From: a virus | Virus record (IMG/VR): IMGVR_UViG_3300004151_000006 | Coordinates: 1-64,000 of that record | Length of the DNA: 64,000 bases | Direction: 5' to 3' (one strand) | In this document: piece after piece, positions 1 to 64,000 of the stretch | Layout of the letters: each line of letters starts with the position of its first letter | How positions within the stretch are numbered: position 1 is the stretch's first letter | Translations under genes and position numbers: made by a program | Notes under the pieces: generated by a model | The model's input: the letters and a program-made list of their open reading frames with translations, nothing else | The model's database searches: none | What the model was told of the DNA's origin: nothing

Positions 1-43
1 CATCTGTAGCTACTTGAAATTGAGTACCAGATGGCGTAGCCAT
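1..43 (-). CDS. 5' end of unidentified gene continuing beyond the left edge (MATPSGTQFQVATD...)
   Basis: ATG at 43-41 on minus strand; AGGAGG (58-53) 9 nt upstream; frame open to window edge. Confidence 0.5.
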   Translation of the reverse strand, partial: MATPSGTQFQVATD

Positions 44-79
44 ATATGTGATCCTCCTAGAGGTGATGGTATCTAAAGA

Positions 80-88
80 CTATAGGAT
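80..88 (-). promoter_or_regulatory. promoter-like motif variant ATCCTATAG
   Basis: Variant of recurrent AT-N-Y-TATAG motif, correctly oriented about 36 nt upstream of the ATG at 43. Confidence 0.35.
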
Positions 89-98
89 GAAGAGAGGT

Positions 99-124
99 GG
101 GACAGTCCCCTTGGGGACTGTCCC
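99..124 (-). terminator. GC-clamped perfect hairpin (GGGACAGTCCCC / GGGGACTGTCCC)
   Basis: 12-nt perfectly complementary arms just downstream of the stop of 136..852; no clear U-tract. Confidence 0.5.
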
Positions 125-135
125 TGTTGACGCAT

Positions 136-852
136 TTACAGAGGCCAAGCCAGATCGATGTTGTCGAAGAAAGCTGCAGCCATAGCTTCAGCATTGGCTG
201 CAGTATCAATGAGCTTAGTGATCACCTTTTCACGTTCAAAACACGCCAGAGTACGGATAGCCATCACCTTAAAGAAATAGAGGATCTCAGTCTCAGTGAT
301 AGCACGATATGTACCTTCAGTAATCTTGAATTCCAATTCATCCATATATTGCTTGAATTCAGTATCTTCAGGTTCAAAGATCTTAAGATAGACTAAAGAG
401 ATCATAAGTTGAGCAATACGATTACGATCAGCTTCAGCAGACTGGATCACAGTACCATCGGAAAGCTTGACACCAGCATCTTCCACCACATGTTTCTTTT
501 CAGCCAAACGAGCAAACAATAAAGGTTTGATGATATCCATTGACTTAGCCACTAGTGTCCACTTAAATCGATACCCTTTAGCAGTGACTGTGATCTTTTC
601 TTCAGAGAAAGGTATCACCTGTTCAATAGTAGTCTCGAAATATTCATACTGATCTATACCATTTGTATCTTTAGCTGTCACATCAAAGATATCTTTATTC
701 TCCAAATACTTGGGAGGAAAATACTGGTTGTCAAAATAGTAGATACCCTGTTCTTCCAGGGACTTAGTATTGACAATGGTACCAGCTGTGCGCATGTCGT
801 CCAACTGATAGTCCGTGATGGGACGATTCTCATCTTTGATGAAAAAAGGCAT
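136..852 (-). CDS. hypothetical protein; C-terminal half resembles the DUF4376-type domain of phage tail-fibre/fibre-assembly proteins
   Basis: 238-aa ORF with GGAG 7 nt upstream of ATG; domain resemblance judged by eye only. Confidence 0.75.
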   Translation of the reverse strand: MPFFIKDENRPITDYQLDDMRTAGTIVNTKSLEEQGIYYFDNQYFPPKYLENKDIFDVTAKDTNGIDQYEYFETTIEQVIPFSEEKITVTAKGYRFKWTLVAKSMDIIKPLLFARLAEKKHVVEDAGVKLSDGTVIQSAEADRNRIAQLMISLVYLKIFEPEDTEFKQYMDELEFKITEGTYRAITETEILYFFKVMAIRTLACFEREKVITKLIDTAANAEAMAAAFFDNIDLAWPL

Positions 853-893
853 ATGCGATCTCCTTTGAGAGATATGTGATGGTGTAGCTAAGA

Positions 894-902
894 CTATAGA
901 AT
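894..902 (-). promoter_or_regulatory. promoter-like motif variant ATTCTATAG
   Basis: Correct orientation, about 42 nt upstream of ATG 852, in divergent intergenic region 853-979. Confidence 0.35.
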
Positions 903-942
903 GGTCATATTGTTGATTCAGTTTAGGCTATCACAGTATCAC

Positions 943-951
943 ATGTTATAG
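943..951 (+). promoter_or_regulatory. promoter-like motif variant ATGTTATAG
   Basis: About 29 nt upstream of ATG 980, same divergent intergenic region. Confidence 0.35.
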
Positions 952-979
952 GCCCTGTGCTATTAAAGGAGAGATCCCT

Positions 980-1807
980 ATGTCAGACACTTTTTCTGTC
1001 TTTTTTAATGCTATCATTGAACTTGGATTATCAGCCTATGCTATTAATATTGAACCCATTGATGATGGTATCTTAGATGTCTATACTATTAAAATAGATG
1101 AAACTTATATTTATTGGCATTGTCTCAATACAGAAAAAGCACTAGAATATCCAGCCTATGATGAAGATCATATCATACATCTCCTGACTATCCATATCTT
1201 ACCTATCAGATATAAAGAAGATATCGCTACACCAAGAGATATTTATATTGCGTATCAAAATACTGAGTATATCAGTGAACTCCATTTAGATGTACTTACA
1301 GATAATATCATTCAATCTATCGTGGATAGTTTACCTGATCTCAAATACAATCCAGATTATACTGTTTATGATGGCCAGAGTGTCAAAATGAATGAAATCA
1401 ATCAAGCTTATAATGAAGCATTCAATACTATTATTATTGACTATCCAGAACAAGAAGTAGCATCTTTCCCTTTACAGACAGATCAAGCTAAAGAGTACCT
1501 CTCTAATCCAAATGCAGAAGTCTCATTCTTAAGATTACTTTATGCTGGTCGTGTCAGTCGTGGATATACTGAGACATTGGAAGAACTCTGTAGAAAGATC
1601 TTATCTAAAGCTACACTGTTTGAACCTATCTCCGGATATCTCTCTGGTATCCGCCAAGCTATGGAAAAAGAAATAGAGGCTATCATCACTCGAGTAGAAT
1701 CCGGTGATATCACCACCTATCAAGGATACAGATTGTGTATGCAGATCTATGTGGAATATCCAATTCCCACTAGGGAGCAATTCTTACAGATGATCACACC
1801 TGTATGA
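980..1807 (+). CDS. hypothetical protein; C-terminal DUF4376-like (tail-fibre-associated) region
   Basis: 275-aa ORF with AAAGGAGAG upstream; the segment SFPLQTDQAKEYL...LSGIRQAMEKEIEA resembles DUF4376 by eye. Confidence 0.75.
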   Translation: MSDTFSVFFNAIIELGLSAYAINIEPIDDGILDVYTIKIDETYIYWHCLNTEKALEYPAYDEDHIIHLLTIHILPIRYKEDIATPRDIYIAYQNTEYISELHLDVLTDNIIQSIVDSLPDLKYNPDYTVYDGQSVKMNEINQAYNEAFNTIIIDYPEQEVASFPLQTDQAKEYLSNPNAEVSFLRLLYAGRVSRGYTETLEELCRKILSKATLFEPISGYLSGIRQAMEKEIEAIITRVESGDITTYQGYRLCMQIYVEYPIPTREQFLQMITPV

Positions 1808-1904
1808 CATTCATTCAATCTGTAGATATATATCATATATTTGGAGTATTGATGTATTTGATTTAGGTATACCCGTATACTACTACTTGTCTTCATTGTA
1901 TTTG

Positions 1905-1913
1905 CTTTTATAG
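1905..1913 (+). promoter_or_regulatory. promoter-like motif variant CTTTTATAG
   Basis: In the 300-nt ORF-poor gap 1808-2107; followed by GGGAGG and an 11-codon micro-ORF (1934-1969). Confidence 0.25.
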
Positions 1914-2027
1914 TAGTTATATGGGAGGACACCATGTTAGTGGTTGTCATCATTGCACTCATCGGCTAAGTTTTCATTCTTCATTAATCTTTTATTGTGG
2001 CGTGTGGATAGATATGCTGCACTGTCA

Positions 2028-2036
2028 TCTCTATAG
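2028..2036 (+). promoter_or_regulatory. promoter-like motif variant (A)TCTCTATAG
   Basis: About 70 nt upstream of the GTG at 2108. Confidence 0.3.
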
Positions 2037-2107
2037 CCTCTTAGAGATGCTAGGTAGAGTAATCTCTACCTGCTGCATATGTGAAAACCGTAACAGGAGA
2101 TAGCGTA

Positions 2108-2719
2108 GTGACTTATGCGAAGCATGTGTTTTTCACCCTAGGGATCCTTTGGATCTCGGCCATCAGTGGCGTAGCTCATAGTGCTACAGTATCTGATCTC
2201 ACCAAAGTGGATGTCTCTATCCATAAAGTCTTAAAACAATATCCCAACCATGTACAACAGTATGCTGAACAGTATAGATTATTACTCATAGAGACTGCAG
2301 TGGTGGAATCTGATGCTGGTATCTATATCAACTGTATGGGTAATTATGGTCATTATCAAATACGTGGTACTTCAGGTAAAGAACTCATCACTGATCTTAA
2401 ATCACAATATCCGGATATTTATCAAATAGTAATGAAACATTTCAATAAACAACTATCACTCAAAGATAATTTGATTCAAAATTTAGACTTTTCTACAGCA
2501 TTGTGTGTAGCGTATTATTGTACCAAACTTAAAGATCCAGAGAAACAATTATCCACTGTGGAAAGTAGAGCTGCTACTTGGAAGAAATTATACAATACAT
2601 ATAGAGGAGCTGGTACAGTGAGTAAATATATCAAAGTCAATAAACCAATCCACCAGACAATACCAAAGATCAAACCACTCTTTTCAAATACCAATATTAT
2701 TACTGAAGACAAACAATGA
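2108..2719 (+). CDS. secreted protein, possibly lytic-transglycosylase-like
   Basis: GTG 2108 follows GGAG by 8 nt (alternative GTG 2081); N-terminal hydrophobic signal-like segment; VVESD...YGHYQIRG loosely resembles an SLT catalytic region. Confidence 0.6.
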   Translation: MTYAKHVFFTLGILWISAISGVAHSATVSDLTKVDVSIHKVLKQYPNHVQQYAEQYRLLLIETAVVESDAGIYINCMGNYGHYQIRGTSGKELITDLKSQYPDIYQIVMKHFNKQLSLKDNLIQNLDFSTALCVAYYCTKLKDPEKQLSTVESRAATWKKLYNTYRGAGTVSKYIKVNKPIHQTIPKIKPLFSNTNIITEDKQ

Positions 2720-3315
2720 AATTCAAATGGTCATACTTAATACCATTGGTAGTTGTTGGTTTTGTTCTCTTTGTTTTTAGTATGGTCCTTGATCAGCTAT
2801 ACAGTACCACATCCACTAATCACAAACCCATTAGCTTTCAAGCACCACAAGTACAAGAGTATGGAATCAAGCATGAAGAAGAACCACTCCCACCTATCAA
2901 GTATTTTGGATATCTGAAATCAAGTAAGGTCAATGATCTCAATCATCTTTACTTTGAAGTATTTGATCAAGATAAGCATCTATACAAAATAGTCCAACTC
3001 TATGGTATAAAGGTACCCAATGATTCAAATATTAAAAAAGCTATTGACACTGTCATTGGAGTATATGCAGAGAATCAAGTCATCATTGTGTCTAGGACAG
3101 ATCATCCTGATCAACAGTTTGATATTGTCTCAATCAAGATCATCACACCAAACAATATCCTCATAGATTTGGCTGAGCTCCTCACTACAAAAGGCTCCGT
3201 CGATGTCACTGAGGATACCAAACATCAGATGACACATGCCCTCCTTAATAAAGGAAAGTCCTATGCTCAAGAGCACCATTTGGGCATCTGGGCTAATACT
3301 TCCATATCAAAGTAA
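2716..3315 (+). CDS. membrane-anchored staphylococcal-nuclease (SNase)-fold-like protein
   Basis: ATGA start/stop overlap with upstream gene; N-terminal TM helix; VQLYGIKVPN and YAQEHHLGIWA resemble SNase-family motifs. Confidence 0.6.
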   Translation: MKFKWSYLIPLVVVGFVLFVFSMVLDQLYSTTSTNHKPISFQAPQVQEYGIKHEEEPLPPIKYFGYLKSSKVNDLNHLYFEVFDQDKHLYKIVQLYGIKVPNDSNIKKAIDTVIGVYAENQVIIVSRTDHPDQQFDIVSIKIITPNNILIDLAELLTTKGSVDVTEDTKHQMTHALLNKGKSYAQEHHLGIWANTSISK

Positions 3316-3667
3316 AATCATCATTGCTGGTAGTAGAAGTATCATTGATCCAAATCTAATTTATCCAATCTTAGATGATCATTTTTCATATATAGGTGAA
3401 GTAGTTTGTGGGACAGCTCTTGGTGTAGACACCATTGGTGCTCATTGGGCAATAGATAGACAAGTCAGGATCAGTTGTTTTAAACCTGATTGGCATCCCA
3501 ATGGGCATTATGACAAATCTGCTGGATATAAACGTAATATAGAAATGGGTGAATATGCACATGGACTATTAGCTTTTTGGGATGGTCAATCACGGGGGAC
3601 CAACCACATGATCAATATCATGGATCGGTTGGGTAAACCCTATGTAGTCTATAAACTTGCAGCATGA
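3263..3667 (+). CDS. SLOG-superfamily DUF2493-like protein
   Basis: IIIAGSRS...VVCGTALGVDTIGAHWA...KPDW...AGYKRNIEM...LAFWDGQSRGTNHMI matches the DUF2493 pattern; AGGAAAG precedes ATG 3263 (alternative ATG 3236 has no RBS). Confidence 0.7.
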   Translation: MLKSTIWASGLILPYQSKIIIAGSRSIIDPNLIYPILDDHFSYIGEVVCGTALGVDTIGAHWAIDRQVRISCFKPDWHPNGHYDKSAGYKRNIEMGEYAHGLLAFWDGQSRGTNHMINIMDRLGKPYVVYKLAA

Positions 3668-3680
3668 CCCTATACATAGT

Positions 3681-3707
3681 CACCATGGGAGCATTGCTCC
3701 CATGGTG
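3681..3707 (+). terminator. GC-clamped hairpin (12-bp stem CACCATGGGAGC / GCTCCCATGGTG)
   Basis: Perfect stem between the stop at 3667 and the RBS/ATG at 3727. Confidence 0.5.
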
Positions 3708-3726
3708 TACTACACAGGAGGCTACC

Positions 3727-3981
3727 ATGTCTAAGGACAATCCGAATGAAATCATTCATGGTCCGATCATGTCCGAAGGACTCATCGGTCGAAAGTGTAT
3801 ACGTCAGTATCACAATGGGAATAAAGATACACATTATATCATCCGTGGGGTCTATGTAAAGACCACTGGATTTGATGATCGAATAGTGTTCATTGTAGAA
3901 GACCAAGAAACTTCTACAGTGACTAATGTGTTAGCACATCAAGTGAAACTTCTTCCGATCGAGGAGACTATCCATGAATAA
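3727..3981 (+). CDS. hypothetical protein (84 aa)
   Basis: GGAGG 5 nt upstream of ATG 3727; the longer 3664 start would read through hairpin 3681-3707. Confidence 0.75.
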   Translation: MSKDNPNEIIHGPIMSEGLIGRKCIRQYHNGNKDTHYIIRGVYVKTTGFDDRIVFIVEDQETSTVTNVLAHQVKLLPIEETIHE

Positions 3982-4576
3982 CAAATCTATAAATATCAAG
4001 ACTTTTGCAAAACTGAAAGTTGCTATATGTATTGATGATGTCATGGAGAAAGGTGAAACCCAAGGTACTGTATATGTTGAACCAACACAATGTAGACAAG
4101 GTATGACTTATGTGAAAATTGAAGATGGTGCACTCATCCCAGTTGAATTGTCTGAACTTTATATCAATTATGGTGAATTAGCTTTACGTGAAGGATTAGA
4201 TATTGATATTGATGATATTGAATATGATAGAGTGGTCAGTGTACCAGATACAGTAAAACAAGCTATTGATAAACATTTTGATAAATTGGATGAAAATGAA
4301 ATTGAATATCTGATTGAACAATTTGGAAATGAAGATAGATTTAAACATAGTTTATTCCGTATCTTCAAAGGGAATATTCCCATACCTAAATTACATGATT
4401 TAATTAATATGATTTTAAACAAGAAGGATTTTTCACCCATATTGGAATTGAATAAACTTGAGATCAAATGTTGTATGGCTAGTATTTTTAAACTATATAT
4501 GAATGATCTCAATAATTTAAATATCACCCATGCTAAATTCCTTAAAGCTTATATGAATGGTGAATTCACTTTTTGA
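3974..4576 (+). CDS. hypothetical protein (200 aa)
   Basis: ATG overlaps the end of the upstream gene by 8 nt; long ORF in an AT-rich background. Confidence 0.8.
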   Translation: MNNKSINIKTFAKLKVAICIDDVMEKGETQGTVYVEPTQCRQGMTYVKIEDGALIPVELSELYINYGELALREGLDIDIDDIEYDRVVSVPDTVKQAIDKHFDKLDENEIEYLIEQFGNEDRFKHSLFRIFKGNIPIPKLHDLINMILNKKDFSPILELNKLEIKCCMASIFKLYMNDLNNLNITHAKFLKAYMNGEFTF

Positions 4577-4592
4577 TCCAAATGGAGGATAT

Positions 4593-5153
4593 ATGAAAAC
4601 ACTCAAAGTTAATTATTATAATAATAAACCCTCATCTAAATTATATGTGATTTTGAAGTTAGTGTCTCCAGAATCATCAAAAGAGATATTTGGGTATCAC
4701 CTCATCAGTGCTTATGTTCATTCTATTGAAAACATACAAGATCCCAAAAATCACATATATCATATATGTCATACTTCCACAGAATATCTTCATTTCTTTC
4801 CTGGATGTAAAGGTCGTGAAGTCGATGTGATCACTGAAAATATCAACACTCAAAAAGATTGGGATATTGCAAGTGATCAATATTATAAATTGTTGTATGA
4901 TAGGTATGATAAGTATTGGAAATCTTTAAATGATATCAATAATACCATTTGTGATAAGAGTATAGTCCATGATAAAGCATTACTGACATTATGTAATGCT
5001 AGAGATGAATATCGGGCTATCGCTTATTCTCTTAAATGTGAGGTATTACCTGATCATGGAATGATATCTCGTGATACATTTTGCAAATTACAGAATAATG
5101 ATCATGAATATTATCTTGAGACTTTTGTGAATAAATGGGTGTTAGAGGAATAA
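4593..5153 (+). CDS. hypothetical protein (186 aa)
   Basis: GGAGG 4 nt upstream of ATG 4593; the 4557 start would overlap the previous gene. Confidence 0.75.
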   Translation: MKTLKVNYYNNKPSSKLYVILKLVSPESSKEIFGYHLISAYVHSIENIQDPKNHIYHICHTSTEYLHFFPGCKGREVDVITENINTQKDWDIASDQYYKLLYDRYDKYWKSLNDINNTICDKSIVHDKALLTLCNARDEYRAIAYSLKCEVLPDHGMISRDTFCKLQNNDHEYYLETFVNKWVLEE

Positions 5154-5166
5154 AGGAAAGCACATC

Positions 5167-5700
5167 ATGTCAAATATATATAGTTTCATCTATACTTTTC
5201 CCACTTTTATGATGTGTCAAAATACAGATGAAATCCTCTCTGCTATATGGAAGGAAAAATCTAATTATCTTTATTTATTAGAACATCATAAATCCAACAA
5301 ATATTTAGCATTGGTGAAATTGAACTGTGATGGATGTAAATTACCTGAAATCTTAGGTAAACCCAATGATAGTAAATATACTCTACGTATAGAGTACAGC
5401 CATAAAAAGATACTCTATGAGTGGTCATATAGCCCACATAATATAGAAATTTATAGACAATATTGTCGTCATAATGATATTTTATATTTTAGTAATAATA
5501 TTACTCAAGCTATAATGATGTTTGAATTAAAATTGTATGATATTGAAAAGATTATTACTGCACATTTTATTGAAGCACAAATAAACTTAGAACGTGATTG
5601 TAAAATCAGAATGAAAGATTTAAAAGATGATCAAGTTAAAATACTACAATCTCTTATGTTAGAGAATACAAAGATAAAAGAAGAAATGAAAGATGAGTAA
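5167..5700 (+). CDS. hypothetical protein (177 aa)
   Basis: AAAGGAAAG upstream; long ORF. Confidence 0.8.
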   Translation: MSNIYSFIYTFPTFMMCQNTDEILSAIWKEKSNYLYLLEHHKSNKYLALVKLNCDGCKLPEILGKPNDSKYTLRIEYSHKKILYEWSYSPHNIEIYRQYCRHNDILYFSNNITQAIMMFELKLYDIEKIITAHFIEAQINLERDCKIRMKDLKDDQVKILQSLMLENTKIKEEMKDE

Positions 5701-5989
5701 TATTATTGTCACTAGTAAATGGGTGATAGATAGTGATCATGTTATTGGTAAATTCTGTAAGTGTTATGGTTGTGTATGTATGATCATTGGTTTCTTTGGT
5801 GATAGTGTACAAACTACATTTCTACTTGAAGATATAAAAACAGGTAAATTGAAAGATAGAAAAATAGAAGTTTTAGATTATGATTTCACTGATCAAGATA
5901 ATCAAGATATTCAGAAATATATTGATACTAAAATAAATCCAATCAAAGTTGAGGATTTATTTGGTGAAGGTGGATATTCTAGTGAGTAA
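5693..5989 (+). CDS. hypothetical protein (98 aa)
   Basis: Start overlaps the upstream stop (8-nt overlap). Confidence 0.7.
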   Translation: MSNIIVTSKWVIDSDHVIGKFCKCYGCVCMIIGFFGDSVQTTFLLEDIKTGKLKDRKIEVLDYDFTDQDNQDIQKYIDTKINPIKVEDLFGEGGYSSE

Positions 5990-6125
5990 TAATACAACAA
6001 CTGTGATATTTACAATCTGTATTACGATAATATTTGTTACCTTAGTTATCACATTTGGTATTGTGGAATATAAAAAATTAGAACTGGGTATCGTGGATAA
6101 AAGCTTAATCACTATCAAACCTTAG
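5982..6125 (+). CDS. possible small membrane protein (47 aa, VSNNTTTVIFTICITIIFVTLVITFGIVEYKK...)
   Basis: GTG overlapping the upstream stop; one clear hydrophobic helix; below the 60-aa ORF-track cutoff. Confidence 0.35.
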   Translation: MSNNTTTVIFTICITIIFVTLVITFGIVEYKKLELGIVDKSLITIKP

Positions 6126-6149
6126 AATAAAACCTTTTAATAAGCAGCT

Positions 6150-6180
6150 GGACACAGTGGCCCGTCGGGCCACTGTGTCC
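6150..6180. terminator. GC-clamped perfect hairpin (14-bp arms GGACACAGTGGCCC / GGGCCACTGTGTCC), bidirectional position
   Basis: Lies between convergent genes; part of a larger nested structure 6141-6226. Confidence 0.6.
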
Positions 6181-6222
6181 ATATGTAGAAAGAGCAAGGT
6201 CTTTTTTGCTCTCGTAGGCTGC

Positions 6223-6627
6223 TTATACCGACTGAGCCGTGTATCCGTGAGAACGAAGGAGTTCTAGGATGGTGGCTAATTGCTCAGATGGAGTGTCATA
6301 TATCCTGATATCGAATGACGTAGCTACGTCGACGACTTCCAGGGATGATGGATCGATCCACTCTCTGGCGAAAAAGCGCTTGCGTTTACTCTCGTAGTTC
6401 TCCAGAAGAGAAAGCTGCAAGAATGTCAACTTCTCAAGCACGGGCAGTTCTGGATGAAGTTTTACCACCTCTTTGTAGTAAGGGACAACATCCTCGGTGA
6501 GGGTGATTGCAGAATAGCGACAGATAGCTTCGATAGTACCAGACCAGAGCACATTATCATGCACACTGATGGACTTAAACCGAATGGTCTGTCCAATAGT
6601 TAGAGTAGATGGGTCTACTAGTGCCAT
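6223..6627 (-). CDS. hypothetical protein (134 aa), G+C-rich island gene immediately downstream of the chaperonin
   Basis: ORF with GAGGT upstream; visibly higher G+C than neighbours. Confidence 0.7.
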   Translation of the reverse strand: MALVDPSTLTIGQTIRFKSISVHDNVLWSGTIEAICRYSAITLTEDVVPYYKEVVKLHPELPVLEKLTFLQLSLLENYESKRKRFFAREWIDPSSLEVVDVATSFDIRIYDTPSEQLATILELLRSHGYTAQSV

Positions 6628-6708
6628 GAGGTCATTACCTCAAATGCACCAGCATACTCACTTGATTTGTGATACTCCGGTTGATTCATGTCTATTCGAC
6701 CTTTTGCC

Positions 6709-8640
6709 CTAACTGGCATTTCCGGATACACTCTTCATATACACACCTCCAGGCACAATGACCTTATCTGTAGCCATCAGCTTGATGATGAGTTCACCCA
6801 CCCTACTTAAGATTTCATGATAAATCAACACAGGTTGAATCACTGGATACCCATATATCAATACATTATCATCCTCTTCAAGCTCAAGATACTCCAGGTA
6901 CATATCTAAGTCGTTCACGACACCTTCAGGTGCCAGAGCGTTGATATACTCCTGGGGATGCTTCGCTGTATTGGGGACTATAATATCATTTGTGTTGTAT
7001 ATATTTTCATCATATAAAGTCTTAATTACATGATTGATAGCTAACCTGAAATTCTCATGGATAAAGAGCATATATTTCTTATCCACTTCAGACATCACAA
7101 AGTTGTCATTTTCAATCTTTTCTTTAACGATCACAAGTACATCATTCATACTGAGTACACCATTAATAAAGAAGTTATTAGTGATAGATGCCATGGTAGC
7201 GCCAATGACATCTCTTACTACATGGTGTGCAGCTACATTGTCATGTGTATTACCACCAAGCTTTAAAGTGGGAAGATGAATACATGTCATATTTTTCATA
7301 GCTAAAGTAGCAATATCATGGACTGATTGATCTTTAGCATGACTAAGATCTGCTTGTTCAGCACGTAATTTCATATCTTCCAATAAGTCATCATAAAATT
7401 TACATTTACCTGGATGTTTAAAATTTGGATGAATGGTAGCTTTAGTAGCATCGTGTTCAAAGAGTCCATAGAATTCCATGACTGATCCATAGGTACGAAT
7501 CTTATTCACCATGAATGTGTAACTATCATCTAAAGGATTTTGTCTCTCAGTCTGAATATATGGAGTAGTGGATGCAATAGCATTAAGCACTGCAAGATCT
7601 ACTGCATACTGGGTAAATGTTTTATTTTTTGTAAAATACGAAGCTAGTGCAATGGGTTCTTTACGAATGGCATTAACCTCACCAACGGTACGTATAATTT
7701 CAGCTGGGATCTGTGCAGCAGTGAGTATACACAATGATTCATTTTCAGGATAAGCTTTGATATATCCAATCAATTTGCTCGTACAAGTATCACCAGTAGC
7801 CATACCATCGGGAATAGCTAACACTCTTACATTTTCTTTTACCCATTCAGTTTGCATGACTTCATTATAAAGATTGGCAGTTTGAAAATCAATATCTACG
7901 ACAAAATCATAAGGTTCTGTATGAACAGAATAATCAGTTTCATCTTCTACTTTTGAACTAAACCAAGTTTGATGTTCCCAAGCTTCTCTGGGGATACCTT
8001 CAAAGATAGTCTTCATACATTTAGATAAGATCAAATGTCCACCAGAAGAAGACATAGATTGCATAAAAGCAATGACACCAGCCCAATATTCTTCAGATTT
8101 ACCAGGATAAAGACTCATGAGTCTTTCAATAGAATAAGATTCATTATCGATAGTCTCCAACACAATCTTTACAAATTCTTTATAGAGTTTATTTTGATCT
8201 ACTGTAGTGAGTTTGAGTGCAGCGATCTTATCTTTGTTTTGTAATGCATTCTTAAGAAAGATAGCGGCTACTAGCATGGCAGTAGTGGTGCCATCTTTAG
8301 CTCTACGATCCACTTCTCTACCAATATAAGTGATGACATTTTTAAGATATGTTTGAATGATAGATGCAAACTCTACTTTTTCCAATATAGTAATACCATC
8401 TTTAGAGAATGTGGAAGGTGAAGCCAATGCAGCATTACCACTAGCGATTACATTCCGATCTACGATCATAGAAAATTGACTATGTGGACCACAATGTGGT
8501 GTGAGTAATTGATCAATATATTCCAGGGTATCTGTAAAGATCTGTTTGTTTTCTTCAAGTTTCATATCCACAACATTTTGCATATGCAAATGTGTGTTGA
8601 TGACGTTTTTACCAACGTGACCGTTGCCTGGATTGTTCAT
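6709..8640 (-). CDS. GroEL/Hsp60-like chaperonin (643 aa)
   Basis: TPHCGPHSQFSMIV, SKDGITILEKVEF and AKDGTTTAMLVAA align in order with GroEL TLGPKGRNVV, TKDGVSVAREIE and AGDGTTTATVLA. Confidence 0.75.
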   Translation of the reverse strand: MNNPGNGHVGKNVINTHLHMQNVVDMKLEENKQIFTDTLEYIDQLLTPHCGPHSQFSMIVDRNVIASGNAALASPSTFSKDGITILEKVEFASIIQTYLKNVITYIGREVDRRAKDGTTTAMLVAAIFLKNALQNKDKIAALKLTTVDQNKLYKEFVKIVLETIDNESYSIERLMSLYPGKSEEYWAGVIAFMQSMSSSGGHLILSKCMKTIFEGIPREAWEHQTWFSSKVEDETDYSVHTEPYDFVVDIDFQTANLYNEVMQTEWVKENVRVLAIPDGMATGDTCTSKLIGYIKAYPENESLCILTAAQIPAEIIRTVGEVNAIRKEPIALASYFTKNKTFTQYAVDLAVLNAIASTTPYIQTERQNPLDDSYTFMVNKIRTYGSVMEFYGLFEHDATKATIHPNFKHPGKCKFYDDLLEDMKLRAEQADLSHAKDQSVHDIATLAMKNMTCIHLPTLKLGGNTHDNVAAHHVVRDVIGATMASITNNFFINGVLSMNDVLVIVKEKIENDNFVMSEVDKKYMLFIHENFRLAINHVIKTLYDENIYNTNDIIVPNTAKHPQEYINALAPEGVVNDLDMYLEYLELEEDDNVLIYGYPVIQPVLIYHEILSRVGELIIKLMATDKVIVPGGVYMKSVSGNAS

Positions 8641-9109
8641 ATGCTAAACGCTCCCGCGTATTAAATGTGTCTGTGGCATTAGCTGACTTATCCTGTTGTA
8701 TTTGATTTTGGATGTTAGCTATGACTTTTTTACGTGGTTCATCTATCTCAGCATAAACTGATTTCAATATATCATATAAAGCAAAATCCATCTCTAACAC
8801 ATCAGTTACAGATAAACCAGTGAGATTGTGGATATCGGTAGACATAAAGAAACGTAATACATCTTCAAAGATAGGATTACCTATTTCTCGATTATCTTCA
8901 TATTCAATACCTAGAAAGTTTCTACTCGTGATAGGTCTATCTTTATAAAAATTGGGATTAAAGAATTCACTATTGAATTTGGAAATACCCAAACACCGAG
9001 CCTTGCCTGGGTATTTCTTCCAAAATGCTAAAGCCTCTAGATGTGCTTTGGCGTATTCGACTATTTTGTCGTATTTGACTGGTTGGCTGCGGTCAGTCGA
9101 ATAAGACAC
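8609..9109 (-). CDS. hypothetical protein (166 aa) or -1 frame extension of the upstream ORF
   Basis: GTG start at 9109 lies inside the end of 9061..10779; no internal ATG until late; see frameshift finding. Confidence 0.6.
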   Translation of the reverse strand: MSYSTDRSQPVKYDKIVEYAKAHLEALAFWKKYPGKARCLGISKFNSEFFNPNFYKDRPITSRNFLGIEYEDNREIGNPIFEDVLRFFMSTDIHNLTGLSVTDVLEMDFALYDILKSVYAEIDEPRKKVIANIQNQIQQDKSANATDTFNTRERLAYEQSRQRSRW

Positions 9110-10779
9110 ATTGTAAAAAAACTTGACTGCACATCAAACGGGATAAATCCATCCACTGCATTCTTAGGAGCTTTACCACACTTAGGACAACGATCATATT
9201 GATGTACCACATGGGTGATCTTAGTGGCTTTGATATATTCATGGATACCTTCATCTAACTTTACATCTTCCATACTGATGGTATCTAAGATATCACGGAT
9301 ATCCTCTCTAGAGGTATCATCATACGGATCATTTTTCACAGTATAAATAATATTATCTTCACCCTGACCATCGATAGTTTCAATCTCAGAGATACTCTCG
9401 ATCCAAGGAAGCAAAAGCTTATAATAGTTATAACGAAGATATTCAAACACTTCATCTATCTTTGCATTGACAGCATCTTTACCAAGAGTATAGAACATCA
9501 TGTTGTTGTATTCATTGCCATACATGAGATAGAGTTCTGCCGTAGGTACACGATATTTTACTTCCCAATGACTAATGATACCAGTAGCACCATTGTTGAC
9601 AGTGAATCGATATGGTACTACATGCTTACCAATATTACGTTGATAGATGAGTACCTGCTCTGGATCTACTTTACCCTGATTAGTAAGAAAATCAGACATT
9701 TCTTTAGTGATGAGATCATCATTACGTACACAGAGTTTAAGGATATCAGCTTTGACTTCTTCAATATGTTCACATCTGGTGACTTCTTCACCTTCCATAC
9801 CTTCTAATGGTTCAGTACAAATATAACGCACTATGATACCTTCTCTAAACATGAGTGCTGCCAATGTAGCTAAAATAGTATCATAATCATGCATACTGAT
9901 ATATTTAAGAATGTCTGTACCCATCTGTGCAAAATCTTTAAGACTACTATCCTGAATCACCTTCGGTAAGAAATCACTGAGGATCAATTCCTTTACAGCA
10001 ATATCTGCATACAAATAAAAGTATCCACCGATCTCACGAGTAAAATGATACTTATTGTGTTGACACATCCTCACCATACCAGCAATTTCACTTAGAGACA
10101 AAGCTTTCAGTGTAATAAAAAACCCACTATTCATCAAAGGTATACGACACATACCCTGCATCTGTGCAATGACACGAGCACGTGCTTTGAATCCAGAGAG
10201 AACTTTATCTTTAGGAGCAGATGCACGTTTGGTCATACCTTCTTTAAAGATAGGTGCACGACTAAAAATCTCATTAAGGGTCTCAATATCTTTAGCTTGC
10301 TTCTTCATCCATTCCAATGCTTCACGGTTAAATTCCATCTGTTTCTTGTAATACAGAGTAGCATCAAAGAGTACACCATCTTTGTGATTAGGATCGTTTT
10401 TATTTTTATCCCAAGTAGGTTCACCTACACGATTTATTTCTTCATTGATAGCAGATGAATGTACAAATCTATCAGACAATGGGATAGTCAAACTTGTAAA
10501 TTCATTAACTTCATTATTACTTTGATCTTTAGCATCTTCTAATACTGAATTTAAAATATCATCTGTTGGGGTATTGTCTTCCTTAGGTTTATATTCTTCC
10601 AGATTAGCAATATCTTGAGTATGGATACTTTCTTCTTCATCATCACCAGGGATAGGTACACCATAATCAATATCTTGAGGTAATGATCCAGGTCGCAATG
10701 TTCCAGCTTGAGGAAGAGGATATCCATCATCTGAAGGATAAACAATTTCATGTTCTTTGGTATCGTCAATTTCACTCAT
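9061..10779 (-). CDS. hypothetical protein (572 aa) with C-terminal CPKCGK zinc-ribbon-like motif
   Basis: GGAGA 9 nt upstream of ATG; long ORF. Confidence 0.85.
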   Translation of the reverse strand: MSEIDDTKEHEIVYPSDDGYPLPQAGTLRPGSLPQDIDYGVPIPGDDEEESIHTQDIANLEEYKPKEDNTPTDDILNSVLEDAKDQSNNEVNEFTSLTIPLSDRFVHSSAINEEINRVGEPTWDKNKNDPNHKDGVLFDATLYYKKQMEFNREALEWMKKQAKDIETLNEIFSRAPIFKEGMTKRASAPKDKVLSGFKARARVIAQMQGMCRIPLMNSGFFITLKALSLSEIAGMVRMCQHNKYHFTREIGGYFYLYADIAVKELILSDFLPKVIQDSSLKDFAQMGTDILKYISMHDYDTILATLAALMFREGIIVRYICTEPLEGMEGEEVTRCEHIEEVKADILKLCVRNDDLITKEMSDFLTNQGKVDPEQVLIYQRNIGKHVVPYRFTVNNGATGIISHWEVKYRVPTAELYLMYGNEYNNMMFYTLGKDAVNAKIDEVFEYLRYNYYKLLLPWIESISEIETIDGQGEDNIIYTVKNDPYDDTSREDIRDILDTISMEDVKLDEGIHEYIKATKITHVVHQYDRCPKCGKAPKNAVDGFIPFDVQSSFFTMCLIRLTAANQSNTTK

Positions 10780-11729
10780 GACTTACTTTCTCCTTTTGGT
10801 ATGGGATACCATCCCATGTTTGGTCTACTAGATCTGATCTTTGCATCAGGATCCTCAAAATACGTCATTGTACGTAAACACCCAGGTGTCTCTGCCCATG
10901 TCCTACGTATATAACTATATTCAGATTTAGTCTTATTGATAAATTCTTTGAGTGAAGGTGTAGAAAATCCATCAAATGAAATCACTTTTAATGGGTGATA
11001 ATTTTCATATATTTGTTTATCTTCAGATTTCAATTGATCCAGATTGATATATTCAAAGATGAGTATATTTTCCATACGTGGATGTATATCTACTTTCTCC
11101 ACCATATATATAGGGTATTTTTGTTCTATATTATCAAAATATTGTGCCCACTCTACTAGTCTATTGACTATGATAAAATCCTCATATTTAAATCCAATGA
11201 TTTGTTTCTTATGATATTCTTGATCTGCTAATTCTAAATGTGAGACTACGAATACTCGTCTTGTACTACAATGAAATATGACTATTGGATCAAGACCACA
11301 TTTATTTACCCAGGATAACCAAGTCGTCACTTTACGTAATTCAATAGTAGTATCACCCACCATCAATATTTCTTTTAATCTATGAAGATATTCTAAATTA
11401 TCTTTAAATTCAATGATGTGAAATGAAAGCTCACCAGCATGAAATACTGAAAATAGACCACCTTCAGTGTTTGATAAAATTACTATATTCTTATTTTCGA
11501 ATACATTAAAGTATGCAAAAGGACAACGCCGTGCAGTGACTGAAGAGAAATATCTTTTTATCCACTCTAGAAAGATTTTATCTTCTTTAGTGATCTTCAC
11601 TTTCTTTATGTTTTGTGGTACACCAGTTGATTCACTAATCTCCAAAACTTCTTCAACTGGATCATTGGTTTCATCAATTGGTTCTTCTGATGAAACATCA
11701 CATTCCACCAGCTCATCATCTTCTGTCAT
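10776..11729 (-). CDS. hypothetical protein (317 aa)
   Basis: GGGAG 7 nt upstream of ATG 11729 (alternative ATG 11750); ATGA overlap with the downstream gene. Confidence 0.8.
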   Translation of the reverse strand: MTEDDELVECDVSSEEPIDETNDPVEEVLEISESTGVPQNIKKVKITKEDKIFLEWIKRYFSSVTARRCPFAYFNVFENKNIVILSNTEGGLFSVFHAGELSFHIIEFKDNLEYLHRLKEILMVGDTTIELRKVTTWLSWVNKCGLDPIVIFHCSTRRVFVVSHLELADQEYHKKQIIGFKYEDFIIVNRLVEWAQYFDNIEQKYPIYMVEKVDIHPRMENILIFEYINLDQLKSEDKQIYENYHPLKVISFDGFSTPSLKEFINKTKSEYSYIRRTWAETPGCLRTMTYFEDPDAKIRSSRPNMGWYPIPKGESKS

Positions 11730-11775
11730 GTTTATACTCCCACCAAGCATTGCTCTCTAATAAGATTAGAAGAAA

Positions 11776-11784
11776 CTATAAGAA
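11776..11784 (-). promoter_or_regulatory. promoter-like motif variant TTCTTATAG
   Basis: Correct orientation, about 47 nt upstream of ATG 11729, just downstream of terminator 11801-11826. Confidence 0.35.
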
Positions 11785-11800
11785 ACAACACCTTTATGAT

Positions 11801-11826
11801 GTAGAGGAGGGCTAGCCCTCCTCTAC
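11801..11826 (-). terminator. GC-clamped perfect hairpin (GTAGAGGAGGGC / GCCCTCCTCTAC)
   Basis: 26-nt perfect palindrome 11 nt downstream of the stop of 11837..12562. Confidence 0.55.
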
Positions 11827-11836
11827 TAAGAAATCA

Positions 11837-12562
11837 TTATTGTTTAATCTGATTGGTATCCACGATGATAGAATCTTCTTGGGGTACTTCATTGGTATGC
11901 GCATTAATAATAGCTTTAGCTTCATCTTCAGACACATCGATAACACTATCAGTATCTTTAGGAGATGGGAGCATACCAATACGTTTCAGATTTTCAAATT
12001 CTTCTTCAGGAGTAATTACATGGATCTCTTCATCAGGTGCAGTATCAACAGAAGTGGAATTGGTAAATTTAGGAGTCTGTAATGTGGGTTCATCAGTGAG
12101 TACCAGGTGTACATTTCTCACGATATGATCCATTTGAGTCATGACACTATCCATATAACTCCGTGTACTGTGAAAATTCTCCATAAGATCCATAAGCTGC
12201 ATGTCATGTTCCACACGATCTGTGATGACACTCAATTCACCAAGTTTAAGTCTAAATTCTTTACACCGTTCAAAATAATGGGGATATTCATCTTTCTGGA
12301 TATGTTCAATATCATGAATGATAGTCTCACACAACCGCACCACTTCAGGCATATCTTTAGACTTAAAGAAATCCATACGTTCACCCACCTGTTCTTTAAT
12401 GGCAATCATACGACCATTCCATGTGGTGAGGAATGATGCAAATGCCATGATCTTTTCAATGAACTGCTCTTTTGTATTTTTCTTAGAAAGGATCTGATGA
12501 CCCTTTTTACGCATATCTTGCGTACGCTTTTTATCACGACGCATCTTCGACTGCATGCCCAT
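11837..12562 (-). CDS. hypothetical protein (241 aa), basic N-terminus
   Basis: GGGAG 7 nt upstream of ATG 12562. Confidence 0.8.
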   Translation of the reverse strand: MGMQSKMRRDKKRTQDMRKKGHQILSKKNTKEQFIEKIMAFASFLTTWNGRMIAIKEQVGERMDFFKSKDMPEVVRLCETIIHDIEHIQKDEYPHYFERCKEFRLKLGELSVITDRVEHDMQLMDLMENFHSTRSYMDSVMTQMDHIVRNVHLVLTDEPTLQTPKFTNSTSVDTAPDEEIHVITPEEEFENLKRIGMLPSPKDTDSVIDVSEDEAKAIINAHTNEVPQEDSIIVDTNQIKQ

Positions 12563-12617
12563 ATATCTCTCCCTTACATGTTAAAGTAAATCCTCTAAAA
12601 GATAAAGAATCAATATG

Positions 12618-12654
12618 AAAAACTACACCAGGCAGGTTTCCCCACCCGGTGTAG
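12618..12654 (-). terminator. rho-independent-type terminator
   Basis: Stem CTACACC.GG / CC.GGTGTAG followed on the minus strand by TTTTT (12622-12618); sits after the stop of 12665..13222. Confidence 0.6.
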
Positions 12655-12664
12655 TTTGATAAAC

Positions 12665-13222
12665 CTATTTAGAGATCATAGTGACAAAGTCTCTCGGTAA
12701 ATGTGTAGCCATACTAGCCAAGCTTGTCTGGATGAATTTGTTACCACCAGCTTCTACTACTAAGTCTGCAGTTTCATCAATCACTTTATCCCATTTTTCT
12801 AATTTCTGTACAGTAGCTTTCAAATCTGCAGGCAGACCCATACCAGCATCATCACCACCCTGATCTTCTTTATTAATCTCACGAATACCTTCAATCATAG
12901 TAGCCACCAAACGTGCACGACGATCAGTTTCAGCATATGCACTGAGCATAGCTTTTTGTACAATATCTTTATACATGAGTTTGGGGAGTACCAAACTATC
13001 CATGGTTTTAGTAGATTGTTCTTCTATAATACGCAATACTTTCATACGGTCATCACCACGATCTTTATAGAAATGTGCAAGCTCACTTAAAATAGCGATA
13101 GCAGCAGACTTGCGAAGATGGATAGCTTGAGCTTCTGATACACGGGTATCCATGTTGGACATAACAATCTTATCTTGTTCAGTGATACCAAGACGCTGTT
13201 CCATTTGATTGATCTTAAACAT
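12665..13222 (-). CDS. hypothetical protein (185 aa)
   Basis: GGAG 7 nt upstream of ATG 13222 (ORF-track start 13249 has no RBS). Confidence 0.8.
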   Translation of the reverse strand: MFKINQMEQRLGITEQDKIVMSNMDTRVSEAQAIHLRKSAAIAILSELAHFYKDRGDDRMKVLRIIEEQSTKTMDSLVLPKLMYKDIVQKAMLSAYAETDRRARLVATMIEGIREINKEDQGGDDAGMGLPADLKATVQKLEKWDKVIDETADLVVEAGGNKFIQTSLASMATHLPRDFVTMISK

Positions 13223-13398
13223 GGTAGCTCTCCTTATGTTGAGTCTCATGATGAGACAATAATGTCATTGGACCTATACGATATTGCAACCATATTCTAA
13301 CCCTTTGGACCATTTTTTAGTTTAAAAGTAATCTCAATGATCATGTCATAGTCCCAATTGTGAAAATTTACCCATACCTATGGGAGGAAATAACACAT

Positions 13399-15636
13399 AT
13401 GCGTATCGCTGTACCAGAGTCAATAGATAGAGAACCACTCTTACGTGCATATGTAGAAAACATGGTTACTTTTTTATCAAATGATTTGTCTTGGCTAGAA
13501 AAGACAGATAGAAGTGGAATTAGATTTTCACCCAATGATGATCCCAATACAAAGATACAAAAGACTATAGTTTTTAATGCAGAAATAAATGATAGAGTGA
13601 AAAACTATATACATGATGAAATCACTAAGATCGTTAAAGATCAAATAAAACGACCTAAAATATATGGTATAGATCATCCACATTATGGTGATGCTGAAGA
13701 AGTCAATGTGGATCTACTTGGTATCACCACCAAACATTTTGATAAGATTATTACCCCATCTGGATCAGTTTATATACCAGCTAAACAACATCCAAGTTTC
13801 CTTAGAGGGAAGATCACTGAAGATAAAGCAAACCGTGGTAGATTAAAGAAATTGATGTTTGATGCTAAAGCTGCGGGTGATAATGATGCTGCCAACTACT
13901 ACAATAGTGGACAGTCGTTATGTAAGATAGGTATGAATTCTTATCCCGGTGCAATGGCTTGTAGTTATAGCTTCTTATCAGATAGAGCTGGATTCAATTC
14001 TACTACATCCAGTTCACGATATCTGATCATGAATGCATATGCACAGACAGAAAGATTATTAGAAGGCAATTTCTATTTTATTAATTTAGAAGCAGTAATG
14101 AATCATATTGTTGTAGTATGTAGATCCTGTCCAGATGAGAAAACTATTATGGATATAATGTATAAATACAAACTCTATATTCCAACTTGGGATGATATTT
14201 ATGAATTCTTAAATAGTAACTATAAACAGTATTGTCCAAATAATTTACCCACCCAAATATCTGAGATGCTTATGCGTATGCCGGAATATAAACGTATTTT
14301 TCTTTATTACTTTAGCAATCTTAAACATATCCTCCAAGCCAATTCTTCTAAATTTCTTGATTGGATCCATGATTTTTATGATCATTATCTAGCAGAAAAA
14401 GCATATCCACCGGAAACATTAGAACCAGAAGGTCTATTTAAATTAGATGGTATGTTAGTCATCTTGATCTCCACAGTCTATGGTGAACTTCTTCCTTTAG
14501 GTAGTGACGGTAAGAAAGCTAAGATTTATGATACTGTAAAACTCTTTCCAGATATAGCTAAAAAGTTGTTATCCATTGGGCTTTATATGCAGGATAAATT
14601 AAATAATGAATTCATGGAATTCTTTGATCTCTTTTTGGATAATGGATGTATTATTCCAAATACTATTGATCATAAGAATATGTTTAGACATTGTGTGATT
14701 TTATCTGATACCGACTCAGTAGTCTTTACTACTAAATCTTGGTTGCAATGGTATACTGGAAAAAACATTATTGACCATAGTGCATATGAGATCAATGCTA
14801 TTATGGTGTATTGGTTATCTAAAGCATTAGAATTCATACTCAAAAATATGAGTGTTTCACGTGGTGCTGTAGGAGAAGATGCATTTATCATGAAGATGAA
14901 GAATGAATTCTTTTATCCATCTATGATCCAAAGTAGCTTAAAGAAACACTATGCGGGATTGGTGGTGGTACAAGAAGGTGTCGTCCTTCCTAAACCACAA
15001 TCAGATATCAAAGGCATCCAATTTAGAGGATCTAAATTAGCAGATGAAACAAAAGTATTTATTACTAAATATATTGATGAAACAAATGAACAAATCATCA
15101 AATGTGGAAAAGTATCAGCTAAAGAACGTATTTGGAAAGTAGTGGAATTTGAAAAGAAGGTATTATCATCAGTGAGAAAGGGTGAACTCAATTTTCTCAA
15201 CTTGATACCAGTAAAAAACGAAGATGAATATACAGATGCAGATAAATCCATTTATTTCAATTATCAATTTTGGGAATATGTGTTTGCTCCTAAGTTTGGA
15301 AACATCATGATTCCAACCAAATGTTATTCATTACCATTAGTGAATGTTAAAGATAAAGAATATTTGGAATATTTAAAGAAATGTGATAAAGAGATCTATC
15401 AGAGATTAATTGAATTCTGTGAGAAGTATCCTAAGAAAAAGATTACTCGGATACCAATCAATCCAGTGACTGATAAAATACCTGATGAGTTATTCCCCAT
15501 TGCTGCAATACGTCAGATCATCTTTGATAATGTAGCACCACTCCATTTATTTTTAGAATCATTAGGTATTGATCTTGGCAATAATCAAAAGAGTAGATTG
15601 TTGTTTTGTGAAATATATGGAAATGAATTAAACTAA
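13399..15636 (+). CDS. family B DNA polymerase, polymerase-domain-only polypeptide
   Basis: KIGMNSYPG (motif B KxxxNSxYG), ILSDTDSV (motif C DTDS) and LKKHYAG...IKGIQFRG (KKxY region) occur in order; only about 100 aa precede a degenerate motif-A-like VDLLGIT, so there is no exonuclease domain. Confidence 0.7.
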   Translation: MRIAVPESIDREPLLRAYVENMVTFLSNDLSWLEKTDRSGIRFSPNDDPNTKIQKTIVFNAEINDRVKNYIHDEITKIVKDQIKRPKIYGIDHPHYGDAEEVNVDLLGITTKHFDKIITPSGSVYIPAKQHPSFLRGKITEDKANRGRLKKLMFDAKAAGDNDAANYYNSGQSLCKIGMNSYPGAMACSYSFLSDRAGFNSTTSSSRYLIMNAYAQTERLLEGNFYFINLEAVMNHIVVVCRSCPDEKTIMDIMYKYKLYIPTWDDIYEFLNSNYKQYCPNNLPTQISEMLMRMPEYKRIFLYYFSNLKHILQANSSKFLDWIHDFYDHYLAEKAYPPETLEPEGLFKLDGMLVILISTVYGELLPLGSDGKKAKIYDTVKLFPDIAKKLLSIGLYMQDKLNNEFMEFFDLFLDNGCIIPNTIDHKNMFRHCVILSDTDSVVFTTKSWLQWYTGKNIIDHSAYEINAIMVYWLSKALEFILKNMSVSRGAVGEDAFIMKMKNEFFYPSMIQSSLKKHYAGLVVVQEGVVLPKPQSDIKGIQFRGSKLADETKVFITKYIDETNEQIIKCGKVSAKERIWKVVEFEKKVLSSVRKGELNFLNLIPVKNEDEYTDADKSIYFNYQFWEYVFAPKFGNIMIPTKCYSLPLVNVKDKEYLEYLKKCDKEIYQRLIEFCEKYPKKKITRIPINPVTDKIPDELFPIAAIRQIIFDNVAPLHLFLESLGIDLGNNQKSRLLFCEIYGNELN

Positions 15637-15642
15637 CAATAT

Positions 15643-15678
15643 GGATGATAGACATGCCCTGGGGCATGTCTATCATCC
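15643..15678 (+). terminator. GC-clamped perfect hairpin (17-nt arms GGATGATAGACATGCCC / GGGCATGTCTATCATCC)
   Basis: Begins 7 nt after the polymerase stop. Confidence 0.55.
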
Positions 15679-15722
15679 GATTATCAAATATATATTACAT
15701 CATTGAAATAAAGGAGGTAACT

Positions 15723-15995
15723 ATGTCATTACATGTTGATTTCTTCAGTGATCATGAAATGGACTATTGTCCTAAATGTGAATGGCTGTGTCCACACTGC
15801 AATGAAAAAAATAGTCTTACCTTTACATCAAGACCTTTAAAAGAAATCATAGAAGGTATAGTACTGGAATATCCAGATATGGTCAGTTGTGATGGGTGTA
15901 ATACACGATTTAAAATGAAGGATTTATTCGATTTAAATTATACTACAGAATCCATACACAGTGAACCTACCTTTGGGTTAGATAAATTCAAATAG
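15723..15995 (+). CDS. small zinc-ribbon protein (90 aa; CPKC...CPHC, CDGC)
   Basis: AGGAGG 6 nt upstream of ATG 15723; the 15645 start would read through the hairpin. Confidence 0.75.
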   Translation: MSLHVDFFSDHEMDYCPKCEWLCPHCNEKNSLTFTSRPLKEIIEGIVLEYPDMVSCDGCNTRFKMKDLFDLNYTTESIHSEPTFGLDKFK

Positions 15996-16004
15996 GAGGA
16001 CCAC

Positions 16005-16493
16005 ATGTCATATGAAGGACATATTCAACATTGGTGTAAGAATGGGCATTATTGGGAAGTTGGATATGGTTATGGTAATCTAAGTGAAGAAGAAATCAAA
16101 GCTGATCATACTTGTCTTGAATGTTCGGAATCTTCAATTTTTGAAAACAGTGTAGACGACACTAACTGTGATGCATATGGGGAAATACCCCCACAAATTA
16201 TGTTTAATGATAAGAATGGTCATGCGGTATATGTTATTCCAAAAAATTATACTGTGGGACATTTAATTGATACCAAAGAACCCATTGCTTATTACTTTTA
16301 CAAAGATGGGATACACTTTTCACATCGAATACATCAATGTGTGGTTATTCATGAAAAGATACATTATTTGCCTGAAAAATGTAAGGAGATCCTTTATCCA
16401 AAACAATTCAATTTGATCAAGTTTGGATTTCTCATTGATTTTGATAATGATCGTTTAGTGAATCCGTATCAATCTCCCACGGAGGAAATCTAA
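16005..16493 (+). CDS. hypothetical Cys/His-rich protein (162 aa)
   Basis: AGGAGG upstream; its stop lies 1 nt before the next ATG (tight coupling). Confidence 0.8.
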   Translation: MSYEGHIQHWCKNGHYWEVGYGYGNLSEEEIKADHTCLECSESSIFENSVDDTNCDAYGEIPPQIMFNDKNGHAVYVIPKNYTVGHLIDTKEPIAYYFYKDGIHFSHRIHQCVVIHEKIHYLPEKCKEILYPKQFNLIKFGFLIDFDNDRLVNPYQSPTEEI

Positions 16494-16494
16494 C

Positions 16495-16704
16495 ATGCCC
16501 GAATCCATGGAAATGATTATCAACCGTAAGGCGGATACCACCGAGTCCCTCGCACATCTGGTGCGAAGTATCACGGTCATCCCCCTGGCCAGGGCGTATC
16601 TCAGAAAGAATCCAGATACTCTGATGAAATCACCTAGATTCCTGACTACCATATCTGAGAGTTTTGCACAACACCATCGATTGTATCGTCGTTTGGGAGA
16701 ATAA
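16495..16704 (+). CDS. small protein (69 aa), candidate antitoxin/partner of the downstream Doc
   Basis: GGAGG 9 nt upstream; TAA-C-ATG junction with doc; roughly half G+C versus about a third in doc; no recognisable Phd motif. Confidence 0.5.
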   Translation: MPESMEMIINRKADTTESLAHLVRSITVIPLARAYLRKNPDTLMKSPRFLTTISESFAQHHRLYRRLGE

Positions 16705-16705
16705 C

Positions 16706-17137
16706 ATGGGAATGAATACCAGATATCTTACTGTAGAAGAAGTATTATTTATACATGAAGCATCCATTATCTTATTTGGTGGTACCACTGGTGTGCGAGA
16801 TATAAATTTATTAAAATCTACTGTTGGTGCAGCTAAAAATATTGGTGGGTATACTGATGATTTATTCTCGATAGCTACCAGATATATGGAAGGGATATTG
16901 ATCAATCACCCATTCATTGATGGTAATAAGCGTACCGCATTTTGTGCTGTGGATACGTTTTTCAGGTTAAATGGGATATATTTAAAAGTACCTTATGATG
17001 TTGAAAACACAAATAGCATTAACTATAAAAAAGATGATGAACTCTATCAGTATTTTGTAGTTTGTTGGATCCCATGTGATAATAAATTGAGAAGCAAACA
17101 AATCTATAAAGATTTGAAGTATCTTTACAAATCTTAA
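16706..17137 (+). CDS. doc: Doc (death-on-curing) family Fic-fold toxin
   Basis: HPFIDGNKRTAF matches the Doc variant of the Fic motif (HxFx[DN][AG]NKR); the N-terminal LTVEEVLFIHEASIILFGG pattern resembles P1 Doc; GGAG precedes ATG 16706. Confidence 0.85.
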   Translation: MGMNTRYLTVEEVLFIHEASIILFGGTTGVRDINLLKSTVGAAKNIGGYTDDLFSIATRYMEGILINHPFIDGNKRTAFCAVDTFFRLNGIYLKVPYDVENTNSINYKKDDELYQYFVVCWIPCDNKLRSKQIYKDLKYLYKS

Positions 17138-17157
17138 ACCACAAAAAGGACTTTACA

Positions 17158-17355
17158 ATGCCTGGTATCACCAAACACTACAAGAAACAAATTCGAGATC
17201 TTAAACCTTGCATGATTTATTCTGCAAGGAAAGGTACCCGTGGTCCTAGTGGGAAAGAGAATGGTCGCCAGTTGAAAAAGATCTGGAAACACTATTTCAT
17301 CTGGAAACTTAGTAGCCAGAGACTACTGAGCGCTAAACATTTACAAATGAATTAA
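17158..17355 (+). CDS. small, very basic protein (65 aa)
   Basis: ORF directly after doc; weak AAGGA upstream; Lys/Arg-rich. Confidence 0.45.
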   Translation: MPGITKHYKKQIRDLKPCMIYSARKGTRGPSGKENGRQLKKIWKHYFIWKLSSQRLLSAKHLQMN

Positions 17356-17389
17356 CCCCAACGCCAACGATGGATGTGGAGTAAATCTC

Positions 17390-17860
17390 ATGAAACAATT
17401 GGATTCCAAAAACCAACTGTTGAAAGGTATTACCTGGTTGGCAATTCTCACCCTCGAAAAACTGGGACACATCACTGTCATTCATACTGGGGGCTTCGAT
17501 CTGTATGCCAAGTGTAACTGTGAATGGAATGAAGCTCGAATCATCGATCGGCGCGGTAATAAAGTATTGATGGTCGATCCATTCTCCGTACAAAAACAAT
17601 TTGGCATCACCAAATCGTTTGGTATTAGCTCATACGGATACGTCGTCAAAGACGACCACCATTGTTTGGCATTTTCCATATACAGTGATCCCCGGTATAC
17701 TACCCTCAAAAACAACGTGGGGGATTATCCAGAGTTCGTTAACACCATTTTGGCCCTTCCCGACTTTCCGACCAACATCCTCTACATATCCAATATCTGC
17801 TTTCATGAAGATTACCATGGGGCGAACTACTGGGAACGGGACTACACCATCCTTTCCTGA
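17390..17860 (+). CDS. hypothetical protein (156 aa), G+C-rich island gene
   Basis: GGAG upstream; followed by hairpin 17872-17897; the competing frames here look like G+C artefacts. Confidence 0.65.
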   Translation: MKQLDSKNQLLKGITWLAILTLEKLGHITVIHTGGFDLYAKCNCEWNEARIIDRRGNKVLMVDPFSVQKQFGITKSFGISSYGYVVKDDHHCLAFSIYSDPRYTTLKNNVGDYPEFVNTILALPDFPTNILYISNICFHEDYHGANYWERDYTILS

Positions 17861-17871
17861 TGACATGACTT

Positions 17872-17897
17872 GGAGCGGGGGATATGTCCCCCGCTCC
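17872..17897 (+). terminator. GC-clamped hairpin (GGAGCGGGGGA / TCCCCCGCTCC)
   Basis: 11-bp perfect stem 12 nt after the stop of 17390..17860. Confidence 0.55.
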
Positions 17898-17941
17898 ACA
17901 TTCGATTACAGGTATTATTCTTTTTTTTTATAAAAGCACTT

Positions 17942-17950
17942 ATCTTATAG
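17942..17950 (+). promoter_or_regulatory. promoter-like motif ATCTTATAG (exact)
   Basis: Exact copy 30 nt upstream of ATG 17980, after terminator and T-run. Confidence 0.45.
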
Positions 17951-17979
17951 AAATTTATATCACAAGGAGGGAATATGTT

Positions 17980-18522
17980 ATGAAAAAATTCTTACTTACT
18001 CTCATGTTGTTGGGTATTTTTGTTACTCCCGGATACACCGTATCTTCTGATGAAACATGTGCACATATCCCCAATGAATATTTAGAACTTAATCAATATT
18101 ACAAATTAGTATTTTACCGTACAATGGATATCCAGTATAAACTTAAAAATGTGGGAATAGAAGACTCTAATTTAAATAGACTCAAATATCTTAATATTGA
18201 AAAACTGCTTCCCAGTACAGTGGTGACTATCTTAGGAATAGAATGCCATGAAGGATTTGACATTTCACAAGCACAAATATTTAAAGCTTCATTTAGTGGT
18301 GCAAACTTTACTTCCTATAATGATATCAATGATTTAAATTGGTCTAAAATCAAAACATATTGTGGTATTGATCGATTCAAGATGATGTTATCTGTTGGCA
18401 TATTTCGTTATATGGATGAAGTATCTAAAGAGATTTTTGCAGAGACTTGTGGTTTATATAAAAAATATCCCGATAAATTTGAAACTATTGTATTTCCTGA
18501 AAAGATATATTGTTCGAATTGA
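17980..18522 (+). CDS. secreted protein (180 aa) with signal peptide MKKFLLTLMLLGIFVTPGYT
   Basis: AAGGAGGG upstream of ATG 17980; the longer 17884 start overlaps the hairpin and promoter motif. Confidence 0.8.
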   Translation: MKKFLLTLMLLGIFVTPGYTVSSDETCAHIPNEYLELNQYYKLVFYRTMDIQYKLKNVGIEDSNLNRLKYLNIEKLLPSTVVTILGIECHEGFDISQAQIFKASFSGANFTSYNDINDLNWSKIKTYCGIDRFKMMLSVGIFRYMDEVSKEIFAETCGLYKKYPDKFETIVFPEKIYCSN

Positions 18523-18530
18523 TGATGTTG

Positions 18531-18562
18531 GGCATACCCTAGCCAAAAGGCTAGGGTATGCC
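18531..18562 (+). terminator. GC-clamped perfect hairpin (GGCATACCCTAGCC AAAA GGCTAGGGTATGCC)
   Basis: 14-bp stem 9 nt after the stop. Confidence 0.55.
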
Positions 18563-18635
18563 ATTCAATTAATTTAAAAATATATATTATTAAATTGATA
18601 TAATCCTTTAAACTATTTAATCTGAGGAGTCTATT

Positions 18636-19091
18636 ATGTTTCGTTGGTTCCCCACTTCCTCCAAAAGAAATCAATGTATCATCAAATCAAAACTGCTCCT
18701 ACTTGGTTCTCCTTATTTTTACAAAGATGAAGCTGTGTATATGTTTGGTAAAAATGAAATGGCTAGATTTAATTATCTCTTTAAACTTATGATGAGTATC
18801 CACAATGATATCATCAATCATTTGCAAGCACAATGTAAACACCAAGTATCTGATAGTTATGCCAATCAATTGAAACTCCTTGGTGCATCTATGTCAAGAC
18901 TCATGCGTCATGTGGAAGTATTACATGAAGGTCTTGAAAATCTCACCAGAGAACAGTTTCAAAAGTATGTGAGTGACATCAATGAGACTTTCAATATCTT
19001 GGAATCCTTAGATGAACAAACCATAGAACATTTGGATATCCCATCTAAGAAAATCGAAACATTAGGTGAATCCCAAGATTTTCCTCAATAG
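18636..19091 (+). CDS. hypothetical protein (151 aa)
   Basis: GAGGAG 6 nt upstream of ATG. Confidence 0.8.
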   Translation: MFRWFPTSSKRNQCIIKSKLLLLGSPYFYKDEAVYMFGKNEMARFNYLFKLMMSIHNDIINHLQAQCKHQVSDSYANQLKLLGASMSRLMRHVEVLHEGLENLTREQFQKYVSDINETFNILESLDEQTIEHLDIPSKKIETLGESQDFPQ

Positions 19092-19099
19092 GAGTATTT

Positions 19100-19849
19100 G
19101 TGGAACACATTGATCCAATCCAAAGTGATCTCTTTGACCTTTTACCTAATCTTTTCATTGAAAATAATAAACTCTGTGGTATGATAGATATTGATTGTAC
19201 AGAAGTAAATGATTCCCCAGCATTAGCTGCATGTTATCACCATGTGGATGAAGATGAGCATCCTATCTTTCCAGCTTATCTTGAAAACATCTTAAATGTT
19301 AAAATGTTGTATTATCGTGTGATGGCACAGATCCACGATACACAAAATACACAGATCCCAAATATCACCACTTTTCATTTAGTAAAAAATGATGAACATC
19401 CAGATACATGTATATCTTCCATAGAGAAACAATTATATCTTGGTATGTTTAGATTCTATAATGAAATCTATGGATTAGATGGATGTGATATCATTGATAA
19501 TAAAGATAAATTAAACCTAGTATTTAATGATGCTTCATATGAGAGTATCCTTCAAACATTTATCTTATTTCAATTAGAATATAGTGAAAATATATTCTTT
19601 CCCATTCCTTTTAAATGTATTGGTTTTTTAAAAGATAAATATATTGCTACACCATTTTATCCAGAACATGAATTTATTGAAAATGGTAATTATTTCAATT
19701 CAAAATTTATTAGTATAAATGAATCTACATTATCAGAGATGTATGATAAACCTGATAGTCCTTTTCAACTTTATCTATATCACGGTAATCAGTTGATTGA
19801 AAATACTAAAGATACTTCTAAAAAGTATTTTGGTGAATATGGATTTTAA
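19100..19849 (+). CDS. hypothetical protein (249 aa)
   Basis: GTG start with AGGAG 5 nt upstream. Confidence 0.8.
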   Translation: MEHIDPIQSDLFDLLPNLFIENNKLCGMIDIDCTEVNDSPALAACYHHVDEDEHPIFPAYLENILNVKMLYYRVMAQIHDTQNTQIPNITTFHLVKNDEHPDTCISSIEKQLYLGMFRFYNEIYGLDGCDIIDNKDKLNLVFNDASYESILQTFILFQLEYSENIFFPIPFKCIGFLKDKYIATPFYPEHEFIENGNYFNSKFISINESTLSEMYDKPDSPFQLYLYHGNQLIENTKDTSKKYFGEYGF

Positions 19850-19893
19850 ATATAAGTTTTATATCATTTCAATAATTAGTCTATTGATTAATA

Positions 19894-19902
19894 TAGCTAT
19901 AG
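19894..19902 (+). promoter_or_regulatory. promoter-like motif variant TAGCTATAG
   Basis: 37 nt upstream of ATG 19939 in an intergenic gap. Confidence 0.3.
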
Positions 19903-19938
19903 TTTATTTTGAGACCAAACACTCAAAGGAGAAGCCAC

Positions 19939-20292
19939 ATGTCAAACGATCATCTGACTAACATCCCCGGTCTTGAAAAAGAAACTCCCCGGAACATTGA
20001 TCAGGACACTCCGGAGACTGAGACGTATGAGGATCTCAATGTCGTCAAGTTTGGTGAAGTCCTTATCAATGGGATAAAGACCAGACAAAGTCTGGTCTTT
20101 TGTCCTGAATGTGGGGATCCCCGTATCGAGATGGAAGCTATTGCTATCTTCCGTCTCACCAATCAACATGTGTGGTCTTTGGTGCCCATCACCCAAGAAG
20201 AACTGATCGAAGTGCTCAATCGGGATGACAATCAGTGCACCTGTACTGAATGTGGTTGGACTGGTACATTTGGTGAATTGGGACACTTTTAA
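19939..20292 (+). CDS. zinc-ribbon protein (117 aa; CPECG...CTECG), G+C-rich island gene
   Basis: AAAGGAGAAG upstream of ATG 19939; the antisense 19942..20316 ORF is judged a G+C artefact. Confidence 0.7.
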   Translation: MSNDHLTNIPGLEKETPRNIDQDTPETETYEDLNVVKFGEVLINGIKTRQSLVFCPECGDPRIEMEAIAIFRLTNQHVWSLVPITQEELIEVLNRDDNQCTCTECGWTGTFGELGHF

Positions 20293-20309
20293 ACTAGGAT
20301 TGTGTTCAC

Positions 20310-20591
20310 ATGCCACGCATACTTATTGTAGATGGTATTCCACACTGGGATGGTACACACATTGCTAAAATGATTGTTGATTTTATTGCAGCTTTAAATA
20401 CATATCCAGTCATTACACCAATGGAACAAAAATCTATGTTTCAAATAGATATGGAATGGCAATATAAAATGCAACAAGTTGATCATAGTTTTAAGTGGTT
20501 ACCTAATAGAACACCACATCTTAAACCTAAAACTAAGTTTACTATGATAAAAGCCAACCATAGAAATAGACATCATTTGTTTGGAAAATAA
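20310..20591 (+). CDS. hypothetical protein (93 aa)
   Basis: ORF between the previous gene and terminator 20602; weak RBS. Confidence 0.65.
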   Translation: MPRILIVDGIPHWDGTHIAKMIVDFIAALNTYPVITPMEQKSMFQIDMEWQYKMQQVDHSFKWLPNRTPHLKPKTKFTMIKANHRNRHHLFGK

Positions 20592-20601
20592 CAGACAGAT
20601 A

Positions 20602-20633
20602 CACCATGGGCTGGGATATCCCAGCCCATGGTG
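20602..20633. terminator. 32-nt perfect palindrome CACCATGGGCTGGGAT/ATCCCAGCCCATGGTG with downstream T-run
   Basis: Lies between convergent genes; T-rich tract 20647-20656; near-identical core to the palindrome at 27613-27648. Confidence 0.7.
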
Positions 20634-20660
20634 ATCTCACACTCTTTATTTTTTTATCGG

Positions 20661-20777
20661 TTACCAACCACAATCTGAAATTATCTCACAAAAGAGTCTA
20701 ATCATAAGGACACACATTGTACCCATCACGAAGATCGCTGTTATAACGACACATGGATCTTTCCCATTGGGTTCCAT
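20661..20777 (-). CDS. possible small membrane peptide (38 aa, MEPNGKDPCVVITAIFVMGTMCVLMIRLF...)
   Basis: ATG 6 nt after the RNase H stop; GGAGG 12 nt upstream; below the ORF-track cutoff. Confidence 0.3.
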   Translation of the reverse strand: MEPNGKDPCVVITAIFVMGTMCVLMIRLFCEIISDCGW

Positions 20778-20783
20778 ACAAAT

Positions 20784-21239
20784 TTAGGTCCTCCAATATC
20801 CTCCACAATTATACTGAATTTGTAAAGCTAGACCATCACATAATTCATTACCAGCATCACCATTGTGTCCACGTACCCAATATGCTTTGATCATATGCAT
20901 GTGTTTATATTTCAAGATCTCCATCCATAAGTCCTGATTGAGCACTGGATTACCAGATGATGAAGTCCATCCGTTATTGGCCCAACCAGATACCCACTGA
21001 TTGATACCATTGACCACATATTGACTATCTGAATAAATATCTACTCTACATTTACAGGTAAGCTGAGCTAATGATGTCAATACCGCCTGTATCTCCATTC
21101 TATTGTTTGTAGTGTCTTTGACATAATCACAAAGCATGAGGTCGTGGTGTCCACAGGAGAGATATGCTCCCCATCCACCAGCACCATATTTTTTACTATA
21201 GGCACCATCAGCATATATCGTCACATGAGGCAAACTCAT
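20784..21239 (-). CDS. rnhA: ribonuclease HI
   Basis: IYADGA..., NNRMEIQAV, YSDSQYVVNGINQW and WVRGHNGDAGNELCDGLA match the RNase HI catalytic D-E-D-D layout. Confidence 0.9.
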   Translation of the reverse strand: MSLPHVTIYADGAYSKKYGAGGWGAYLSCGHHDLMLCDYVKDTTNNRMEIQAVLTSLAQLTCKCRVDIYSDSQYVVNGINQWVSGWANNGWTSSSGNPVLNQDLWMEILKYKHMHMIKAYWVRGHNGDAGNELCDGLALQIQYNCGGYWRT

Positions 21240-21287
21240 ATTAGCTATCCCCCTACAATATAGGAAAATAGCGTATTTTATGATAGT

Positions 21288-21887
21288 CTATTTAGCAAAA
21301 CTCTGGATATACTTTGCCAGAATATTCCAAATACCTAAAGCTTGAAATATAACAACAAATGTAATGATACCAGTACAAGCCATATTGGCAATAATACTTG
21401 TTTTAGCTATCTTTTTAACATCGTTTATTTCATCATCATGAGTAATCACTTTTTCACAAGTGCTACGTACTTTATTGAATTGCTCATTGACTTTACTAAT
21501 ATGGTTGATGAGTTCATTTCTAATAGTTTCTTTATCTTTATTAAGAGTTTCAATATTGTTGATATTTTTATGTTGTCTATTTTCAATATCTTTAATGAAA
21601 TCCTGAGCATGTAACATAGTTTCTTTTAATCCAAACAGGGCTTGTTCAAGATTTTCATATTTCTCTGAATGTGTTTCTGTAATGGTTTTAATGGAATTGA
21701 TATTTTTACCAAGAATAGTGTTGGCTTTTAAGATACCATCCACTTTTCCATTGAGTGGTGATACTTTTGTATCCACTTCTTTCATTGAAGATTGAAGTCC
21801 ATTGATCTTAGTTTCCAGTGCTTTAGTCAAGCTAGCTACAGCTTCAATATCTTTTTTCAAGTCTTCTAATGTAATATCAGGAGGCAT
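21288..21887 (-). CDS. coiled-coil protein with C-terminal transmembrane anchor (199 aa)
   Basis: Long heptad-like charged region followed by IIANMACTGIITFVVIFQALGIW. Confidence 0.75.
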   Translation of the reverse strand: MPPDITLEDLKKDIEAVASLTKALETKINGLQSSMKEVDTKVSPLNGKVDGILKANTILGKNINSIKTITETHSEKYENLEQALFGLKETMLHAQDFIKDIENRQHKNINNIETLNKDKETIRNELINHISKVNEQFNKVRSTCEKVITHDDEINDVKKIAKTSIIANMACTGIITFVVIFQALGIWNILAKYIQSFAK

Positions 21888-21896
21888 AATCTACAC

Positions 21897-22547
21897 CTAT
21901 TCCCTAGGCAAGTGCTCTCCATCCTCGGAGAGAACTTGGTGTGAAGTTGAACTACTGGGTGTGCCACTGATTGGATTGTTGGTTGATCCATTTGGTCGAG
22001 TTGATTTATTTGTATTCCTTAAACTACTTGTGGTATCACTACTCCCAAAGAAGAATCCCACAATAGCACTCAATATACCAAGTAAGAAACCAATAGCAGT
22101 ATCAGCAAATCGAATACTTTTTTCTGGGATCTCATAAAACGTAATCATAAACACATATCCAAAAACCAAGACAGTGATGATGAGTCCAAATAAAGGGGGG
22201 AAATATTTAAAGAATTTATTATCTTTATTAGATTCAATAAGTTTCATATAAGTTTCTCTAGCATGTTTAGTGTCTTCAGTAACTATTTTTTTATATTGAA
22301 CATAAAATTCACTAATAGTTGAGAAATTATCAAAAGCACACTTTCTTAATTGTTCAATGGTTTGATCGTCTAATGTAGCCAATACATCAGGATTGCTGAT
22401 ATCTATACCAATTTGTGTTTTAATGAGATTAGCCAATTCACGAATACCAGCATCATCCATGTTAGATAAAAACCCATATAGAAAATCAAGTTTGGTTGAT
22501 AAGACTGTATCACCAATCTTGTTGAGTAAGTTAGACATGGGGTACAC
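21897..22547 (-). CDS. membrane protein (216 aa, two central TM helices, Ser/Thr-rich tail)
   Basis: AGGAG 10 nt upstream; promoter-like motif 22 nt upstream. Confidence 0.75.
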   Translation of the reverse strand: MYPMSNLLNKIGDTVLSTKLDFLYGFLSNMDDAGIRELANLIKTQIGIDISNPDVLATLDDQTIEQLRKCAFDNFSTISEFYVQYKKIVTEDTKHARETYMKLIESNKDNKFFKYFPPLFGLIITVLVFGYVFMITFYEIPEKSIRFADTAIGFLLGILSAIVGFFFGSSDTTSSLRNTNKSTRPNGSTNNPISGTPSSSTSHQVLSEDGEHLPRE

Positions 22548-22562
22548 ACTCCTTTGATACTT

Positions 22563-22581
22563 TAGTATCTATAAGATGTAA
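22563..22581 (-). promoter_or_regulatory. promoter-like motif ATCTTATAG (exact) within a 19-nt direct repeat (copy 1)
   Basis: Plus strand TAGTATCTATAAGATGTAA; its 13-nt core CTATAAGATGTAA is identical to 23618-23630; 22 nt upstream of ATG 22547. Confidence 0.45.
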
Positions 22582-22610
22582 AAAATAAAAAATACAAATA
22601 GTCAAATAAA

Positions 22611-22646
22611 CACCTACCCCACTCCAAGAGAGGAGTGGGGTAGGTG
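22611..22646 (-). terminator. rho-independent-type terminator (15-bp stem CACCTACCCCACTCC / GGAGTGGGGTAGGTG)
   Basis: Followed on the minus strand by a long T-rich tract (plus-strand A-rich 22578-22610); sits after the stop of the G+C-rich gene. Confidence 0.75.
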
Positions 22647-22685
22647 ATACATCCGAAGATGATTGACCTTGGCTTGCAGGTCTGG

Positions 22686-23537
22686 TTAGACCGGCAGATC
22701 CAGGATGGCATCCAGATCGGCGGCGCCGAGAGTGGCACAGACGACCTTGTGATCGTACATGATGGCATTAGCAGCCTGGACGTTGTCGTAGTCGGTGACG
22801 TCGGCGTTGGTCTCAACAGTGGACAGGCGAGCGATCTCGACCTTGGTCATCTTGCCGTAGGTGGCGCCATCCAGGACATCGTCCAGGGTATTGGCATTGT
22901 CGCCACGGAACTTGAAGTGATCCTGCAGCTGCAGGGTCCAGTTGACATCCAGCGTGCCGATCTCGGAGACCTTGTTCCAGGACATGGGCAGAGCACCGGA
23001 TCCATCCGGGTCATACCAGACATAGATCGCAGCGCCGGCGGTGACAGAGGTATCACCGGGAGTTTTCTCGCCGCCGCCGGTGATGGTGCCGTTGGTGGCA
23101 TCGACGACCAGGATCAGGGTCGAATGGAAGGAAGCATCCAGAGCCTGCAGGTCACCATAGGTCTCGACCACCTTGACGGTGTTGAGGATGAAGCCGGGCA
23201 GCTGATCATGACGGATCTTGCCGGTGGCGTCGGAGAGGATCATGGACTCGGGGATGTTCTGGCCGACCTTCAGAGAATAGGTCAGCCCGCCGTCGGCGGT
23301 GGTAAAGAGCTTGTCGAGCAGGACGCGGTATTCGGTAGGCAACGAAGCTTCGATGGCCCAGGGCAGCTGGGCGAAGGTCTTGGTGCCGTCGCCGACTTTG
23401 ATCCGACCAAGCGAGCTGTCACGGACGGCCAGACCAGCAGGGATGTTTTTGGTGTTATTGACCCAATTGGCCGAGGTATCGCTCGGCATCGGGGCCAACA
23501 GATTGGCGGTGTTGCGTTTGGTAGCGGAACCGGGCAT
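22686..23537 (-). CDS. tail-fibre-like protein (283 aa), strongly G+C-rich
   Basis: The N-terminal ANWVNNTKNIPAGLAVRDSSLGRIKVGDGTKTFAQLPW resembles the conserved fibre/Mtd-N-type motif (..GE..D....iKiGDG.t.w..LPy); GGAG upstream; hand count 34/60 G+C at 22861-22920. Confidence 0.7.
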   Translation of the reverse strand: MPGSATKRNTANLLAPMPSDTSANWVNNTKNIPAGLAVRDSSLGRIKVGDGTKTFAQLPWAIEASLPTEYRVLLDKLFTTADGGLTYSLKVGQNIPESMILSDATGKIRHDQLPGFILNTVKVVETYGDLQALDASFHSTLILVVDATNGTITGGGEKTPGDTSVTAGAAIYVWYDPDGSGALPMSWNKVSEIGTLDVNWTLQLQDHFKFRGDNANTLDDVLDGATYGKMTKVEIARLSTVETNADVTDYDNVQAANAIMYDHKVVCATLGAADLDAILDLPV

Positions 23538-23611
23538 CGGATATTCTCCTTAATGCGTGCTTGTTGAATCAAATTTAGGAAAACCAAATACACTTCAGTA
23601 TAAAGGTCTCC

Positions 23612-23630
23612 TAGTGCCTATAAGATGTAA
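23612..23630 (-). promoter_or_regulatory. promoter-like motif ATCTTATAG (exact) within a 19-nt direct repeat (copy 2)
   Basis: Plus strand TAGTGCCTATAAGATGTAA; 81 nt upstream of ATG 23537. Confidence 0.45.
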
Positions 23631-23652
23631 GCTTGGATCAACTGAAGCTTAC
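23627..23652 (-). terminator. hairpin GTAAGCTT(10 nt)AAGCTTAC
   Basis: 8-bp stem 7 nt after the stop of 23659..23862; abuts the promoter-like motif; no U-tract. Confidence 0.35.
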
Positions 23653-23658
23653 AGAAAA

Positions 23659-23862
23659 TTAAAACAAAGATTTGATCATGGATGGTAGAATAACAAGACC
23701 CCTGAGTACACCTGCTACCACCACACATCCCATAGCCATGACTACTACATACGCTAAAAAGACCTTTAGGAACTTGATCTTTGACCTGCAACGAAAATCT
23801 GTCTGGAAATATTCCTTCTTGGTCTTTTCCAGCAATGGAGAATTGAAATTGATAACTGCCAC
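23659..23862 (-). CDS. small membrane protein (67 aa)
   Basis: GTG start with AGGAGG 6 nt upstream; C-terminal hydrophobic helix. Confidence 0.6.
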   Translation of the reverse strand: MAVINFNSPLLEKTKKEYFQTDFRCRSKIKFLKVFLAYVVVMAMGCVVVAGVLRGLVILPSMIKSLF

Positions 23863-23909
23863 GGTAGCCTCCTTTTTTGGATGAGTCTTAGAATCATTAA
23901 AGGTTTAAT

Positions 23910-25091
23910 ATGCTGACCAAGCATGCTATGTCTAGGCATGTGAAACCTTACATAGTACTTACTTGGGAGGACCTCTGTTTGATGGACGAAACACTACACA
24001 CACCTACAGTTACACAGGATATCTTAAACTTACGCTTTATTTCCGATGCTGCAGAAACGTATGTCTGTGATCAGGAGTACGTCTCAAAGTATGGCCAAGA
24101 TACAGTAAAAGAAGAAGACCTACTATTTGATCTATATGAAATAATCAAAAATGAATTAGTTGATCTGGGTATTGTTTATTGGGACACACAATATAATCCA
24201 TTAGAAGATTGGTATCAAGCACGTAGTCTTTATTATCTTAGAAAAGTATTTGATGAAGATGTATTGTTGATATTACTTAAACAAAATGATAGTGTAATAC
24301 CTGGTATTGAAACTATCATCTCTTCAGATGAAAGTGATGAAAGTGATATACATTTAGTATTAGAATTACTTAACAATACATTTATTGATCATCCTGATAT
24401 ATTGATGTGCATGGAATTTCAAGATAAGATCATCTCTACGGATAGATTCACTGAACATTTAAAAGCTATCATCTATACACATAAACATCTAGCTACCACC
24501 ACTATTGATGATCCTGAAATAGTGTTACCTTATATCAAACAAATTGAATTGGGCAGAGTGCGAGTAAAAGAAGCAGTAGAACGAATATTACTCAATCTTG
24601 ATGAGACTGGTAAAATCATGACCACTGATATAACAAATTGTGGAAGATCTAGTATTGATATGGAGCTACTTGATACTCTTCTTAGAAATTATGATTTGGA
24701 TAAACTTCAACCTAATGAGATTGGATATTATGCAGTTTTAGATAGACCTGATGAAAATATAGATAAGGTACAACTGGAATTTAAACAAAAATATATGGAT
24801 ATTCATCACAATAGAAGCCCACATCACATTGAGTATTGGAAATCACATGGAATATTAAACCTCACCAATACCAATATTCTAATGTTAATGGCACACATTT
24901 ATAATCCTTATTTAAATGGTGATGAATTTGTCACTGAATTTGCAAATATGAGAAAGATAGCTATCACTATATTCACTGAAGATCAGATTAAGATCTTAGA
25001 TACATATGGTCTGGTATTGATGGGTACTATGAGAGATCATGGTCAGGAGGATCAATATGGTCACATACCAGATCATTCCATCGTCTCATAA
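23910..25091 (+). CDS. hypothetical protein (393 aa) immediately upstream of, and overlapping, the beta-prime-like gene
   Basis: Long ORF with weak RBS; no polymerase motif recognised. Confidence 0.75.
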   Translation: MLTKHAMSRHVKPYIVLTWEDLCLMDETLHTPTVTQDILNLRFISDAAETYVCDQEYVSKYGQDTVKEEDLLFDLYEIIKNELVDLGIVYWDTQYNPLEDWYQARSLYYLRKVFDEDVLLILLKQNDSVIPGIETIISSDESDESDIHLVLELLNNTFIDHPDILMCMEFQDKIISTDRFTEHLKAIIYTHKHLATTTIDDPEIVLPYIKQIELGRVRVKEAVERILLNLDETGKIMTTDITNCGRSSIDMELLDTLLRNYDLDKLQPNEIGYYAVLDRPDENIDKVQLEFKQKYMDIHHNRSPHHIEYWKSHGILNLTNTNILMLMAHIYNPYLNGDEFVTEFANMRKIAITIFTEDQIKILDTYGLVLMGTMRDHGQEDQYGHIPDHSIVS

Positions 25092-26811
25092 ACCTACAGA
25101 TGGGCAAGTCTCTCCTAAAGTAACTTTTTTAGTAGAGAATAGAGCATCTTTGATTTATAGAGAATTTCTGATTCAACTATTCACATATTCTACAAAACAT
25201 ACATTTGATCTTCCAGCTAATGTATTGGGTAAAGATACTATCAAGATAGATGCAGATACTGCTTTCGAATTAGATACTCTAATGGAACAACGTATTGTAG
25301 CTATACCAAAAAATAGTAAACCAATTAGTTTTCCCAAATCTGATGATATTGAAGCACTCAAATTACAAGATCGTATCATCACTACACGTATCATGGTAGA
25401 AAAGAATAAATACTCTATGGGTGATATCGTAGTAGCTCCTTGGGGATATAGATATGTAGTATCTAAACGTGTAGTCTATAAACGTCTCATTGATCACCCA
25501 TATTACAACGAATTGACTGATAGTCAAAAAGCTGAGATAGGTACTAATTTCTTTGATGTACTCACCTTAGATAAATTGGATGGTAGTAGACCCGTCCTCA
25601 GTGGTAGGGATTTTTATATCTATGGTGTAGCCTTTAAGACCATTGGTGATCATGATTTACCTTTAAATGACACTAATGGTAAAACCCCATGTAGTGTTAT
25701 CCTAGTCAAATTGTCAGAAAGCGGTGATATACCTATTTTCACTCCTACAGATACTTTCAAATTACAAAATGGTATGATAGAGAATTATACAGAATCAGCT
25801 AAAGCTATTGAAACTACTGTAGGAAGATATCTTTTAAATTATTTGATCTTAGTGAGACCGTTTAATAAACTTTTCACTTATATCAATGAACCATTTAATA
25901 TTGGTAAAATTGATACTATGGTAGCTACTGAATTATTAAACAAGACTATTGGTAGAAAAGAATATGATGATTACATGGCCTATGGATTTTTCATTGGTCA
26001 ATTTAGTGAATTCAGTGTACCAGGATTATCTAGAAAATCATTGACTACAGATCCCAAGATCAAAGCTCTCCGTGAAAAGCTTTTAAAAGAACATGCTCAT
26101 GAATTAGGTGATCCCACAGTACTTACGGCGATAGAAACACAGTTAGTTGAAGCTGATAAAGAATGGATAAAAGGTGATAGTAGTGAACATTTCTATGCAG
26201 TCACTGCAAATAAATCGTATAATGAACATAGAAAAAAGATGTTTCTCACTATGGGACTCATGCAATCTTTTAAATCTACAAGTACTGAATACACATTCAT
26301 CCCCAATAGTCTCTCTGAAGGATTCGATATCAAATATATGCCAGATGTTGCTAATGAAATTAGACGTGGTAGCTATGATCGTGGTAAAAATACTGCTAAT
26401 GGTGGTGTACAGACTAAAGACTTACTTCGTATCTTTAGTACATTACGTATTGTAGCTGATGATTGTCATACCAATGGGGGCATTAGATTATTACTCACTG
26501 AAGAGAATTATAAACATTATATCAAACGATATACCATGCATGCTGGTAAATCTATATTACTTACAAATGACAATATCAAAGAGTTTATTGGTAAAAATCT
26601 CATCATCCGTAGCCCAATGTATTGTAAAACAAAAGAAGGGCTGTGTAATATTTGCGCTGGAGAATACTTTAAAGAGCTCAATAGTACAGCCATTGGTATG
26701 TTAGCTCTAGATGTTGGATCAAAGTTTACTTCTATATCTATGAAATCCATGCACTTCAGTGGTATTAAATCTACCACCATCCATTCACTTTCACCATTTT
26801 TCTACGGATAA
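25057..26811 (+). CDS. multisubunit RNA polymerase beta-prime-like fragment (bridge helix to trigger-loop region)
   Basis: RGKNTANGGVQTKDLLR...IVADDCHTNGG, IRSPMYCKTKEGLCNICAGEYF and AIGMLALDVGSKFTSISMKSMHFSG align with E. coli beta-prime [22 protein letters not shown]...[29 protein letters not shown] and [32 protein letters not shown] precedes ATG 25057. Confidence 0.7.
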   Translation: MVTYQIIPSSHKPTDGQVSPKVTFLVENRASLIYREFLIQLFTYSTKHTFDLPANVLGKDTIKIDADTAFELDTLMEQRIVAIPKNSKPISFPKSDDIEALKLQDRIITTRIMVEKNKYSMGDIVVAPWGYRYVVSKRVVYKRLIDHPYYNELTDSQKAEIGTNFFDVLTLDKLDGSRPVLSGRDFYIYGVAFKTIGDHDLPLNDTNGKTPCSVILVKLSESGDIPIFTPTDTFKLQNGMIENYTESAKAIETTVGRYLLNYLILVRPFNKLFTYINEPFNIGKIDTMVATELLNKTIGRKEYDDYMAYGFFIGQFSEFSVPGLSRKSLTTDPKIKALREKLLKEHAHELGDPTVLTAIETQLVEADKEWIKGDSSEHFYAVTANKSYNEHRKKMFLTMGLMQSFKSTSTEYTFIPNSLSEGFDIKYMPDVANEIRRGSYDRGKNTANGGVQTKDLLRIFSTLRIVADDCHTNGGIRLLLTEENYKHYIKRYTMHAGKSILLTNDNIKEFIGKNLIIRSPMYCKTKEGLCNICAGEYFKELNSTAIGMLALDVGSKFTSISMKSMHFSGIKSTTIHSLSPFFYG

Positions 26812-26840
26812 ATGGTATACTCTTCTAGGAGGACAGATTA

Positions 26841-27605
26841 ATGGCTACCACTACCATCAAGTCTCTCGGTGATATTAAAAAGACTTTGGCTGACTCTACC
26901 ACGCCAACTGTGAGTGATACTACCACTGAGTTTCCCACTACACTGGATACTCCGATTGCTAATATGGAAACTGAAGATAATAGCACCGTGACCAATACTA
27001 CTAACAGTGCACCTAGTGTAAATTATGTAAAAGATGCAAATACTCCTCTTCCTGGATTAGTTGATTATGATGAGGTGATTACAAGCGATCCTGTACAGCT
27101 TGGTAGTATCCAGCGTATTGAAGGTGGTGTGACATCAAAGACTTCTACCCCGATGACTATCGCTGGACAGCCAGATAAAGTGATCCCGACTATCGTCAGT
27201 GTTGAACAGATGGCATATCAACTCAAGATGTATATTGAAAATTACTTGAAGAAAAATACTTCTTTAATCGTTCCTTTTAAAACTCATCCAGAAGCTAAGA
27301 TTTGTGGTGAAGCTTTTTTACAATTAGTCAATTATGTGGTGGGATGTAATCATCCTCAAATTTATGAAGCTATTTATAATTTCTTTAAAGAGCATAAGAA
27401 TGGTATTCTCAATGAGCACCATGCTCTTCAGGGTACTAACTATTTAAAGAAAGAAGAAAGTATGCGCACTCAAATCTTTTATGAAGTTTTTAATCGTATT
27501 ACTGATGTACCCCGCAGAGCATTGAATGTGGATATCGTGAGAAGTATCTTCACTGGTGAACAAGGTAATACATTAATCAATTATTTGGTCATGAAGACCT
27601 CTTAA
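26841..27605 (+). CDS. hypothetical protein (254 aa), Thr-rich N-terminus
   Basis: AGGAGG upstream of ATG. Confidence 0.8.
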   Translation: MATTTIKSLGDIKKTLADSTTPTVSDTTTEFPTTLDTPIANMETEDNSTVTNTTNSAPSVNYVKDANTPLPGLVDYDEVITSDPVQLGSIQRIEGGVTSKTSTPMTIAGQPDKVIPTIVSVEQMAYQLKMYIENYLKKNTSLIVPFKTHPEAKICGEAFLQLVNYVVGCNHPQIYEAIYNFFKEHKNGILNEHHALQGTNYLKKEESMRTQIFYEVFNRITDVPRRALNVDIVRSIFTGEQGNTLINYLVMKTS

Positions 27606-27612
27606 ACGATAC

Positions 27613-27648
27613 TAGACATGGGCTGGGGATATCCCCAGCCCATGTCTA
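27613..27648. terminator. 36-nt perfect palindrome TAGACATGGGCTGGGGAT/ATCCCCAGCCCATGTCTA
   Basis: Lies between convergent genes; shares the CATGGGCTGGG(G)AT/ATC(C)CCAGCCCATG core with 20602-20633. Confidence 0.6.
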
Positions 27649-27665
27649 CATCTGTGTATCTAAAT

Positions 27666-28235
27666 TTAAATTTTACGATGTTCTTCACGTCTAAGGAATG
27701 CAGTTTCTGCTTCTTCTCTCAATGTAGTAGATAACGCATGTGCACTTGTATGATCATGCTCCAATTCAGTTTTATTCACTACCACACATCCACGTGAATC
27801 AAATTGTGAATTGATGAAATTTTCTTTTTCTTGTTGAGTAAGAGGAATGTATGGCATAGTAGTCACCTCCCGGACATCAATGGTCCGAAGTACACCAGCT
27901 ACCACAGATTGTACATCCATGACATGATCATCTTGTTTCTTTCTCAGTTTAAGTGAAGTACGTTTATAGTGATTATCTTCACTATCCTTCAAAAGCTTAG
28001 CATACGTATCAACCATCTTTGATTGGGCTTCTAATTTTTCTGGATCTCCACCAAGAGAGATATCCATCTCATCCACCACTTTTTCTATTTTAGCAAGGAG
28101 TCTTTCTCTACGATCATCTGCACGAGTAAACGCCCTATCCATATTAAGAAGATCTGTCTCAAGAGAAGAGATCTCTGTTTGAAGATATTCGGGGATACAT
28201 TCTTCCACTTCAATGATTTGTGGTTCTTCTGACAT
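27666..28235 (-). CDS. hypothetical acidic coiled-coil protein (189 aa)
   Basis: GGGAG 8 nt upstream of ATG 28235 (the 28277 start has no RBS). Confidence 0.75.
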   Translation of the reverse strand: MSEEPQIIEVEECIPEYLQTEISSLETDLLNMDRAFTRADDRRERLLAKIEKVVDEMDISLGGDPEKLEAQSKMVDTYAKLLKDSEDNHYKRTSLKLRKKQDDHVMDVQSVVAGVLRTIDVREVTTMPYIPLTQQEKENFINSQFDSRGCVVVNKTELEHDHTSAHALSTTLREEAETAFLRREEHRKI

Positions 28236-28405
28236 AATAATTCTCCCATATATATTTAGGATATTTAAAATATCCATGTTTGCTTATGATTTCCCTCATA
28301 GCATGAGTCTTTAGATTTATCTGTATTTTAATATATGTGGTAGTTTTTCAATGAGTCTACAAGCATATATTACAAATAAGATACCATTTAAAAGGAGATC
28401 TTTTT

Positions 28406-29017
28406 ATGATGCATGAATTCTTATATGGGTATTCTAAAGGACATGGTCGTAACTTTGAATTTGGTGGATGCAAAAATTGTAATCTTATTATGCGAAAACC
28501 TGTCAATAAAGAACTCGATAATGGTATATTCAAAGAATTGTATAATGATAAAGTATTTCTTGATAATTATATCAGACTTCAAAAGATTAATTTTCCTGGA
28601 TTTAATGAAGATGAATTTCGAGAAGCCGTACATGACATAAATAATCGCACTGATGAAGAAAAGAAAATACTACAATCTACTTATGATTCACAACAAATCG
28701 TTGATGGTGTAAAAATTAATGCATTTCCTGCTGAAATGTATATTATTGGATATGAAGTTGGTACATTACCATATTCTTGGCATTTGGAATATGCTTTCTT
28801 CAGTATTGATGGTACTGGATTTTTATATAGTGAACATTTTAATACTCAATGTGGTAAATGTTCACATTATTTAGAAGAAGAAAATATCTGCAATCTTAAA
28901 TTATTCCCACCAGATCCTGAAATTCAAAGACTGTGTAAACAATTTAAATTAAAGATCTCTGATTTAAATGCACATGATATTTTAAATCAAATTATCAATA
29001 AATCTGAAGGAGTCTAA
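28406..29017 (+). CDS. hypothetical protein (203 aa), first gene of a six-gene operon; Cys-containing C-terminal part
   Basis: AAAGGAG upstream; tandem ATG ATG. Confidence 0.8.
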   Translation: MMHEFLYGYSKGHGRNFEFGGCKNCNLIMRKPVNKELDNGIFKELYNDKVFLDNYIRLQKINFPGFNEDEFREAVHDINNRTDEEKKILQSTYDSQQIVDGVKINAFPAEMYIIGYEVGTLPYSWHLEYAFFSIDGTGFLYSEHFNTQCGKCSHYLEEENICNLKLFPPDPEIQRLCKQFKLKISDLNAHDILNQIINKSEGV

Positions 29018-29021
29018 TCAT

Positions 29022-29507
29022 ATGGCTAAACCACAAGATTCAAATCATTATACTGGGTGCGCTATTACTTCACCTATTGAAGAACAGTCTATAAAAAATA
29101 TACATAAGTTCATTGATGATTCATTGGCATGTCAAGATATTAGGACTGGTGCTACTGATATTTATGTGCTTCGAGTCAAACGCTCTCATTTGAGATATTA
29201 CATCAATGCTCGTAGTGTCAGCAATGATGCAAATAAAGCTTCAGATAATGTATTAGCACTGTGTGATTATCTTCAGGATTTACTCAGTGGAAACTGTCCA
29301 GTAAAATCAGTTAAAGAAATATTAGATAAAGCCATGATGATGTTAGAAGAATCTATTTGGGAAGATGATCTAGAAAATGCTACTAAAAGGTGTAAATATT
29401 GTAAACACAGTCGTGATATTGGTCATGCTAAAGATTGTGATTATTTTGACCTTATCAATCAAAAGAAACACATTGATATAAATGTGGCAGTATATCAAGG
29501 AGACTGA
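29022..29507 (+). CDS. hypothetical protein (161 aa) with C-terminal CxYCxxxRxxGHxxxC motif
   Basis: AAGGAG upstream; CKYCKHSRDIGHAKDC. Confidence 0.8.
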   Translation: MAKPQDSNHYTGCAITSPIEEQSIKNIHKFIDDSLACQDIRTGATDIYVLRVKRSHLRYYINARSVSNDANKASDNVLALCDYLQDLLSGNCPVKSVKEILDKAMMMLEESIWEDDLENATKRCKYCKHSRDIGHAKDCDYFDLINQKKHIDINVAVYQGD

Positions 29508-29508
29508 T

Positions 29509-30027
29509 ATGAAGAATTTTAATCATAATGATTATCTTAAATCAATGGTAGATTATTTAATCTGTAATCGTGTATTAGTTACAATTAATTTAGATCTTAA
29601 TGGTATCAATATTACAAAAAAAGGTATACTCAAATATGGTATACATGATAATTATCTTTTGGAGGTGCATAATGAAGGTGATTATATTAAATTTATTCCA
29701 ATATCCAAAGATATAGTTTTTTCTGAAATTCAATATTTTGTTACATTGAGTATGCCTATTAAAATTGGAGATCATGTAAAATTTACAGCAGATGCAGATA
29801 TTATATTGAATTATTTTCAAGATTTTAATGTATGTGCTGTTAATGGAGATTATTTTAAAGATGTTGTATTTACTATATCTAACTTTATAAATAAAAATAA
29901 TGGTGCTGATATTTCAATGATATTAAGGGCTGATGGATACGGTAATCCTGGTAAATATGGAAATGGTGGTATTATTGTGTATGGGGAATATAAACGATAT
30001 ATCACAAAAGAGGAGGAACTCACATGA
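29509..30027 (+). CDS. hypothetical protein (172 aa), paralogous domain family
   Basis: AAGGAG 6 nt upstream of ATG 29509, which lies 1 nt after the upstream stop. Confidence 0.75.
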   Translation: MKNFNHNDYLKSMVDYLICNRVLVTINLDLNGINITKKGILKYGIHDNYLLEVHNEGDYIKFIPISKDIVFSEIQYFVTLSMPIKIGDHVKFTADADIILNYFQDFNVCAVNGDYFKDVVFTISNFINKNNGADISMILRADGYGNPGKYGNGGIIVYGEYKRYITKEEELT

Positions 30028-30500
30028 TAGGTAAATCAGACGATCCCACAGTATTGCATGTTGGTAATACAGTTATGTTTCATCACCCACATCGTGACAA
30101 TAAAACTATTACGTATTTCAGTGATATAGATAAACCAAATACAGTACCTGGAAACTTTTTTGAAAATACATTATTTGTTATTCGTGATATTATCATTAAA
30201 CCCAGTGAATATAATTCATTAATGATTGAACTGGAAATCACCCATACTGATCTCACATGGGGAACTAATATAGTAATTTGGGTACCTAGTGAATCAGCAA
30301 AGTATATTTATCAATACCCAATGATAAAGGATGTACTCAATGCTGCAGATGAATTGCTTGAAATACTAGAATGGGGACATTCTTACAGTGATACTGATTG
30401 TGGTTATTGTCCCATTTGTAGACAGAGAAAATCTGAAGGTCATGTTGCTACCTGTAAAGTAAAAAAATATAAAGAACTTCGTACTATTTTTGGAGGATAA
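30024..30500 (+). CDS. hypothetical protein (158 aa): paralogous domain plus C-terminal CxYCxxCRxxxxxGHxxxC motif
   Basis: ATGA overlap; GAGGAGG upstream; CGYCPICRQRKSEGHVATC. Confidence 0.8.
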   Translation: MIGKSDDPTVLHVGNTVMFHHPHRDNKTITYFSDIDKPNTVPGNFFENTLFVIRDIIIKPSEYNSLMIELEITHTDLTWGTNIVIWVPSESAKYIYQYPMIKDVLNAADELLEILEWGHSYSDTDCGYCPICRQRKSEGHVATCKVKKYKELRTIFGG

Positions 30501-30505
30501 TCAGT

Positions 30506-30931
30506 ATGACTTTCATATGTCCATTTTTAGCAGATGATATTGATAAACACCCAAATGGATTAAAATCTAATGATATGGTTATTATGGAATTACCAGAAGA
30601 GATTGGGTTTATTAACTTCTATGAAAATTTTGGAATTGATGAATCCTTTTTAAAGAATACAGTACGTACATCTGTAAATGGATTAATTTTTAAAGTGGAA
30701 CAAATATTTAAAGCTAGAAATTGCAATGAACAATATTTTGTAGTAATTACATTACAGTCTAAAGATAGTATTATGGTGCAATCACCAGATCCAGGAAAAT
30801 CTACTGTAAAAGAAATTGAACTATATTGGAGAAACCAATTTATCCAAGATATAAATACTATTATGTTGTTTAAGAAAGATCAAATCGCTTGTTTAAAATT
30901 GATCGATAATAAGGAGAAAACTAATGTCTGA
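30506..30931 (+). CDS. hypothetical protein (141 aa), paralogous domain family
   Basis: GGAGG upstream. Confidence 0.8.
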   Translation: MTFICPFLADDIDKHPNGLKSNDMVIMELPEEIGFINFYENFGIDESFLKNTVRTSVNGLIFKVEQIFKARNCNEQYFVVITLQSKDSIMVQSPDPGKSTVKEIELYWRNQFIQDINTIMLFKKDQIACLKLIDNKEKTNV

Positions 30932-31232
30932 TACTAGCCCAAAAATCAGTATGACAGAATCATCTCAAGATTTTACGGCAAACATGCTTGATAAAATCAA
31001 TATTGCTAAATGTATATATGACACTATTATTTCTACTAATGATCTTCAATTGGTGGCATTACAGACCATTGATAAAGTTGGTGAAAACAATTATACTTTT
31101 TCACACACTGTACTTGGCAATCTTGATGTGGCTGATTTGTATGATGAATATATGTTAAAGGAATTGCCTGTGGATGATAAAGATAAACAGCTATTAAAAT
31201 TAATAGAAAAGAAAATGTTAGAAAAAGAATAG
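30924..31232 (+). CDS. hypothetical protein (102 aa)
   Basis: AAGGAG upstream; 8-nt overlap with the upstream gene. Confidence 0.75.
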   Translation: MSDTSPKISMTESSQDFTANMLDKINIAKCIYDTIISTNDLQLVALQTIDKVGENNYTFSHTVLGNLDVADLYDEYMLKELPVDDKDKQLLKLIEKKMLEKE

Positions 31233-31241
31233 ATCATATTT

Positions 31242-31271
31242 GGACATGGGAGGCACGTGCCTCCCATGTCC
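31242..31271 (+). terminator. 30-nt perfect palindrome GGACATGGGAGGCAC/GTGCCTCCCATGTCC
   Basis: 10 nt after the operon's last stop. Confidence 0.6.
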
Positions 31272-31413
31272 ATCACTCTTTCATCTATATATTATTTTTT
31301 TGAAGATTTAATAATAGTCTATATTTGACCCATATAACTAAGCACCTTTAAATTTATATTTGATGATTATCTAATGTAAGGGTAGTACCCCAGATAACAG
31401 GGAGGAACAAATC

Positions 31414-33918
31414 TTGAGTATCAGTGCCTATAGTTCTGATAGTATTGTGACCAATGAAGGACTGGAAGTCATCAGGAATCGTCCCACACAATTTGTACCT
31501 ACAAGAGATTATCAGGGTCAAGTACATACTGCAAAAGAGCCAATTGATAATAGTAATGATGAACTCAATCAATTGAAAGGTGGAACAATCACTGTCGTAA
31601 TGTTTAGGGATCGTGCTAAAGATAGATATCAGCTCCTTATTTCAGATACTGGACGTGGTATCCCTATCAGTGATGGTGCATTTCTTAGGGCACTCACAGT
31701 ACTCAATACTTCAGGTAAGTTTTCTATGGATGGTGCCTATCAAGGTAGTGGTGGTCTATTTGGTATTGGTGGTAAAGTACCCGCAGCATTATCTACAAGA
31801 TTTAAAGCATTATCTAGACGCGATAAAGGTACGGGTCTCCTTTATTTGGAAGACAGTGTCACTAAAGAATATGTGGTAGATACCAAGATTAGAAATCTAA
31901 GCACTGGTGTAGTTATTTGTTATGAAATTGATCCTCAGTTTTTTAATGATCTCCCATATTTCATGGAGACTGGATATTTAGATATTATTCAATTATTTCA
32001 ATTATGGGGAATATTTAATAATTTTCATTATATCTTTAAGATCTGTGACTTTCCTATTGAGGAAGGGTTTTGGAAAGCTGATATTGAAAAGAGTGAATCC
32101 ATTCTTGTACCATATATTCATGGATGTCCAATTGGGTGCATTGTAGTCTATGATAGTAATCTTATCAACCCTGATGATTATCTTCTTACCTATTTTAACA
32201 TCGATCCACCTATCATTTGGAAAACAGAGTTTAGAAAAGAATGTGATCTTCGAGTAGATAATTGTGCCTACATCATCAAGATGTTTATGACAAAGAAATT
32301 GGGCTATGATAAGATTGGGCTCATCAATAATATCTTTCCTAAAAATCAAGATAGTAGTACACATGTCTCTAGTTTTTATAAAGTATTAAATCAATATCTC
32401 GCACCTTTCATTGAAGATAAAGATCTTCAAAAGTTCTTTATAGAGGTAAATTATAAAATACCCATTTATGTAGCACTCAGTGTAAAACGTAATGGTGCAG
32501 AATTTAGTGGCACTACTAAAGATGCATATATTGATATGGAATTTGGTAAAATCTATGAAATGGAATTGCATAAATCATTCAAAGCTACTAAAAATGAAAT
32601 CTGGATAGAATTAGTATCATTATTTTTAGATGATCTTCAAGATAAATTTGATAGATATCATAATCGTGGTAGTACCACAAAACAAACTAGTCTTCTTACA
32701 TTAAAACTTAATGCGGGTAAAAAGTTTAGTCCATGTAGAAAAACTGGACCAAATGCAGAACTGTTTATTGTAGAAGGAGAATCTGCTTCTGGTATCATTG
32801 AAGGTAGAAATGCTGATTTTCAAGCAGTGTGGCAAATGCGTGGTAAGATCAAAAATATGATGGAAGATATCTTAAATGTACAACAAGCTAAAAAGAATAT
32901 CAAGAATAATAAATTCTATCAAGATTTTATCAAGATCATCAATTATGATCCCTATAACGATCCAGAACTTAAAAATCTCAATTATGGGAAAATCATATTT
33001 ACAATGGATGCCGATCCAGATGGAGCGCACATCGTATCACTCAATGTAAGTAATCTTTATCTCTTAGAACCAAAGCTTATTGAAATGGGCTTTATATGGA
33101 TAGCCACACCACCCCTTTATGAGATGCGTATTGGTAAAAATGGTCCAAAGAAATATCTTCGTGATAAAGTAGCACTCATTGACACAAAAGTTCAATATGT
33201 TTATAAAACAGTACTTGATATTAAATTAGAACTCGAAGATAAAAAGCTAGTAAATTTAAATGAAAGTGCATATAGAGACTTCTGTTATTTGGTTAATGAA
33301 TTTGGTGAGAAGTTAGAATACAGTGCAAAGCTTTTGGGTACTACACCAATGATCTTAGAAAGACTTTTATATGGATATGAATATCTCTTTCCTACCATTG
33401 ATATTGACGGGCTCAATAATCATTTTGGTGTAGATCATGCTAATTGGTTTACTAGACTTCATTATGATCCAAGTAATCAAATGCTTATCATTAGTATTGA
33501 AGATGTGGATCATCCAATCTCTATGAATGATCTTACCAAAGAGATACATCAGTCACTTTTTTATTATGTGAAGAAATATAAATTTGGTAAATGGTGGCCA
33601 GTGCTCACTTCTAAATTAGATGCTAAAAATGGACTTAATAAAGAATATTGCACACCCATTCAAGTATATCACTATTTCAAAACTATGGATAATATGATCC
33701 AAATAGATCGTATCAAGGGTCTTGGTCTACTTAATCCAGAAGATGTCATTGCTACCATCACTGATAAAAATACCAGATCATTATATCACGTTACTTCCAT
33801 TGGAGATGTAGAGCATATTTGTCATCTCATGGGAGATGACAGCAGTAATCGAAAGAAGATCTTGTTTGATACCAATATGGAGATGAAACTCCATGCATAT
33901 GGTACATCTCCTGTGTAA
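31414..33918 (+). CDS. type II DNA topoisomerase, ATPase + Toprim subunit (GyrB/ParE/T4 gp39-gp60-like)
   Basis: EGLEVIRNRP, EPIDNSNDE, DTGRGIPI, SGGLFGIGG, FIVEGESASG, MRGKIKN, MDADPDGAHI and PPLY occur in canonical order; TTG start with GGGAGG 8 nt upstream. Confidence 0.88.
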   Translation: MSISAYSSDSIVTNEGLEVIRNRPTQFVPTRDYQGQVHTAKEPIDNSNDELNQLKGGTITVVMFRDRAKDRYQLLISDTGRGIPISDGAFLRALTVLNTSGKFSMDGAYQGSGGLFGIGGKVPAALSTRFKALSRRDKGTGLLYLEDSVTKEYVVDTKIRNLSTGVVICYEIDPQFFNDLPYFMETGYLDIIQLFQLWGIFNNFHYIFKICDFPIEEGFWKADIEKSESILVPYIHGCPIGCIVVYDSNLINPDDYLLTYFNIDPPIIWKTEFRKECDLRVDNCAYIIKMFMTKKLGYDKIGLINNIFPKNQDSSTHVSSFYKVLNQYLAPFIEDKDLQKFFIEVNYKIPIYVALSVKRNGAEFSGTTKDAYIDMEFGKIYEMELHKSFKATKNEIWIELVSLFLDDLQDKFDRYHNRGSTTKQTSLLTLKLNAGKKFSPCRKTGPNAELFIVEGESASGIIEGRNADFQAVWQMRGKIKNMMEDILNVQQAKKNIKNNKFYQDFIKIINYDPYNDPELKNLNYGKIIFTMDADPDGAHIVSLNVSNLYLLEPKLIEMGFIWIATPPLYEMRIGKNGPKKYLRDKVALIDTKVQYVYKTVLDIKLELEDKKLVNLNESAYRDFCYLVNEFGEKLEYSAKLLGTTPMILERLLYGYEYLFPTIDIDGLNNHFGVDHANWFTRLHYDPSNQMLIISIEDVDHPISMNDLTKEIHQSLFYYVKKYKFGKWWPVLTSKLDAKNGLNKEYCTPIQVYHYFKTMDNMIQIDRIKGLGLLNPEDVIATITDKNTRSLYHVTSIGDVEHICHLMGDDSSNRKKILFDTNMEMKLHAYGTSPV

Positions 33919-33934
33919 TATGTTGGATAAACAT

Positions 33935-33957
33935 GGGGTGGAGTATAACTCCACCCC
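33935..33957 (+). terminator. GC-clamped hairpin (GGGGTGGAGT ATA ACTCCACCCC)
   Basis: 10-bp perfect stem 17 nt after the stop. Confidence 0.55.
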
Positions 33958-33973
33958 AATGACATAGGAGGAT

Positions 33974-34702
33974 GTGTATATCAACATGGGGCCACTACAA
34001 GCATATCTAGAAGAAAATAGATTCCTTTATGATAAAATACCGTTGTCACATGATCATGGTCTATTGGGCATACAAGCTATATTACCACCACTCATTTCAT
34101 TTATACGTAGATACAATCATCAACAAGATCTCACATTATTTAATTGTATCACTGAAGCACAATTGGATATGGGAATGGAATCTATCAATCAATATACTGA
34201 TATTCCAACACTTGATCATAAACTTTTACGTCAACCACGATGTGATATGCGTACACTTTATACTTGGTTAAATTTGTTTTCACAAATCTTAAATTACAAC
34301 CATAAATATCAGGAAGAACATCATAAACACTTTAACCATTTGTGGTATTTTCTCCCACATTTTTGCATACAGAAACCAATTAATATTGGTGGTTATGAAC
34401 CCGGTCATATTTTATCTGATAATATGTGGTTGCTACTTAACAACGTAGTATCTAATACTTTATACAATAAAAATTCATATGCATCTGATACTCGTTTAAC
34501 AGAACACTTTGTTGTTATTGCTAAATACTTTGAAAATGATATATGGGAAGACACAAATATTTGTATTGATAGTGCTTTTTACTATCTACAGAAAATCGGT
34601 ATTATTTGTTTAATGACTAGAGTATTTGATATCCCAAATATAGAAGTATCTTTTAAAAATGAGTTATATGATCATTTGATTCGTATTATTCCTTCTATGT
34701 AA
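33974..34702 (+). CDS. hypothetical protein (242 aa)
   Basis: Long ORF; start ambiguous (GTG 33974 or ATG 33986; AGGAGG at 33966-33971). Confidence 0.75.
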   Translation: MYINMGPLQAYLEENRFLYDKIPLSHDHGLLGIQAILPPLISFIRRYNHQQDLTLFNCITEAQLDMGMESINQYTDIPTLDHKLLRQPRCDMRTLYTWLNLFSQILNYNHKYQEEHHKHFNHLWYFLPHFCIQKPINIGGYEPGHILSDNMWLLLNNVVSNTLYNKNSYASDTRLTEHFVVIAKYFENDIWEDTNICIDSAFYYLQKIGIICLMTRVFDIPNIEVSFKNELYDHLIRIIPSM

Positions 34703-34730
34703 TACGGCATTACCCTACGAGGAGCGTGAC

Positions 34731-35708
34731 ATGGGAAAAAAGGACGCTATCGTCCTAGTTTCCAATGAGATAGAGACCCACACATCTGCTCTATCTCCGG
34801 CTAAAACTATTTTACCTGATCATATTGATATGACCCCAGCTAATATGCAAAAATCATTTTTAAATAAATTTATAGCAAACCAGCAGGTGTATACTTTACT
34901 TAAAGATATGAAGCGTAGTGGTAATCTTCTTTATACTCCAAAGGATATAGCTAGTGTTACACACCCATTAGCTAAACTCATTCGTATGATCTTTGTAGAG
35001 CAACGTATTACTGATAGATATTTAGAAGATATGCATAGTCTGTTTCGACTCAATCAAGATTTTCCACAAAATGAAATTAATAGTGACAGAAACAATCTTC
35101 GTAAAGCACTCACTAAAAATGAGATCACATATTCATTCTTTGAAAAAGTGTTGGGTGTGTTTGAAGCACATGTCGTGGATGTTATAGCTACAATACGTCT
35201 TTCTAATGGTGATACATATATCTATCGTAAAAATAAAGATTTCTCTAATCCACCATTTCCAGTAATCACATTAGAAATGATTTACAATATGGATGAGAGT
35301 GGATATTCACCAAATACTTCACCAATATATCCAGCTGAATCCATATATGAAACTACACACCCAATAGCCATGCTCATTCATATGTATTGTGTACATCAGA
35401 AAATCTCTATGGAGCATTTCTATTTTGTATTCAATGAATATTATACTCATTTAGGTTATACTTCCAATAGAGTTAATGCACATCGAAATAATTCTGTAAG
35501 ACAGTATTTTATCTCTAGCCCCACATTTAAAGCTTGGGAAAAATTCAATACTGTAATGGGTAATACACTTAAAGATTTCGGTGTTGTTATCCGACATAAA
35601 GACGGTACCGTAGTACAGTATATGGTATCAGATGCTAAACGTATCATCGATGCTAATGCATATCTTGATGATATCCATCTTGGAGAAACTGAATGGTCAC
35701 CACCCTGA
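34731..35708 (+). CDS. hypothetical protein (325 aa) built from two tandem homologous halves
   Basis: GAGGAG upstream; THPLAKLIRMIFVEQRI...DRNNLRKAL... repeats as THPIAMLIHMYCVHQKI...HRNNSVRQY... Confidence 0.8.
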   Translation: MGKKDAIVLVSNEIETHTSALSPAKTILPDHIDMTPANMQKSFLNKFIANQQVYTLLKDMKRSGNLLYTPKDIASVTHPLAKLIRMIFVEQRITDRYLEDMHSLFRLNQDFPQNEINSDRNNLRKALTKNEITYSFFEKVLGVFEAHVVDVIATIRLSNGDTYIYRKNKDFSNPPFPVITLEMIYNMDESGYSPNTSPIYPAESIYETTHPIAMLIHMYCVHQKISMEHFYFVFNEYYTHLGYTSNRVNAHRNNSVRQYFISSPTFKAWEKFNTVMGNTLKDFGVVIRHKDGTVVQYMVSDAKRIIDANAYLDDIHLGETEWSPP

Positions 35709-35796
35709 TCGTGAGTATCATGTGTGTATTGGGTGTATATTTACTACATTTATTGGAAAAATATTACAATAAAAGAAAATGATATCCATGATTAGC

Positions 35797-35826
35797 TGTG
35801 GGTGTGGGGTGATACCCACACCCACA
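35797..35826 (+). terminator. GC-clamped hairpin (TGTGGGTGTGGG / CCCACACCCACA) followed by a T-rich tract
   Basis: 12-bp stem in the 180-nt gap upstream of the topoisomerase A-subunit gene. Confidence 0.55.
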
Positions 35827-35887
35827 CATATCTCTTTATTTTCACAACTTTTTACTATGGTATAGCTTATTCAAATAGGAGATATGC

Positions 35888-38167
35888 ATGGCAAAGCTAC
35901 GCGATATCAATAAACCAATGGACGTAGAGATCATTGACGCTAAACGAGTAGAAGACATCAGTTCTTCTGATTTAGTTGATGGTCAGATGCGTATTTATAC
36001 TGAAGATCTTGTATCAAGACAATACCCCCATGTCATTGATGGATTAAAGAAAGTGCAAAGACGTATTCTTTGGGTCCTTAATACATCAGATGAATTATTC
36101 AATTTGATTCGTATCATCGGACATACTGAAGATCTCCACACAAGTGGTGATAGTTCTATTTATTCTGCTTTAGTCCGTATGGCACAACCTTTCCATACTG
36201 GTCATCCATTGATTTTCATCAAAGGTAACGGTGGTTCTTATTCTAAAGAACAAGCTGCACACCCACGTTATATTCAAGTGAGCACCACTGAATTTGGTCG
36301 GGACATTCTTTTTAATAGATGTGTTAAAAAAGCTTTACCTTTAGTATATTCAAAAAACTTTGATAGTGAAGAACCACTGTATTTTATTCCATGTATACCT
36401 ACAGCTCTTCTGTATAATCACTTGACCATTGGTATCGGTTATAAATCAGAATCGCCACAACTCAATCTCAATAACTTATGTGAGTTAGTTATGAAACAAG
36501 TCGATATTCGCACTTCTACTTTTGGATTACAGGTGCCACACAATATCATTGCTAAATATTTGATACCTGATTTTCCAATCAATAATTATTTGATGAATAG
36601 AGATGAACTTTTAAAAGAATATGGTCAGGGTAATTTTGAGCATCCAATCAGACTGAATGGAATGATGGAATTTACAAATAACTCTATTGTACTTAAGGCA
36701 TGTGCTTATGGTGTGTCATATTACACATTATATTGTAATTTAACTGATAAACTTACAGATTCAAAGATCAAACATTGGTTACTCAATTATATTAATGGAT
36801 ATAGTGATTTTAGTGATAAAGAACCAAATTTTACTATTGACTTTAAAAATAAAGTAGATATCTTTGAACTATTGAGTAAGCTCCGTGCTACATTGGAAAT
36901 AGAAGGTGCTATTCATCCACGTTATTATTATACTTATGATGATAATCCCTTACATAAGACTCCACCACAGCTTCTCAGTATTTGGTATGATGAAAGAAAA
37001 CGTTCCATTCTTAGTGGTATTAAATATCAACACATGCAACTGACTCAGAATAAATTAGAGAAACAAGCCAGACTTATTATCTGTGAAAGAACTGATGATG
37101 TTATTCATATCTTACGTAACAGTGAAAATCCAATTAAAGAACTGACTGATACATTTCCCACACTCACCAAATATCAAGCTACTATCATTTACAATGCACC
37201 CATGCACACACTCACAAAACTCTCTAAGATCAAGATAGAAGAAGATATTGCTAGGATTGATCTTTCTATCCAAGATACGGTAGCTCGATATGGAAAGATC
37301 GATGAAACTATTTACAATGATGCACAATATGTAAAAAAGAAATATGGTAAGAAACGTATGACTAAATTCATAGATGAAATGATCGGATATGTTAAAGTGG
37401 GTGATACTGGTATCATGCAATATGAATCACCAGAAGATCTTTATGCTATCTTAAGTAGAAATCCGAATAATAGTAAAGCTATCCAGATATTTACTTATCA
37501 CCCATATCTTCCAAATAAGGTAGCATATTCTGAACAAAAAGCTTTAAAATATAAATACACTACCATACCTAAAGAATTCAAAGGTACTGCGGTACTTGAA
37601 TATCCAAACAATCCAGTGACATTTTGTCGTATTGAAGATGGGTCTGCATTCATACCTGGTATCAAGATACCCAATGATAATCAAAAACGTGGAGAGTTTC
37701 AATATACCACTAAGAAGTGTTATGGACTTACTTTAAATGGCAATGTCATTGAATTAGATGAATCAAGCATCTCTTCTAGAAAATCTATCTCTAGAGGTGC
37801 AAAATCTAATATCATTTATGTAATCCCTGGTAATTGTAAAGATATGATAGTATTTCATATGCATCCACTTGAACCCAATACTTTACGGATGGATCGTATC
37901 CTTCATAATGACAATTTAGGTAAGTGTGTATTTACACCCACCAATGCTCTTCAGGTACTTGATATCCAACCTGTCAATACCAATTTTATTGCTTTAAATA
38001 TCCCGCAAGACTGTATCAATAAAGTAGCTATTGAACATCTCATTATTGAAAATGTAAAAGGTTTCTTTGAAAATGGTCCCATGAATCTGATCATCAATTT
38101 GAGTAGAGGATCTAAGCAATTGAAAAAACATCCTGATCTTCAGAAAATGAGTATATTAAAAGGTTGA
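35888..38167 (+). CDS. type II DNA topoisomerase, DNA breakage-reunion subunit (GyrA/ParC/T4 gp52-like)
   Basis: DGLKKVQRRILW (compare DGLKPVHRRVL), SALVRMAQPF and QAAHPRYIQVS (compare AAMRYTE active-site Tyr context); AGGAG upstream. Confidence 0.85.
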   Translation: MAKLRDINKPMDVEIIDAKRVEDISSSDLVDGQMRIYTEDLVSRQYPHVIDGLKKVQRRILWVLNTSDELFNLIRIIGHTEDLHTSGDSSIYSALVRMAQPFHTGHPLIFIKGNGGSYSKEQAAHPRYIQVSTTEFGRDILFNRCVKKALPLVYSKNFDSEEPLYFIPCIPTALLYNHLTIGIGYKSESPQLNLNNLCELVMKQVDIRTSTFGLQVPHNIIAKYLIPDFPINNYLMNRDELLKEYGQGNFEHPIRLNGMMEFTNNSIVLKACAYGVSYYTLYCNLTDKLTDSKIKHWLLNYINGYSDFSDKEPNFTIDFKNKVDIFELLSKLRATLEIEGAIHPRYYYTYDDNPLHKTPPQLLSIWYDERKRSILSGIKYQHMQLTQNKLEKQARLIICERTDDVIHILRNSENPIKELTDTFPTLTKYQATIIYNAPMHTLTKLSKIKIEEDIARIDLSIQDTVARYGKIDETIYNDAQYVKKKYGKKRMTKFIDEMIGYVKVGDTGIMQYESPEDLYAILSRNPNNSKAIQIFTYHPYLPNKVAYSEQKALKYKYTTIPKEFKGTAVLEYPNNPVTFCRIEDGSAFIPGIKIPNDNQKRGEFQYTTKKCYGLTLNGNVIELDESSISSRKSISRGAKSNIIYVIPGNCKDMIVFHMHPLEPNTLRMDRILHNDNLGKCVFTPTNALQVLDIQPVNTNFIALNIPQDCINKVAIEHLIIENVKGFFENGPMNLIINLSRGSKQLKKHPDLQKMSILKG

Positions 38168-38171
38168 TACT

Positions 38172-38197
38172 GGATGGGGTACATACGTACCCCATCC
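38172..38197 (+). terminator. GC-clamped hairpin (GGATGGGGTAC / GTACCCCATCC)
   Basis: 11-bp perfect stem 5 nt after the stop. Confidence 0.55.
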
Positions 38198-38211
38198 ATA
38201 GGAGAAACTCT

Positions 38212-39009
38212 ATGCCAAATGGTATTTTAGTTTGTGATAAGTGTTTTACAGTCATCCACAGCAAATCGGACATAGCTAAACACAATGCCTGTTGTTTGGG
38301 TGAACTTGGGGAAATAGATGAACACCTCTGTGATGCGATGTTAGAACTGTGGAAAATGGGAATACAAACATTCTGGTGTTGTCAGGGACACCATTATGAT
38401 GATCACTTTTCTAGACCATATGTCGTTATGACTAAAGCAGTAATGCCCTTTGCAATTGAATTGAAAAAAGATGAAAAGTATAAAATGATAAAACTAAGAA
38501 GGAACTATTATAAATCCAATGAATTACTTATTGAGATCCCCTTAATAAGAGCATATCATTCACCATATCACATTTTAGAACTTATGTTGATTTTTGTAAG
38601 ATTTATTAATAACTTGGTGGTACTTATTAAAAATGCAGATACTTCCAAATTAAATAACCCAACACAAATCAAGTATAAATATAAAGGAACTTATGCCAAT
38701 ATCTGTTTTAAATGCTGGGGAGATGATACCCAATGGGTCATCTATGATTTTAAAGATTTTCCAACACAAGATGCATATAAAAAATGGTCTCCAATTAAAG
38801 TGTTCACAGAAGATAATAAATTATATATAGTAAGAAAAAACAGTACTAAAATATATAACCATGGAGAACAGATCACTAAAGAAGCTACATATGATTTACA
38901 TTTTAGCATTATTGAAGGTTTATGTTTTGCTAAAAAATCAAGAGTGCGACACAGAAATAGGGCTTTTAGAAAAAAGAATGCACTCATTCGTAGAGAAATA
39001 GAATGTTAA
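38212..39009 (+). CDS. hypothetical Cys/His-rich protein (265 aa), translationally overlapped with the NADAR-like gene
   Basis: AGGAGA upstream of ATG 38212 (the 38164 start runs through the hairpin); CDKC...CC...WCCQGH. Confidence 0.75.
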   Translation: MPNGILVCDKCFTVIHSKSDIAKHNACCLGELGEIDEHLCDAMLELWKMGIQTFWCCQGHHYDDHFSRPYVVMTKAVMPFAIELKKDEKYKMIKLRRNYYKSNELLIEIPLIRAYHSPYHILELMLIFVRFINNLVVLIKNADTSKLNNPTQIKYKYKGTYANICFKCWGDDTQWVIYDFKDFPTQDAYKKWSPIKVFTEDNKLYIVRKNSTKIYNHGEQITKEATYDLHFSIIEGLCFAKKSRVRHRNRAFRKKNALIRREIEC

Positions 39010-39629
39010 ATCAATATCAAAACATCAATACTGACTCTACTGAAATATTAGAAGAGAATGCTCTAATATTTAGAAAGGTATCTGAACCCTTTGGTGAACT
39101 TCACAACATGCATAATGGATTTCCACTTACGGTCATGGAGCACCGTATCAAATCTAGTGAAGCACTTTATCAGATGTTAAAATATCCACACCACAGTGAT
39201 GTACAACACAGTATCAACAATCAACCCCATGCATATGTAGCTAAGAGATATGCATATCACTATGATAGTCATAAAAGATCTGATTGGTTTGATGTTAGTG
39301 TACCTATTATGTATTGGGTAGTCAAACTCAAAGTACTCTTTTATTGGAAGATATTCTCACCCATTTATGTTCAGCATCCAAAAATTAATATTGTAGAATG
39401 GTCTAAGAAAGAAGAATTCTGGGGAGCTAAACTCAAACAAGGTATCTTTTATGGATCTAATGTATTGGGTAAAATACACATGTGTATCAGTGATGAAATA
39501 AATGAACTCTATCCACAAGTACAATCTTCTTCAAACAGTTTTATATATACTCTAGAACCTTTGAATATTCCGGACTTTAAATTATTCAATAAATTTATCC
39601 CACCAATAGATTTAGTATTAGAAAAATGA
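39003..39629 (+). CDS. NADAR / YbiA (DUF1768)-family protein
   Basis: FGELHNMHNGFPL...IKSSEALYQMLKY and EFWGAKL...GSNVLGKIHM parallel YbiA YGDFSNFAAWPI...WPTSEHYFQAQKF and AYWGDG...GKNRLGYLLM. Confidence 0.7.
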   Translation: MLNQYQNINTDSTEILEENALIFRKVSEPFGELHNMHNGFPLTVMEHRIKSSEALYQMLKYPHHSDVQHSINNQPHAYVAKRYAYHYDSHKRSDWFDVSVPIMYWVVKLKVLFYWKIFSPIYVQHPKINIVEWSKKEEFWGAKLKQGIFYGSNVLGKIHMCISDEINELYPQVQSSSNSFIYTLEPLNIPDFKLFNKFIPPIDLVLEK

Positions 39630-39682
39630 TATTACAATATTATTTTAACAATCTGATAATTATCTATTAAGGAGGTATATTT

Positions 39683-41122
39683 ATGAGTAAAACTTATTAT
39701 CCTAAGGATATTTTAGATGGTGATATAGAATTTAAAGAAGATGATAAAGTGATGATTCCATTTTGTGAAAATGGTATGACTACATTTTTAACAGCAGAAA
39801 TTTGCAGTGGAGAACAATTTGAAGGTGAAGGATTGTATTTATCATTTGTGGATGATGTTAGTGTTGATTGGGAACGTGATACAGAACTTCATCATAGATT
39901 ATTTTCTTGTAGAAACATCGTACCTAAAGATGGATATGTTCTTTTACCCCAGGGTTCAACTTCTAAAATAAAAGTATCTTATCCAGCAAAAAGCTCTAAT
40001 CATTTGAGTATGTTATTAACACATTTATTATCATCATGCTGTACCTTTGATTACTGTTGCATGAAGAATAAAAAACATCTTATTTTTGATGATCGTGTTA
40101 TTAATGAACATCAACACTGTAGTACATATGTGTTCCATAATTATTATGACAACATTAAAGAAAAACCATATCTCCATCACGAACCAAATGTACTCTCATT
40201 ATTTGGATATGGTAAATATACTACAAAAAAATGGCAATTATATGAATTAATATCTTTAATATCTGGAAAAAGTAAAATTACTAGAGTTTATGAAAATACA
40301 GATAATGTTGATCTAATACGACTTAAATACGATATGGTTATTTCAGATTTAGAATCTGTAAAAAAGTGTGCTTTTTATAGTGATGAAAAACCACGTTGTA
40401 AATTTCAATATGTGGAACACAAAGAACTTATTAACCATATACCACATATTGAATATATAGGCTGGTATTCTCCATTTGAAAATATATTAAATAGAGAAAA
40501 CATGGCCAGTAACAATGATAAAGAATCTAATCATCATATTCCTCTCACTGAAGAATTTGTCACCAGTGGACTACCAGTTAAAAATCCAGCTAATATACCT
40601 GAAGGTGATCTATATACAAGTGTATTTCCAACTGATGTTGAAGAAATCAATTTTGAACGTAAGATCCCAGATGGTATCTTAAACAATACCAAAACAACAC
40701 TGGCCGCTACTGCTATGTATCAAACCCAAACCAAGAAGGAGAAGACCATGGATACCAAGACTGCTCTCATCGATAGCAACAAAGACGCTGCTTTCATCGC
40801 TGCCCAGATCGAAGCCGGCCGTTTGGCCACTGCCATGCTCACCAAGATGGCTACTCCGCACCTGCCGATGATTCTGCAAGGGTATGCACAGCATCCTCTT
40901 GCAGCATTGATCCTTGCCAATATGGCCGTCTTTGGCGTTGAACAGTTTCGGCCTACTGATGAAAAGGCCAAGTTTATTGCTAAGGCTATGCAGATCTCAG
41001 CATATACTGAGCTGTTCAAATCATTCAATGTTGAAGAGATGATCAATACGGTATTTGATGAACTGAGTGATAAGATTAAGTTCCCCACTATGAAAAAGGA
41101 AATTGAAGACATGAAGCTGTAA
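39683..41122 (+). CDS. hypothetical protein (479 aa); AT-rich N-terminal 355 codons joined in frame to a G+C-rich C-terminal 124 codons
   Basis: AAGGAGG upstream of ATG 39683; internal in-frame AAGGAG-N6-ATG at 40748 coincides with the composition shift. Confidence 0.75.
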   Translation: MSKTYYPKDILDGDIEFKEDDKVMIPFCENGMTTFLTAEICSGEQFEGEGLYLSFVDDVSVDWERDTELHHRLFSCRNIVPKDGYVLLPQGSTSKIKVSYPAKSSNHLSMLLTHLLSSCCTFDYCCMKNKKHLIFDDRVINEHQHCSTYVFHNYYDNIKEKPYLHHEPNVLSLFGYGKYTTKKWQLYELISLISGKSKITRVYENTDNVDLIRLKYDMVISDLESVKKCAFYSDEKPRCKFQYVEHKELINHIPHIEYIGWYSPFENILNRENMASNNDKESNHHIPLTEEFVTSGLPVKNPANIPEGDLYTSVFPTDVEEINFERKIPDGILNNTKTTLAATAMYQTQTKKEKTMDTKTALIDSNKDAAFIAAQIEAGRLATAMLTKMATPHLPMILQGYAQHPLAALILANMAVFGVEQFRPTDEKAKFIAKAMQISAYTELFKSFNVEEMINTVFDELSDKIKFPTMKKEIEDMKL

Positions 41123-41156
41123 TACCCGTGTAGTCCAAAACAGGACAAATATATAT

Positions 41157-41198
41157 CATATATGGGATGTGAGAATAAAAACTCATGTCCCATATATG
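41157..41198 (+). terminator. 17-bp hairpin (CATATATGGGATGTGAG / CTCATGTCCCATATATG, two G-U pairs)
   Basis: 35 nt after the stop of 39683..41122. Confidence 0.45.
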
Positions 41199-41245
41199 AT
41201 CTGACTCCTTTTAACCACTTACTATCTTTTAAGGAGAGTGAAGCC

Positions 41246-41650
41246 ATGTACAAAGTGGTGGACTCCAATGGCATTGTGCTTGATTTTGATCTTCCGAACA
41301 AAAAGGAAGCTAAGATTGCCCGTGACAAGTATGATCAGGGCACTGCATTTCTTCAGCGTACGGATAAGCATCCCAGAGGGGCATCGCATCTGCCGCAACC
41401 CAAGAAACCCAAGTTTGGAAAACCCGAAGACCTGGTCACCGACACCCAGACCGAGCCGGTCAAACTCACTGATGAGGAGATCGAGGCTGAGGCCGAACGC
41501 CTTGAAGGCTTCGGCTACAAGACAGCCAATGGCACCGATGGTGTCCCTATCTGGAAACAAAGGGTGGAACGCAAAGTCGATGCTCCTTCGGCTTCGGCTC
41601 AGTTCCAGCCCCGGGTCATTGACTTCAGCGAAGACCCCACTTTCGCGTAG
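41246..41650 (+). CDS. hypothetical protein (134 aa), G+C-rich island gene
   Basis: AAGGAG 9 nt upstream of ATG 41246; the 41162 start runs through hairpin 41157-41198. Confidence 0.65.
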   Translation: MYKVVDSNGIVLDFDLPNKKEAKIARDKYDQGTAFLQRTDKHPRGASHLPQPKKPKFGKPEDLVTDTQTEPVKLTDEEIEAEAERLEGFGYKTANGTDGVPIWKQRVERKVDAPSASAQFQPRVIDFSEDPTFA

Positions 41651-41653
41651 TCT

Positions 41654-41679
41654 AAGATCAGATCCTAAGATCTGATCTT
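41654..41679 (+). terminator. hairpin AAGATCAGATC CTAA GATCTGATCTT followed by a T-rich tract
   Basis: 11-bp perfect stem 4 nt after the stop. Confidence 0.55.
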
Positions 41680-41722
41680 CTTCTTTAATCAGTGGGCACT
41701 TTAGACTAGAGGTAATTCTCAC

Positions 41723-42195
41723 TGCTCACCAATTGGGATCGTCAAATCGGAGATAATGACGACCTAGGCCAAATTGGCTGAATATGGGAGGCAAATATGC
41801 ATTGGCCGTAACTATCATGTCCGGCTCCTTTGGGTCGTGCCTATCTGGGACTCCCGGAAAGGTCATCGGCTACACAGTCTAAGGTAATATCAAAATATAT
41901 CCGGTGAGTAGCTGTGCGGTAATGACAGCGGCAGTCGTTGACATCGACGATATGATGTGGGTTTAGAGGAACCCTCGGGAATGGGTGGTGTGAACACCCT
42001 ACCACACCCTATTCAAACAATAGATCGAGACTGTGACTAAACCACGTACTGAATCAAAGGTGATGTGCACCACCAGAGAGAGACTCGTGGTAACCGGATG
42101 TGTCTTAGGTATCGTTTGTTTATGCACCTCTAACTTGCATTACAGGGCTGGGGCCGGATCATCAGATTTGTGCCTCAGCCCATCTTAATTTATGT
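41723..42195 (+). ncRNA. candidate structured RNA / long tRNA-operon leader (identity unknown)
   Basis: About 470 nt with no credible ORF on either strand; G+C-elevated; many local helices including a 10-bp stem at 42145-42181; strand inferred from the adjacent tRNAs. Confidence 0.3.
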
Positions 42196-42271
42196 TGGGG
42201 TATAGCTCAGTTGGTAGAGCCATCGGCTCATAACCGAAAGGTCACGTGTTCGACCCACGTTGCCCCAACCA
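42196..42271 (+). tRNA. tRNA with CAT anticodon (Met, or Ile2 if lysidine-modified), CCA encoded
   Basis: Hand-folded cloverleaf: acceptor TGGGGTA/TGCCCCA, D arm GCTC-AGTTGGTA-GAGC, anticodon loop CTCATAA, T arm ACGTG-TTCGACC-CACGT; 76 nt. Confidence 0.9.
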
Positions 42272-42275
42272 TTGT

Positions 42276-42352
42276 GGGACTGTAGCTCAGTTGGATAGAG
42301 CATCTGCCTTCTAAGCAGACAGTCAGAGGTTCGACTCCTCTCAGTCTCACCA
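42276..42352 (+). tRNA. tRNA-Arg (TCT anticodon, reads AGA), CCA encoded
   Basis: Acceptor GGGACTG/CAGTCTC, D arm GCTC-AGTTGGATA-GAGC, anticodon stem TCTGC/GCAGA with loop CTTCTAA, T arm AGAGG-TTCGACT-CCTCT; 77 nt. Confidence 0.9.
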
Positions 42353-42363
42353 CCAAAATTTTC

Positions 42364-42435
42364 AAGGACATAGCTTAGTCGTAGAGCCCAGGTCTCACCA
42401 GCCTGGAGAGTTTGGTTCAATTCCAAATGTCCTTG
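42364..42435 (+). tRNA. atypical tRNA-like gene; anticodon CAC (Val) if folded canonically
   Basis: Acceptor AAGGACA/TGTCCTT (A1-U72), D arm GCTT-AGTCGTA-GAGC (no GG), anticodon stem CAGGT/GCCTG with loop CTCACCA (C at position 37), T arm TTTGG-TTCAATT-CCAAA, G73, no encoded CCA. Confidence 0.55.
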
Positions 42436-42651
42436 GCCAAGATTATCTCTCTTATATCAGGAGAGTTGTGTAAGACATTCTGTGCATCACCATGAAGGGA
42501 CATGTGGCTGTACAGGGACATAACTTCATCGTACCTCAATATCCATCAAAAGTGATACCCATGCGATGATGCGGGAGGAACACGTAAAACACCCTCCATC
42601 CAAATACCTCGACAGTTGACAGGTGGTAACCGCTGAACAATGTCCCATAAA
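42436..42651 (+). ncRNA. candidate structured trailer of the tRNA transcription unit
   Basis: About 215 nt without a credible ORF, lying between the last tRNA and the terminator; local helices such as CTCTC/GAGAG 42447-42465 and GGAGG/CCTCC near 42565-42597. Confidence 0.25.
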
Positions 42652-42705
42652 GGAGAGAGTGCATATAAATGCACTCTCTCCCGCCACCACACTTTATTTT
42701 TTTTT
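42652..42705 (+). terminator. rho-independent-type terminator (13-bp perfect stem GGAGAGAGTGCAT ATAA ATGCACTCTCTCC, then T-run)
   Basis: Stem 42652-42681; TTTATTTTTTTTT at 42693-42705. Confidence 0.7.
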
Positions 42706-42729
42706 GTAAATATTATGAAGGAGTAAATT

Positions 42730-43047
42730 ATGGATATACCCCAGATCATCATTGAAGTAAAAAATAATCCAATGGGCTACCGTGTATGCAAATTACATGG
42801 ACCAACAGTTGGTGATTGGGAACACTTTTTCGGTAATGTTAAAAAAGCTAATTTATTTCTTTCTAATAATTCACCACATGCAATCATGGCGATGCTCAGT
42901 GGTATGCTCACAGTTAATACTGGGAAAGAAAAGATTAGTTTATTTATTGATTCAATACTGGATACTGAGGAATATAATACTATCATGAATATCTTACCAA
43001 CCATCAATAAGAATGCTGTAAAACTCAAATCCATGGGAAATACTTAG
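42730..43047 (+). CDS. hypothetical protein (105 aa)
   Basis: AAGGAG 7 nt upstream of ATG. Confidence 0.75.
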   Translation: MDIPQIIIEVKNNPMGYRVCKLHGPTVGDWEHFFGNVKKANLFLSNNSPHAIMAMLSGMLTVNTGKEKISLFIDSILDTEEYNTIMNILPTINKNAVKLKSMGNT

Positions 43048-43052
43048 AAACT

Positions 43053-43061
43053 ATGCTATAG
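43053..43061 (+). promoter_or_regulatory. promoter-like motif variant ATGCTATAG
   Basis: About 70 nt upstream of ATG 43131 in an intergenic gap. Confidence 0.3.
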
Positions 43062-43130
43062 CTAGATCCACCGAATGTTGTCTCTAGCTCAATACTGAAT
43101 ATTCAACACTTCTGTTTAAGGAGCGCACAT

Positions 43131-43844
43131 ATGGTCACTGATGCTGAACCCATTTTGGGATATGATGCGGTCACTAACACCTACACGTGTGTCAGTACTG
43201 CTAAGCCATCTTCCCACACCATCGTTAAACAATTATTTCATGAAAAAACTTATAAACTCCGTGATCTTGCTAAGAAATTAAATCTTACCCCTTCAAAAGT
43301 CTTTAAGGTCATGTTTGACCGCAACACTGAAGAAGCTGATAAATTGGATGAGCGTATTGTCTCCACTGGTGAAAATGTTTGGGCTTTTAAATTAGGTGAA
43401 TCTGCAATTGAAGCTCCCATTCTTCCAGATACTACCAAGCCTATGGTCATTAGTGCAGTGGTGCTTAATAATATTCTCACTATCACGTTTGAAGATGTGA
43501 ACCATCTTGATGCTTCGAAGGTACCCACTTTAGATAAATTTGGTGTCTCTGTCAATGGAACTAAAATGAATGTTCAACGTATCCAGTTGGGTAAGAACAG
43601 TAATGTACTTAAACTTTACTTGGGTGGTGCTGTCAAATTTGGTGATATTATTGAAGTGCAATATACTAAACCTGATTCCCCGAAGAATAGCCTCCAGGAT
43701 ACTGCTAAAAATATCATCGATAATTTTCAAACCGAAGTCAATAATCTGTCTGAAGCTCCCCCTGCACCAGAACCAGCTCCAGTTACACCCACAGTCACAG
43801 ATCCTCAAACGCCTCCTGCTGAAGATCCTCCTGCCGCTACGTAG
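43131..43844 (+). CDS. virion-associated protein candidate with Ig-like repeat-type domain and Pro-rich C-terminal tail (237 aa)
   Basis: AAGGAG upstream; FGVSVNGTKMNVQRIQLGKNSNVLKLYLGGAVKFGDIIEVQYTKP resembles bacterial Ig-like/SwmB-type repeats; ends in APPAPEPAPVTPTVTDPQTPPAEDPPAAT. Confidence 0.7.
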   Translation: MVTDAEPILGYDAVTNTYTCVSTAKPSSHTIVKQLFHEKTYKLRDLAKKLNLTPSKVFKVMFDRNTEEADKLDERIVSTGENVWAFKLGESAIEAPILPDTTKPMVISAVVLNNILTITFEDVNHLDASKVPTLDKFGVSVNGTKMNVQRIQLGKNSNVLKLYLGGAVKFGDIIEVQYTKPDSPKNSLQDTAKNIIDNFQTEVNNLSEAPPAPEPAPVTPTVTDPQTPPAEDPPAAT

Positions 43845-43854
43845 CAGACTATGC

Positions 43855-43885
43855 CAGTGTAGTGGGGTCTATCCCCACTACACTG
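43855..43885 (+). terminator. GC-clamped hairpin (CAGTGTAGTGGGG / CCCCACTACACTG)
   Basis: 13-bp perfect stem 11 nt after the stop. Confidence 0.55.
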
Positions 43886-43915
43886 GTGATGTATCTTTCT
43901 AGTAGATTTTTTCTT

Positions 43916-43924
43916 ATCTTATAG
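43916..43924 (+). promoter_or_regulatory. promoter-like motif ATCTTATAG (exact)
   Basis: 17 nt upstream of ATG 43941, immediately before the AAGGAG RBS, after a terminator. Confidence 0.45.
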
Positions 43925-43940
43925 CTAAGGAGATACAACC

Positions 43941-44630
43941 ATGACCCCAAAGAGAAAAAAAGTCCAGGACTTTATTCTTTCACATCTAAGGATACTCGAT
44001 CCTGAAGGAGACAATGTCTCTAGATATGAAAAGTTTTTCAGTGATCTATCTGATGTGCAGTTTGATGAATATATGAAAGACCTTAAGGATAATAAAGATC
44101 AGATCTATATCTTTGTACCACCACTCAAGACTGTACTCAAGATGGAAAATATCTTAAAGACTAATGATGCTTTGGGTATGGATCTCTTTGAAAGAGTGTG
44201 GCTCACAGATACTGCTACTGGTAATGTATATCTTACTCCACAAAAATATTTGATCTTAGAATTACCCATTAGGAGATTTAGACAATATCTTCAACATAAG
44301 TTATCAGTACCTGATGATGATAAGCGAATCGATCTACTCTCAGGTCAGGTCACTAAACCAGATAAAGCTGCTTCTTTATCTTACGTAGAAATGCAAACAT
44401 TAGCTGCTAGAGATCTTCACAACACTATTGCTGAATTAGCTAAATATCGTGGTGGTGATATCCATGCATATGCTGAATTTCGAAGACAGTTGGAAGAAAA
44501 TGGTACTGCTAATGTATCACTTGACAGTACTGGAAGTATGGCTCGAAGTACAGTCATATTAGATGTATTTTTATCTGGTATGCATATTGATTCCAATATT
44601 GTCACTAAAGAATCTGGAGATGTTGTATGA
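43941..44630 (+). CDS. hypothetical protein (229 aa)
   Basis: AAGGAG upstream; ATGA overlap with the next gene. Confidence 0.8.
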   Translation: MTPKRKKVQDFILSHLRILDPEGDNVSRYEKFFSDLSDVQFDEYMKDLKDNKDQIYIFVPPLKTVLKMENILKTNDALGMDLFERVWLTDTATGNVYLTPQKYLILELPIRRFRQYLQHKLSVPDDDKRIDLLSGQVTKPDKAASLSYVEMQTLAARDLHNTIAELAKYRGGDIHAYAEFRRQLEENGTANVSLDSTGSMARSTVILDVFLSGMHIDSNIVTKESGDVV

Positions 44631-46162
44631 GTGTCATGTCTACAGTATCAAGTGCAGTCAGTACAGTCAAAAGTGTTGTTGGTGCTGTCACTGGATTGGT
44701 GGGTACTGCTAATGGCATCATATCTAAAGCTAGTAGTTTAGCAGATGCTTCTATCGAAAGTGTCATTAGTAGTTTACCTATCTCATCTGGATCATTTTCT
44801 AAAATCACTGATGCACTCACTACAGTTGGGAGTATTTCAAGTATTGTATCTGGTGGTACATCCCAAGCATTATCAAAAGTAAAACAACTGTTAGGTGGTG
44901 CTGGTGAAGCCTTATCTAATCCCATTTCATTTGTTACTAAGACTTTAAAAGATACTGTAGATGGATTTTCTTCTTCTAAAGATCTTGGATCCACTATAAG
45001 TGATGTGCTTAATATAAATCCAAAATCATTATCGGCTACTGCTTCTCGTGCTGGATTATCTAGTATTTCTACAGTAAGTGAACTCAATGATGCATTAGTC
45101 AATATCACTGATGCTGTATATAGTGGTGCATATACAGCTACCAATATAGTGTCTGCTACTTATGATACTGCATCTACAGTGACGGATGGTCTAAGTAAAC
45201 TCATCAGTGAAGGTATTCAATCTAATTTATCACTAGCCGATAATATTCGTTCTGGTATAAATTATAGTGTTTCACAAACAGTAGCTGCAGCTACAGATAG
45301 TGTTTCATTATTACAAACTGGAAATACTAATGTGACTAAGAATATTATTAATACTGCAGTATCTACATTACCATCTACTATCAAAGATACTGTTGGATAT
45401 CTTGATACCACCTTAATCAACACTCAAAAGACCCAAGTCTCTAATAGACTCACTGAATCTATCAATGCACTTAGTAATGAAATAGATTACATTTCAACTA
45501 CTAAAGATAGTTATAATAAAATATTAGCTAAGACCACTGTCAACTATCCAAGATTTATTGATAGTGCTGGTAATGAAGTATCTACAATAGTCAATGATAC
45601 TTCTCAATTATCACAATCTCAAATCAAGAAACTTTTAAAAACCATTCAAAAAGTATGTCCCGATATAAAGATACCTAGTGTGACTAATTTTGATGAAATG
45701 AAAGCTTTGTATGATGTGACCCTAGATATTATCTGTAAAAATGGTATGGTAGATGCACTCACCATTATGCTCACATATACTACTTATTTTGATACACGTA
45801 GTATCTATGTACTCAAATCACATTTAAATGAAATAAAAAAGACAGGTAATCTTAATTTATATAAAACTATTGTATTAGCAATTGGTCCCGGTAACATAGC
45901 TACTCCTGAAGCAGATCTTAAGATCTTAATTGCTAATACTATTTTGAGTGATACTAAATTGGCTATGATAGATGAATTATGTATATTGCTACAAATTCCA
46001 TTGAGTAAACTCATTGCAGGAAACATGTATGGTGATCAAATATCTATCAATACAACCAATGTAACTTTATTATCTGCTACTGATACTAAACTATTGGACA
46101 ATACTATTACACCTACAGTGCGGAATATGGCATTACAAATGAAAATAGCCTATGGAAAATAA
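44627..46162 (+). CDS. Ser/Thr-rich hypothetical (probably virion) protein (511 aa)
   Basis: ATGA coupling; the N-terminal ~300 aa are dominated by S/T/V/G low-complexity sequence. Confidence 0.8.
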   Translation: MSVMSTVSSAVSTVKSVVGAVTGLVGTANGIISKASSLADASIESVISSLPISSGSFSKITDALTTVGSISSIVSGGTSQALSKVKQLLGGAGEALSNPISFVTKTLKDTVDGFSSSKDLGSTISDVLNINPKSLSATASRAGLSSISTVSELNDALVNITDAVYSGAYTATNIVSATYDTASTVTDGLSKLISEGIQSNLSLADNIRSGINYSVSQTVAAATDSVSLLQTGNTNVTKNIINTAVSTLPSTIKDTVGYLDTTLINTQKTQVSNRLTESINALSNEIDYISTTKDSYNKILAKTTVNYPRFIDSAGNEVSTIVNDTSQLSQSQIKKLLKTIQKVCPDIKIPSVTNFDEMKALYDVTLDIICKNGMVDALTIMLTYTTYFDTRSIYVLKSHLNEIKKTGNLNLYKTIVLAIGPGNIATPEADLKILIANTILSDTKLAMIDELCILLQIPLSKLIAGNMYGDQISINTTNVTLLSATDTKLLDNTITPTVRNMALQMKIAYGK

Positions 46163-46169
46163 TGATCAA

Positions 46170-46202
46170 ATGGTGCAGGGTCCTTTAAGGACCCTGCACC
46201 AT
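46170..46202 (+). terminator. GC-clamped hairpin (ATGGTGCAGGGTCCTT / AAGGACCCTGCACCAT)
   Basis: About 15-bp perfect stem 8 nt after the stop. Confidence 0.55.
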
Positions 46203-46315
46203 CCATATCAATTTTGTATATATATTATTTTAATGAATCACAGTCCTATTGTTTGTATTAATAGGACCAATGAATCCACAAATATCACATATGTCACAAT
46301 GAAGGTGGATTACGT

Positions 46316-47626
46316 ATGACTCCGAATCACTGCACCACCAATCTCTATGATGGAGTCCGATCTGTACTTGGAGAACGGGCTATTAGATATGATGCAGAAT
46401 GTTGTAATGATAGACTCTTATCTCCAGAATATGGTACAGCCACATATATTGAATCAAAATGGGTCATCAATAGTAGCAAACAACCACTCTATATATTTCC
46501 GGGTTTTAATGTTGGTCAAAATGAAAGTGTTGGTGAAATACCCCCAGCATTGACAGGTAACAGAGGTCAGACTCAAGAAAACATTTATAGAAATGGTAAA
46601 GAAGTGGTGACTATTCGTGGATATGGATACTCTGGTAATGATCTCAGTGGATTTAGAAGACAAGATGGTATACCAAGTGGAAAATTATTTGAACAGTCTA
46701 TTTTTATAGATGAACTAATGGTACATCCAATCTATATTCCAAAATTCAATATGGTGTTGGGAACTGTATATCAAAAGCATATCTTGGAAGAATATCATCC
46801 ACTATCCAATCGATTCTATCAACAACAACGTGAGCTTTATACTCAGATGTGGTATAATGAACATCCTGAAGCAGCTATCTGTGTAGAAGGTAATGATCCC
46901 ACTGGAAAGATTTCACATCTTTATACTGTTATCAATGGTATCTCCATATTCACTAAAATAAATAATCATCAGAATGCTACATCATTTGCACAGATCAGAT
47001 TTAATATCCCAGATAAATCTATTTTAGAATTTGATATGTCTAAAGTGTTAGGTGGGTGTGAAGTAAAATATTTTGGTAATTCAGATATGCCTTGGATCTT
47101 AGGTGCCAGTAAGGCTTTAGTAGAATCCAAATATAAAGAACATGATATTGGTTTAAAACACCGATATACTGAAGATCAACTGGAAGTAAAAATCAAAGAT
47201 GCTGTGAGCGATATGTCAAATATGGTAGATCGTATGAAATCTAAATTAACAAATGCCGAAACTAAATTAGCGGATGCAGAAAAACTTATACGAGAACTTG
47301 AAACAAAATATACACATACAACTAAGATGGATGAATTACGTGAATCTACTAAACAAAGTATAGTCAAACGTGAAATAGATTATAATCAGTTTGAATATGA
47401 TAAAGAGATAGCTGCATATAAAGCATTGAAAGAAAGACATAGTTATCAAACTAGTGAAATGAACATGCTTGCCACTGGTGTAAAAACTGCAGCTATCGTA
47501 CTTCCAATATTAGCTACAATATACATTGCCACAAGACCATCAAGTATAGCTGTAGCAGCTGTTGCTACAGCTGGTAAAACATTGTATGCTGCTGGTAATG
47601 CTTTTATTGGTCTATTTACAGATTAA
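46316..47626 (+). CDS. hypothetical protein (436 aa) with coiled-coil segment and C-terminal transmembrane region
   Basis: GAAGGTGG upstream; C-terminal AAIVLPILATIYIA...AVAAVATAG. Confidence 0.8.
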   Translation: MTPNHCTTNLYDGVRSVLGERAIRYDAECCNDRLLSPEYGTATYIESKWVINSSKQPLYIFPGFNVGQNESVGEIPPALTGNRGQTQENIYRNGKEVVTIRGYGYSGNDLSGFRRQDGIPSGKLFEQSIFIDELMVHPIYIPKFNMVLGTVYQKHILEEYHPLSNRFYQQQRELYTQMWYNEHPEAAICVEGNDPTGKISHLYTVINGISIFTKINNHQNATSFAQIRFNIPDKSILEFDMSKVLGGCEVKYFGNSDMPWILGASKALVESKYKEHDIGLKHRYTEDQLEVKIKDAVSDMSNMVDRMKSKLTNAETKLADAEKLIRELETKYTHTTKMDELRESTKQSIVKREIDYNQFEYDKEIAAYKALKERHSYQTSEMNMLATGVKTAAIVLPILATIYIATRPSSIAVAAVATAGKTLYAAGNAFIGLFTD

Positions 47627-47677
47627 TGTCTTGTAAGATGTGATGTGTAAAACACATCAGAGGGGTCATCAAGTAGC

Positions 47678-49234
47678 ATGAAAGCTTATGCTAAGATTAT
47701 GGCTGGTGTAGAAGCCGCATTGCCCCCATTTGAGGATGATACCATATGTGAATATAGAAAAAATGAAATCAACCGTAGTTTAGAATATATTGATAATGTA
47801 TGGCATGAAGCTATGCGCTATAGTAAAAATGAAATCAAATATCTTGGATATACAGTATTATCTCCTGAACATAGATTAGATGAGCTTAATGATCCAGCAT
47901 TTAAACGTGGGTATAATATTCAATGGTCAGAACTCATCTTAGTGAGATTTGATTTTTCATTTGAAAATGAAAGAATCTCAGTTCATATGCATTTACCGTA
48001 TTATCGTGATGGTGCTATCACTATTGATGATACTAAATATTATCTTCAATTGGCTATCATTGATAAAATCATTTCACGTATTCCAAATGGTATCATCATT
48101 AAGGTAATGCGTTCACCTATTAAATTCTTTAGACATGAACAGTTTGGCTATGTCACCACTAAAGGTAAATCTTTTATTGAATCTATCATTACTACACAGA
48201 TACATTGGAAGACTAGAAAACGTACAAAGAAAGATCCACAGACTGCACTCCTTTTATATCCTTTAGGTAAATTTGGATTAGCTGAAACATTAGCTAGATT
48301 CGGTATCACATATGACGATTTGTGTTTTGTAGAAGAAGAAGATCTCATGGTGGCCGAAGATGTAGTCTTTGTAAAGATCAAGGAAAAATTGTATCTTAAA
48401 AGTAAATTACATATGTTTACTGGTGAAACTGGACGTATTATTGCTTCACTTATTTATTGTTTAAAATTTTATCGTGATGCCAATATTCAAAATGTATATG
48501 ATACTGTTGGTACTATTTGGAAGATTATTTTAGGTAAAAGTATCCATGGTCATCAAACTCCTGGCCCATTAGCACATAATCATACTGAAAAACATTTTGC
48601 TAGTTTATCCACATATTTAGATTATCTAACACAACATGAACTCACTACCATAGGTGTTTGTGTGGATGATATTTATGATCTTCTTATTGTTGTATTTAAA
48701 AATATTGATAAATGGATAGCTAATTATCGACCAAATAATCTATATGATAAAAAGCTTGGTGTACTTGAACTTATTTTAAGCCCTATTGTAGAAGCTATCT
48801 TTAATAAAATGTATAGTAATCCCAATGATCAGAAGCTCACTATCAAAAGTGTGAGAAATATGCTTAGAGTACCTAGCAAGAAGATAGCTGCTCTTTATAA
48901 ATGTGGGGCTATTCAAGGTGCCACTATCATCAATGATAATGAATTACTCACCATTCAAGGTAAGAAAATCATTCAACCGATTGATGCAGAAAAATCAGGA
49001 AAGAAAGGTAAAGGGAAGCGTCAAGCAAATATCATCACTGATCCAACATATGCATTTGATACATCACAAGTAGTGATTGAATCTATTCTTTCTATACCAG
49101 CTTCAAATCCAGGTGCAGCAGGCTTTATCAATCCCTATGCAAAAATTGATAATAGAGGTAATCTTCTTTGTCCAGAATATGCACGAGATGATCTTGATGA
49201 TCTTAAGCGATACTTACCTTCCCGCAGTGGGTAA
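47678..49234 (+). CDS. multisubunit RNA polymerase beta-like N-terminal fragment (tentative)
   Basis: GAITIDDTKYYLQLAIIDKI...IIIKVMRSPIKFF and KRTKKDPQTALLLYPLG parallel E. coli beta [24 protein letters not shown] and RRRKLPATIILRALN; no C-terminal catalytic beta motifs are present. Confidence 0.5.
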   Translation: MKAYAKIMAGVEAALPPFEDDTICEYRKNEINRSLEYIDNVWHEAMRYSKNEIKYLGYTVLSPEHRLDELNDPAFKRGYNIQWSELILVRFDFSFENERISVHMHLPYYRDGAITIDDTKYYLQLAIIDKIISRIPNGIIIKVMRSPIKFFRHEQFGYVTTKGKSFIESIITTQIHWKTRKRTKKDPQTALLLYPLGKFGLAETLARFGITYDDLCFVEEEDLMVAEDVVFVKIKEKLYLKSKLHMFTGETGRIIASLIYCLKFYRDANIQNVYDTVGTIWKIILGKSIHGHQTPGPLAHNHTEKHFASLSTYLDYLTQHELTTIGVCVDDIYDLLIVVFKNIDKWIANYRPNNLYDKKLGVLELILSPIVEAIFNKMYSNPNDQKLTIKSVRNMLRVPSKKIAALYKCGAIQGATIINDNELLTIQGKKIIQPIDAEKSGKKGKGKRQANIITDPTYAFDTSQVVIESILSIPASNPGAAGFINPYAKIDNRGNLLCPEYARDDLDDLKRYLPSRSG

Positions 49235-49292
49235 TGTTATCAATAAGTATCATTGAGTATATATACTTCAACAACTTTAACAAGGAGTAGGC

Positions 49293-50936
49293 ATGGCTAT
49301 CGGTATGCCACCGTTTCAGGGTGCTATGATGATGCCACAAGCAGAGCACCCACTCACAAATGTATATGATCAGCTTGGTCAAACCCAAGTAATGCCAGCA
49401 TTGGTCAAAGCCTATGGTCTCAATAATCAAGAATATTCAGTGGTAACGCAGTTTTTAAATTCCAATGCAGCTAATTTCTTAAATGATTTTTGTAGTAGAT
49501 ACTTAAATAATCAAGGTGGATATGATCCTAATATGTTGTGCACACTGATGTATAAATTTGCAGAAAATTATTTGGTAGCACATATACGTGGTGCACAAAA
49601 TAGAAATATCCCCGCATTACCAAATGTGTCTGCATTTGCAGCACCACAATTGGCTGCAGGATCATCTATGGATTATTATGCAATTGGTATGGGTAATGTC
49701 AACACAAGTATTGTACCAAATGTTCCACAGAATCAAACTACTGGATATATTCAAGAAGCAATCCCGAATACTCAGCCAGTGCAGAACCATATTGCTGCAC
49801 CAAGACAGGAGACACCTATGGCACCAGTCATTGCACAGGAAGAGGATCCACAAGGCGATATCTCCTGTAGTGTGGATAAATTAGTGATTCAACCACAGAG
49901 TGATGAAGAAAAGAAATGGATGGATATCATCAATTCATCCAAAGCACAGACGTGTAAAGCTATGTTTCATTTTGTCAGTGATAAAAATGGTGAACAGTAT
50001 AAATTCAATCATGTGAAAGTTCATGTCCCCTATTCAAATAAAGAAAATGCTTTTATGGATATGATTACTGCATATCCGCAATTGTTTGTAGGTAACTACG
50101 CTACTTTAATGGAATTTTATACATATCTACCAATGGGTATCCATTTCTCTCAAGGCAAACCCATCTTTGATAATCTGAAAGATAGTTTTAGTAAGAATCC
50201 TTATGCACTTGGAAACCGTGTATTGGAACAATCTTTTGGTCAAGCTTATGGTGGTCAGGTCAGTATCATTTCTGAAGATATGATACGTATGCTCAACAAT
50301 ATGTTTGGATGTTATCTCAGCAAAGTGGATGCCAACAATCATGTAGAAATTTGTAAAATTGAAGAATTAGTTGATATCATTGCTATCCAGCAGGGGACCG
50401 ATCCAAGCTTGACAAATTTCACTAAATTTGAAATGTATAATGATAATGCTCTTGGTTGTGTGAAAGCAGCAATCAATGCATATTTTCATATTTTGGATCC
50501 TGAACGTAGACCTTATCTCAGATGTGAAGATGAAGAAATGAATCTGGCTGCATCTATGGAGATGAGTGGTATCCGTGTAGGCGATTATATTGGTCGTGAT
50601 TTTAATCTGATGCATGAAGAAAATGAAAACGTAATTAAATCTATCGTAGATCAATTGCGTAAGCGTACTATTGGACTCAAGAAACATACTGTACTCTTTA
50701 CTAACATTGATTTTCCTGATACTAAACGTATCGCAAAATATGGTCGTATCGCTATCAAGAAAGTGAGACATCCTTTGTATTTTATCTTGCAACATTTGGT
50801 AGAGAACTATCCCATTGATTTGTATAATATCGATCTTAAAGAGACTAAAGATGCTATCCCAATGTATCTCAATGTGGGTGTCAGTGTGAATGGTTTTATG
50901 ATCATTAAAATAGCAGATTATGATCCTGCAATGTAG
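49293..50936 (+). CDS. hypothetical protein (547 aa)
   Basis: AAGGAG upstream. Confidence 0.85.
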   Translation: MAIGMPPFQGAMMMPQAEHPLTNVYDQLGQTQVMPALVKAYGLNNQEYSVVTQFLNSNAANFLNDFCSRYLNNQGGYDPNMLCTLMYKFAENYLVAHIRGAQNRNIPALPNVSAFAAPQLAAGSSMDYYAIGMGNVNTSIVPNVPQNQTTGYIQEAIPNTQPVQNHIAAPRQETPMAPVIAQEEDPQGDISCSVDKLVIQPQSDEEKKWMDIINSSKAQTCKAMFHFVSDKNGEQYKFNHVKVHVPYSNKENAFMDMITAYPQLFVGNYATLMEFYTYLPMGIHFSQGKPIFDNLKDSFSKNPYALGNRVLEQSFGQAYGGQVSIISEDMIRMLNNMFGCYLSKVDANNHVEICKIEELVDIIAIQQGTDPSLTNFTKFEMYNDNALGCVKAAINAYFHILDPERRPYLRCEDEEMNLAASMEMSGIRVGDYIGRDFNLMHEENENVIKSIVDQLRKRTIGLKKHTVLFTNIDFPDTKRIAKYGRIAIKKVRHPLYFILQHLVENYPIDLYNIDLKETKDAIPMYLNVGVSVNGFMIIKIADYDPAM

Positions 50937-50947
50937 TCAATAGTATC

Positions 50948-50985
50948 TAGATAGAGGATGCCCCATGTGGGGCATCCTCTATCTA
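50948..50985. terminator. GC-clamped hairpin, 17-bp perfect stem (TAGATAGAGGATGCCCC / GGGGCATCCTCTATCTA) with downstream T-run
   Basis: Lies between convergent genes; T10 tract near 51001-51010. Confidence 0.7.
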
Positions 50986-51011
50986 CTATGCATGATATTT
51001 ATTTTTTTTTA

Positions 51012-51866
51012 TTAATCTGTAGAGATGGTATCTCCTGTGACATATATTGAACCCTCTGTGAATAAAAAGCGTCTTGTATCCGTAGCTGAAGGATGTGACA
51101 TATCAGTACCATTCCAAGTAGTCACAGCACTCATGTAAGTACACATACTTTCAGTGTAACTAAACTTTATACCCTGATAATTAAACGCTTCTACTAAATT
51201 ATCTTCACCTGCATAAACACCAAGTTCAGAAAGTACACCATATCTGAGATCACCATCATAAAGTACATTGATAGCTTCAACCACTTCTTCACCAGTGATA
51301 GAAGCTTTACCAATAGCACAAGTAGTGATCTCACTAAGTGTGGCATCTACCAATCCAGATGTTGAAGGTTTCTTACGTGTAGGTCGAAGATTAGTAGCAT
51401 CTAAAATATATGCTGATTCTTTTTGTGTAACCGGATCAGTATAGATAAATCCAACTTCATCAGTAAATTCAATCTTCTTAAGATAATAACAATAATACTT
51501 GACACCACCAAAAGTCTGGAGTACACGCATACGATATTTAGCACGTTCATTGGGAGTCAGTAGACTATCTTCATCTTCAGGGAGACATCTAAATGGAATA
51601 GGTTTAGCTAAATTCATTTCATCAGTTACGGGCTTATATGTTTCAGAAAGATCAGTATCTGATACATTATATTTACCACCAATACCAATACCAAAATATT
51701 GAATCTTAGGGATAGCTACTGGCTGTACTGCTTGATATACATTATAAAGAGAATTGATAGTACAATCCATATCAGGATTAAAAGTAACAGGAAGTCTTCC
51801 ACATAAACCAAGTTTGGATTCAATGAGTGTCTTAGTGGTATGTACCACCATACGAGAACTATCCAT
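51012..51866 (-). CDS. hypothetical (probably virion) protein (284 aa)
   Basis: GGAGAG 7 nt upstream; 8-nt overlap with the upstream gene. Confidence 0.8.
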   Translation of the reverse strand: MDSSRMVVHTTKTLIESKLGLCGRLPVTFNPDMDCTINSLYNVYQAVQPVAIPKIQYFGIGIGGKYNVSDTDLSETYKPVTDEMNLAKPIPFRCLPEDEDSLLTPNERAKYRMRVLQTFGGVKYYCYYLKKIEFTDEVGFIYTDPVTQKESAYILDATNLRPTRKKPSTSGLVDATLSEITTCAIGKASITGEEVVEAINVLYDGDLRYGVLSELGVYAGEDNLVEAFNYQGIKFSYTESMCTYMSAVTTWNGTDMSHPSATDTRRFLFTEGSIYVTGDTISTD

Positions 51867-53985
51867 CTGTCGACTCTCCTAACAGGTATATGTGCATACC
51901 TGATCTAAAGTTAGTACAAGACTTAATTGCTTGGACTGTAGAAATGAGTTCTTTCTGAGCTATTGATAAATTTGATCGTATTTCAGATTTCATATTAATT
52001 GTACGATTGATATCTGTAAATAATTTGATTTCATTTAAAGTATGAGGAATTGCATCTATCATTAATTCTTGTGGTATCTTCAATGTACCACTATTGTGAT
52101 ATTCTGGGTCACAATGACACTTCATATTAGTAATAACCACATATTCATTTTTATCTCTTGGGGTATCTAAAAATACCACATTATAACTACATAATTGAAC
52201 AAAGAGTTTTCTTAATGTACTATAAAGTTTTTCTAAATATTCAGTAGAACCAACAAGATCAGACATACCTTTAGTGATTGGAAATACTGCCACCAATAAG
52301 GCATTTAATAATTTAGAATAATCTGCTTCATTCTCATTGTAATAATTAATAAGATTGTAATATTCAATATGTCTATCATCATGAAACCATGTAGTATAAT
52401 CAGTATAATCTGATAACTTCAATGTATGTGTTTGTTTATTAAGAAGTGTGGTATAGAGTACTTTCATAGCCCGCACTGCTACATCATTACCTTCACTAAA
52501 AGTATATCTCACATCTCTAAGTAATGCACTGAACAATGTGGTTATATAATCTGAAAAAGTATCTTGATTTCTAAATGTTTCATTAGTATAATGAATGGTA
52601 TTCATGATCTTATCAACATCAATAAATTTAGATAACCTATATTTAACATAAAGATAAGTAAACTCTTTAGGTAACGTTTGTGGATACTTTTTATGATAAA
52701 CTATATTTGTAGTAAATTTGGTCGGTAATAGATCTGGTGTCTCTTTCTGTAATTTACATGCTGCGTAATAGATCAAAGCTAATGCATCTTCCATAGAAAG
52801 TTGCAATAATGTATTTGTGATTGGATCTATCACATTAATGTCATAATCTATCTGACCTTCAATATAGCGATAAATTGTTGTTTCAAATAAAAAATTAGAT
52901 AAAAGATCTTCCCATCTCGTATAAATGGAATTTTTTTTCATTTCTAGAAATTTAGTGGGCATCATGTTGACACGTGTCTTTTGATAATCAGATGTTAATT
53001 TATCCACATAAGCAGTAGAAATATCATGATCTAAGTTGCTATCATAAATACGAAGATTCATTTCTTCAATAGTAGTAGCATCTTTATATTGGACATCATC
53101 CGATACTTTCATGGAAGTGATTTCTGGAATAGTGTCACAAGTAATTGTGCTATTTTTAGTCTGTTGTACAAGATCTTTGCCATAGAGTGTAATAGCCATT
53201 TCACTCAATATATTATCTGCCAATACCTGCATGGTATTATGTTTACCCTGATTTTTATATACCCATTTTAAATTTCTATACAACCATAAAGATTGTTTAT
53301 TGGTCAATACATCCCTATAATCCCCAATTCCTTTGGAGGTAAGATACTCCCATACGTGAAATGGATGTACATGCGGGGTACCTATGTTATACACTCTTTT
53401 ACTGAATAGTATGTTTGGTAAAGCTTGCCAAAGCATATAATAAAATGCTTGTGGATAAAGATCTTCAAATACATATTCTGTAGTCCACCATCTCACTTTG
53501 ACATAATTAAGAAATTCTCTTAATGTATCAAGTAAACTTTCTCTTTCATATTCATATAACAAAGTATCATCATAAGCAAGTAATGATAATTCATCTGCAT
53601 CAATACAAGTTTGCACATCCTTGACTGGATATAAAATAGATCTGATGAGATGTGTTTGATGTGGATACTTTTTACATAAAAGAGTATGTTCTTTACTCGG
53701 TATCTTAAAAAATTCAAAGAGTCTTGGTCTTGTAATAGCTAATGATTTTTCAAATAAAATCTCTTTATCATCTTCTTTAGAATAAATATACATTGGGGTA
53801 TCGTATGATTGGTATTCTCCGCACAAATTATGATAATATGGATTCCAATCTGCATTAATATCAGTATATCCATTTGCTAACATGAGTTGTTCACCATATA
53901 TATATGAGAATGGTGAAAATTTGATAGTACATGTTCTTAAGAAATTAAACACCTCATCCCGATATATTGTTACATGACCGGCCAT
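51859..53985 (-). CDS. hypothetical large (probably virion) protein (708 aa)
   Basis: Long ORF, divergent from 54039..56828; no nucleotide-binding motif seen. Confidence 0.85.
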   Translation of the reverse strand: MAGHVTIYRDEVFNFLRTCTIKFSPFSYIYGEQLMLANGYTDINADWNPYYHNLCGEYQSYDTPMYIYSKEDDKEILFEKSLAITRPRLFEFFKIPSKEHTLLCKKYPHQTHLIRSILYPVKDVQTCIDADELSLLAYDDTLLYEYERESLLDTLREFLNYVKVRWWTTEYVFEDLYPQAFYYMLWQALPNILFSKRVYNIGTPHVHPFHVWEYLTSKGIGDYRDVLTNKQSLWLYRNLKWVYKNQGKHNTMQVLADNILSEMAITLYGKDLVQQTKNSTITCDTIPEITSMKVSDDVQYKDATTIEEMNLRIYDSNLDHDISTAYVDKLTSDYQKTRVNMMPTKFLEMKKNSIYTRWEDLLSNFLFETTIYRYIEGQIDYDINVIDPITNTLLQLSMEDALALIYYAACKLQKETPDLLPTKFTTNIVYHKKYPQTLPKEFTYLYVKYRLSKFIDVDKIMNTIHYTNETFRNQDTFSDYITTLFSALLRDVRYTFSEGNDVAVRAMKVLYTTLLNKQTHTLKLSDYTDYTTWFHDDRHIEYYNLINYYNENEADYSKLLNALLVAVFPITKGMSDLVGSTEYLEKLYSTLRKLFVQLCSYNVVFLDTPRDKNEYVVITNMKCHCDPEYHNSGTLKIPQELMIDAIPHTLNEIKLFTDINRTINMKSEIRSNLSIAQKELISTVQAIKSCTNFRSGMHIYLLGESTDG

Positions 53986-54038
53986 GGCATCTCTCTTCTC
54001 CTTGTTTAAATGATTTTATCTTCTTAGGAGGATATCCT

Positions 54039-56828
54039 GTGGCAGATAGCGCCAAAATAGTACCCAGCGCATTTACACAATTAGCTGGAGTAATCGATGA
54101 AAAACCCCGTGTCACAAATATTAATAATAAAGAATTAAACAATACTCCAGTATCGAAATATAGTCATAATGAAATTCTCAGTGTAATCAGAAATACTTAT
54201 GTTAGTGATAAAGAAGTACCAAATCCGAATTTAGCCAATGCCGAAGGACTCATATCATACTTTCTACCGATACATGAACAAATTGGACAAGTACTTCTTG
54301 ATACTGAGAAAATGAAGAAGTTAGCACCTGAAATCAATCAAGCTAAACTCATTCGTATCTCTTCTATCATGTCACCCAATGATATGCAAGATGGTAAATT
54401 TATTTTTGACATAGACCAAATACCTGGACTCACAGAAGATGCTCGTAAAAAGATCACAGACCTGCTTAGTGAATTTTTTAATGAGACTGAAAAGTTAGCT
54501 AAGAAAGCAGCCAAATGGTCTGGTGATGCGCTCTATGGTCCAGGAGCTAGTCCAGTATTGTTACTCCCATCAAGTTATCAAAAAGCTATGCATGAAGATG
54601 GTAAACATATTATCGGTAATCGAACTGATGATAAAGTGATTGGGAATACTTCATTATCTGTTGAATCAATCAAATTTACAAAACAAGAATATATGAAGAA
54701 ATTAGAAAATACTTTTATCTACACTGATAACACTGTTGGTATTGAACATTGGGCACTTACTATTCAGAAAGATACTGATCATAAATCAAAATGGGTAGAT
54801 GACATCTATGATAATTTGCCCACCACTTATTTATTAGATAAAGAAAAAGATGAACTTCGTGTTGGTATTGAACAAATCACTGTAAATTTTATCAAACAAA
54901 TTGAAGCAGGTGATATTATTAAATTAACTGAAAATCCAGAGATCATCAAATTTGCTACTGAATATAGAAAAAATACAAGTAAACAATTGGAAAATAAATT
55001 ACAAAATCATTTTAACATGCAAATGTCATATAAACAAGAAGATCTAATTAGTTTAAATAAATATATTAATACTAAAGAAGTAGATGACACACATCCACTC
55101 ATGTTGGATATCCCAGCTGAATCTGTGATACCAATCTGTGTACCGAGTAATGAACGTGAACATCTCGGATATTTTATATTACTTGACGAATCAGGTCAAC
55201 CAATTAAGGCTGATGAAAGCAGAATCTCTAATTCTAATGGTTGGGGTGGTGGGCCACAAGCTGCCTTTCAAGCTATGTTCGGTAGTAGTGAACGTAATAT
55301 ATTTCAATCTCCCAATTTCAAAAACTATGAAGAGATGACAGTACGTAAAATCTTTAATGGCCTGTTAGATGAATATCTTAAATCCAAGCTACGTGGTATT
55401 GGACATGAAGATGTCACTATTGATAAAACCAATGCTATCATGACCACCATGCTGTATAGGTTACTTGAACATAAACGTACTCGTATTTTATTTATCCCTT
55501 CATTTTTGATGTCATATATTTGTTTTGATTATCGAAAAAATGGTACAGGTAAATCTTTATTAGAAGATATTCATTATCTTCTTTCATTACGTGTGACCTT
55601 TCAAGTAGCTGCACTTATGGGTATGGCTAAAGATGCAATCAATCATCGTACTTTAAATCTCACTTTTGCAAATCAAGAAACCAATCCTCGAGCACTCATG
55701 GATCAATTGGTCAATATGTTTGTTGAAAAAGAACGTATGCCATTTAGTTTAGATCCCACTGAAGTATCTCGAGGTATAGCTAGAAATGCTATCTCTGTAG
55801 CACCAAAAAACTTACCAGGATTAGATGAGTTTGGTATTGAACGTGTCAATGATGCTGGTGGTGGTGGCAATAAACCAGATACTGAATTGCTAGATACTAT
55901 CACTAATATGTTAGTCACGGCATTGGGTGTACCTTACAGTGCACTCAATCAATTGGCTGAACAAGAATATGCTAAATCTATCGTTACTACTAATTTATTT
56001 TATTCCAAACAAATCAGACAAGATCAGGATATCCTTTGCCTATTTGCTGAGCATCTTGTTAAACAATATATAAAATTTTCTCCTAAATTACAAACTAAAA
56101 TTCAAGCTATTATCAAAGAGTTTTTAAAAGATCCAGATGATACATCTGAAGAAGCTGAAAAGAAAAATGAAAAACGTGGTACAGTACCTTCTACCCAACA
56201 TGCTCCTGAACTAGAAAATGATGTGATCACCAAACTCAACATGATTACAAAGCTAGTCATTGATAGTATCAGACTTAAATTACCCACACCAAATATTGCT
56301 CAAGATAAAGCACAATATGCTGAAATTACAGAATATATAAATGCACTTGATCAGTTCCTTAATGTCAAATATGCCAATGAATTAGTACCTGCTGATAACA
56401 TGGAGGCTACTACTGCACTCAATGTAATCAAAGCTACTATTAAGAGTATTGCAATTGATGATTTCTTTAGTAAGGTTGGTGTAGTCAATACCATGGATCT
56501 TCCTTCCATCGAAGAATTTATTGCTAAACATGATGCCACTGATGTACTACAGATATTGATGAACTTTAATAAAGGACTCAAAGATGTAGCTACTAAATTT
56601 GGGAGTGCTGATCCAATGGGCATGGGTGGTAGCGATATGAGTATGATGGGAGATGACATGATGGGTGGTATGGGTGATGAAGGTATGATGGGAGATGAAC
56701 CACCTATGGATATGAATATGGATACTGGACCAGAGATGATGCCAGATGAAGTGCCCACATCCACTAAAGAAGAAAATAAAAACATGGATGGTACTTTTAA
56801 TATTCCTGAAGATAATAAGCCAGTGTAG
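54039..56828 (+). CDS. large hypothetical structural protein (929 aa; portal is one possibility) with Met/Gly/Asp-rich C-terminal tail
   Basis: GTG 54039 with AGGAGG 7 nt upstream (the 53967 start would overlap the divergent gene); function not established. Confidence 0.8.
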   Translation: MADSAKIVPSAFTQLAGVIDEKPRVTNINNKELNNTPVSKYSHNEILSVIRNTYVSDKEVPNPNLANAEGLISYFLPIHEQIGQVLLDTEKMKKLAPEINQAKLIRISSIMSPNDMQDGKFIFDIDQIPGLTEDARKKITDLLSEFFNETEKLAKKAAKWSGDALYGPGASPVLLLPSSYQKAMHEDGKHIIGNRTDDKVIGNTSLSVESIKFTKQEYMKKLENTFIYTDNTVGIEHWALTIQKDTDHKSKWVDDIYDNLPTTYLLDKEKDELRVGIEQITVNFIKQIEAGDIIKLTENPEIIKFATEYRKNTSKQLENKLQNHFNMQMSYKQEDLISLNKYINTKEVDDTHPLMLDIPAESVIPICVPSNEREHLGYFILLDESGQPIKADESRISNSNGWGGGPQAAFQAMFGSSERNIFQSPNFKNYEEMTVRKIFNGLLDEYLKSKLRGIGHEDVTIDKTNAIMTTMLYRLLEHKRTRILFIPSFLMSYICFDYRKNGTGKSLLEDIHYLLSLRVTFQVAALMGMAKDAINHRTLNLTFANQETNPRALMDQLVNMFVEKERMPFSLDPTEVSRGIARNAISVAPKNLPGLDEFGIERVNDAGGGGNKPDTELLDTITNMLVTALGVPYSALNQLAEQEYAKSIVTTNLFYSKQIRQDQDILCLFAEHLVKQYIKFSPKLQTKIQAIIKEFLKDPDDTSEEAEKKNEKRGTVPSTQHAPELENDVITKLNMITKLVIDSIRLKLPTPNIAQDKAQYAEITEYINALDQFLNVKYANELVPADNMEATTALNVIKATIKSIAIDDFFSKVGVVNTMDLPSIEEFIAKHDATDVLQILMNFNKGLKDVATKFGSADPMGMGGSDMSMMGDDMMGGMGDEGMMGDEPPMDMNMDTGPEMMPDEVPTSTKEENKNMDGTFNIPEDNKPV

Positions 56829-56837
56829 TATGATCTC

Positions 56838-56867
56838 CTGGAGAGGGGCCCTATGGCCCCTCTCCAG
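56838..56867. terminator. GC-clamped hairpin (CTGGAGAGGGGCC CTAT GGCCCCTCTCCAG)
   Basis: 13-bp perfect stem between convergent genes. Confidence 0.6.
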
Positions 56868-56892
56868 ATAGATCAATTAGATGTGATGTTGG

Positions 56893-57975
56893 TTAAACGA
56901 GAGTTCCACCAGTGGCTTCAGTCGTATCCGTAGCCACGGTGGTAGTACCACGATAAGACTCACCATCAGCAGCAGCCGGGGCACTCTCAGTCAAGAGCTG
57001 ACCAGGTCCCTGGTAGTACTGATTGGTGGGATTGATTCCCCGATAGCCCTGGAAGGCCGTAGCATTGCCAGGAGCAGACACGGTATCTGGATTGTATCCA
57101 CCACCGTTGACTTCATCGGAGATGCCGTAGTTCTTGATCACCGGCTGAATGGCTTCATCGAAGCCAGTCTTGCCGAGGATACCAGGCAGGGCCAGGTTGT
57201 AGTTGACCTGATGCATACGCAGCATGACAGCCACCTGGTAGGCCAGCTCACGAATGTTTTCGTTGTGCTGGACGATGCCGGTGTACTGGATAGTGCGTTC
57301 CTGCAAGTTAGTCGTGTTGATGACACGCTGCAACTGCAGGGGACCAATATCCGTCGGGAAGACGTTCGTGTAGAACGCCGCATCGATGATGCGATCCGGA
57401 AGCATGGTGGCATCGTACTGGATCGCCAGGAAGCTCATTGACCAAGCTGTCATGACCCAGGGCGGAATCTCACCGATGTCGGTGTTCATCGAGAGGGCCG
57501 AAGCATTGGTATCCGGATGTTGCATATCGAAGATCCACCGACGGTGCAGGTTCCAGCAGAGGTTGCCGGTCACTTCGGTGTATTCGATAGACGGTGAGAT
57601 CTGACCGCGAGTGCTGCGTGTCGGGATCTTGAGTGTCTGGCCATCATGGCCAATGGGAGTTTCAGCAGTCTCAACTGCATAGTTAAACTCAATACCAGTC
57701 ACAGACTTAGCATGAGTCTCGACCATGGACTTGAGCATCATCTGGAGATCAGGGATCCCATCCCACATGGAAGGGGTATGAAGCACCACAATGACTGCCG
57801 GAGTGAATGCCAACGGAGTGGCCGCATCCAACTTGGTATACTTTACACCAGTCCCAAGTTGACCACCCGTGAACAGGTTACCAACAGCTCCACGCTGTCC
57901 GATGCCAAGTCCGGTGATGTTACCGATCAGAGCATCCGTCATGGAGTTAGGCGCAGCAATAGGTTTACCGTTCAT
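56893..57975 (-). CDS. possible tail tube protein (360 aa), G+C-rich
   Basis: GGAGG 8 nt upstream; lies 3 nt downstream of the sheath-like gene; the assignment rests on position only. Confidence 0.7.
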   Translation of the reverse strand: MNGKPIAAPNSMTDALIGNITGLGIGQRGAVGNLFTGGQLGTGVKYTKLDAATPLAFTPAVIVVLHTPSMWDGIPDLQMMLKSMVETHAKSVTGIEFNYAVETAETPIGHDGQTLKIPTRSTRGQISPSIEYTEVTGNLCWNLHRRWIFDMQHPDTNASALSMNTDIGEIPPWVMTAWSMSFLAIQYDATMLPDRIIDAAFYTNVFPTDIGPLQLQRVINTTNLQERTIQYTGIVQHNENIRELAYQVAVMLRMHQVNYNLALPGILGKTGFDEAIQPVIKNYGISDEVNGGGYNPDTVSAPGNATAFQGYRGINPTNQYYQGPGQLLTESAPAAADGESYRGTTTVATDTTEATGGTLV

Positions 57976-57978
57976 AGA

Positions 57979-60012
57979 TTAAGCCTCCTCGGGGGTGTAG
58001 CCACTGCGCCAACAAACGATATCCACATCCCAAATGCGGTTCGGGGCATGGCCAATCAGATTGACAGTACCGTGGGTAGTATAACCGATCTTTTGTTCTT
58101 CATCAGTACGATAGAAATTCACTGAGACACCATATGTACCATTGAGCATATGCTGCATATCTTTCAGCGTAGTACGCTTGGCAGCAGCAGCCAGGATCTC
58201 AAACGGGAGTTCCTTACCGGCATGGACCGCCCAGTTGTACCGCACGATGTGCTTCGTATAGACCACGGCATCAGTGAAGATAGCCGAAGACAGAACCGAA
58301 GTGTCGTAACGATAAACAGTGCGGATATCCGGCCAGTGTACCCGATGACGATCGTAGAACTGGACATAGTTGAGACCATAGTCCCAGCTATCCTGCTTAT
58401 GATCGACCTTGCAGGGGAACCAGTTCATCTTGGTGACCTTGAAGAGCTTGACCTGCGAAAGCGGGAGACCCTTCGGCATGCCATCCAAGTAGTTCTTGGA
58501 CTGGTGATATGCACGCTTGGTCATGGCTTCCAACGTCAACGGAAGGAAACCCTCATACCTGGTATTGTCTACCAGATACCCAGCTTGCTGGTAGATCTCC
58601 ACCCTGCAGCATTCCGTACCATGGATGATAGATTCCGGCTGCAAGAGAGCTGCACTGTGTACAGCCATACCAACAGACATATCTTCATCCTTGGTATTCA
58701 TTCGATCCCGCTGACAATCCTGGGTAGACAAGATCACCTTGATGTCATCCCGCACAGCCAGGAAGCTCAAGAAAGCTTTCTTAGTTTCCAGCAAGACACC
58801 CGTATCCCAGACATGGGTAATGGGGAATCGAGCAGAATCAGAGATTTCCGGGAACAGATCATCTTTCAACCATTGACGAGTCAACGTTTCAATTGAAGTA
58901 TCAGTAATATCACCATCAGACCCACCAGACAAATAGATAATATAATTCTGATTAAGGACAACACTATTGGGATCAGTAGCATCCATTTCGATTTCCACAT
59001 GATCAAGATACGTACCATCAGCTTTACGACCAGTGAACAGATCGATCATATAGGGATTAGTTTCAGTCACATTAGGTTCAACATTAAGAACCGCAGTAGC
59101 TACAGCTTTATAATAGTTATCATAAGTGTGTACAGCAAAAGGAAGTTTAGAGAGCTGCATAGTCGAAGACCAGAACAAATCATCCAGTACATAGGTGAGT
59201 GCTAAATTCTTATCTAAAGTCTTATCAATAGCATCAGGACGAATACTGGCACGCACAAATGAATCACCATATGAAGAACGTACAGGAGAAACAGTATCCT
59301 GACCATACGTCTTTTTAACTACATAATACTGAAACTCCAAAGCACCAATACGGGATACCTGAGCTGCATCCACATTGATCGGATCATAATGAATCTTATA
59401 TCCAAGTTCATCACCATATTCACCAGGATACAAAGCACGATGTGCCAACATTGGGAAAGTCTGAGTGGATACACCAGCTTCTTCTACAGTGACAGGTCTC
59501 AATGAATTAAGTGTAACATCCTGTGCAATGATATCTTTAGTCCATTTCAATTTATATCCAGGTTCCTTAATGATATCACCAGAAGTAGCATCAGTGAGCG
59601 GAATCTTATTTCCATCAGTATCTAAAACAAAGCCACCGAATTCATCTTTCTTATACTGGGTAATTTGTGCAGGAGTGATTTTCAATTTCAGTGCAGAAGA
59701 AGAATACTTAGCAGTATCTGGAGCCAGTCGGACATAGAAACAGCCCTGACGTTCAAAAAGATGCTGCATATAAACAGATTCACGAGAATGATATTTTGAA
59801 TACTTGTCAAACGTACCTTCACCATACATCCATTTTGCAGAATCATAGGTCCCATTCCACGTAGGAAATCCAATGGGGCCTTGCATAGCACGCCCAAAAA
59901 ACACGGGACGATGTAATGGGAGTTCTTCCCGATACAGCGGCGTGTAAATGGACTTGTCCAACACGTTCATTTGCGCATGCGGAAACGTGTTTAAGATAGA
60001 CGTCGTACCCAT
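57979..60012 (-). CDS. contractile tail sheath-like protein (677 aa), G+C-rich
   Basis: GGAAGGAG 7 nt upstream of ATG 60012 (track start 60045 is TTG); size and YLSGGSDGD...THVWDTG segment are reminiscent of sheath families; major capsid not excluded. Confidence 0.75.
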   Translation of the reverse strand: MGTTSILNTFPHAQMNVLDKSIYTPLYREELPLHRPVFFGRAMQGPIGFPTWNGTYDSAKWMYGEGTFDKYSKYHSRESVYMQHLFERQGCFYVRLAPDTAKYSSSALKLKITPAQITQYKKDEFGGFVLDTDGNKIPLTDATSGDIIKEPGYKLKWTKDIIAQDVTLNSLRPVTVEEAGVSTQTFPMLAHRALYPGEYGDELGYKIHYDPINVDAAQVSRIGALEFQYYVVKKTYGQDTVSPVRSSYGDSFVRASIRPDAIDKTLDKNLALTYVLDDLFWSSTMQLSKLPFAVHTYDNYYKAVATAVLNVEPNVTETNPYMIDLFTGRKADGTYLDHVEIEMDATDPNSVVLNQNYIIYLSGGSDGDITDTSIETLTRQWLKDDLFPEISDSARFPITHVWDTGVLLETKKAFLSFLAVRDDIKVILSTQDCQRDRMNTKDEDMSVGMAVHSAALLQPESIIHGTECCRVEIYQQAGYLVDNTRYEGFLPLTLEAMTKRAYHQSKNYLDGMPKGLPLSQVKLFKVTKMNWFPCKVDHKQDSWDYGLNYVQFYDRHRVHWPDIRTVYRYDTSVLSSAIFTDAVVYTKHIVRYNWAVHAGKELPFEILAAAAKRTTLKDMQHMLNGTYGVSVNFYRTDEEQKIGYTTHGTVNLIGHAPNRIWDVDIVCWRSGYTPEEA

Positions 60013-60091
60013 GTGTGTGCTCCTTCCTGAAGGAAAAATGCTCAACGCTGCCGGGGCATCGTATAGGTTAACGATTTTGGAGCAATCTTGC

Positions 60092-60100
60092 CTATAAGAT
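60092..60100 (-). promoter_or_regulatory. promoter-like motif ATCTTATAG (exact)
   Basis: Correct orientation, 80 nt upstream of ATG 60012. Confidence 0.45.
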
Positions 60101-60175
60101 TGCCTGATAGCAACTTACTGAGGAATATAAAACTCAGTATACCAAATATACCCTTTTACCTAAAAGGATCCACAT

Positions 60176-61213
60176 ATGTTGAATAAAACACTGCTATCTA
60201 CCCAAGCTGCTGAGCTCTCCGGTATCAATGCCACGATACCTAAAATAGTAAAATATTTAGCTGACAACAGAAATTGTTATCTTGACAATGGTGTGATGCG
60301 CAACATTTATCAAATGAAACCACTCATCCCAACAGCATTCAATATCATTTTTGATAATATCCTAGAAAGTGATAAATTAGATGTGTTTGCACCTATCCGT
60401 ACAGATATGGGTACTGTACCTGAATTTCTTTCTACTAATGAATTTGTGTTGGATTTAAAATGGATACCCACAAGCAGTGAAGTACTTAGATCTTATCCAG
60501 AATTTCACCATAAAGTATTGATTAATTTAAGCCCTATCTTAAGAGTGAGTAAAACTACGCCGATACACTACAGCGTGAGTGACATCAACGTCATGCATGC
60601 TCTCTTTGTAAGAGCAGCTTTAGTTGCCTCATATCAAGATAGTGATGGTTGGCTTACTCCCCAATTGGGAGTATTTATCGCAAAAACCTATAGTATGGTG
60701 ATTTCTAGCCTTTTGGCTAAGCAATATGATTTGACTATCGTAGAACAATATACACTTGCTAGTGTATTTGCACTTTATATGTGTCAGATGTTAGGTGATA
60801 AAGATGATGATCTTATCATGCCTGCACTGTTTAATCGATGCACTTTTCTTTTTCCTCAACACAATCAATTAATAGCTATTGCTAAAGCTATGGAACATTA
60901 TTCAAAGATTGGACTCAATGTCGGTAGTATTTGTCAACTCATCTCTGAATTGGGACCCCAGCGTATGAAAGATTTTAATCCAAATATTCTGTATCGTAAT
61001 ATTAGTAATCTTGGTACTTCAACGATTCAAATGGCATTGGCTTTTGAATGTCCACCATTGTGGGTATATCAATTATTACTTACTATCTCTGGAGTAAAGA
61101 CACGTCTTCATCATGTGCTCAAAGAAAATAGACTCTTTGAAGACTGTAAATCATTTGGACGTGAATTGAATACTTCTCGTACATTCATTGATATACTCAA
61201 TACCAATCGTTAA
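60176..61213 (+). CDS. hypothetical protein (345 aa)
   Basis: AAAGGA upstream; divergent from the sheath operon. Confidence 0.8.
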   Translation: MLNKTLLSTQAAELSGINATIPKIVKYLADNRNCYLDNGVMRNIYQMKPLIPTAFNIIFDNILESDKLDVFAPIRTDMGTVPEFLSTNEFVLDLKWIPTSSEVLRSYPEFHHKVLINLSPILRVSKTTPIHYSVSDINVMHALFVRAALVASYQDSDGWLTPQLGVFIAKTYSMVISSLLAKQYDLTIVEQYTLASVFALYMCQMLGDKDDDLIMPALFNRCTFLFPQHNQLIAIAKAMEHYSKIGLNVGSICQLISELGPQRMKDFNPNILYRNISNLGTSTIQMALAFECPPLWVYQLLLTISGVKTRLHHVLKENRLFEDCKSFGRELNTSRTFIDILNTNR

Positions 61214-61243
61214 TATGTTTATTCATCAAAGGAGTAGTTCCCC

Positions 61244-63916
61244 ATGACAGATACTGAAAAAGCATTATGTGAAATACTCAATCAATATTGTTTTGATTGG
61301 GTATGGAATGAACCACTCTCTGAACTCCGTGAAAATATCAAACCAATACTTCTTAGTACCAGATCACAAAAAGGTAATTTTATTTATAAAGAAGAACTCA
61401 TTCCAGTACCTAATCAAGTAGATGGACCATTTTTCATGTATGGTATGTTTTATTCAGATGTCTGTGTGAATTTTACTATTCCAACAGAAACTTGGATAAG
61501 TCTAGAAACACTCTGTAATGATCACAATGTATTGATGGATATGTATAGTCATAAAGGTAAAGTCTGTCATAAAGGATATACTTTCATCCAGCTCAATAAG
61601 AGTAGGACTCGTATACTCATTGCTATCCAAAAAAATATGTGTAAACAATTCATTGATATAAATGATATGGATGAAGTCTATTTCACTGTACAGTTTGACA
61701 GTGATAAAGTCAATGAATGTACTGTCTATAGTCATTTCATCCCAACTACTGATATGTCTGGTACTTATAGATCCATGTTACTTCAACAACTCAATGCTTG
61801 GTCTCCTAAGTATCAACAGACTGTAATGTATATCAATGGTGTTGAATCTACTGACTTTGCTCCAAGTCTTAAGATGGGAGATTATATTGATGTTATTGTT
61901 GATGAGAATATAGCATTTAGTTTTGATCTTGATCTCACTGATATTACTAAAGATTTTGCTTATTATTCTGAAATGGATAAAACATATAAACAAATAATCC
62001 ATATTCCCAAAACTTTAAATCCAATCAATAGAGTAATTACTCATGATACTTGTGATATCTGGGTAAGGAGGAAAGTCCCCCTTACCCGTAGTGTGGAAGG
62101 TGCATATATGCACCGTGCAGCTAAACGTGGTGTCACTAATATTACACATAATGATTTTGGTATCCCTTTATATATCTTAGATGCATTTCGAGATCATCTA
62201 GATACTCAAGATATCACATTGCATGTTGTGTGTCGTTATTATGATAAAGACAATACCTTAATAAGAGATGCATCATTCATTGATCTTCTTTATACTCAAG
62301 ATGATGAGACTATCCTTACTACTTTAAAAGGTAATCTTAATTTCATTGGATTAGATTTTTGGAAAGCATATCAATTAGAACAAACTGAATATGTAAAGAT
62401 GTTTTTCAATCTAGCCGAACTTTATAGTGTCAATTTAGAATATTATGTAAAAGCTTTAGGTTATTATCACACCATTGTACTATTGGCATCTCGTATAGCT
62501 ACAAAGACCATCAGTATGGAAAGTACTCCTGAATTTTATGTGAATAGAGTTATGGTCTATGAAAAACCACCTCTTTATAAACAATATAAATCATTACCTT
62601 TGGTCTATCGCAATGGGCTCAAATTAAAATATAGTGATTATGGATATGTTGATCAGGGTGATACTATCACCATTAGTATGGGTGATGATGTAGTATCTAA
62701 CAGTGGTGATACTTTTACTACAGTATTGTATCTCGATGATGATAGATCTATTTATCTTGTAAATCCCAATACCACAGATACTTTCATTCAACTTCCTTAT
62801 ACTAAATTTAAATTATATGAAGTCACCACTGATGAATATCGTACATTTAAGGGAGTGGATCAAACAAGTAATGTAAGTTATAAAGATGTGACTGATGTCT
62901 ATGGACTCTATGCACTCCACACCACTGTGGATGGAATTTTACAATTAAGTTATGGTCCTGATATGCAAGACAAGACCTATGTTATTTGTAATGATAGATG
63001 TAGCTATGTTTATACGTATGATATTACTTCATTAGTTACTGCAGGTGAAAATGTGGTAATCCCCATTCAAATGAATGTGAAAAATAAAGCTAATGTACAA
63101 GTGCCCATCATTAATTTTAATAATATCTCAGTGTATATTAATGGTAGATATTTAATCAAAGACTTGGATTTCATTGTCAACACTGTCTATAATCATCTTG
63201 ATAATGTATCATTTAAACAGATCGTAATTCAGACTATGGAATATTTGATTGAACCTGGTACTAATTGGGTAGAAGTAATCCTCAATACAGATGAGATTGA
63301 TGATAGTTCTCTAAGTTTTCAAATCTCTGGTATCTGTACTGATCCTACTCCAGCCAATCTCTGGTTTCCCACCGTATCATTGTTACATATTGATGGTCAA
63401 TTGGTGAATCAAGTGACTGATAAAGGAGTATATCTTTCTGTTGATCCTGATAAATATAGACAAGGTGCACCTTATGAGGTACAAACTAGTGTGCCTGGTA
63501 TAGTAAGAGAGTTCATCTCTAAATATCATACTAATGAAGACAAAGCTCGTTTAGCAAAGATCAATGAATATTTTGGACAATTAAATCCCAATTATCCTGA
63601 TATAACTTTATTACCACAATCACACCGTATATATTCTACACTACTCAATAGGGTACTGAGAGATATTGTATTCGGTAATAAACAAATGGCTGATGATCCC
63701 GATAGTAATCGTATTAAAGAACAGCTTTTAGACTATGATTATCTTCGTGAATTAGACATTGTCCAACTCAATAAAAACAATTCTATGTATATTGATTATT
63801 ATCCAAGTTATAGACAATATGAATATACCTCTGAACAATTGTTGGTAATCAAAACTATCATCTCTTCTAACCTACCCAATGAAGCCATTAGGGCTAAGGC
63901 GGATACTCACAAATGA
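61244..63916 (+). CDS. large hypothetical (probably virion) protein (890 aa)
   Basis: AAAGGAG upstream. Confidence 0.85.
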   Translation: MTDTEKALCEILNQYCFDWVWNEPLSELRENIKPILLSTRSQKGNFIYKEELIPVPNQVDGPFFMYGMFYSDVCVNFTIPTETWISLETLCNDHNVLMDMYSHKGKVCHKGYTFIQLNKSRTRILIAIQKNMCKQFIDINDMDEVYFTVQFDSDKVNECTVYSHFIPTTDMSGTYRSMLLQQLNAWSPKYQQTVMYINGVESTDFAPSLKMGDYIDVIVDENIAFSFDLDLTDITKDFAYYSEMDKTYKQIIHIPKTLNPINRVITHDTCDIWVRRKVPLTRSVEGAYMHRAAKRGVTNITHNDFGIPLYILDAFRDHLDTQDITLHVVCRYYDKDNTLIRDASFIDLLYTQDDETILTTLKGNLNFIGLDFWKAYQLEQTEYVKMFFNLAELYSVNLEYYVKALGYYHTIVLLASRIATKTISMESTPEFYVNRVMVYEKPPLYKQYKSLPLVYRNGLKLKYSDYGYVDQGDTITISMGDDVVSNSGDTFTTVLYLDDDRSIYLVNPNTTDTFIQLPYTKFKLYEVTTDEYRTFKGVDQTSNVSYKDVTDVYGLYALHTTVDGILQLSYGPDMQDKTYVICNDRCSYVYTYDITSLVTAGENVVIPIQMNVKNKANVQVPIINFNNISVYINGRYLIKDLDFIVNTVYNHLDNVSFKQIVIQTMEYLIEPGTNWVEVILNTDEIDDSSLSFQISGICTDPTPANLWFPTVSLLHIDGQLVNQVTDKGVYLSVDPDKYRQGAPYEVQTSVPGIVREFISKYHTNEDKARLAKINEYFGQLNPNYPDITLLPQSHRIYSTLLNRVLRDIVFGNKQMADDPDSNRIKEQLLDYDYLRELDIVQLNKNNSMYIDYYPSYRQYEYTSEQLLVIKTIISSNLPNEAIRAKADTHK

Positions 63917-64000
63917 GCGGAAAGACTACAGTCAATTTATTTTGGAAAGAGGTACCCACTGGCTGCTACATGGATGATGTATACGATCCAGATAGGGACG
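63913..64000 (+). CDS. 5' end of a gene continuing beyond the right edge (MSGKTTVNLFWKEVPTGCYMDD...)
   Basis: ATGA start/stop overlap with the upstream gene; frame open to window edge. Confidence 0.55.
   Translation, partial: MSGKTTVNLFWKEVPTGCYMDDVYDPDRD

Follow-up and report, generated by a model that had tools for sequence, protein, structure and literature searches.

A probable Doc toxin-antitoxin module in the DNA-polymerase operon of a phiKZ-type jumbo phage

Doc modules are classically associated with plasmid prophages and bacterial chromosomes. A Lys in the Fic motif H-x-F-x-D-(A/G)-N-K-R, at a position where AMPylating Fic proteins have Gly, marks a protein as Doc. P1, a plasmid prophage, carries the Phd-Doc pair behind its own Pphd promoter and operator. 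The C-terminus of P1 Phd, folded as a helix against Doc, blocks the toxin, and free Doc phosphorylates EF-Tu at Thr382, upon which translation stops (PMC4803016). Phosphorylation of EF-Tu by P1 Doc also takes place in lytic P1vir infection (PMC13645617). Doc toxins pair with antitoxins whose N-terminal modules differ, as in the AbrB/MazE-Doc, Xre-Doc and YhfG-Fic/Doc combinations (PMC2701414, PMC1626090). The closest relatives of the Doc described here (43-55% identity) belong to modules with a ribbon-helix-helix (RHH) antitoxin (loci L003-L082, L086 and L087 of our comparison), which are found in freshwater and soil bacteria and on some viral contigs of 38-77 kb, with the antitoxin gene placed as in the phage pair.

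The pair lies in a window, meaning the whole stretch of DNA that was analysed, that makes up the first 64 kb of a 286,688-bp IMG/VR virus record. The carrier is a singleton phiKZ-type jumbo phage of lytic appearance. Its DNA polymerase gene (13360-15636, + strand) matches the phiKZ-type "divergent family B DNA polymerase" (Pfam PF20286, 1.3e-112), and the product shares only about 27% identity with its counterparts in known jumbo phages. Megablast found no close relatives of the phage, or of the three- to four-gene arrangement around doc, in phage records, IMG/VR gave none when queried with Doc, the 69-aa protein encoded upstream of it or the polymerase, and a metagenome scan returned solely a 1,528-bp copy of the same phage. 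Identical proteins recur on several contigs: three for the 69-aa protein, five for Doc and six for the basic ORF downstream. No homologue from a phage record of at least 200 kb was present among the matches listed (the best 40 of 50, at E <= 1e-5, from 50,697 deposited records). The 286.7-kb genome gave no match to integrase, resolvase, ParA, ParB or Phd families. The absence of the first four, together with an annotated "inverted terminal repeat" of just 60 bases, led us to reject a plasmid-prophage reading. The initial annotation had described a lytic-looking jumbo phage with a co-directional operon, and this description is borne out by the lack of matches to lysogeny or plasmid-maintenance genes and by a + strand run of ORFs from 13360 to 20591 that encloses the pair. 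Between 15916 and 17673 we detected no convincing terminator and, by consensus scan, no sigma-70-like promoter on the + strand, a consensus that phage or host promoters may not follow. By the same sigma-70 consensus, which may be neither the phage's nor the host's, no autoregulated promoter or operator of its own was seen 5' of the antitoxin gene. With no promoter of its own visible to the scan, and with coupling to the gene before it, the pair is probably expressed together with the polymerase operon.

The four ORFs proposed in the initial annotation (16005-16493, 16495-16704, 16706-17137 and 17158-17355) are all open on the + strand. The third of them, doc (16706-17137, + strand), encodes a Doc-family toxin of the Fic fold, with 143 aa from the first ATG or 141 aa from an alternative ATG at 16712. 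Its product exceeds the cut-offs of Pfam Fic (PF02661; 45.1 bits vs. 24) and of NCBIfam TIGR01550 DOC_P1 (47.7 bits vs. 38.65), and it matches phrog_577 "Doc-like toxin" at 3.5e-23 and the P1 Doc chains of the PDB at 1.6e-9; PADLOC gave only weak Fic-domain matches. The Doc-specific Fic motif reported for this ORF was confirmed, with HPFIDGNKRTAF encoded from 16907. The motif, read from the sequence as HPFIDGNKR (His68 to Arg76; 16907-16933, + strand), has at all nine positions the residue present in 97-100% of 101 relatives, and the GG and RD positions and the C-terminal Trp of these relatives are kept as well. At 8 of the 31 positions conserved in at least 85% of the clade, however, the phage protein differs (A39T, P43A, Y50T, A58T, A59R, L60Y, L64I and L86F), mostly in helices 2-3. 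An AlphaFold2 model built from 16 sequences is confident for residues 1-95, with an average pLDDT of 74-95 for the 10-residue blocks of residues 1-90 and 60 for block 91-100, and poor for the last 48 residues (96-143; pLDDT about 40). The top five PDB matches of this model are all P1 Doc (TM 0.58-0.69, rmsd 1.5-2.1 Å over 93-96 columns). In composition doc is the phage's own (GC 0.312, GC3 0.257). By these sequence and model comparisons the product is a Doc-family member with an intact catalytic signature and a divergent periphery. Its predicted activity could be reduced or altered, because it departs from the clade at 8 of the 31 conserved positions and the model of its last 48 residues is poor.

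The ORF of 69 codons directly upstream (16495-16704, + strand) is coupled on both sides in the way that the initial annotation had noted. Its stop codon (TAA, 16702-16704) is separated by a 1-nt spacer, C, from the doc ATG at 16706, and an identical TAA (16491-16493)-C-ATG (16495) junction joins it to the preceding Cys/His-rich gene. A Shine-Dalgarno-like GGAGG (16481-16485, + strand) lies 9 nt upstream of the ATG at 16495, and a GGGAG (16695-16699, + strand) within the end of the ORF lies 6 nt upstream of the doc ATG. We considered and rejected the idea that TAACATG at both ends marks an insertion scar; the heptamer occurs 46 times on both strands, not above the expectation from composition. 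When 1.84 billion representative proteins were searched exhaustively with HMMER, the 69-aa protein had only one true homologue, a metagenomic protein of 70 aa (P0045) with 45% identity along the whole length, from initial Met to final Glu. Much longer matches (238-2,411 aa, with 3 to 13 matched stretches each) were discarded as artefacts, and the two that were read (P0043 and P0047) are translated tandem repeats. The ESM Atlas gave no usable match, and Pfam, PHROG, NCBIfam and PADLOC gave no family match. P0045 is encoded on a 32,857-bp Logan contig and the best Doc homologue (P0002, 54% identity) on a 33,026-bp ENA contig; the similar sizes of the two contigs are no more than suggestive, and the Doc linkage of the antitoxin subfamily formed by the 69-aa protein and P0045 rests on a single locus. 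Scored with the codon usage of its own genome the ORF is weak and almost tied with a minus-strand frame (0.077 vs. 0.071), as expected because its composition is atypical. The G+C-rich island that it contains has no Rfam match and no tRNA by ARAGORN, and it folds no better than shuffled sequences (z of +1.6 and -0.9); for lack of such matches and of excess folding energy, its reading as a structured RNA or tRNA was rejected. Given the full-length homologue with 45% identity and the strong ribosome-binding site upstream, the 69-codon ORF is a real, conserved gene.

What this gene encodes became clearer from the proteins that occupy the same position next to related toxins. Our comparison set consisted of the 80 closest Doc loci from species genomes (35-55% identity), mainly of freshwater and soil Proteobacteria and Actinobacteria. 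A co-directional ORF ending at the doc start could be extracted in 78 of the 80. These bacterial partners, 59-86 aa long, have a ribbon-helix-helix domain as their N-terminal half (Pfam RHH_1, RHH_3 and Antitox_RHH; NCBIfam RelB-like), and nearly all end in ...PR.HV...F..S...FD.LYR.LAK or a close variant; the same module was also found on viral contigs of 38 kb and 77 kb. The phage protein likewise lies directly upstream of doc, in the same direction and within a size range of 60-85 aa, and its C-terminus reads SPRFL..I..SF..HHRLYRRLGE. Residues 43-69 (16621-16701, + strand), which end in ...LYRRLGE and align with the bacterial ...LYRELAK ends, form the predicted Doc-binding tail, modelled by AlphaFold2 at low confidence as a helix broken at residue 61. 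When the two-sequence phage family was aligned by hhalign with a profile of 39 of the Doc-linked antitoxin ORFs, the last 27 columns matched at an E-value of 3.8e-5, and a laxer setting extended the match to 46 columns (E 3.4e-5); the part of the 69-aa protein aligned with the RHH antitoxin tail spans residues ~30-69. When the antitoxin profile was run against the phage genome in six frames, the 69-aa ORF came out on top of 7,057 segments (E 0.07; next 3.2); as a single target it had an E-value of 1.8e-5, and none of 2,000 shuffles of its sequence reached its score (12.4 bits vs. a maximum of 8.1). With the roles exchanged, the phage-family profile drew 25 weak matches among 8,490 segments of the Doc loci, and 14 of them were ORFs upstream of Doc, a position that only 156 of the segments (1.8%) occupy overall; all 14 belong to one family and count as a single match. 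The similarity of the tail is short, and by HMMER alone it is borderline genome-wide (E 0.07).

On these alignments, the C-terminal ~40 residues of the 69-aa protein are homologous to the tail by which RHH-type Doc antitoxins bind their toxins, and from this homology the neutralizing part is predicted to be cognate to the clade of its Doc. This homology goes against the suggestion of the initial annotation that the protein is a "novel neutraliser". Its statement that no Phd-like motif can be recognized upstream of doc holds: PF02604 (Phd/YefM) matches neither the 69-aa protein nor anything else in the genome, and P1 Phd scores below zero against the profiles of both the 69-aa family and the RHH-type antitoxins.

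The N-terminal third of the antitoxin is unclassified. Its first ~30-32 residues align with nothing, Pfam and NCBIfam show no RHH family match, and when hhalign is forced to align it globally with the RHH antitoxins, a 9-residue gap opens within the RHH region and the score drops from 27.5 to 23.5. The AlphaFold2 model of the protein is all-helical and of low confidence (pLDDT 63). The G+C-richness of the ORF relative to doc was noted in the initial annotation and was reproduced here, at 0.476 for the 69-codon ORF and 0.312 for doc in a genome of 0.349. Just 5.8% of the 210-bp windows of the genome reach or exceed 0.476, and the genome holds 60 such G+C islands covering 33 kb, so that the island in the antitoxin gene is unusual and not unique. 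The anomaly is confined to codons 12-32 (16528-16590, + strand; GC 0.62, GC3 0.76), and codons 33-69 (GC 0.42, GC3 0.35) are near what is typical of the phage, whose ORFs of at least 200 aa have a GC3 of 0.28 ± 0.12. Because the anomaly coincides with the N-terminal part and the tail-coding part is near phage-typical, the gene looks like a mosaic whose join separates the tail from the unclassified N-terminal module and does not separate the antitoxin from the toxin. The earlier proposal that the pair was assembled from different sources is thus misplaced as worded, since the break falls inside the antitoxin gene instead of at the antitoxin/toxin boundary. The join would predate the split between the 69-aa protein and P0045, as P0045 shares both halves. 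The N-terminal third may be a different or a degenerate module, the RHH DNA-binding domain having been swapped out or shortened by ~9 residues, and either change would suit transcription of the pair from a phage operon instead of autoregulation.

Set beside P1 Phd-Doc (PDB 3K33, 3DD7 and 3KH2), the phage pair has the same toxin family, fold and Doc-type Fic motif with Lys before Arg, and a small antitoxin gene directly upstream of the toxin gene and coupled to it. The antitoxins are of similar size (69 aa here, 73 aa for P1 Phd), both pairs are phage-borne, and in both the C-terminal segment is the toxin-binding part, by prediction in the present case. The two Doc proteins, however, are just 32% identical over 60% of the length, and the phage antitoxin, unlike P1 Phd, is not of the Phd/YefM type. 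Whereas P1 is a plasmid prophage, the pair described here sits within a polymerase operon, in a phage without maintenance genes and with no promoter-like site ahead of it in the sigma-70 scan. The RHH-Doc modules are nearer. Their antitoxins have a homologous C-terminus, sharing PR..., S.., LY..L and a final residue that is either acidic or basic, although the phage tail reads ...FAQHHRLYRRLGE where the common RHH-Doc type has ...EFDSLYRELAK. They differ at the other end, where they carry an N-terminal RHH and the phage protein has ~9 residues fewer, no RHH match and G+C-rich coding. The phage pair also fits the modular pattern of the hybrid Doc modules, but none of their AbrB/MazE, Xre or YhfG N-terminal domains was detected in the 69-aa protein by Pfam or NCBIfam.

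The Cys/His-rich gene upstream (16005-16493, + strand), which is coupled to the antitoxin gene by TAA-C-ATG, encodes 162 aa with 6 Cys and 11 His and lies outside the toxin-antitoxin pair proper. Pfam, PHROG, NCBIfam and PADLOC have no match for its product, which has one full-length homologue at 75% identity and many others that share only the N-terminal ~60 aa. The initial annotation had raised the conservation of a three- or four-gene arrangement in related phages. Such an arrangement is not known to be conserved, and no Doc lies near the homologues of the Cys/His-rich gene on a viral contig of 110 kb. The ORF downstream (17158-17355, + strand) is, as had been described, open and very basic (65 aa, with 11 Lys, 5 Arg, 1 Asp and 1 Glu). 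Its status as a gene did not hold up equally well; it has no homologue but itself, no family match in Pfam, PHROG, NCBIfam or PADLOC and a weak codon signal, and beyond its being open the reading as a gene is unsupported. The ORF that follows (17390-17860) is another G+C-rich one, of uncertain coding strand.

We favor, and consider likely, the explanation that the two ORFs (16495-16704 and 16706-17137) are a Doc toxin-antitoxin module of the conventional two-protein kind (type II), an accessory cassette that a phiKZ-type jumbo phage carries within its DNA-polymerase operon. By analogy with P1 Phd-Doc, the antitoxin tail would fold as a helix on Doc and block the toxin, and free Doc would phosphorylate EF-Tu and halt translation. 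The antitoxin would silence Doc for as long as the phage genes are expressed. If host immunity or a competing phage cut this expression, the toxin would outlast the antitoxin and the cell would be frozen. The most likely role would be "death on curing" transferred to a lytic setting; both this role and a lower stability of the antitoxin than of the toxin are what we infer. The arrest of cells in which phage expression has been interrupted and the neutralization of host Doc toxins are plausible roles.

In a strictly lytic phage the pair might instead be a counter-defence device and not a plasmid-style addiction module, acting through a "poison pill" Doc or through an antitoxin that serves as a decoy for host Doc toxins, a proposal that we regard as unlikely. 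If it were true, either a "poison pill" Doc would outlive its antitoxin and arrest cells whose immunity destroys the phage genome after early expression, or an antitoxin free of a DNA-binding domain would also neutralize host Doc-type abortive-infection toxins, and the N-terminal module encoded by G+C-rich DNA would serve a novel purpose, for instance timing, localization or protease targeting. A narrower version, in which the antitoxin is what has been selected, its tail neutralizing host abortive-infection Doc toxins freed by phage shut-off while doc is a passenger or regulator, seems distinctly unlikely. Jumbo phages do carry antitoxin-like anti-defence proteins, such as the DarG-like protein of PhiKZ (PMC13309987), and this precedent speaks for a decoy, as do the lack of a recognizable DNA-binding domain in the antitoxin and the resemblance of its tail to the Doc-paired antitoxins of freshwater Proteobacteria and Actinobacteria, which are plausible host environments. 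Known decoys, however, are mostly orphan antitoxins, whereas here a full-length doc with an intact catalytic motif has been kept in tight coupling to the antitoxin gene, and the divergence of both the phage tail and the phage Doc from the consensus of the clade points to a private pair that has co-evolved and not to a broad decoy. It is in our judgement very unlikely that the module is a decaying cassette, captured from a host or temperate element, with doc drifting to inactivity and no current function. The 8 altered positions among 31 highly conserved ones in Doc, the poorly modelled C-terminal third and the failure to find the module in any related phage are in keeping with decay. But both frames are intact, the motif is complete, both ribosome-binding sites and the coupling junctions are preserved, and identical proteins occur on 3-6 contigs each; doc, moreover, has the phage's own composition and has therefore long been resident without loss.

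Two further readings question the antitoxin gene itself. One, close to the initial annotation, is that Doc is a host shut-off effector with a new kind of neutralizer unrelated to known antitoxins, the pair having come from different sources. That no family library names the 69-aa protein, that it has one homologue only among 1.84 billion representative proteins and that its ORF is G+C-rich next to an A+T-rich doc would all agree with it, yet we hold it to be highly improbable, given that residues ~30-69 align as homologous to the tail of Doc-linked RHH antitoxins and that the compositional break falls within the gene, whose tail-coding part is near phage-typical. The other is that the 69-codon ORF is not a gene, the G+C island being a non-coding structured RNA or a mobile-element scar that is open by chance. 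Long open frames do arise by chance where G+C-rich DNA sits in an A+T-rich genome, the opposite strand has an open frame of 65 aa here, and with the codon usage of its own genome the ORF scores weakly, hardly above a minus-strand frame. This is hardly credible, however, in view of the full-length homologue at 45% identity with conserved ends and the homology of the tail, and the island lacks Rfam and tRNA matches and does not fold better than shuffles.

The practical gain is modest. The pair is expected to act by the P1 Phd-Doc mechanism, and the main appeal of the initial annotation, the idea of a new kind of neutralizer, fails. The antitoxin, judged from its alignments, would be a rare variant that keeps the tail of its clade on a different N-terminal part. 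It would thus exemplify compact modular evolution, with a conserved tail predicted to bind the toxin, an N-terminal part that has been replaced or shortened, and a join that is still visible in the composition. A jumbo phage of lytic appearance in which no lysogeny or partition genes were found is an unusual carrier for such a module, and the intact, coupled Doc pair in its replication operon offers a clean case for asking how a toxin-antitoxin pair may benefit a lytic virus.

The G+C-rich core of the antitoxin gene (core 16528-16590 within the 69-aa gene at 16495-16704, upstream of doc) was considered against the base composition of the genome as a whole. Using a criterion of at least 0.44 G+C in 200 bp, we identified 60 G+C-rich islands genome-wide, totaling 33 kb, in a background genome of 35% G+C; examples in the window lie at 6101-6800, 17451-17950, 19951-20350, 22551-23650 and 56601-58900. 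The antitoxin island is one among many in a phage genome that is a compositional mosaic. Three tRNA genes (Met-CAT, Arg-TCT and Val-CAC) cluster at 42196-42439, also inside a G+C-rich island.

The ORF at 17390-17860 encodes 156 aa, has a GC3 of 0.54 and had no match in a family search. When scored with the phage's own codon table, the minus strand (0.127) exceeded the annotated frame (0.009), and the coding strand of this ORF is therefore uncertain. Shortly 3' of the stop codon (15636) of the DNA polymerase gene (13360-15636), positions 15643-15678 form a perfect palindrome, in which a 16-bp stem encloses a loop of 4 nt. The zinc-ribbon ORF has its nominal ATG (15645) within this palindrome, so its real start may be further downstream. 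Another stem, of 17 bp, was found at 12620-12657.

The 'complete' classification of the 286,688-bp record rests on an 'inverted terminal repeat' that comprises only 60 exact bases, at positions 1-60 and at the opposite end. This repeat resembles an assembly artefact more than it does a biological telomere.

Among bacteria, one Arenicellales chromosome carries the ribbon-helix-helix (RHH)-Doc module twice, 18 kb apart. The two antitoxins are almost identical and both end in ...NEELGKLLAR, a different tail subtype from RHH-Doc antitoxins of the ...FDSLYRELAK type.

Finally, the Cys/His-rich protein encoded at 16005-16493, directly before the antitoxin gene, begins with a module of ~60 residues that is common to many metagenomic proteins of 90-175 aa, and two paralogues occur 12 kb apart on one 110-kb IMG/VR contig. 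The protein also has a full-length homologue, 75% identical, which points to an unsampled sister phage.

Follow-up and report, generated by a model that had tools for sequence, protein, structure and literature searches.

Several large and intricate RNAs whose function is unknown have already been associated with phage tRNA islands, among them GOLLD, ROOL and the RNAC and RNAD species of T4. GOLLD and ROOL are both found in phages near tRNA islands (PMC12286853, PMC5737381). In GOLLD the 3' region is conserved and the 5' region is less so, with tRNAs sometimes present in the linker (PMC12286853), while the ROOL model comprises about 580 nt with six multistem junctions as well as three pseudoknots. 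RNAC and RNAD (species 1 and 2 RNAs) are small stable RNAs from the T4 tRNA region, again of unknown function (PMC3014915, PMC9697503), and the T4 tRNA cluster is a target of the homing endonuclease SegB. In the giant phage 201phi2-1, and in PAK_P3, ONT-cappable-seq identified an sRNA immediately upstream of a tRNA (PMC11512511).

Here we describe a related arrangement in an uncultured giant phiKZ-like phage. The DNA analyzed, referred to as the window, is a stretch of 64,000 nt (positions 1 to 64,000 of IMG/VR record IMGVR_UViG_3300004151_000006). In it, three tRNA genes lie between two conserved blocks which, as judged by comparison with two relatives (L003 and L062), are real structured RNAs in addition to the tRNAs. 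The phage context of the locus is clear, and the three tRNAs between conserved blocks match the location expected of GOLLD, in a phage or prophage with tRNAs adjoining or in the linker, a likeness of context only. The blocks thus resemble GOLLD and ROOL in being phage structured noncoding RNAs in or beside a tRNA island, with the order 5' block, exchangeable tRNAs, 3' block. They differ in size, with about 460 nt of conserved RNA in two blocks compared to 580 to >800 nt, and in organization, in that no pairing between the blocks was found and terminator-like hairpins, plus protein genes in the relatives, lie between them. As with RNAC and RNAD, which are encoded in a tRNA cluster, the blocks adjoin tRNA-Met and tRNA-Val on the same (+) strand, and HNH genes were observed in the equivalent region of two relatives, L062 and L004. 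Unlike the T4 RNAs, the blocks are larger (~200 and ~270 nt), belong to a phiKZ-like rather than a T4-like phage and are known from sequence alone. In 201phi2-1, likewise a phiKZ-like giant phage, the sRNA is a short noncoding transcript that adjoins a tRNA on its 5' side, but it was defined by transcript ends, whereas the elements described here were defined by conserved structure. The locus is probably a new RNA module, neither GOLLD nor ROOL. If phiKZ-like giant phages do have a new pair of covarying modules, this would be an independent case of such RNAs, one in which the modules stay put while the intervening tRNAs are swapped. Three copies of the elements are known (window, L003 and L062), all from uncultured phages.

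The ORF-free interval and its neighborhood

A first-pass annotation of the window had drawn attention to about 1 kb of ORF-free, G+C-rich sequence around a tRNA cluster. The interval lies between a gene stop at 41650 and the next start at 42730, and its longest ORFs are 25 to 78 aa. The ORFs of 41651-42729 overlap tRNAs or hairpins and none was retained in the relatives. The absence of credible long ORFs from 41651-42729 was upheld, but a four-codon mini-ORF preceded by a Shine-Dalgarno (SD) sequence at 41786-41811 had been overlooked. The gap is indeed the largest in the window, although more gaps of 250 to 520 nt occur when ORFs of ≥100 aa are counted. Its G+C content is 0.46 to 0.50 compared to 0.27 to 0.39 across most of the neighborhood. 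The rise was real but not specific to the ORF-free stretch, since its onset is at ~40700, inside the upstream protein genes.

The gene immediately upstream, gene B (41246..41650, + strand), encodes 134 aa from the conserved start MYKVVDSNG. Homologs were found in four relatives only (L003, L062, L067 and L068), each with ORF-free RNA or a tRNA directly downstream, and profile scanning for gene B yielded no further copy. Gene B belongs to no Pfam or PHROG family, and a fold search with its weak AlphaFold model (pLDDT 65) gave no structural match. The downstream operon comprises a gene encoding 105 aa, an SWM-repeat protein and phage RNA polymerase subunits. In an RNA polymerase subunit, the phage is ≤41% identical to cultured relatives. 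The locus is a plasticity zone in which gene content varies among relatives: L010 and L012 lack the island but retain the flanking genes, L062 carries a truncated tRNA as well as an HNH endonuclease gene, and L004 has a group I intron in its tRNA-Leu.

An exchangeable tRNA cassette as indicated by sequence comparison

The annotated three-tRNA cluster was borne out by both ARAGORN and the Rfam tRNA model. It comprises tRNA-Met (CAT; 42196..42271; 61.4 bits), tRNA-Arg (TCT; 42276..42352; 71.2 bits) and tRNA-Val (CAC; 42363..42439; 50.2 bits), all on the + strand with CCA encoded. The tRNA-Met is merely 49 to 52% identical to the tRNA-Met of L003 and L062, and a 5' fragment of the window's tRNA-Met type is located beside the HNH gene of L062 at ~2268-2300. 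The tRNA-Arg is missing from both relatives, which have a different RNA segment there (plus MazE in L003), and their tRNA-Val (TAC) is unrelated, being 47 to 49% identical to the tRNA-Val (CAC) of the window. Because the tRNAs are not orthologous across the genomes and the cargo between the blocks differs (an HNH endonuclease gene in L062, MazE in L003, another RNA), these alignments indicate that the conserved blocks frame an exchangeable cassette of tRNA genes. The junctions are tight: in every one of the three genomes the tRNA-Val CCA is followed at the very next base by the 3' element, and 10 nt separate the 5' element from tRNA-Met in L003. With so clear an architecture of frame and cargo, a link between the RNAs and the tRNAs could be tested by cargo swap or deletion.

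The 5' element

The conserved 5' RNA element (41901..42097, + strand, ~197 nt) aligned to L003 (824-1036) and L062 (2006-2213) with an identity of 63 to 66%. It consists of a closing stem P1 (41901-41905/42093-42097), a hairpin P2 (41911-41915/41925-41929), a long-range helix P3 (41931-41936/42029-42034, with an extension at 41943-41945/42023-42025) and further hairpins at 41967-41975 and 41983-41999. There is also a candidate pseudoknot between GGUUUAG (41960-41966) and CUAAACC (42037-42043), and the element as modeled is stem-closed and probably pseudoknotted. Across the three genomes 99% of cells were paired and 9/35 pairs were changed on both sides; none of 500 shuffles scored as high, and slid controls gave 0 to 1. 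Every reading frame contains at least two stops in all three genomes. In L003 and L062 the element starts ~10 nt after the gene B stop. A group I-like "R" motif (GAGACU...GACUAAA) was noticed within it and rejected, as the strand order is wrong and no model matched.

The 3' element and the downstream operon

The conserved 3' RNA element (42440..42705, + strand, ~266 nt) aligned to L003 1611-1930 and L062 3313-3618 with 67% identity. It contains H1 (42447-42453/42459-42465), H2 (42480-42515), H3 (about 42525-42571) and H4 (GGGAGG at 42573-42578 with CCUCC at 42593-42597), followed by a terminal 13-bp hairpin (42652-42681), a conserved CCACCA (42684-42689) and a T-run (42693-42705). Here 94% of cells were paired and 15/65 pairs were changed on both sides, compared to 0/500 shuffles as high and 0 to 3 in the slid controls, and no ORF was conserved across the three genomes. 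Invariant G-U pairs are present in P3 of the 5' element and in H2; since these work only on the + strand, they fix the strand of both elements. The 3' end has a tRNA-like look, in that ...CCACCA comes after the 13-bp hairpin; a tRNA minihelix, however, has a tail of 4 nt, and the tail here is 8 nt long.

A cis-regulatory leader would likewise be consistent with where the 3' element lies, since in 3/3 genomes its U-run stops 25 nt ahead of the start of the 105-aa gene. On this view the 3' element would serve the downstream operon as a riboswitch-like or attenuator leader, with the terminal hairpin and U-run conditionally stopping transcription. The role of the 5' element would be that of a structured 3' untranslated region or stabilizer of gene B mRNA, downstream of which ORF-free RNA is always found, or of a tRNA leader. 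A P1/terminator switch predicts two competing pairings that both covary, and in each of the three genomes the 5' strand of H1 indeed has an alternative partner in that of the terminal hairpin (UCUCU/GGAGA, UCCCG/UGGGA and UUCCA/UGGGA), with two covarying positions. Two such alternative covarying helices were seen compared to 0.13 expected (P ~0.015), a statistic that comes from three sequences and from a strand shared with H1. However, no known riboswitch or T-box model matched, and in L004 to L006 the homolog of the 105-aa gene directly follows another gene, without the 3' element as leader. A T-box-like GGUGGUAACCGC (42622-42633), located upstream of the terminal hairpin, is not conserved in L003 and L062, and the T-box idea was dropped. 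The spacing of 9 to 21 nt between hairpin and U-run is also unusual for an intrinsic terminator. We therefore regard regulation in cis as a possible but doubtful main role for these RNAs.

Strength of the comparative evidence

That structured RNA is present apart from the tRNAs, as the first-pass annotation had suggested, was supported by the homologous regions, where both blocks were conserved and their helices covaried in two relatives. One helix occurs with three pair combinations (AUC/GAU, CUU/AAG and CUC/GAG). The individual helices listed in the annotation fared unevenly: covariation was seen for GGTG/CACC, CTCTC/GAGAG and the 13-bp hairpin, invariance for GCTGT/ACAGC and only partial conservation for ACCAC/GTGGT, but GGGTT/AACCC is not conserved and the 10-bp stem at 42145-42181 occurs in the window only. 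The covariation rests on few independent events, because the three sequences represent two lineages (L003 and L062 are 78 to 82% identical within the elements), and these same three sequences were also the source of the structures. Single-sequence folding energies were only moderately below those of shuffled sequences, with z of about -2 to -3.9 (-2.4 for the 5' flank, -2.1 for 41899-42104 and -3.9 for the 3' flank). The strong evidence for structured RNA is thus comparative rather than energetic.

At 63 to 67% identity, the elements are about as similar among the three genomes as the DNA of the flanking protein genes (60 to 62% for gene B, 68 to 69% for the 105-aa gene). A different reading takes the interval as nonfunctional debris of a hypervariable region, made up of decayed genes, tRNA pseudogenes, intron remnants or scars of homing-endonuclease recombination. 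The plasticity of the locus (HNH gene and truncated tRNA in L062, intron in L004, variable gene content) would suit such an origin, as would the window-specific ~220 nt at 41680-41900 and spacer at 42105-42195. Yet the blocks were kept while the tRNAs between them were replaced, substitutions concentrate in compensatory pairs, and tRNA and intron models do not match the blocks even weakly, so that debris is scarcely credible as an explanation.

Searches for more distant copies gave the following results. Among 50,697 phage records searched by blastn and megablast, matches were to the tRNAs alone. Pattern scans of viral contigs produced chance matches in coding DNA, and a metagenome scan with a 3'-element motif (too strict by one mismatch) returned 48 unrelated loci, mostly from one AT-rich repeat family. 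Two genome-collection scans found no further element copies, and nhmmer and a covariance model of the 5' element (R1) recovered the copies of the window, L003 and L062 only, with no further copy in ~600 kb of sequence.

Comparison with known RNA families

Rfam was searched at gathering level on the 64-kb window and at E ≤ 10 on pieces of 226 to 1,401 nt. The window was searched piece by piece because a permissive 20.7-kb search had missed the real group I intron in the tRNA-Leu of L004, which served as a positive control and scored 71.9 bits (E = 1.7e-18) in a 391-nt search; the outcome for the window was still negative. The annotation had named GOLLD, ROOL, HEARO, raiA, tmRNA, RNase P RNA and group I/II introns as families to consider, and none matched at E ≤ 10 in the pieces of 226 to 1,401 nt. 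The GOLLD (RF01998) and ROOL (RF03087) models gave no match in window searches of 1,401, 286, 256 and 226 nt nor in 1,131 nt of L003, and the T-box leader (RF00230) gave none at E ≤ 10 in a 286-nt search of the 3' element. The group I intron model (RF00028) did not match the window pieces, where the blocks interrupt no gene. ARAGORN found the three tRNAs and no tmRNA, and Rfam showed no RNase P RNA match. As Rfam returned tRNAs only, in searches able to recover an intron, the elements are not GOLLD, ROOL, T-box, group I intron, tmRNA or RNase P RNA. The annotation's alternative of an undescribed RNA fits these results, in that two covarying blocks match no described family.

The two blocks could also be two domains of one ornate RNA of ~0.8 kb, joined by a flexible linker containing the tRNAs. 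Such a molecule would work as a unit, for instance a multimeric cage or scaffold that displays tRNAs. The architecture is similar to that of GOLLD and ROOL, which lie near phage tRNA islands and of which GOLLD sometimes has tRNAs in its linker, and here too the flanks persist while the tRNA identity of the variable middle is swapped. We nevertheless consider a single ornate RNA of this kind unlikely. Rfam gave no match at E ≤ 10 even in small searches, the conserved RNA sums to only ~460 nt, and no significant covarying helix joins the blocks, the one 6-bp candidate being equaled by 25% of the column shuffles. A long terminator-like hairpin with a U-rich tail follows a "middle" RNA between the two blocks of L003 and L062, along with MazE (L003) or the HNH gene (L062), and in the window a hairpin at 42145-42181 parts the 5' element from the tRNAs.

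Hairpins and transcript units

The latter is a G+C-rich 10-bp hairpin (42145..42181, + strand) seen in the sequence and the minimum free energy (MFE) fold, with a U-rich tail, 14 nt upstream of tRNA-Met. Both it and the 42105-42195 spacer lack a counterpart in L003 and L062. It is possibly an internal terminator or a processing signal. The upstream terminator described in the annotation, an 11-bp hairpin after the gene B stop (41654..41679, + strand), was found by the terminator scan as well. It is terminator-like with a weak U tail and is window specific, being absent from L003 and L062. At the downstream end, the annotated hairpin (42652-42681) and T-run (42693-42705) are present and conserved, but the scan did not call this site, because the T-run starts 11 to 12 nt past the 13-bp hairpin. 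An outer GGUGG/CCACC stem, invariant among the genomes, could bring hairpin and U-run together. A promoter search with the AT-rich, ATATATTAC-like motif that precedes genes revealed no enrichment across the window, and no promoter was placed inside the interval. Elsewhere, intergenic regions show arrangements of a long hairpin followed by TATATATTAT.

The annotation's proposal of one RNA-only unit of about 1 kb did not fare well. A single 1-kb RNA is unproven because no inter-block pairing was seen and the relatives have a terminator-like hairpin, together with a protein gene, between the blocks; moreover, the window has its own hairpin at 42145-42181, and 41680-41900 is not conserved as RNA and carries the mini-ORF. 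The internal terminator-like hairpins argue for several transcripts, with the 5' element perhaps made apart from the tRNAs.

The explanation that we favor, with a probability of roughly 55%, is a variable tRNA and noncoding RNA island in which at least two undescribed structured RNA modules frame the tRNA cassette, are cotranscribed with it and are freed by tRNA processing. The annotation's option of a long processed tRNA leader and trailer comes closest to this. We infer cotranscription on the + strand because the modules share the orientation of the tRNAs, have G-U pairs that work on that strand only and directly abut the tRNA ends. If host RNase P cuts at the 5' end of tRNA-Met, gene B mRNA would come away together with the 5' element, and the 3' element would be freed by host RNase Z or RNase E cutting past the tRNA-Val CCA. 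Both cuts would yield compact stable RNAs, shielded by the closing stem and the terminal hairpin, that may resemble RNAC and RNAD of T4 and the sRNA that 201phi2-1 encodes upstream of a tRNA. A translated four-codon minigene would be contributed by the window-specific segment farther upstream.

SD-preceded mini-ORFs

That segment, D0 (41698..41884, + strand), is an ORF-free stretch apart from the mini-ORF. In the MFE fold 41698-41707 pairs with 41875-41884, and the folding energy of 41690-41892 gave z = -2.3 relative to shuffles. As a whole, D0 had no homolog in any locus and no Rfam match. The mini-ORF consists of an SD sequence, GGGAGG (41786-41791), a 5-nt spacer and ATG CAT TGG CCG TAA (41797-41811, + strand), encoding MHWP. 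The pattern of SD, ATGCAY, two codons and a stop was observed again, with synonymous differences, in the RNA regions of three relatives (twice each in L004 and L068, once in L067), giving six copies across the window and relatives with the pattern Met-His-(Trp/Pro)-x; neither L003 nor L062 has it. The density of SD-preceded mini-ORFs is 2.3 per kb in these RNA regions compared to 0.13 to 0.24 per kb elsewhere in the window, an approximately tenfold difference. The MHWP mini-ORF is probably translated.

The bar minigenes of phage lambda comprise two codons and act through peptidyl-tRNA drop-off. The MHWP mini-ORF is similar to these and to other toxic or regulatory minigenes in having an SD sequence and a few codons in a phage noncoding region, but differs from the bar minigenes in having four codons with a conserved Met-His-(Trp/Pro)-x. 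The recurring mini-ORFs hint that giant phages may act on ribosomes or tRNA pools by a route not yet studied.

Could micropeptides or minigenes, rather than RNA, be the main products of the interval? The recurrence of the MHWP ORF in relatives with synonymous differences, and an array of three such ORFs in L069, would be expected if so. However, the mini-ORF accounts for 15 nt of the ~830 non-tRNA nt, it is altogether missing in L003 and L062, and no SD-preceded ORF is common to the three genomes within the 5' or 3' element, which makes a primarily coding role very unlikely. A further scenario joins several of these features in a third, new family of ornate tRNA-island RNAs that would be GOLLD-like, with an exchangeable tRNA linker, a conditional 3' terminator preceding the phage RNA polymerase operon and minigenes acting on the translation apparatus; we judge this joint scenario to be quite unlikely.

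In wider scans, the MHPP pattern proved too unspecific (55 matches), and the MHWP mini-ORF gave eight IMG/VR matches, a number compatible with chance and none of them near gene B. The sole convincing IMG/VR case was L069, another giant-phage contig, with its array of three SD-preceded four-codon ORFs.

Organization of the tRNA-bearing interval

Three tRNA genes on the plus strand, each with an encoded CCA end, were predicted in agreement by ARAGORN and Rfam: tRNA-Met(CAT) at 42196-42271, tRNA-Arg(TCT) at 42276-42352 and tRNA-Val(CAC) at 42363-42439. They lie within the 1,080 nt between the end of the upstream reading frame (41650) and the following start codon (42730), where the longest ORFs are 25 to 78 aa and overlap tRNAs or hairpins. 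At the level of ORFs of at least 100 aa this is the largest gap in the window, with gaps of 250 to 520 nt occurring elsewhere. The G+C content of the interval is 0.46 to 0.50 versus about 0.27 to 0.39 in the surroundings, the increase starting near 40700, already within two upstream protein genes. An 11-bp hairpin was located downstream of the upstream gene (41654-41679) and a 13-bp hairpin at 42652-42681, followed 11 to 12 nt on by TTTATTTTTTTTT at 42693-42705. Single-sequence folding was only moderately better than that of shuffled controls (z of -2.1 to -3.9). Together, these results bear out the essentials of the first-pass annotation, which had described an ORF-free, G+C-rich interval of tRNAs and hairpins. 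Three independent assemblies of the window phage break within it, L001 at about 42291 and L064 and L065 at about 42548, which would fit strain-level heterogeneity, or a hypervariable region that is hard to assemble.

The window derives from an uncultured giant phage of phiKZ type and encodes topoisomerase II, DNA polymerase and the beta subunits, in split form, of a multisubunit RNA polymerase. Its RNA polymerase subunit at 43941-44630 shares at most 41% identity with those of cultured Xanthomonas, Erwinia and Pseudomonas jumbo phages, and no DNA shared between the interval and cultured phages was found outside the tRNAs. Public assemblies with related loci were reached via the neighbouring proteins, and two contigs from uncultured relatives, L003 (RNA polymerase subunit 83% identical) and L062, had a homologous arrangement. 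The order common to all three was gene B (a small protein gene, 41246..41650), a 5' RNA element, a variable middle, tRNA-Val, a 3' RNA element, a U-run and a 105-aa gene. More distant relatives (L010 and L012) kept the flanking genes and lacked the island, while L004 to L006 had other contents at its position, indicating an accessory and hypervariable region.

Search for known RNA families

Searches against Rfam release 15 returned only tRNAs, both at the gathering threshold over the window and at E<=10 over 1,401 nt. A permissive search of 20.7 kb missed a group I intron on the related contig L004 that scored 71.9 bits when 391 nt were searched; Rfam negatives on long inputs can therefore be filter losses, and RNAs in other parts of the window may have escaped the whole-window scan. 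For this reason, each piece of the window interval, and L003, were searched again piecewise, which gave nothing but tRNAs and noise. Assignment to GOLLD, ROOL, group I/II introns, T-box, tmRNA, RNase P RNA, HEARO or raiA therefore has no support, none of these families giving an Rfam match; all except the T-box had been listed for comparison in the first-pass annotation. The L004 intron itself (247 nt) splits the anticodon loop of a tRNA-Leu(TAA) at L004 1470-1803 (GCA_043955495.1, JBINOJ010000077.1) and was identified by ARAGORN with introns allowed and by Rfam Intron_gpI (E=1.7e-18, above the gathering threshold on the 391 nt). It also occurs in L005, and the intron locus adjoins an HNH_3 endonuclease gene.

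Two conserved RNA elements

The 5' element (41901-42097) aligned to L003 824-1036 and L062 2006-2213 with 63 to 66% identity. The proposed structure comprises a closing stem (41901-05/42093-97), a hairpin (41911-15/41925-29), a long-range helix (41931-36/42029-34, extended by 41943-45/42023-25) and two internal hairpins. Standard pairs occupied 99% of cells and both sides had changed in 9 of 35 pairs, a number matched by 0 of 500 shuffles; sliding the partners by 1 to 3 columns left 0 to 1 such pairs. One 3-bp segment reads AUC/GAU, CUU/AAG and CUC/GAG across the three genomes. A pseudoknot between GGUUUAG (41960-66) and CUAAACC (42037-43) is considered only a candidate, since its pairs do not vary except for a single G-C pair that becomes G-U. 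No open frame was found in the element, each reading frame containing at least two stops in the window, L003 and L062.

The 3' element (42440-42705) aligned to L003 1611-1930 and L062 3313-3618 with 67% identity, and no ORF was common to the three copies. RNAalifold gave six helical regions, among them H1 (42447-42453/42459-42465), H2, H4 and the terminal hairpin, with 94% of cells paired and double changes in 15 of 65 pairs (0 of 500 shuffles matching, 0 to 3 in slid controls). For both elements, the structures were derived from the same three sequences, representing two lineages, on which covariation was scored. As the flanking protein genes are 60 to 69% identical at the DNA level, the blocks are about as conserved as coding sequence. 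Invariant G-U pairs in both would become C-A on the opposite strand, identifying the plus strand as the folded one. On this comparison of three sequences from two lineages, both elements are structured RNAs, and with three copies in uncultured phages the two blocks constitute a candidate motif. On L004, a tRNA-Met is followed by an ORF-free trailer of about 520 nt (2811-3335), closed by a long-range stem CCACCTCAGC...GCGGTGTCGAGGTGG and carrying a TTATTTTTTTTT run as in the 3' element of the window, with which it has no alignable similarity.

Two pairings are available to the 5' strand of H1 (42446-42453), one local and one with the opening bases of the terminal hairpin (42652-42656), and both alternatives track the same substitutions in the relatives; gapless helices of at least 5 bp with at least two covarying pairs numbered 2 versus 0.13 expected (P ~0.015). 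This possible switch, and a U-run ending 25 nt before the next gene, would fit an attenuator ahead of an operon that includes the phage RNA polymerase subunits. However, the evidence is slight, and the homologous genes are expressed in relatives that lack the 3' element, so that we keep this cis-regulatory role as the main rival explanation, though a rather unlikely one.

Exchange of the tRNA cassette

The window tRNA-Met and tRNA-Val are 47 to 52% identical to their counterparts in L003 and L062, which are 96 to 97% identical to each other, and the tRNA-Val anticodon is CAC in the window versus TAC in the relatives; these tRNAs are not orthologous. At the position of tRNA-Arg, L003 and L062 carry a different RNA segment of about 170 to 240 nt that closes with a long hairpin and a U-rich tail, and the L003 middle additionally contains a MazE-family gene. 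The structured blocks therefore persisted while the contents were exchanged, which argues against their being debris, a reading that together with peptide-centred ones takes only the residual probability. In L062 (2268-2903), a free-standing HNH_3 endonuclease gene cuts off a 5' tRNA fragment of the same type as the window tRNA-Met, which suggests homing-endonuclease-driven turnover of the cassette, recalling that of the T4 tRNA region (PMC3014915).

Helices joining the two blocks and conserved in the window, L003 and L062 were also sought. The best was a 6-bp helix with a single compensatory change, equalled in 25% of column-shuffled controls. A 5' region, a tRNA-bearing linker and a conserved 3' region is the architecture described for GOLLD (PMC12286853), and for this reason a single GOLLD-like molecule spanning both blocks was retained, but as an improbable alternative: no computed result favours it, a terminator-like hairpin and protein genes separate the blocks in L003 and L062, and in the window the 5' element is separated from tRNA-Met by a G+C-rich hairpin that has a U-rich tail (42145-42181).

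We therefore favour, at slightly better than even odds (about 0.55), a tRNA/non-coding-RNA island in which two new structured RNA modules surround an exchangeable tRNA cassette, with a minigene-bearing segment in addition. The sequences establish that the blocks are conserved, covary, fold on the plus strand, are non-coding and match no known family, whereas their transcription, processing, stability and function are inferences. Most economically, both modules would be co-transcribed with the tRNAs and released through cleavage by RNase P and by RNase Z or RNase E, and their presumably functional products may be compact stable RNAs like T4 RNAC/RNAD and the tRNA-adjacent sRNA of 201phi2-1. Structured RNAs of phage tRNA islands are already known, and the two modules are what is new here; for RNA-discovery and giant-phage specialists the interest lies chiefly in the frame-and-cargo architecture and the recurrent four-codon minigenes.

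Four-codon ORFs and neighbouring features

Neither L003 nor L062 has a counterpart of the first part of the interval (41680-41900), and Rfam gave no match to it. This part contains a mini-ORF encoding MHWP at 41786-41811 (GGGAGG, a 5-nt spacer and ATG CAT TGG CCG TAA). A full HMMER search with gene B found two additional homologues, on contigs L067 and L068, where either ORF-free sequence or a tRNA comes after gene B and the 5' element is absent. In the RNA regions of L004, L067 and L068, mini-ORFs of this same motif encode MHPP twice on L004 (1039-1053 and 1154-1168), MHWK on L067 (3305-3319), and MHWH and MHWP on L068 (836-850 and 1005-1019). Every copy has a GGAG-type Shine-Dalgarno site, and the copies differ synonymously (CAT/CAC; CCG CCG versus CCA CCC; TAA/TAG) within unalignable flanks. 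Shine-Dalgarno-preceded ORFs of up to 8 codons, nearly all exactly four codons long, occur at 2.3 per kb in the RNA regions versus 0.13 to 0.24 per kb elsewhere in the window, about a tenfold enrichment. Because such ORFs are recurrent and enriched, the earlier proposal that the interval produces only RNA is probably not strictly true. The window mini-ORF may resemble the bar minigenes of phage lambda or stalling leader peptides, its nearest analogies. An IMG/VR scan for the MHWP version gave 8 matches, explicable by chance; one, on the 375-kb contig L069, belongs to an array of three such ORFs (MHWP, MPFL and MPPT; 8636-8840) in a long ORF-free stretch, with the same repeat of about 27 nt after two of the three.

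A metagenome scan also yielded an AT-rich repeat family around AAAAACCATGAAGTGACATGTGG[C/T]AGTCAC, unrelated to the window, on L015-L061 (JGI samples Ga0214542-45, Ga0209389, Ga0209589 and Ga0099822/23), with several copies on some contigs. In many intergenic regions an AT-rich motif resembling TATATATTAT lies within about 20 to 40 nt after a perfect 12- to 15-bp hairpin, as at 18523-18560, 31243-31272, 43855-43886 and 46172-46200. The motif by itself was not enriched in the window, and the combination probably represents how terminators and promoters are arranged in this phage. Upstream of gene B, a 479-aa ORF (39683-41122) has 355 AT-rich codons followed by 124 G+C-rich ones, this last part matching positions 219-321 of the 336 of Pfam DUF7566 and having an in-frame AAGGAG-ATG ahead of it at 40748. 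It could be a mosaic gene, a fused gene or a case of an internal start, and DUF7566 lies upstream of gene B in L067 as well.
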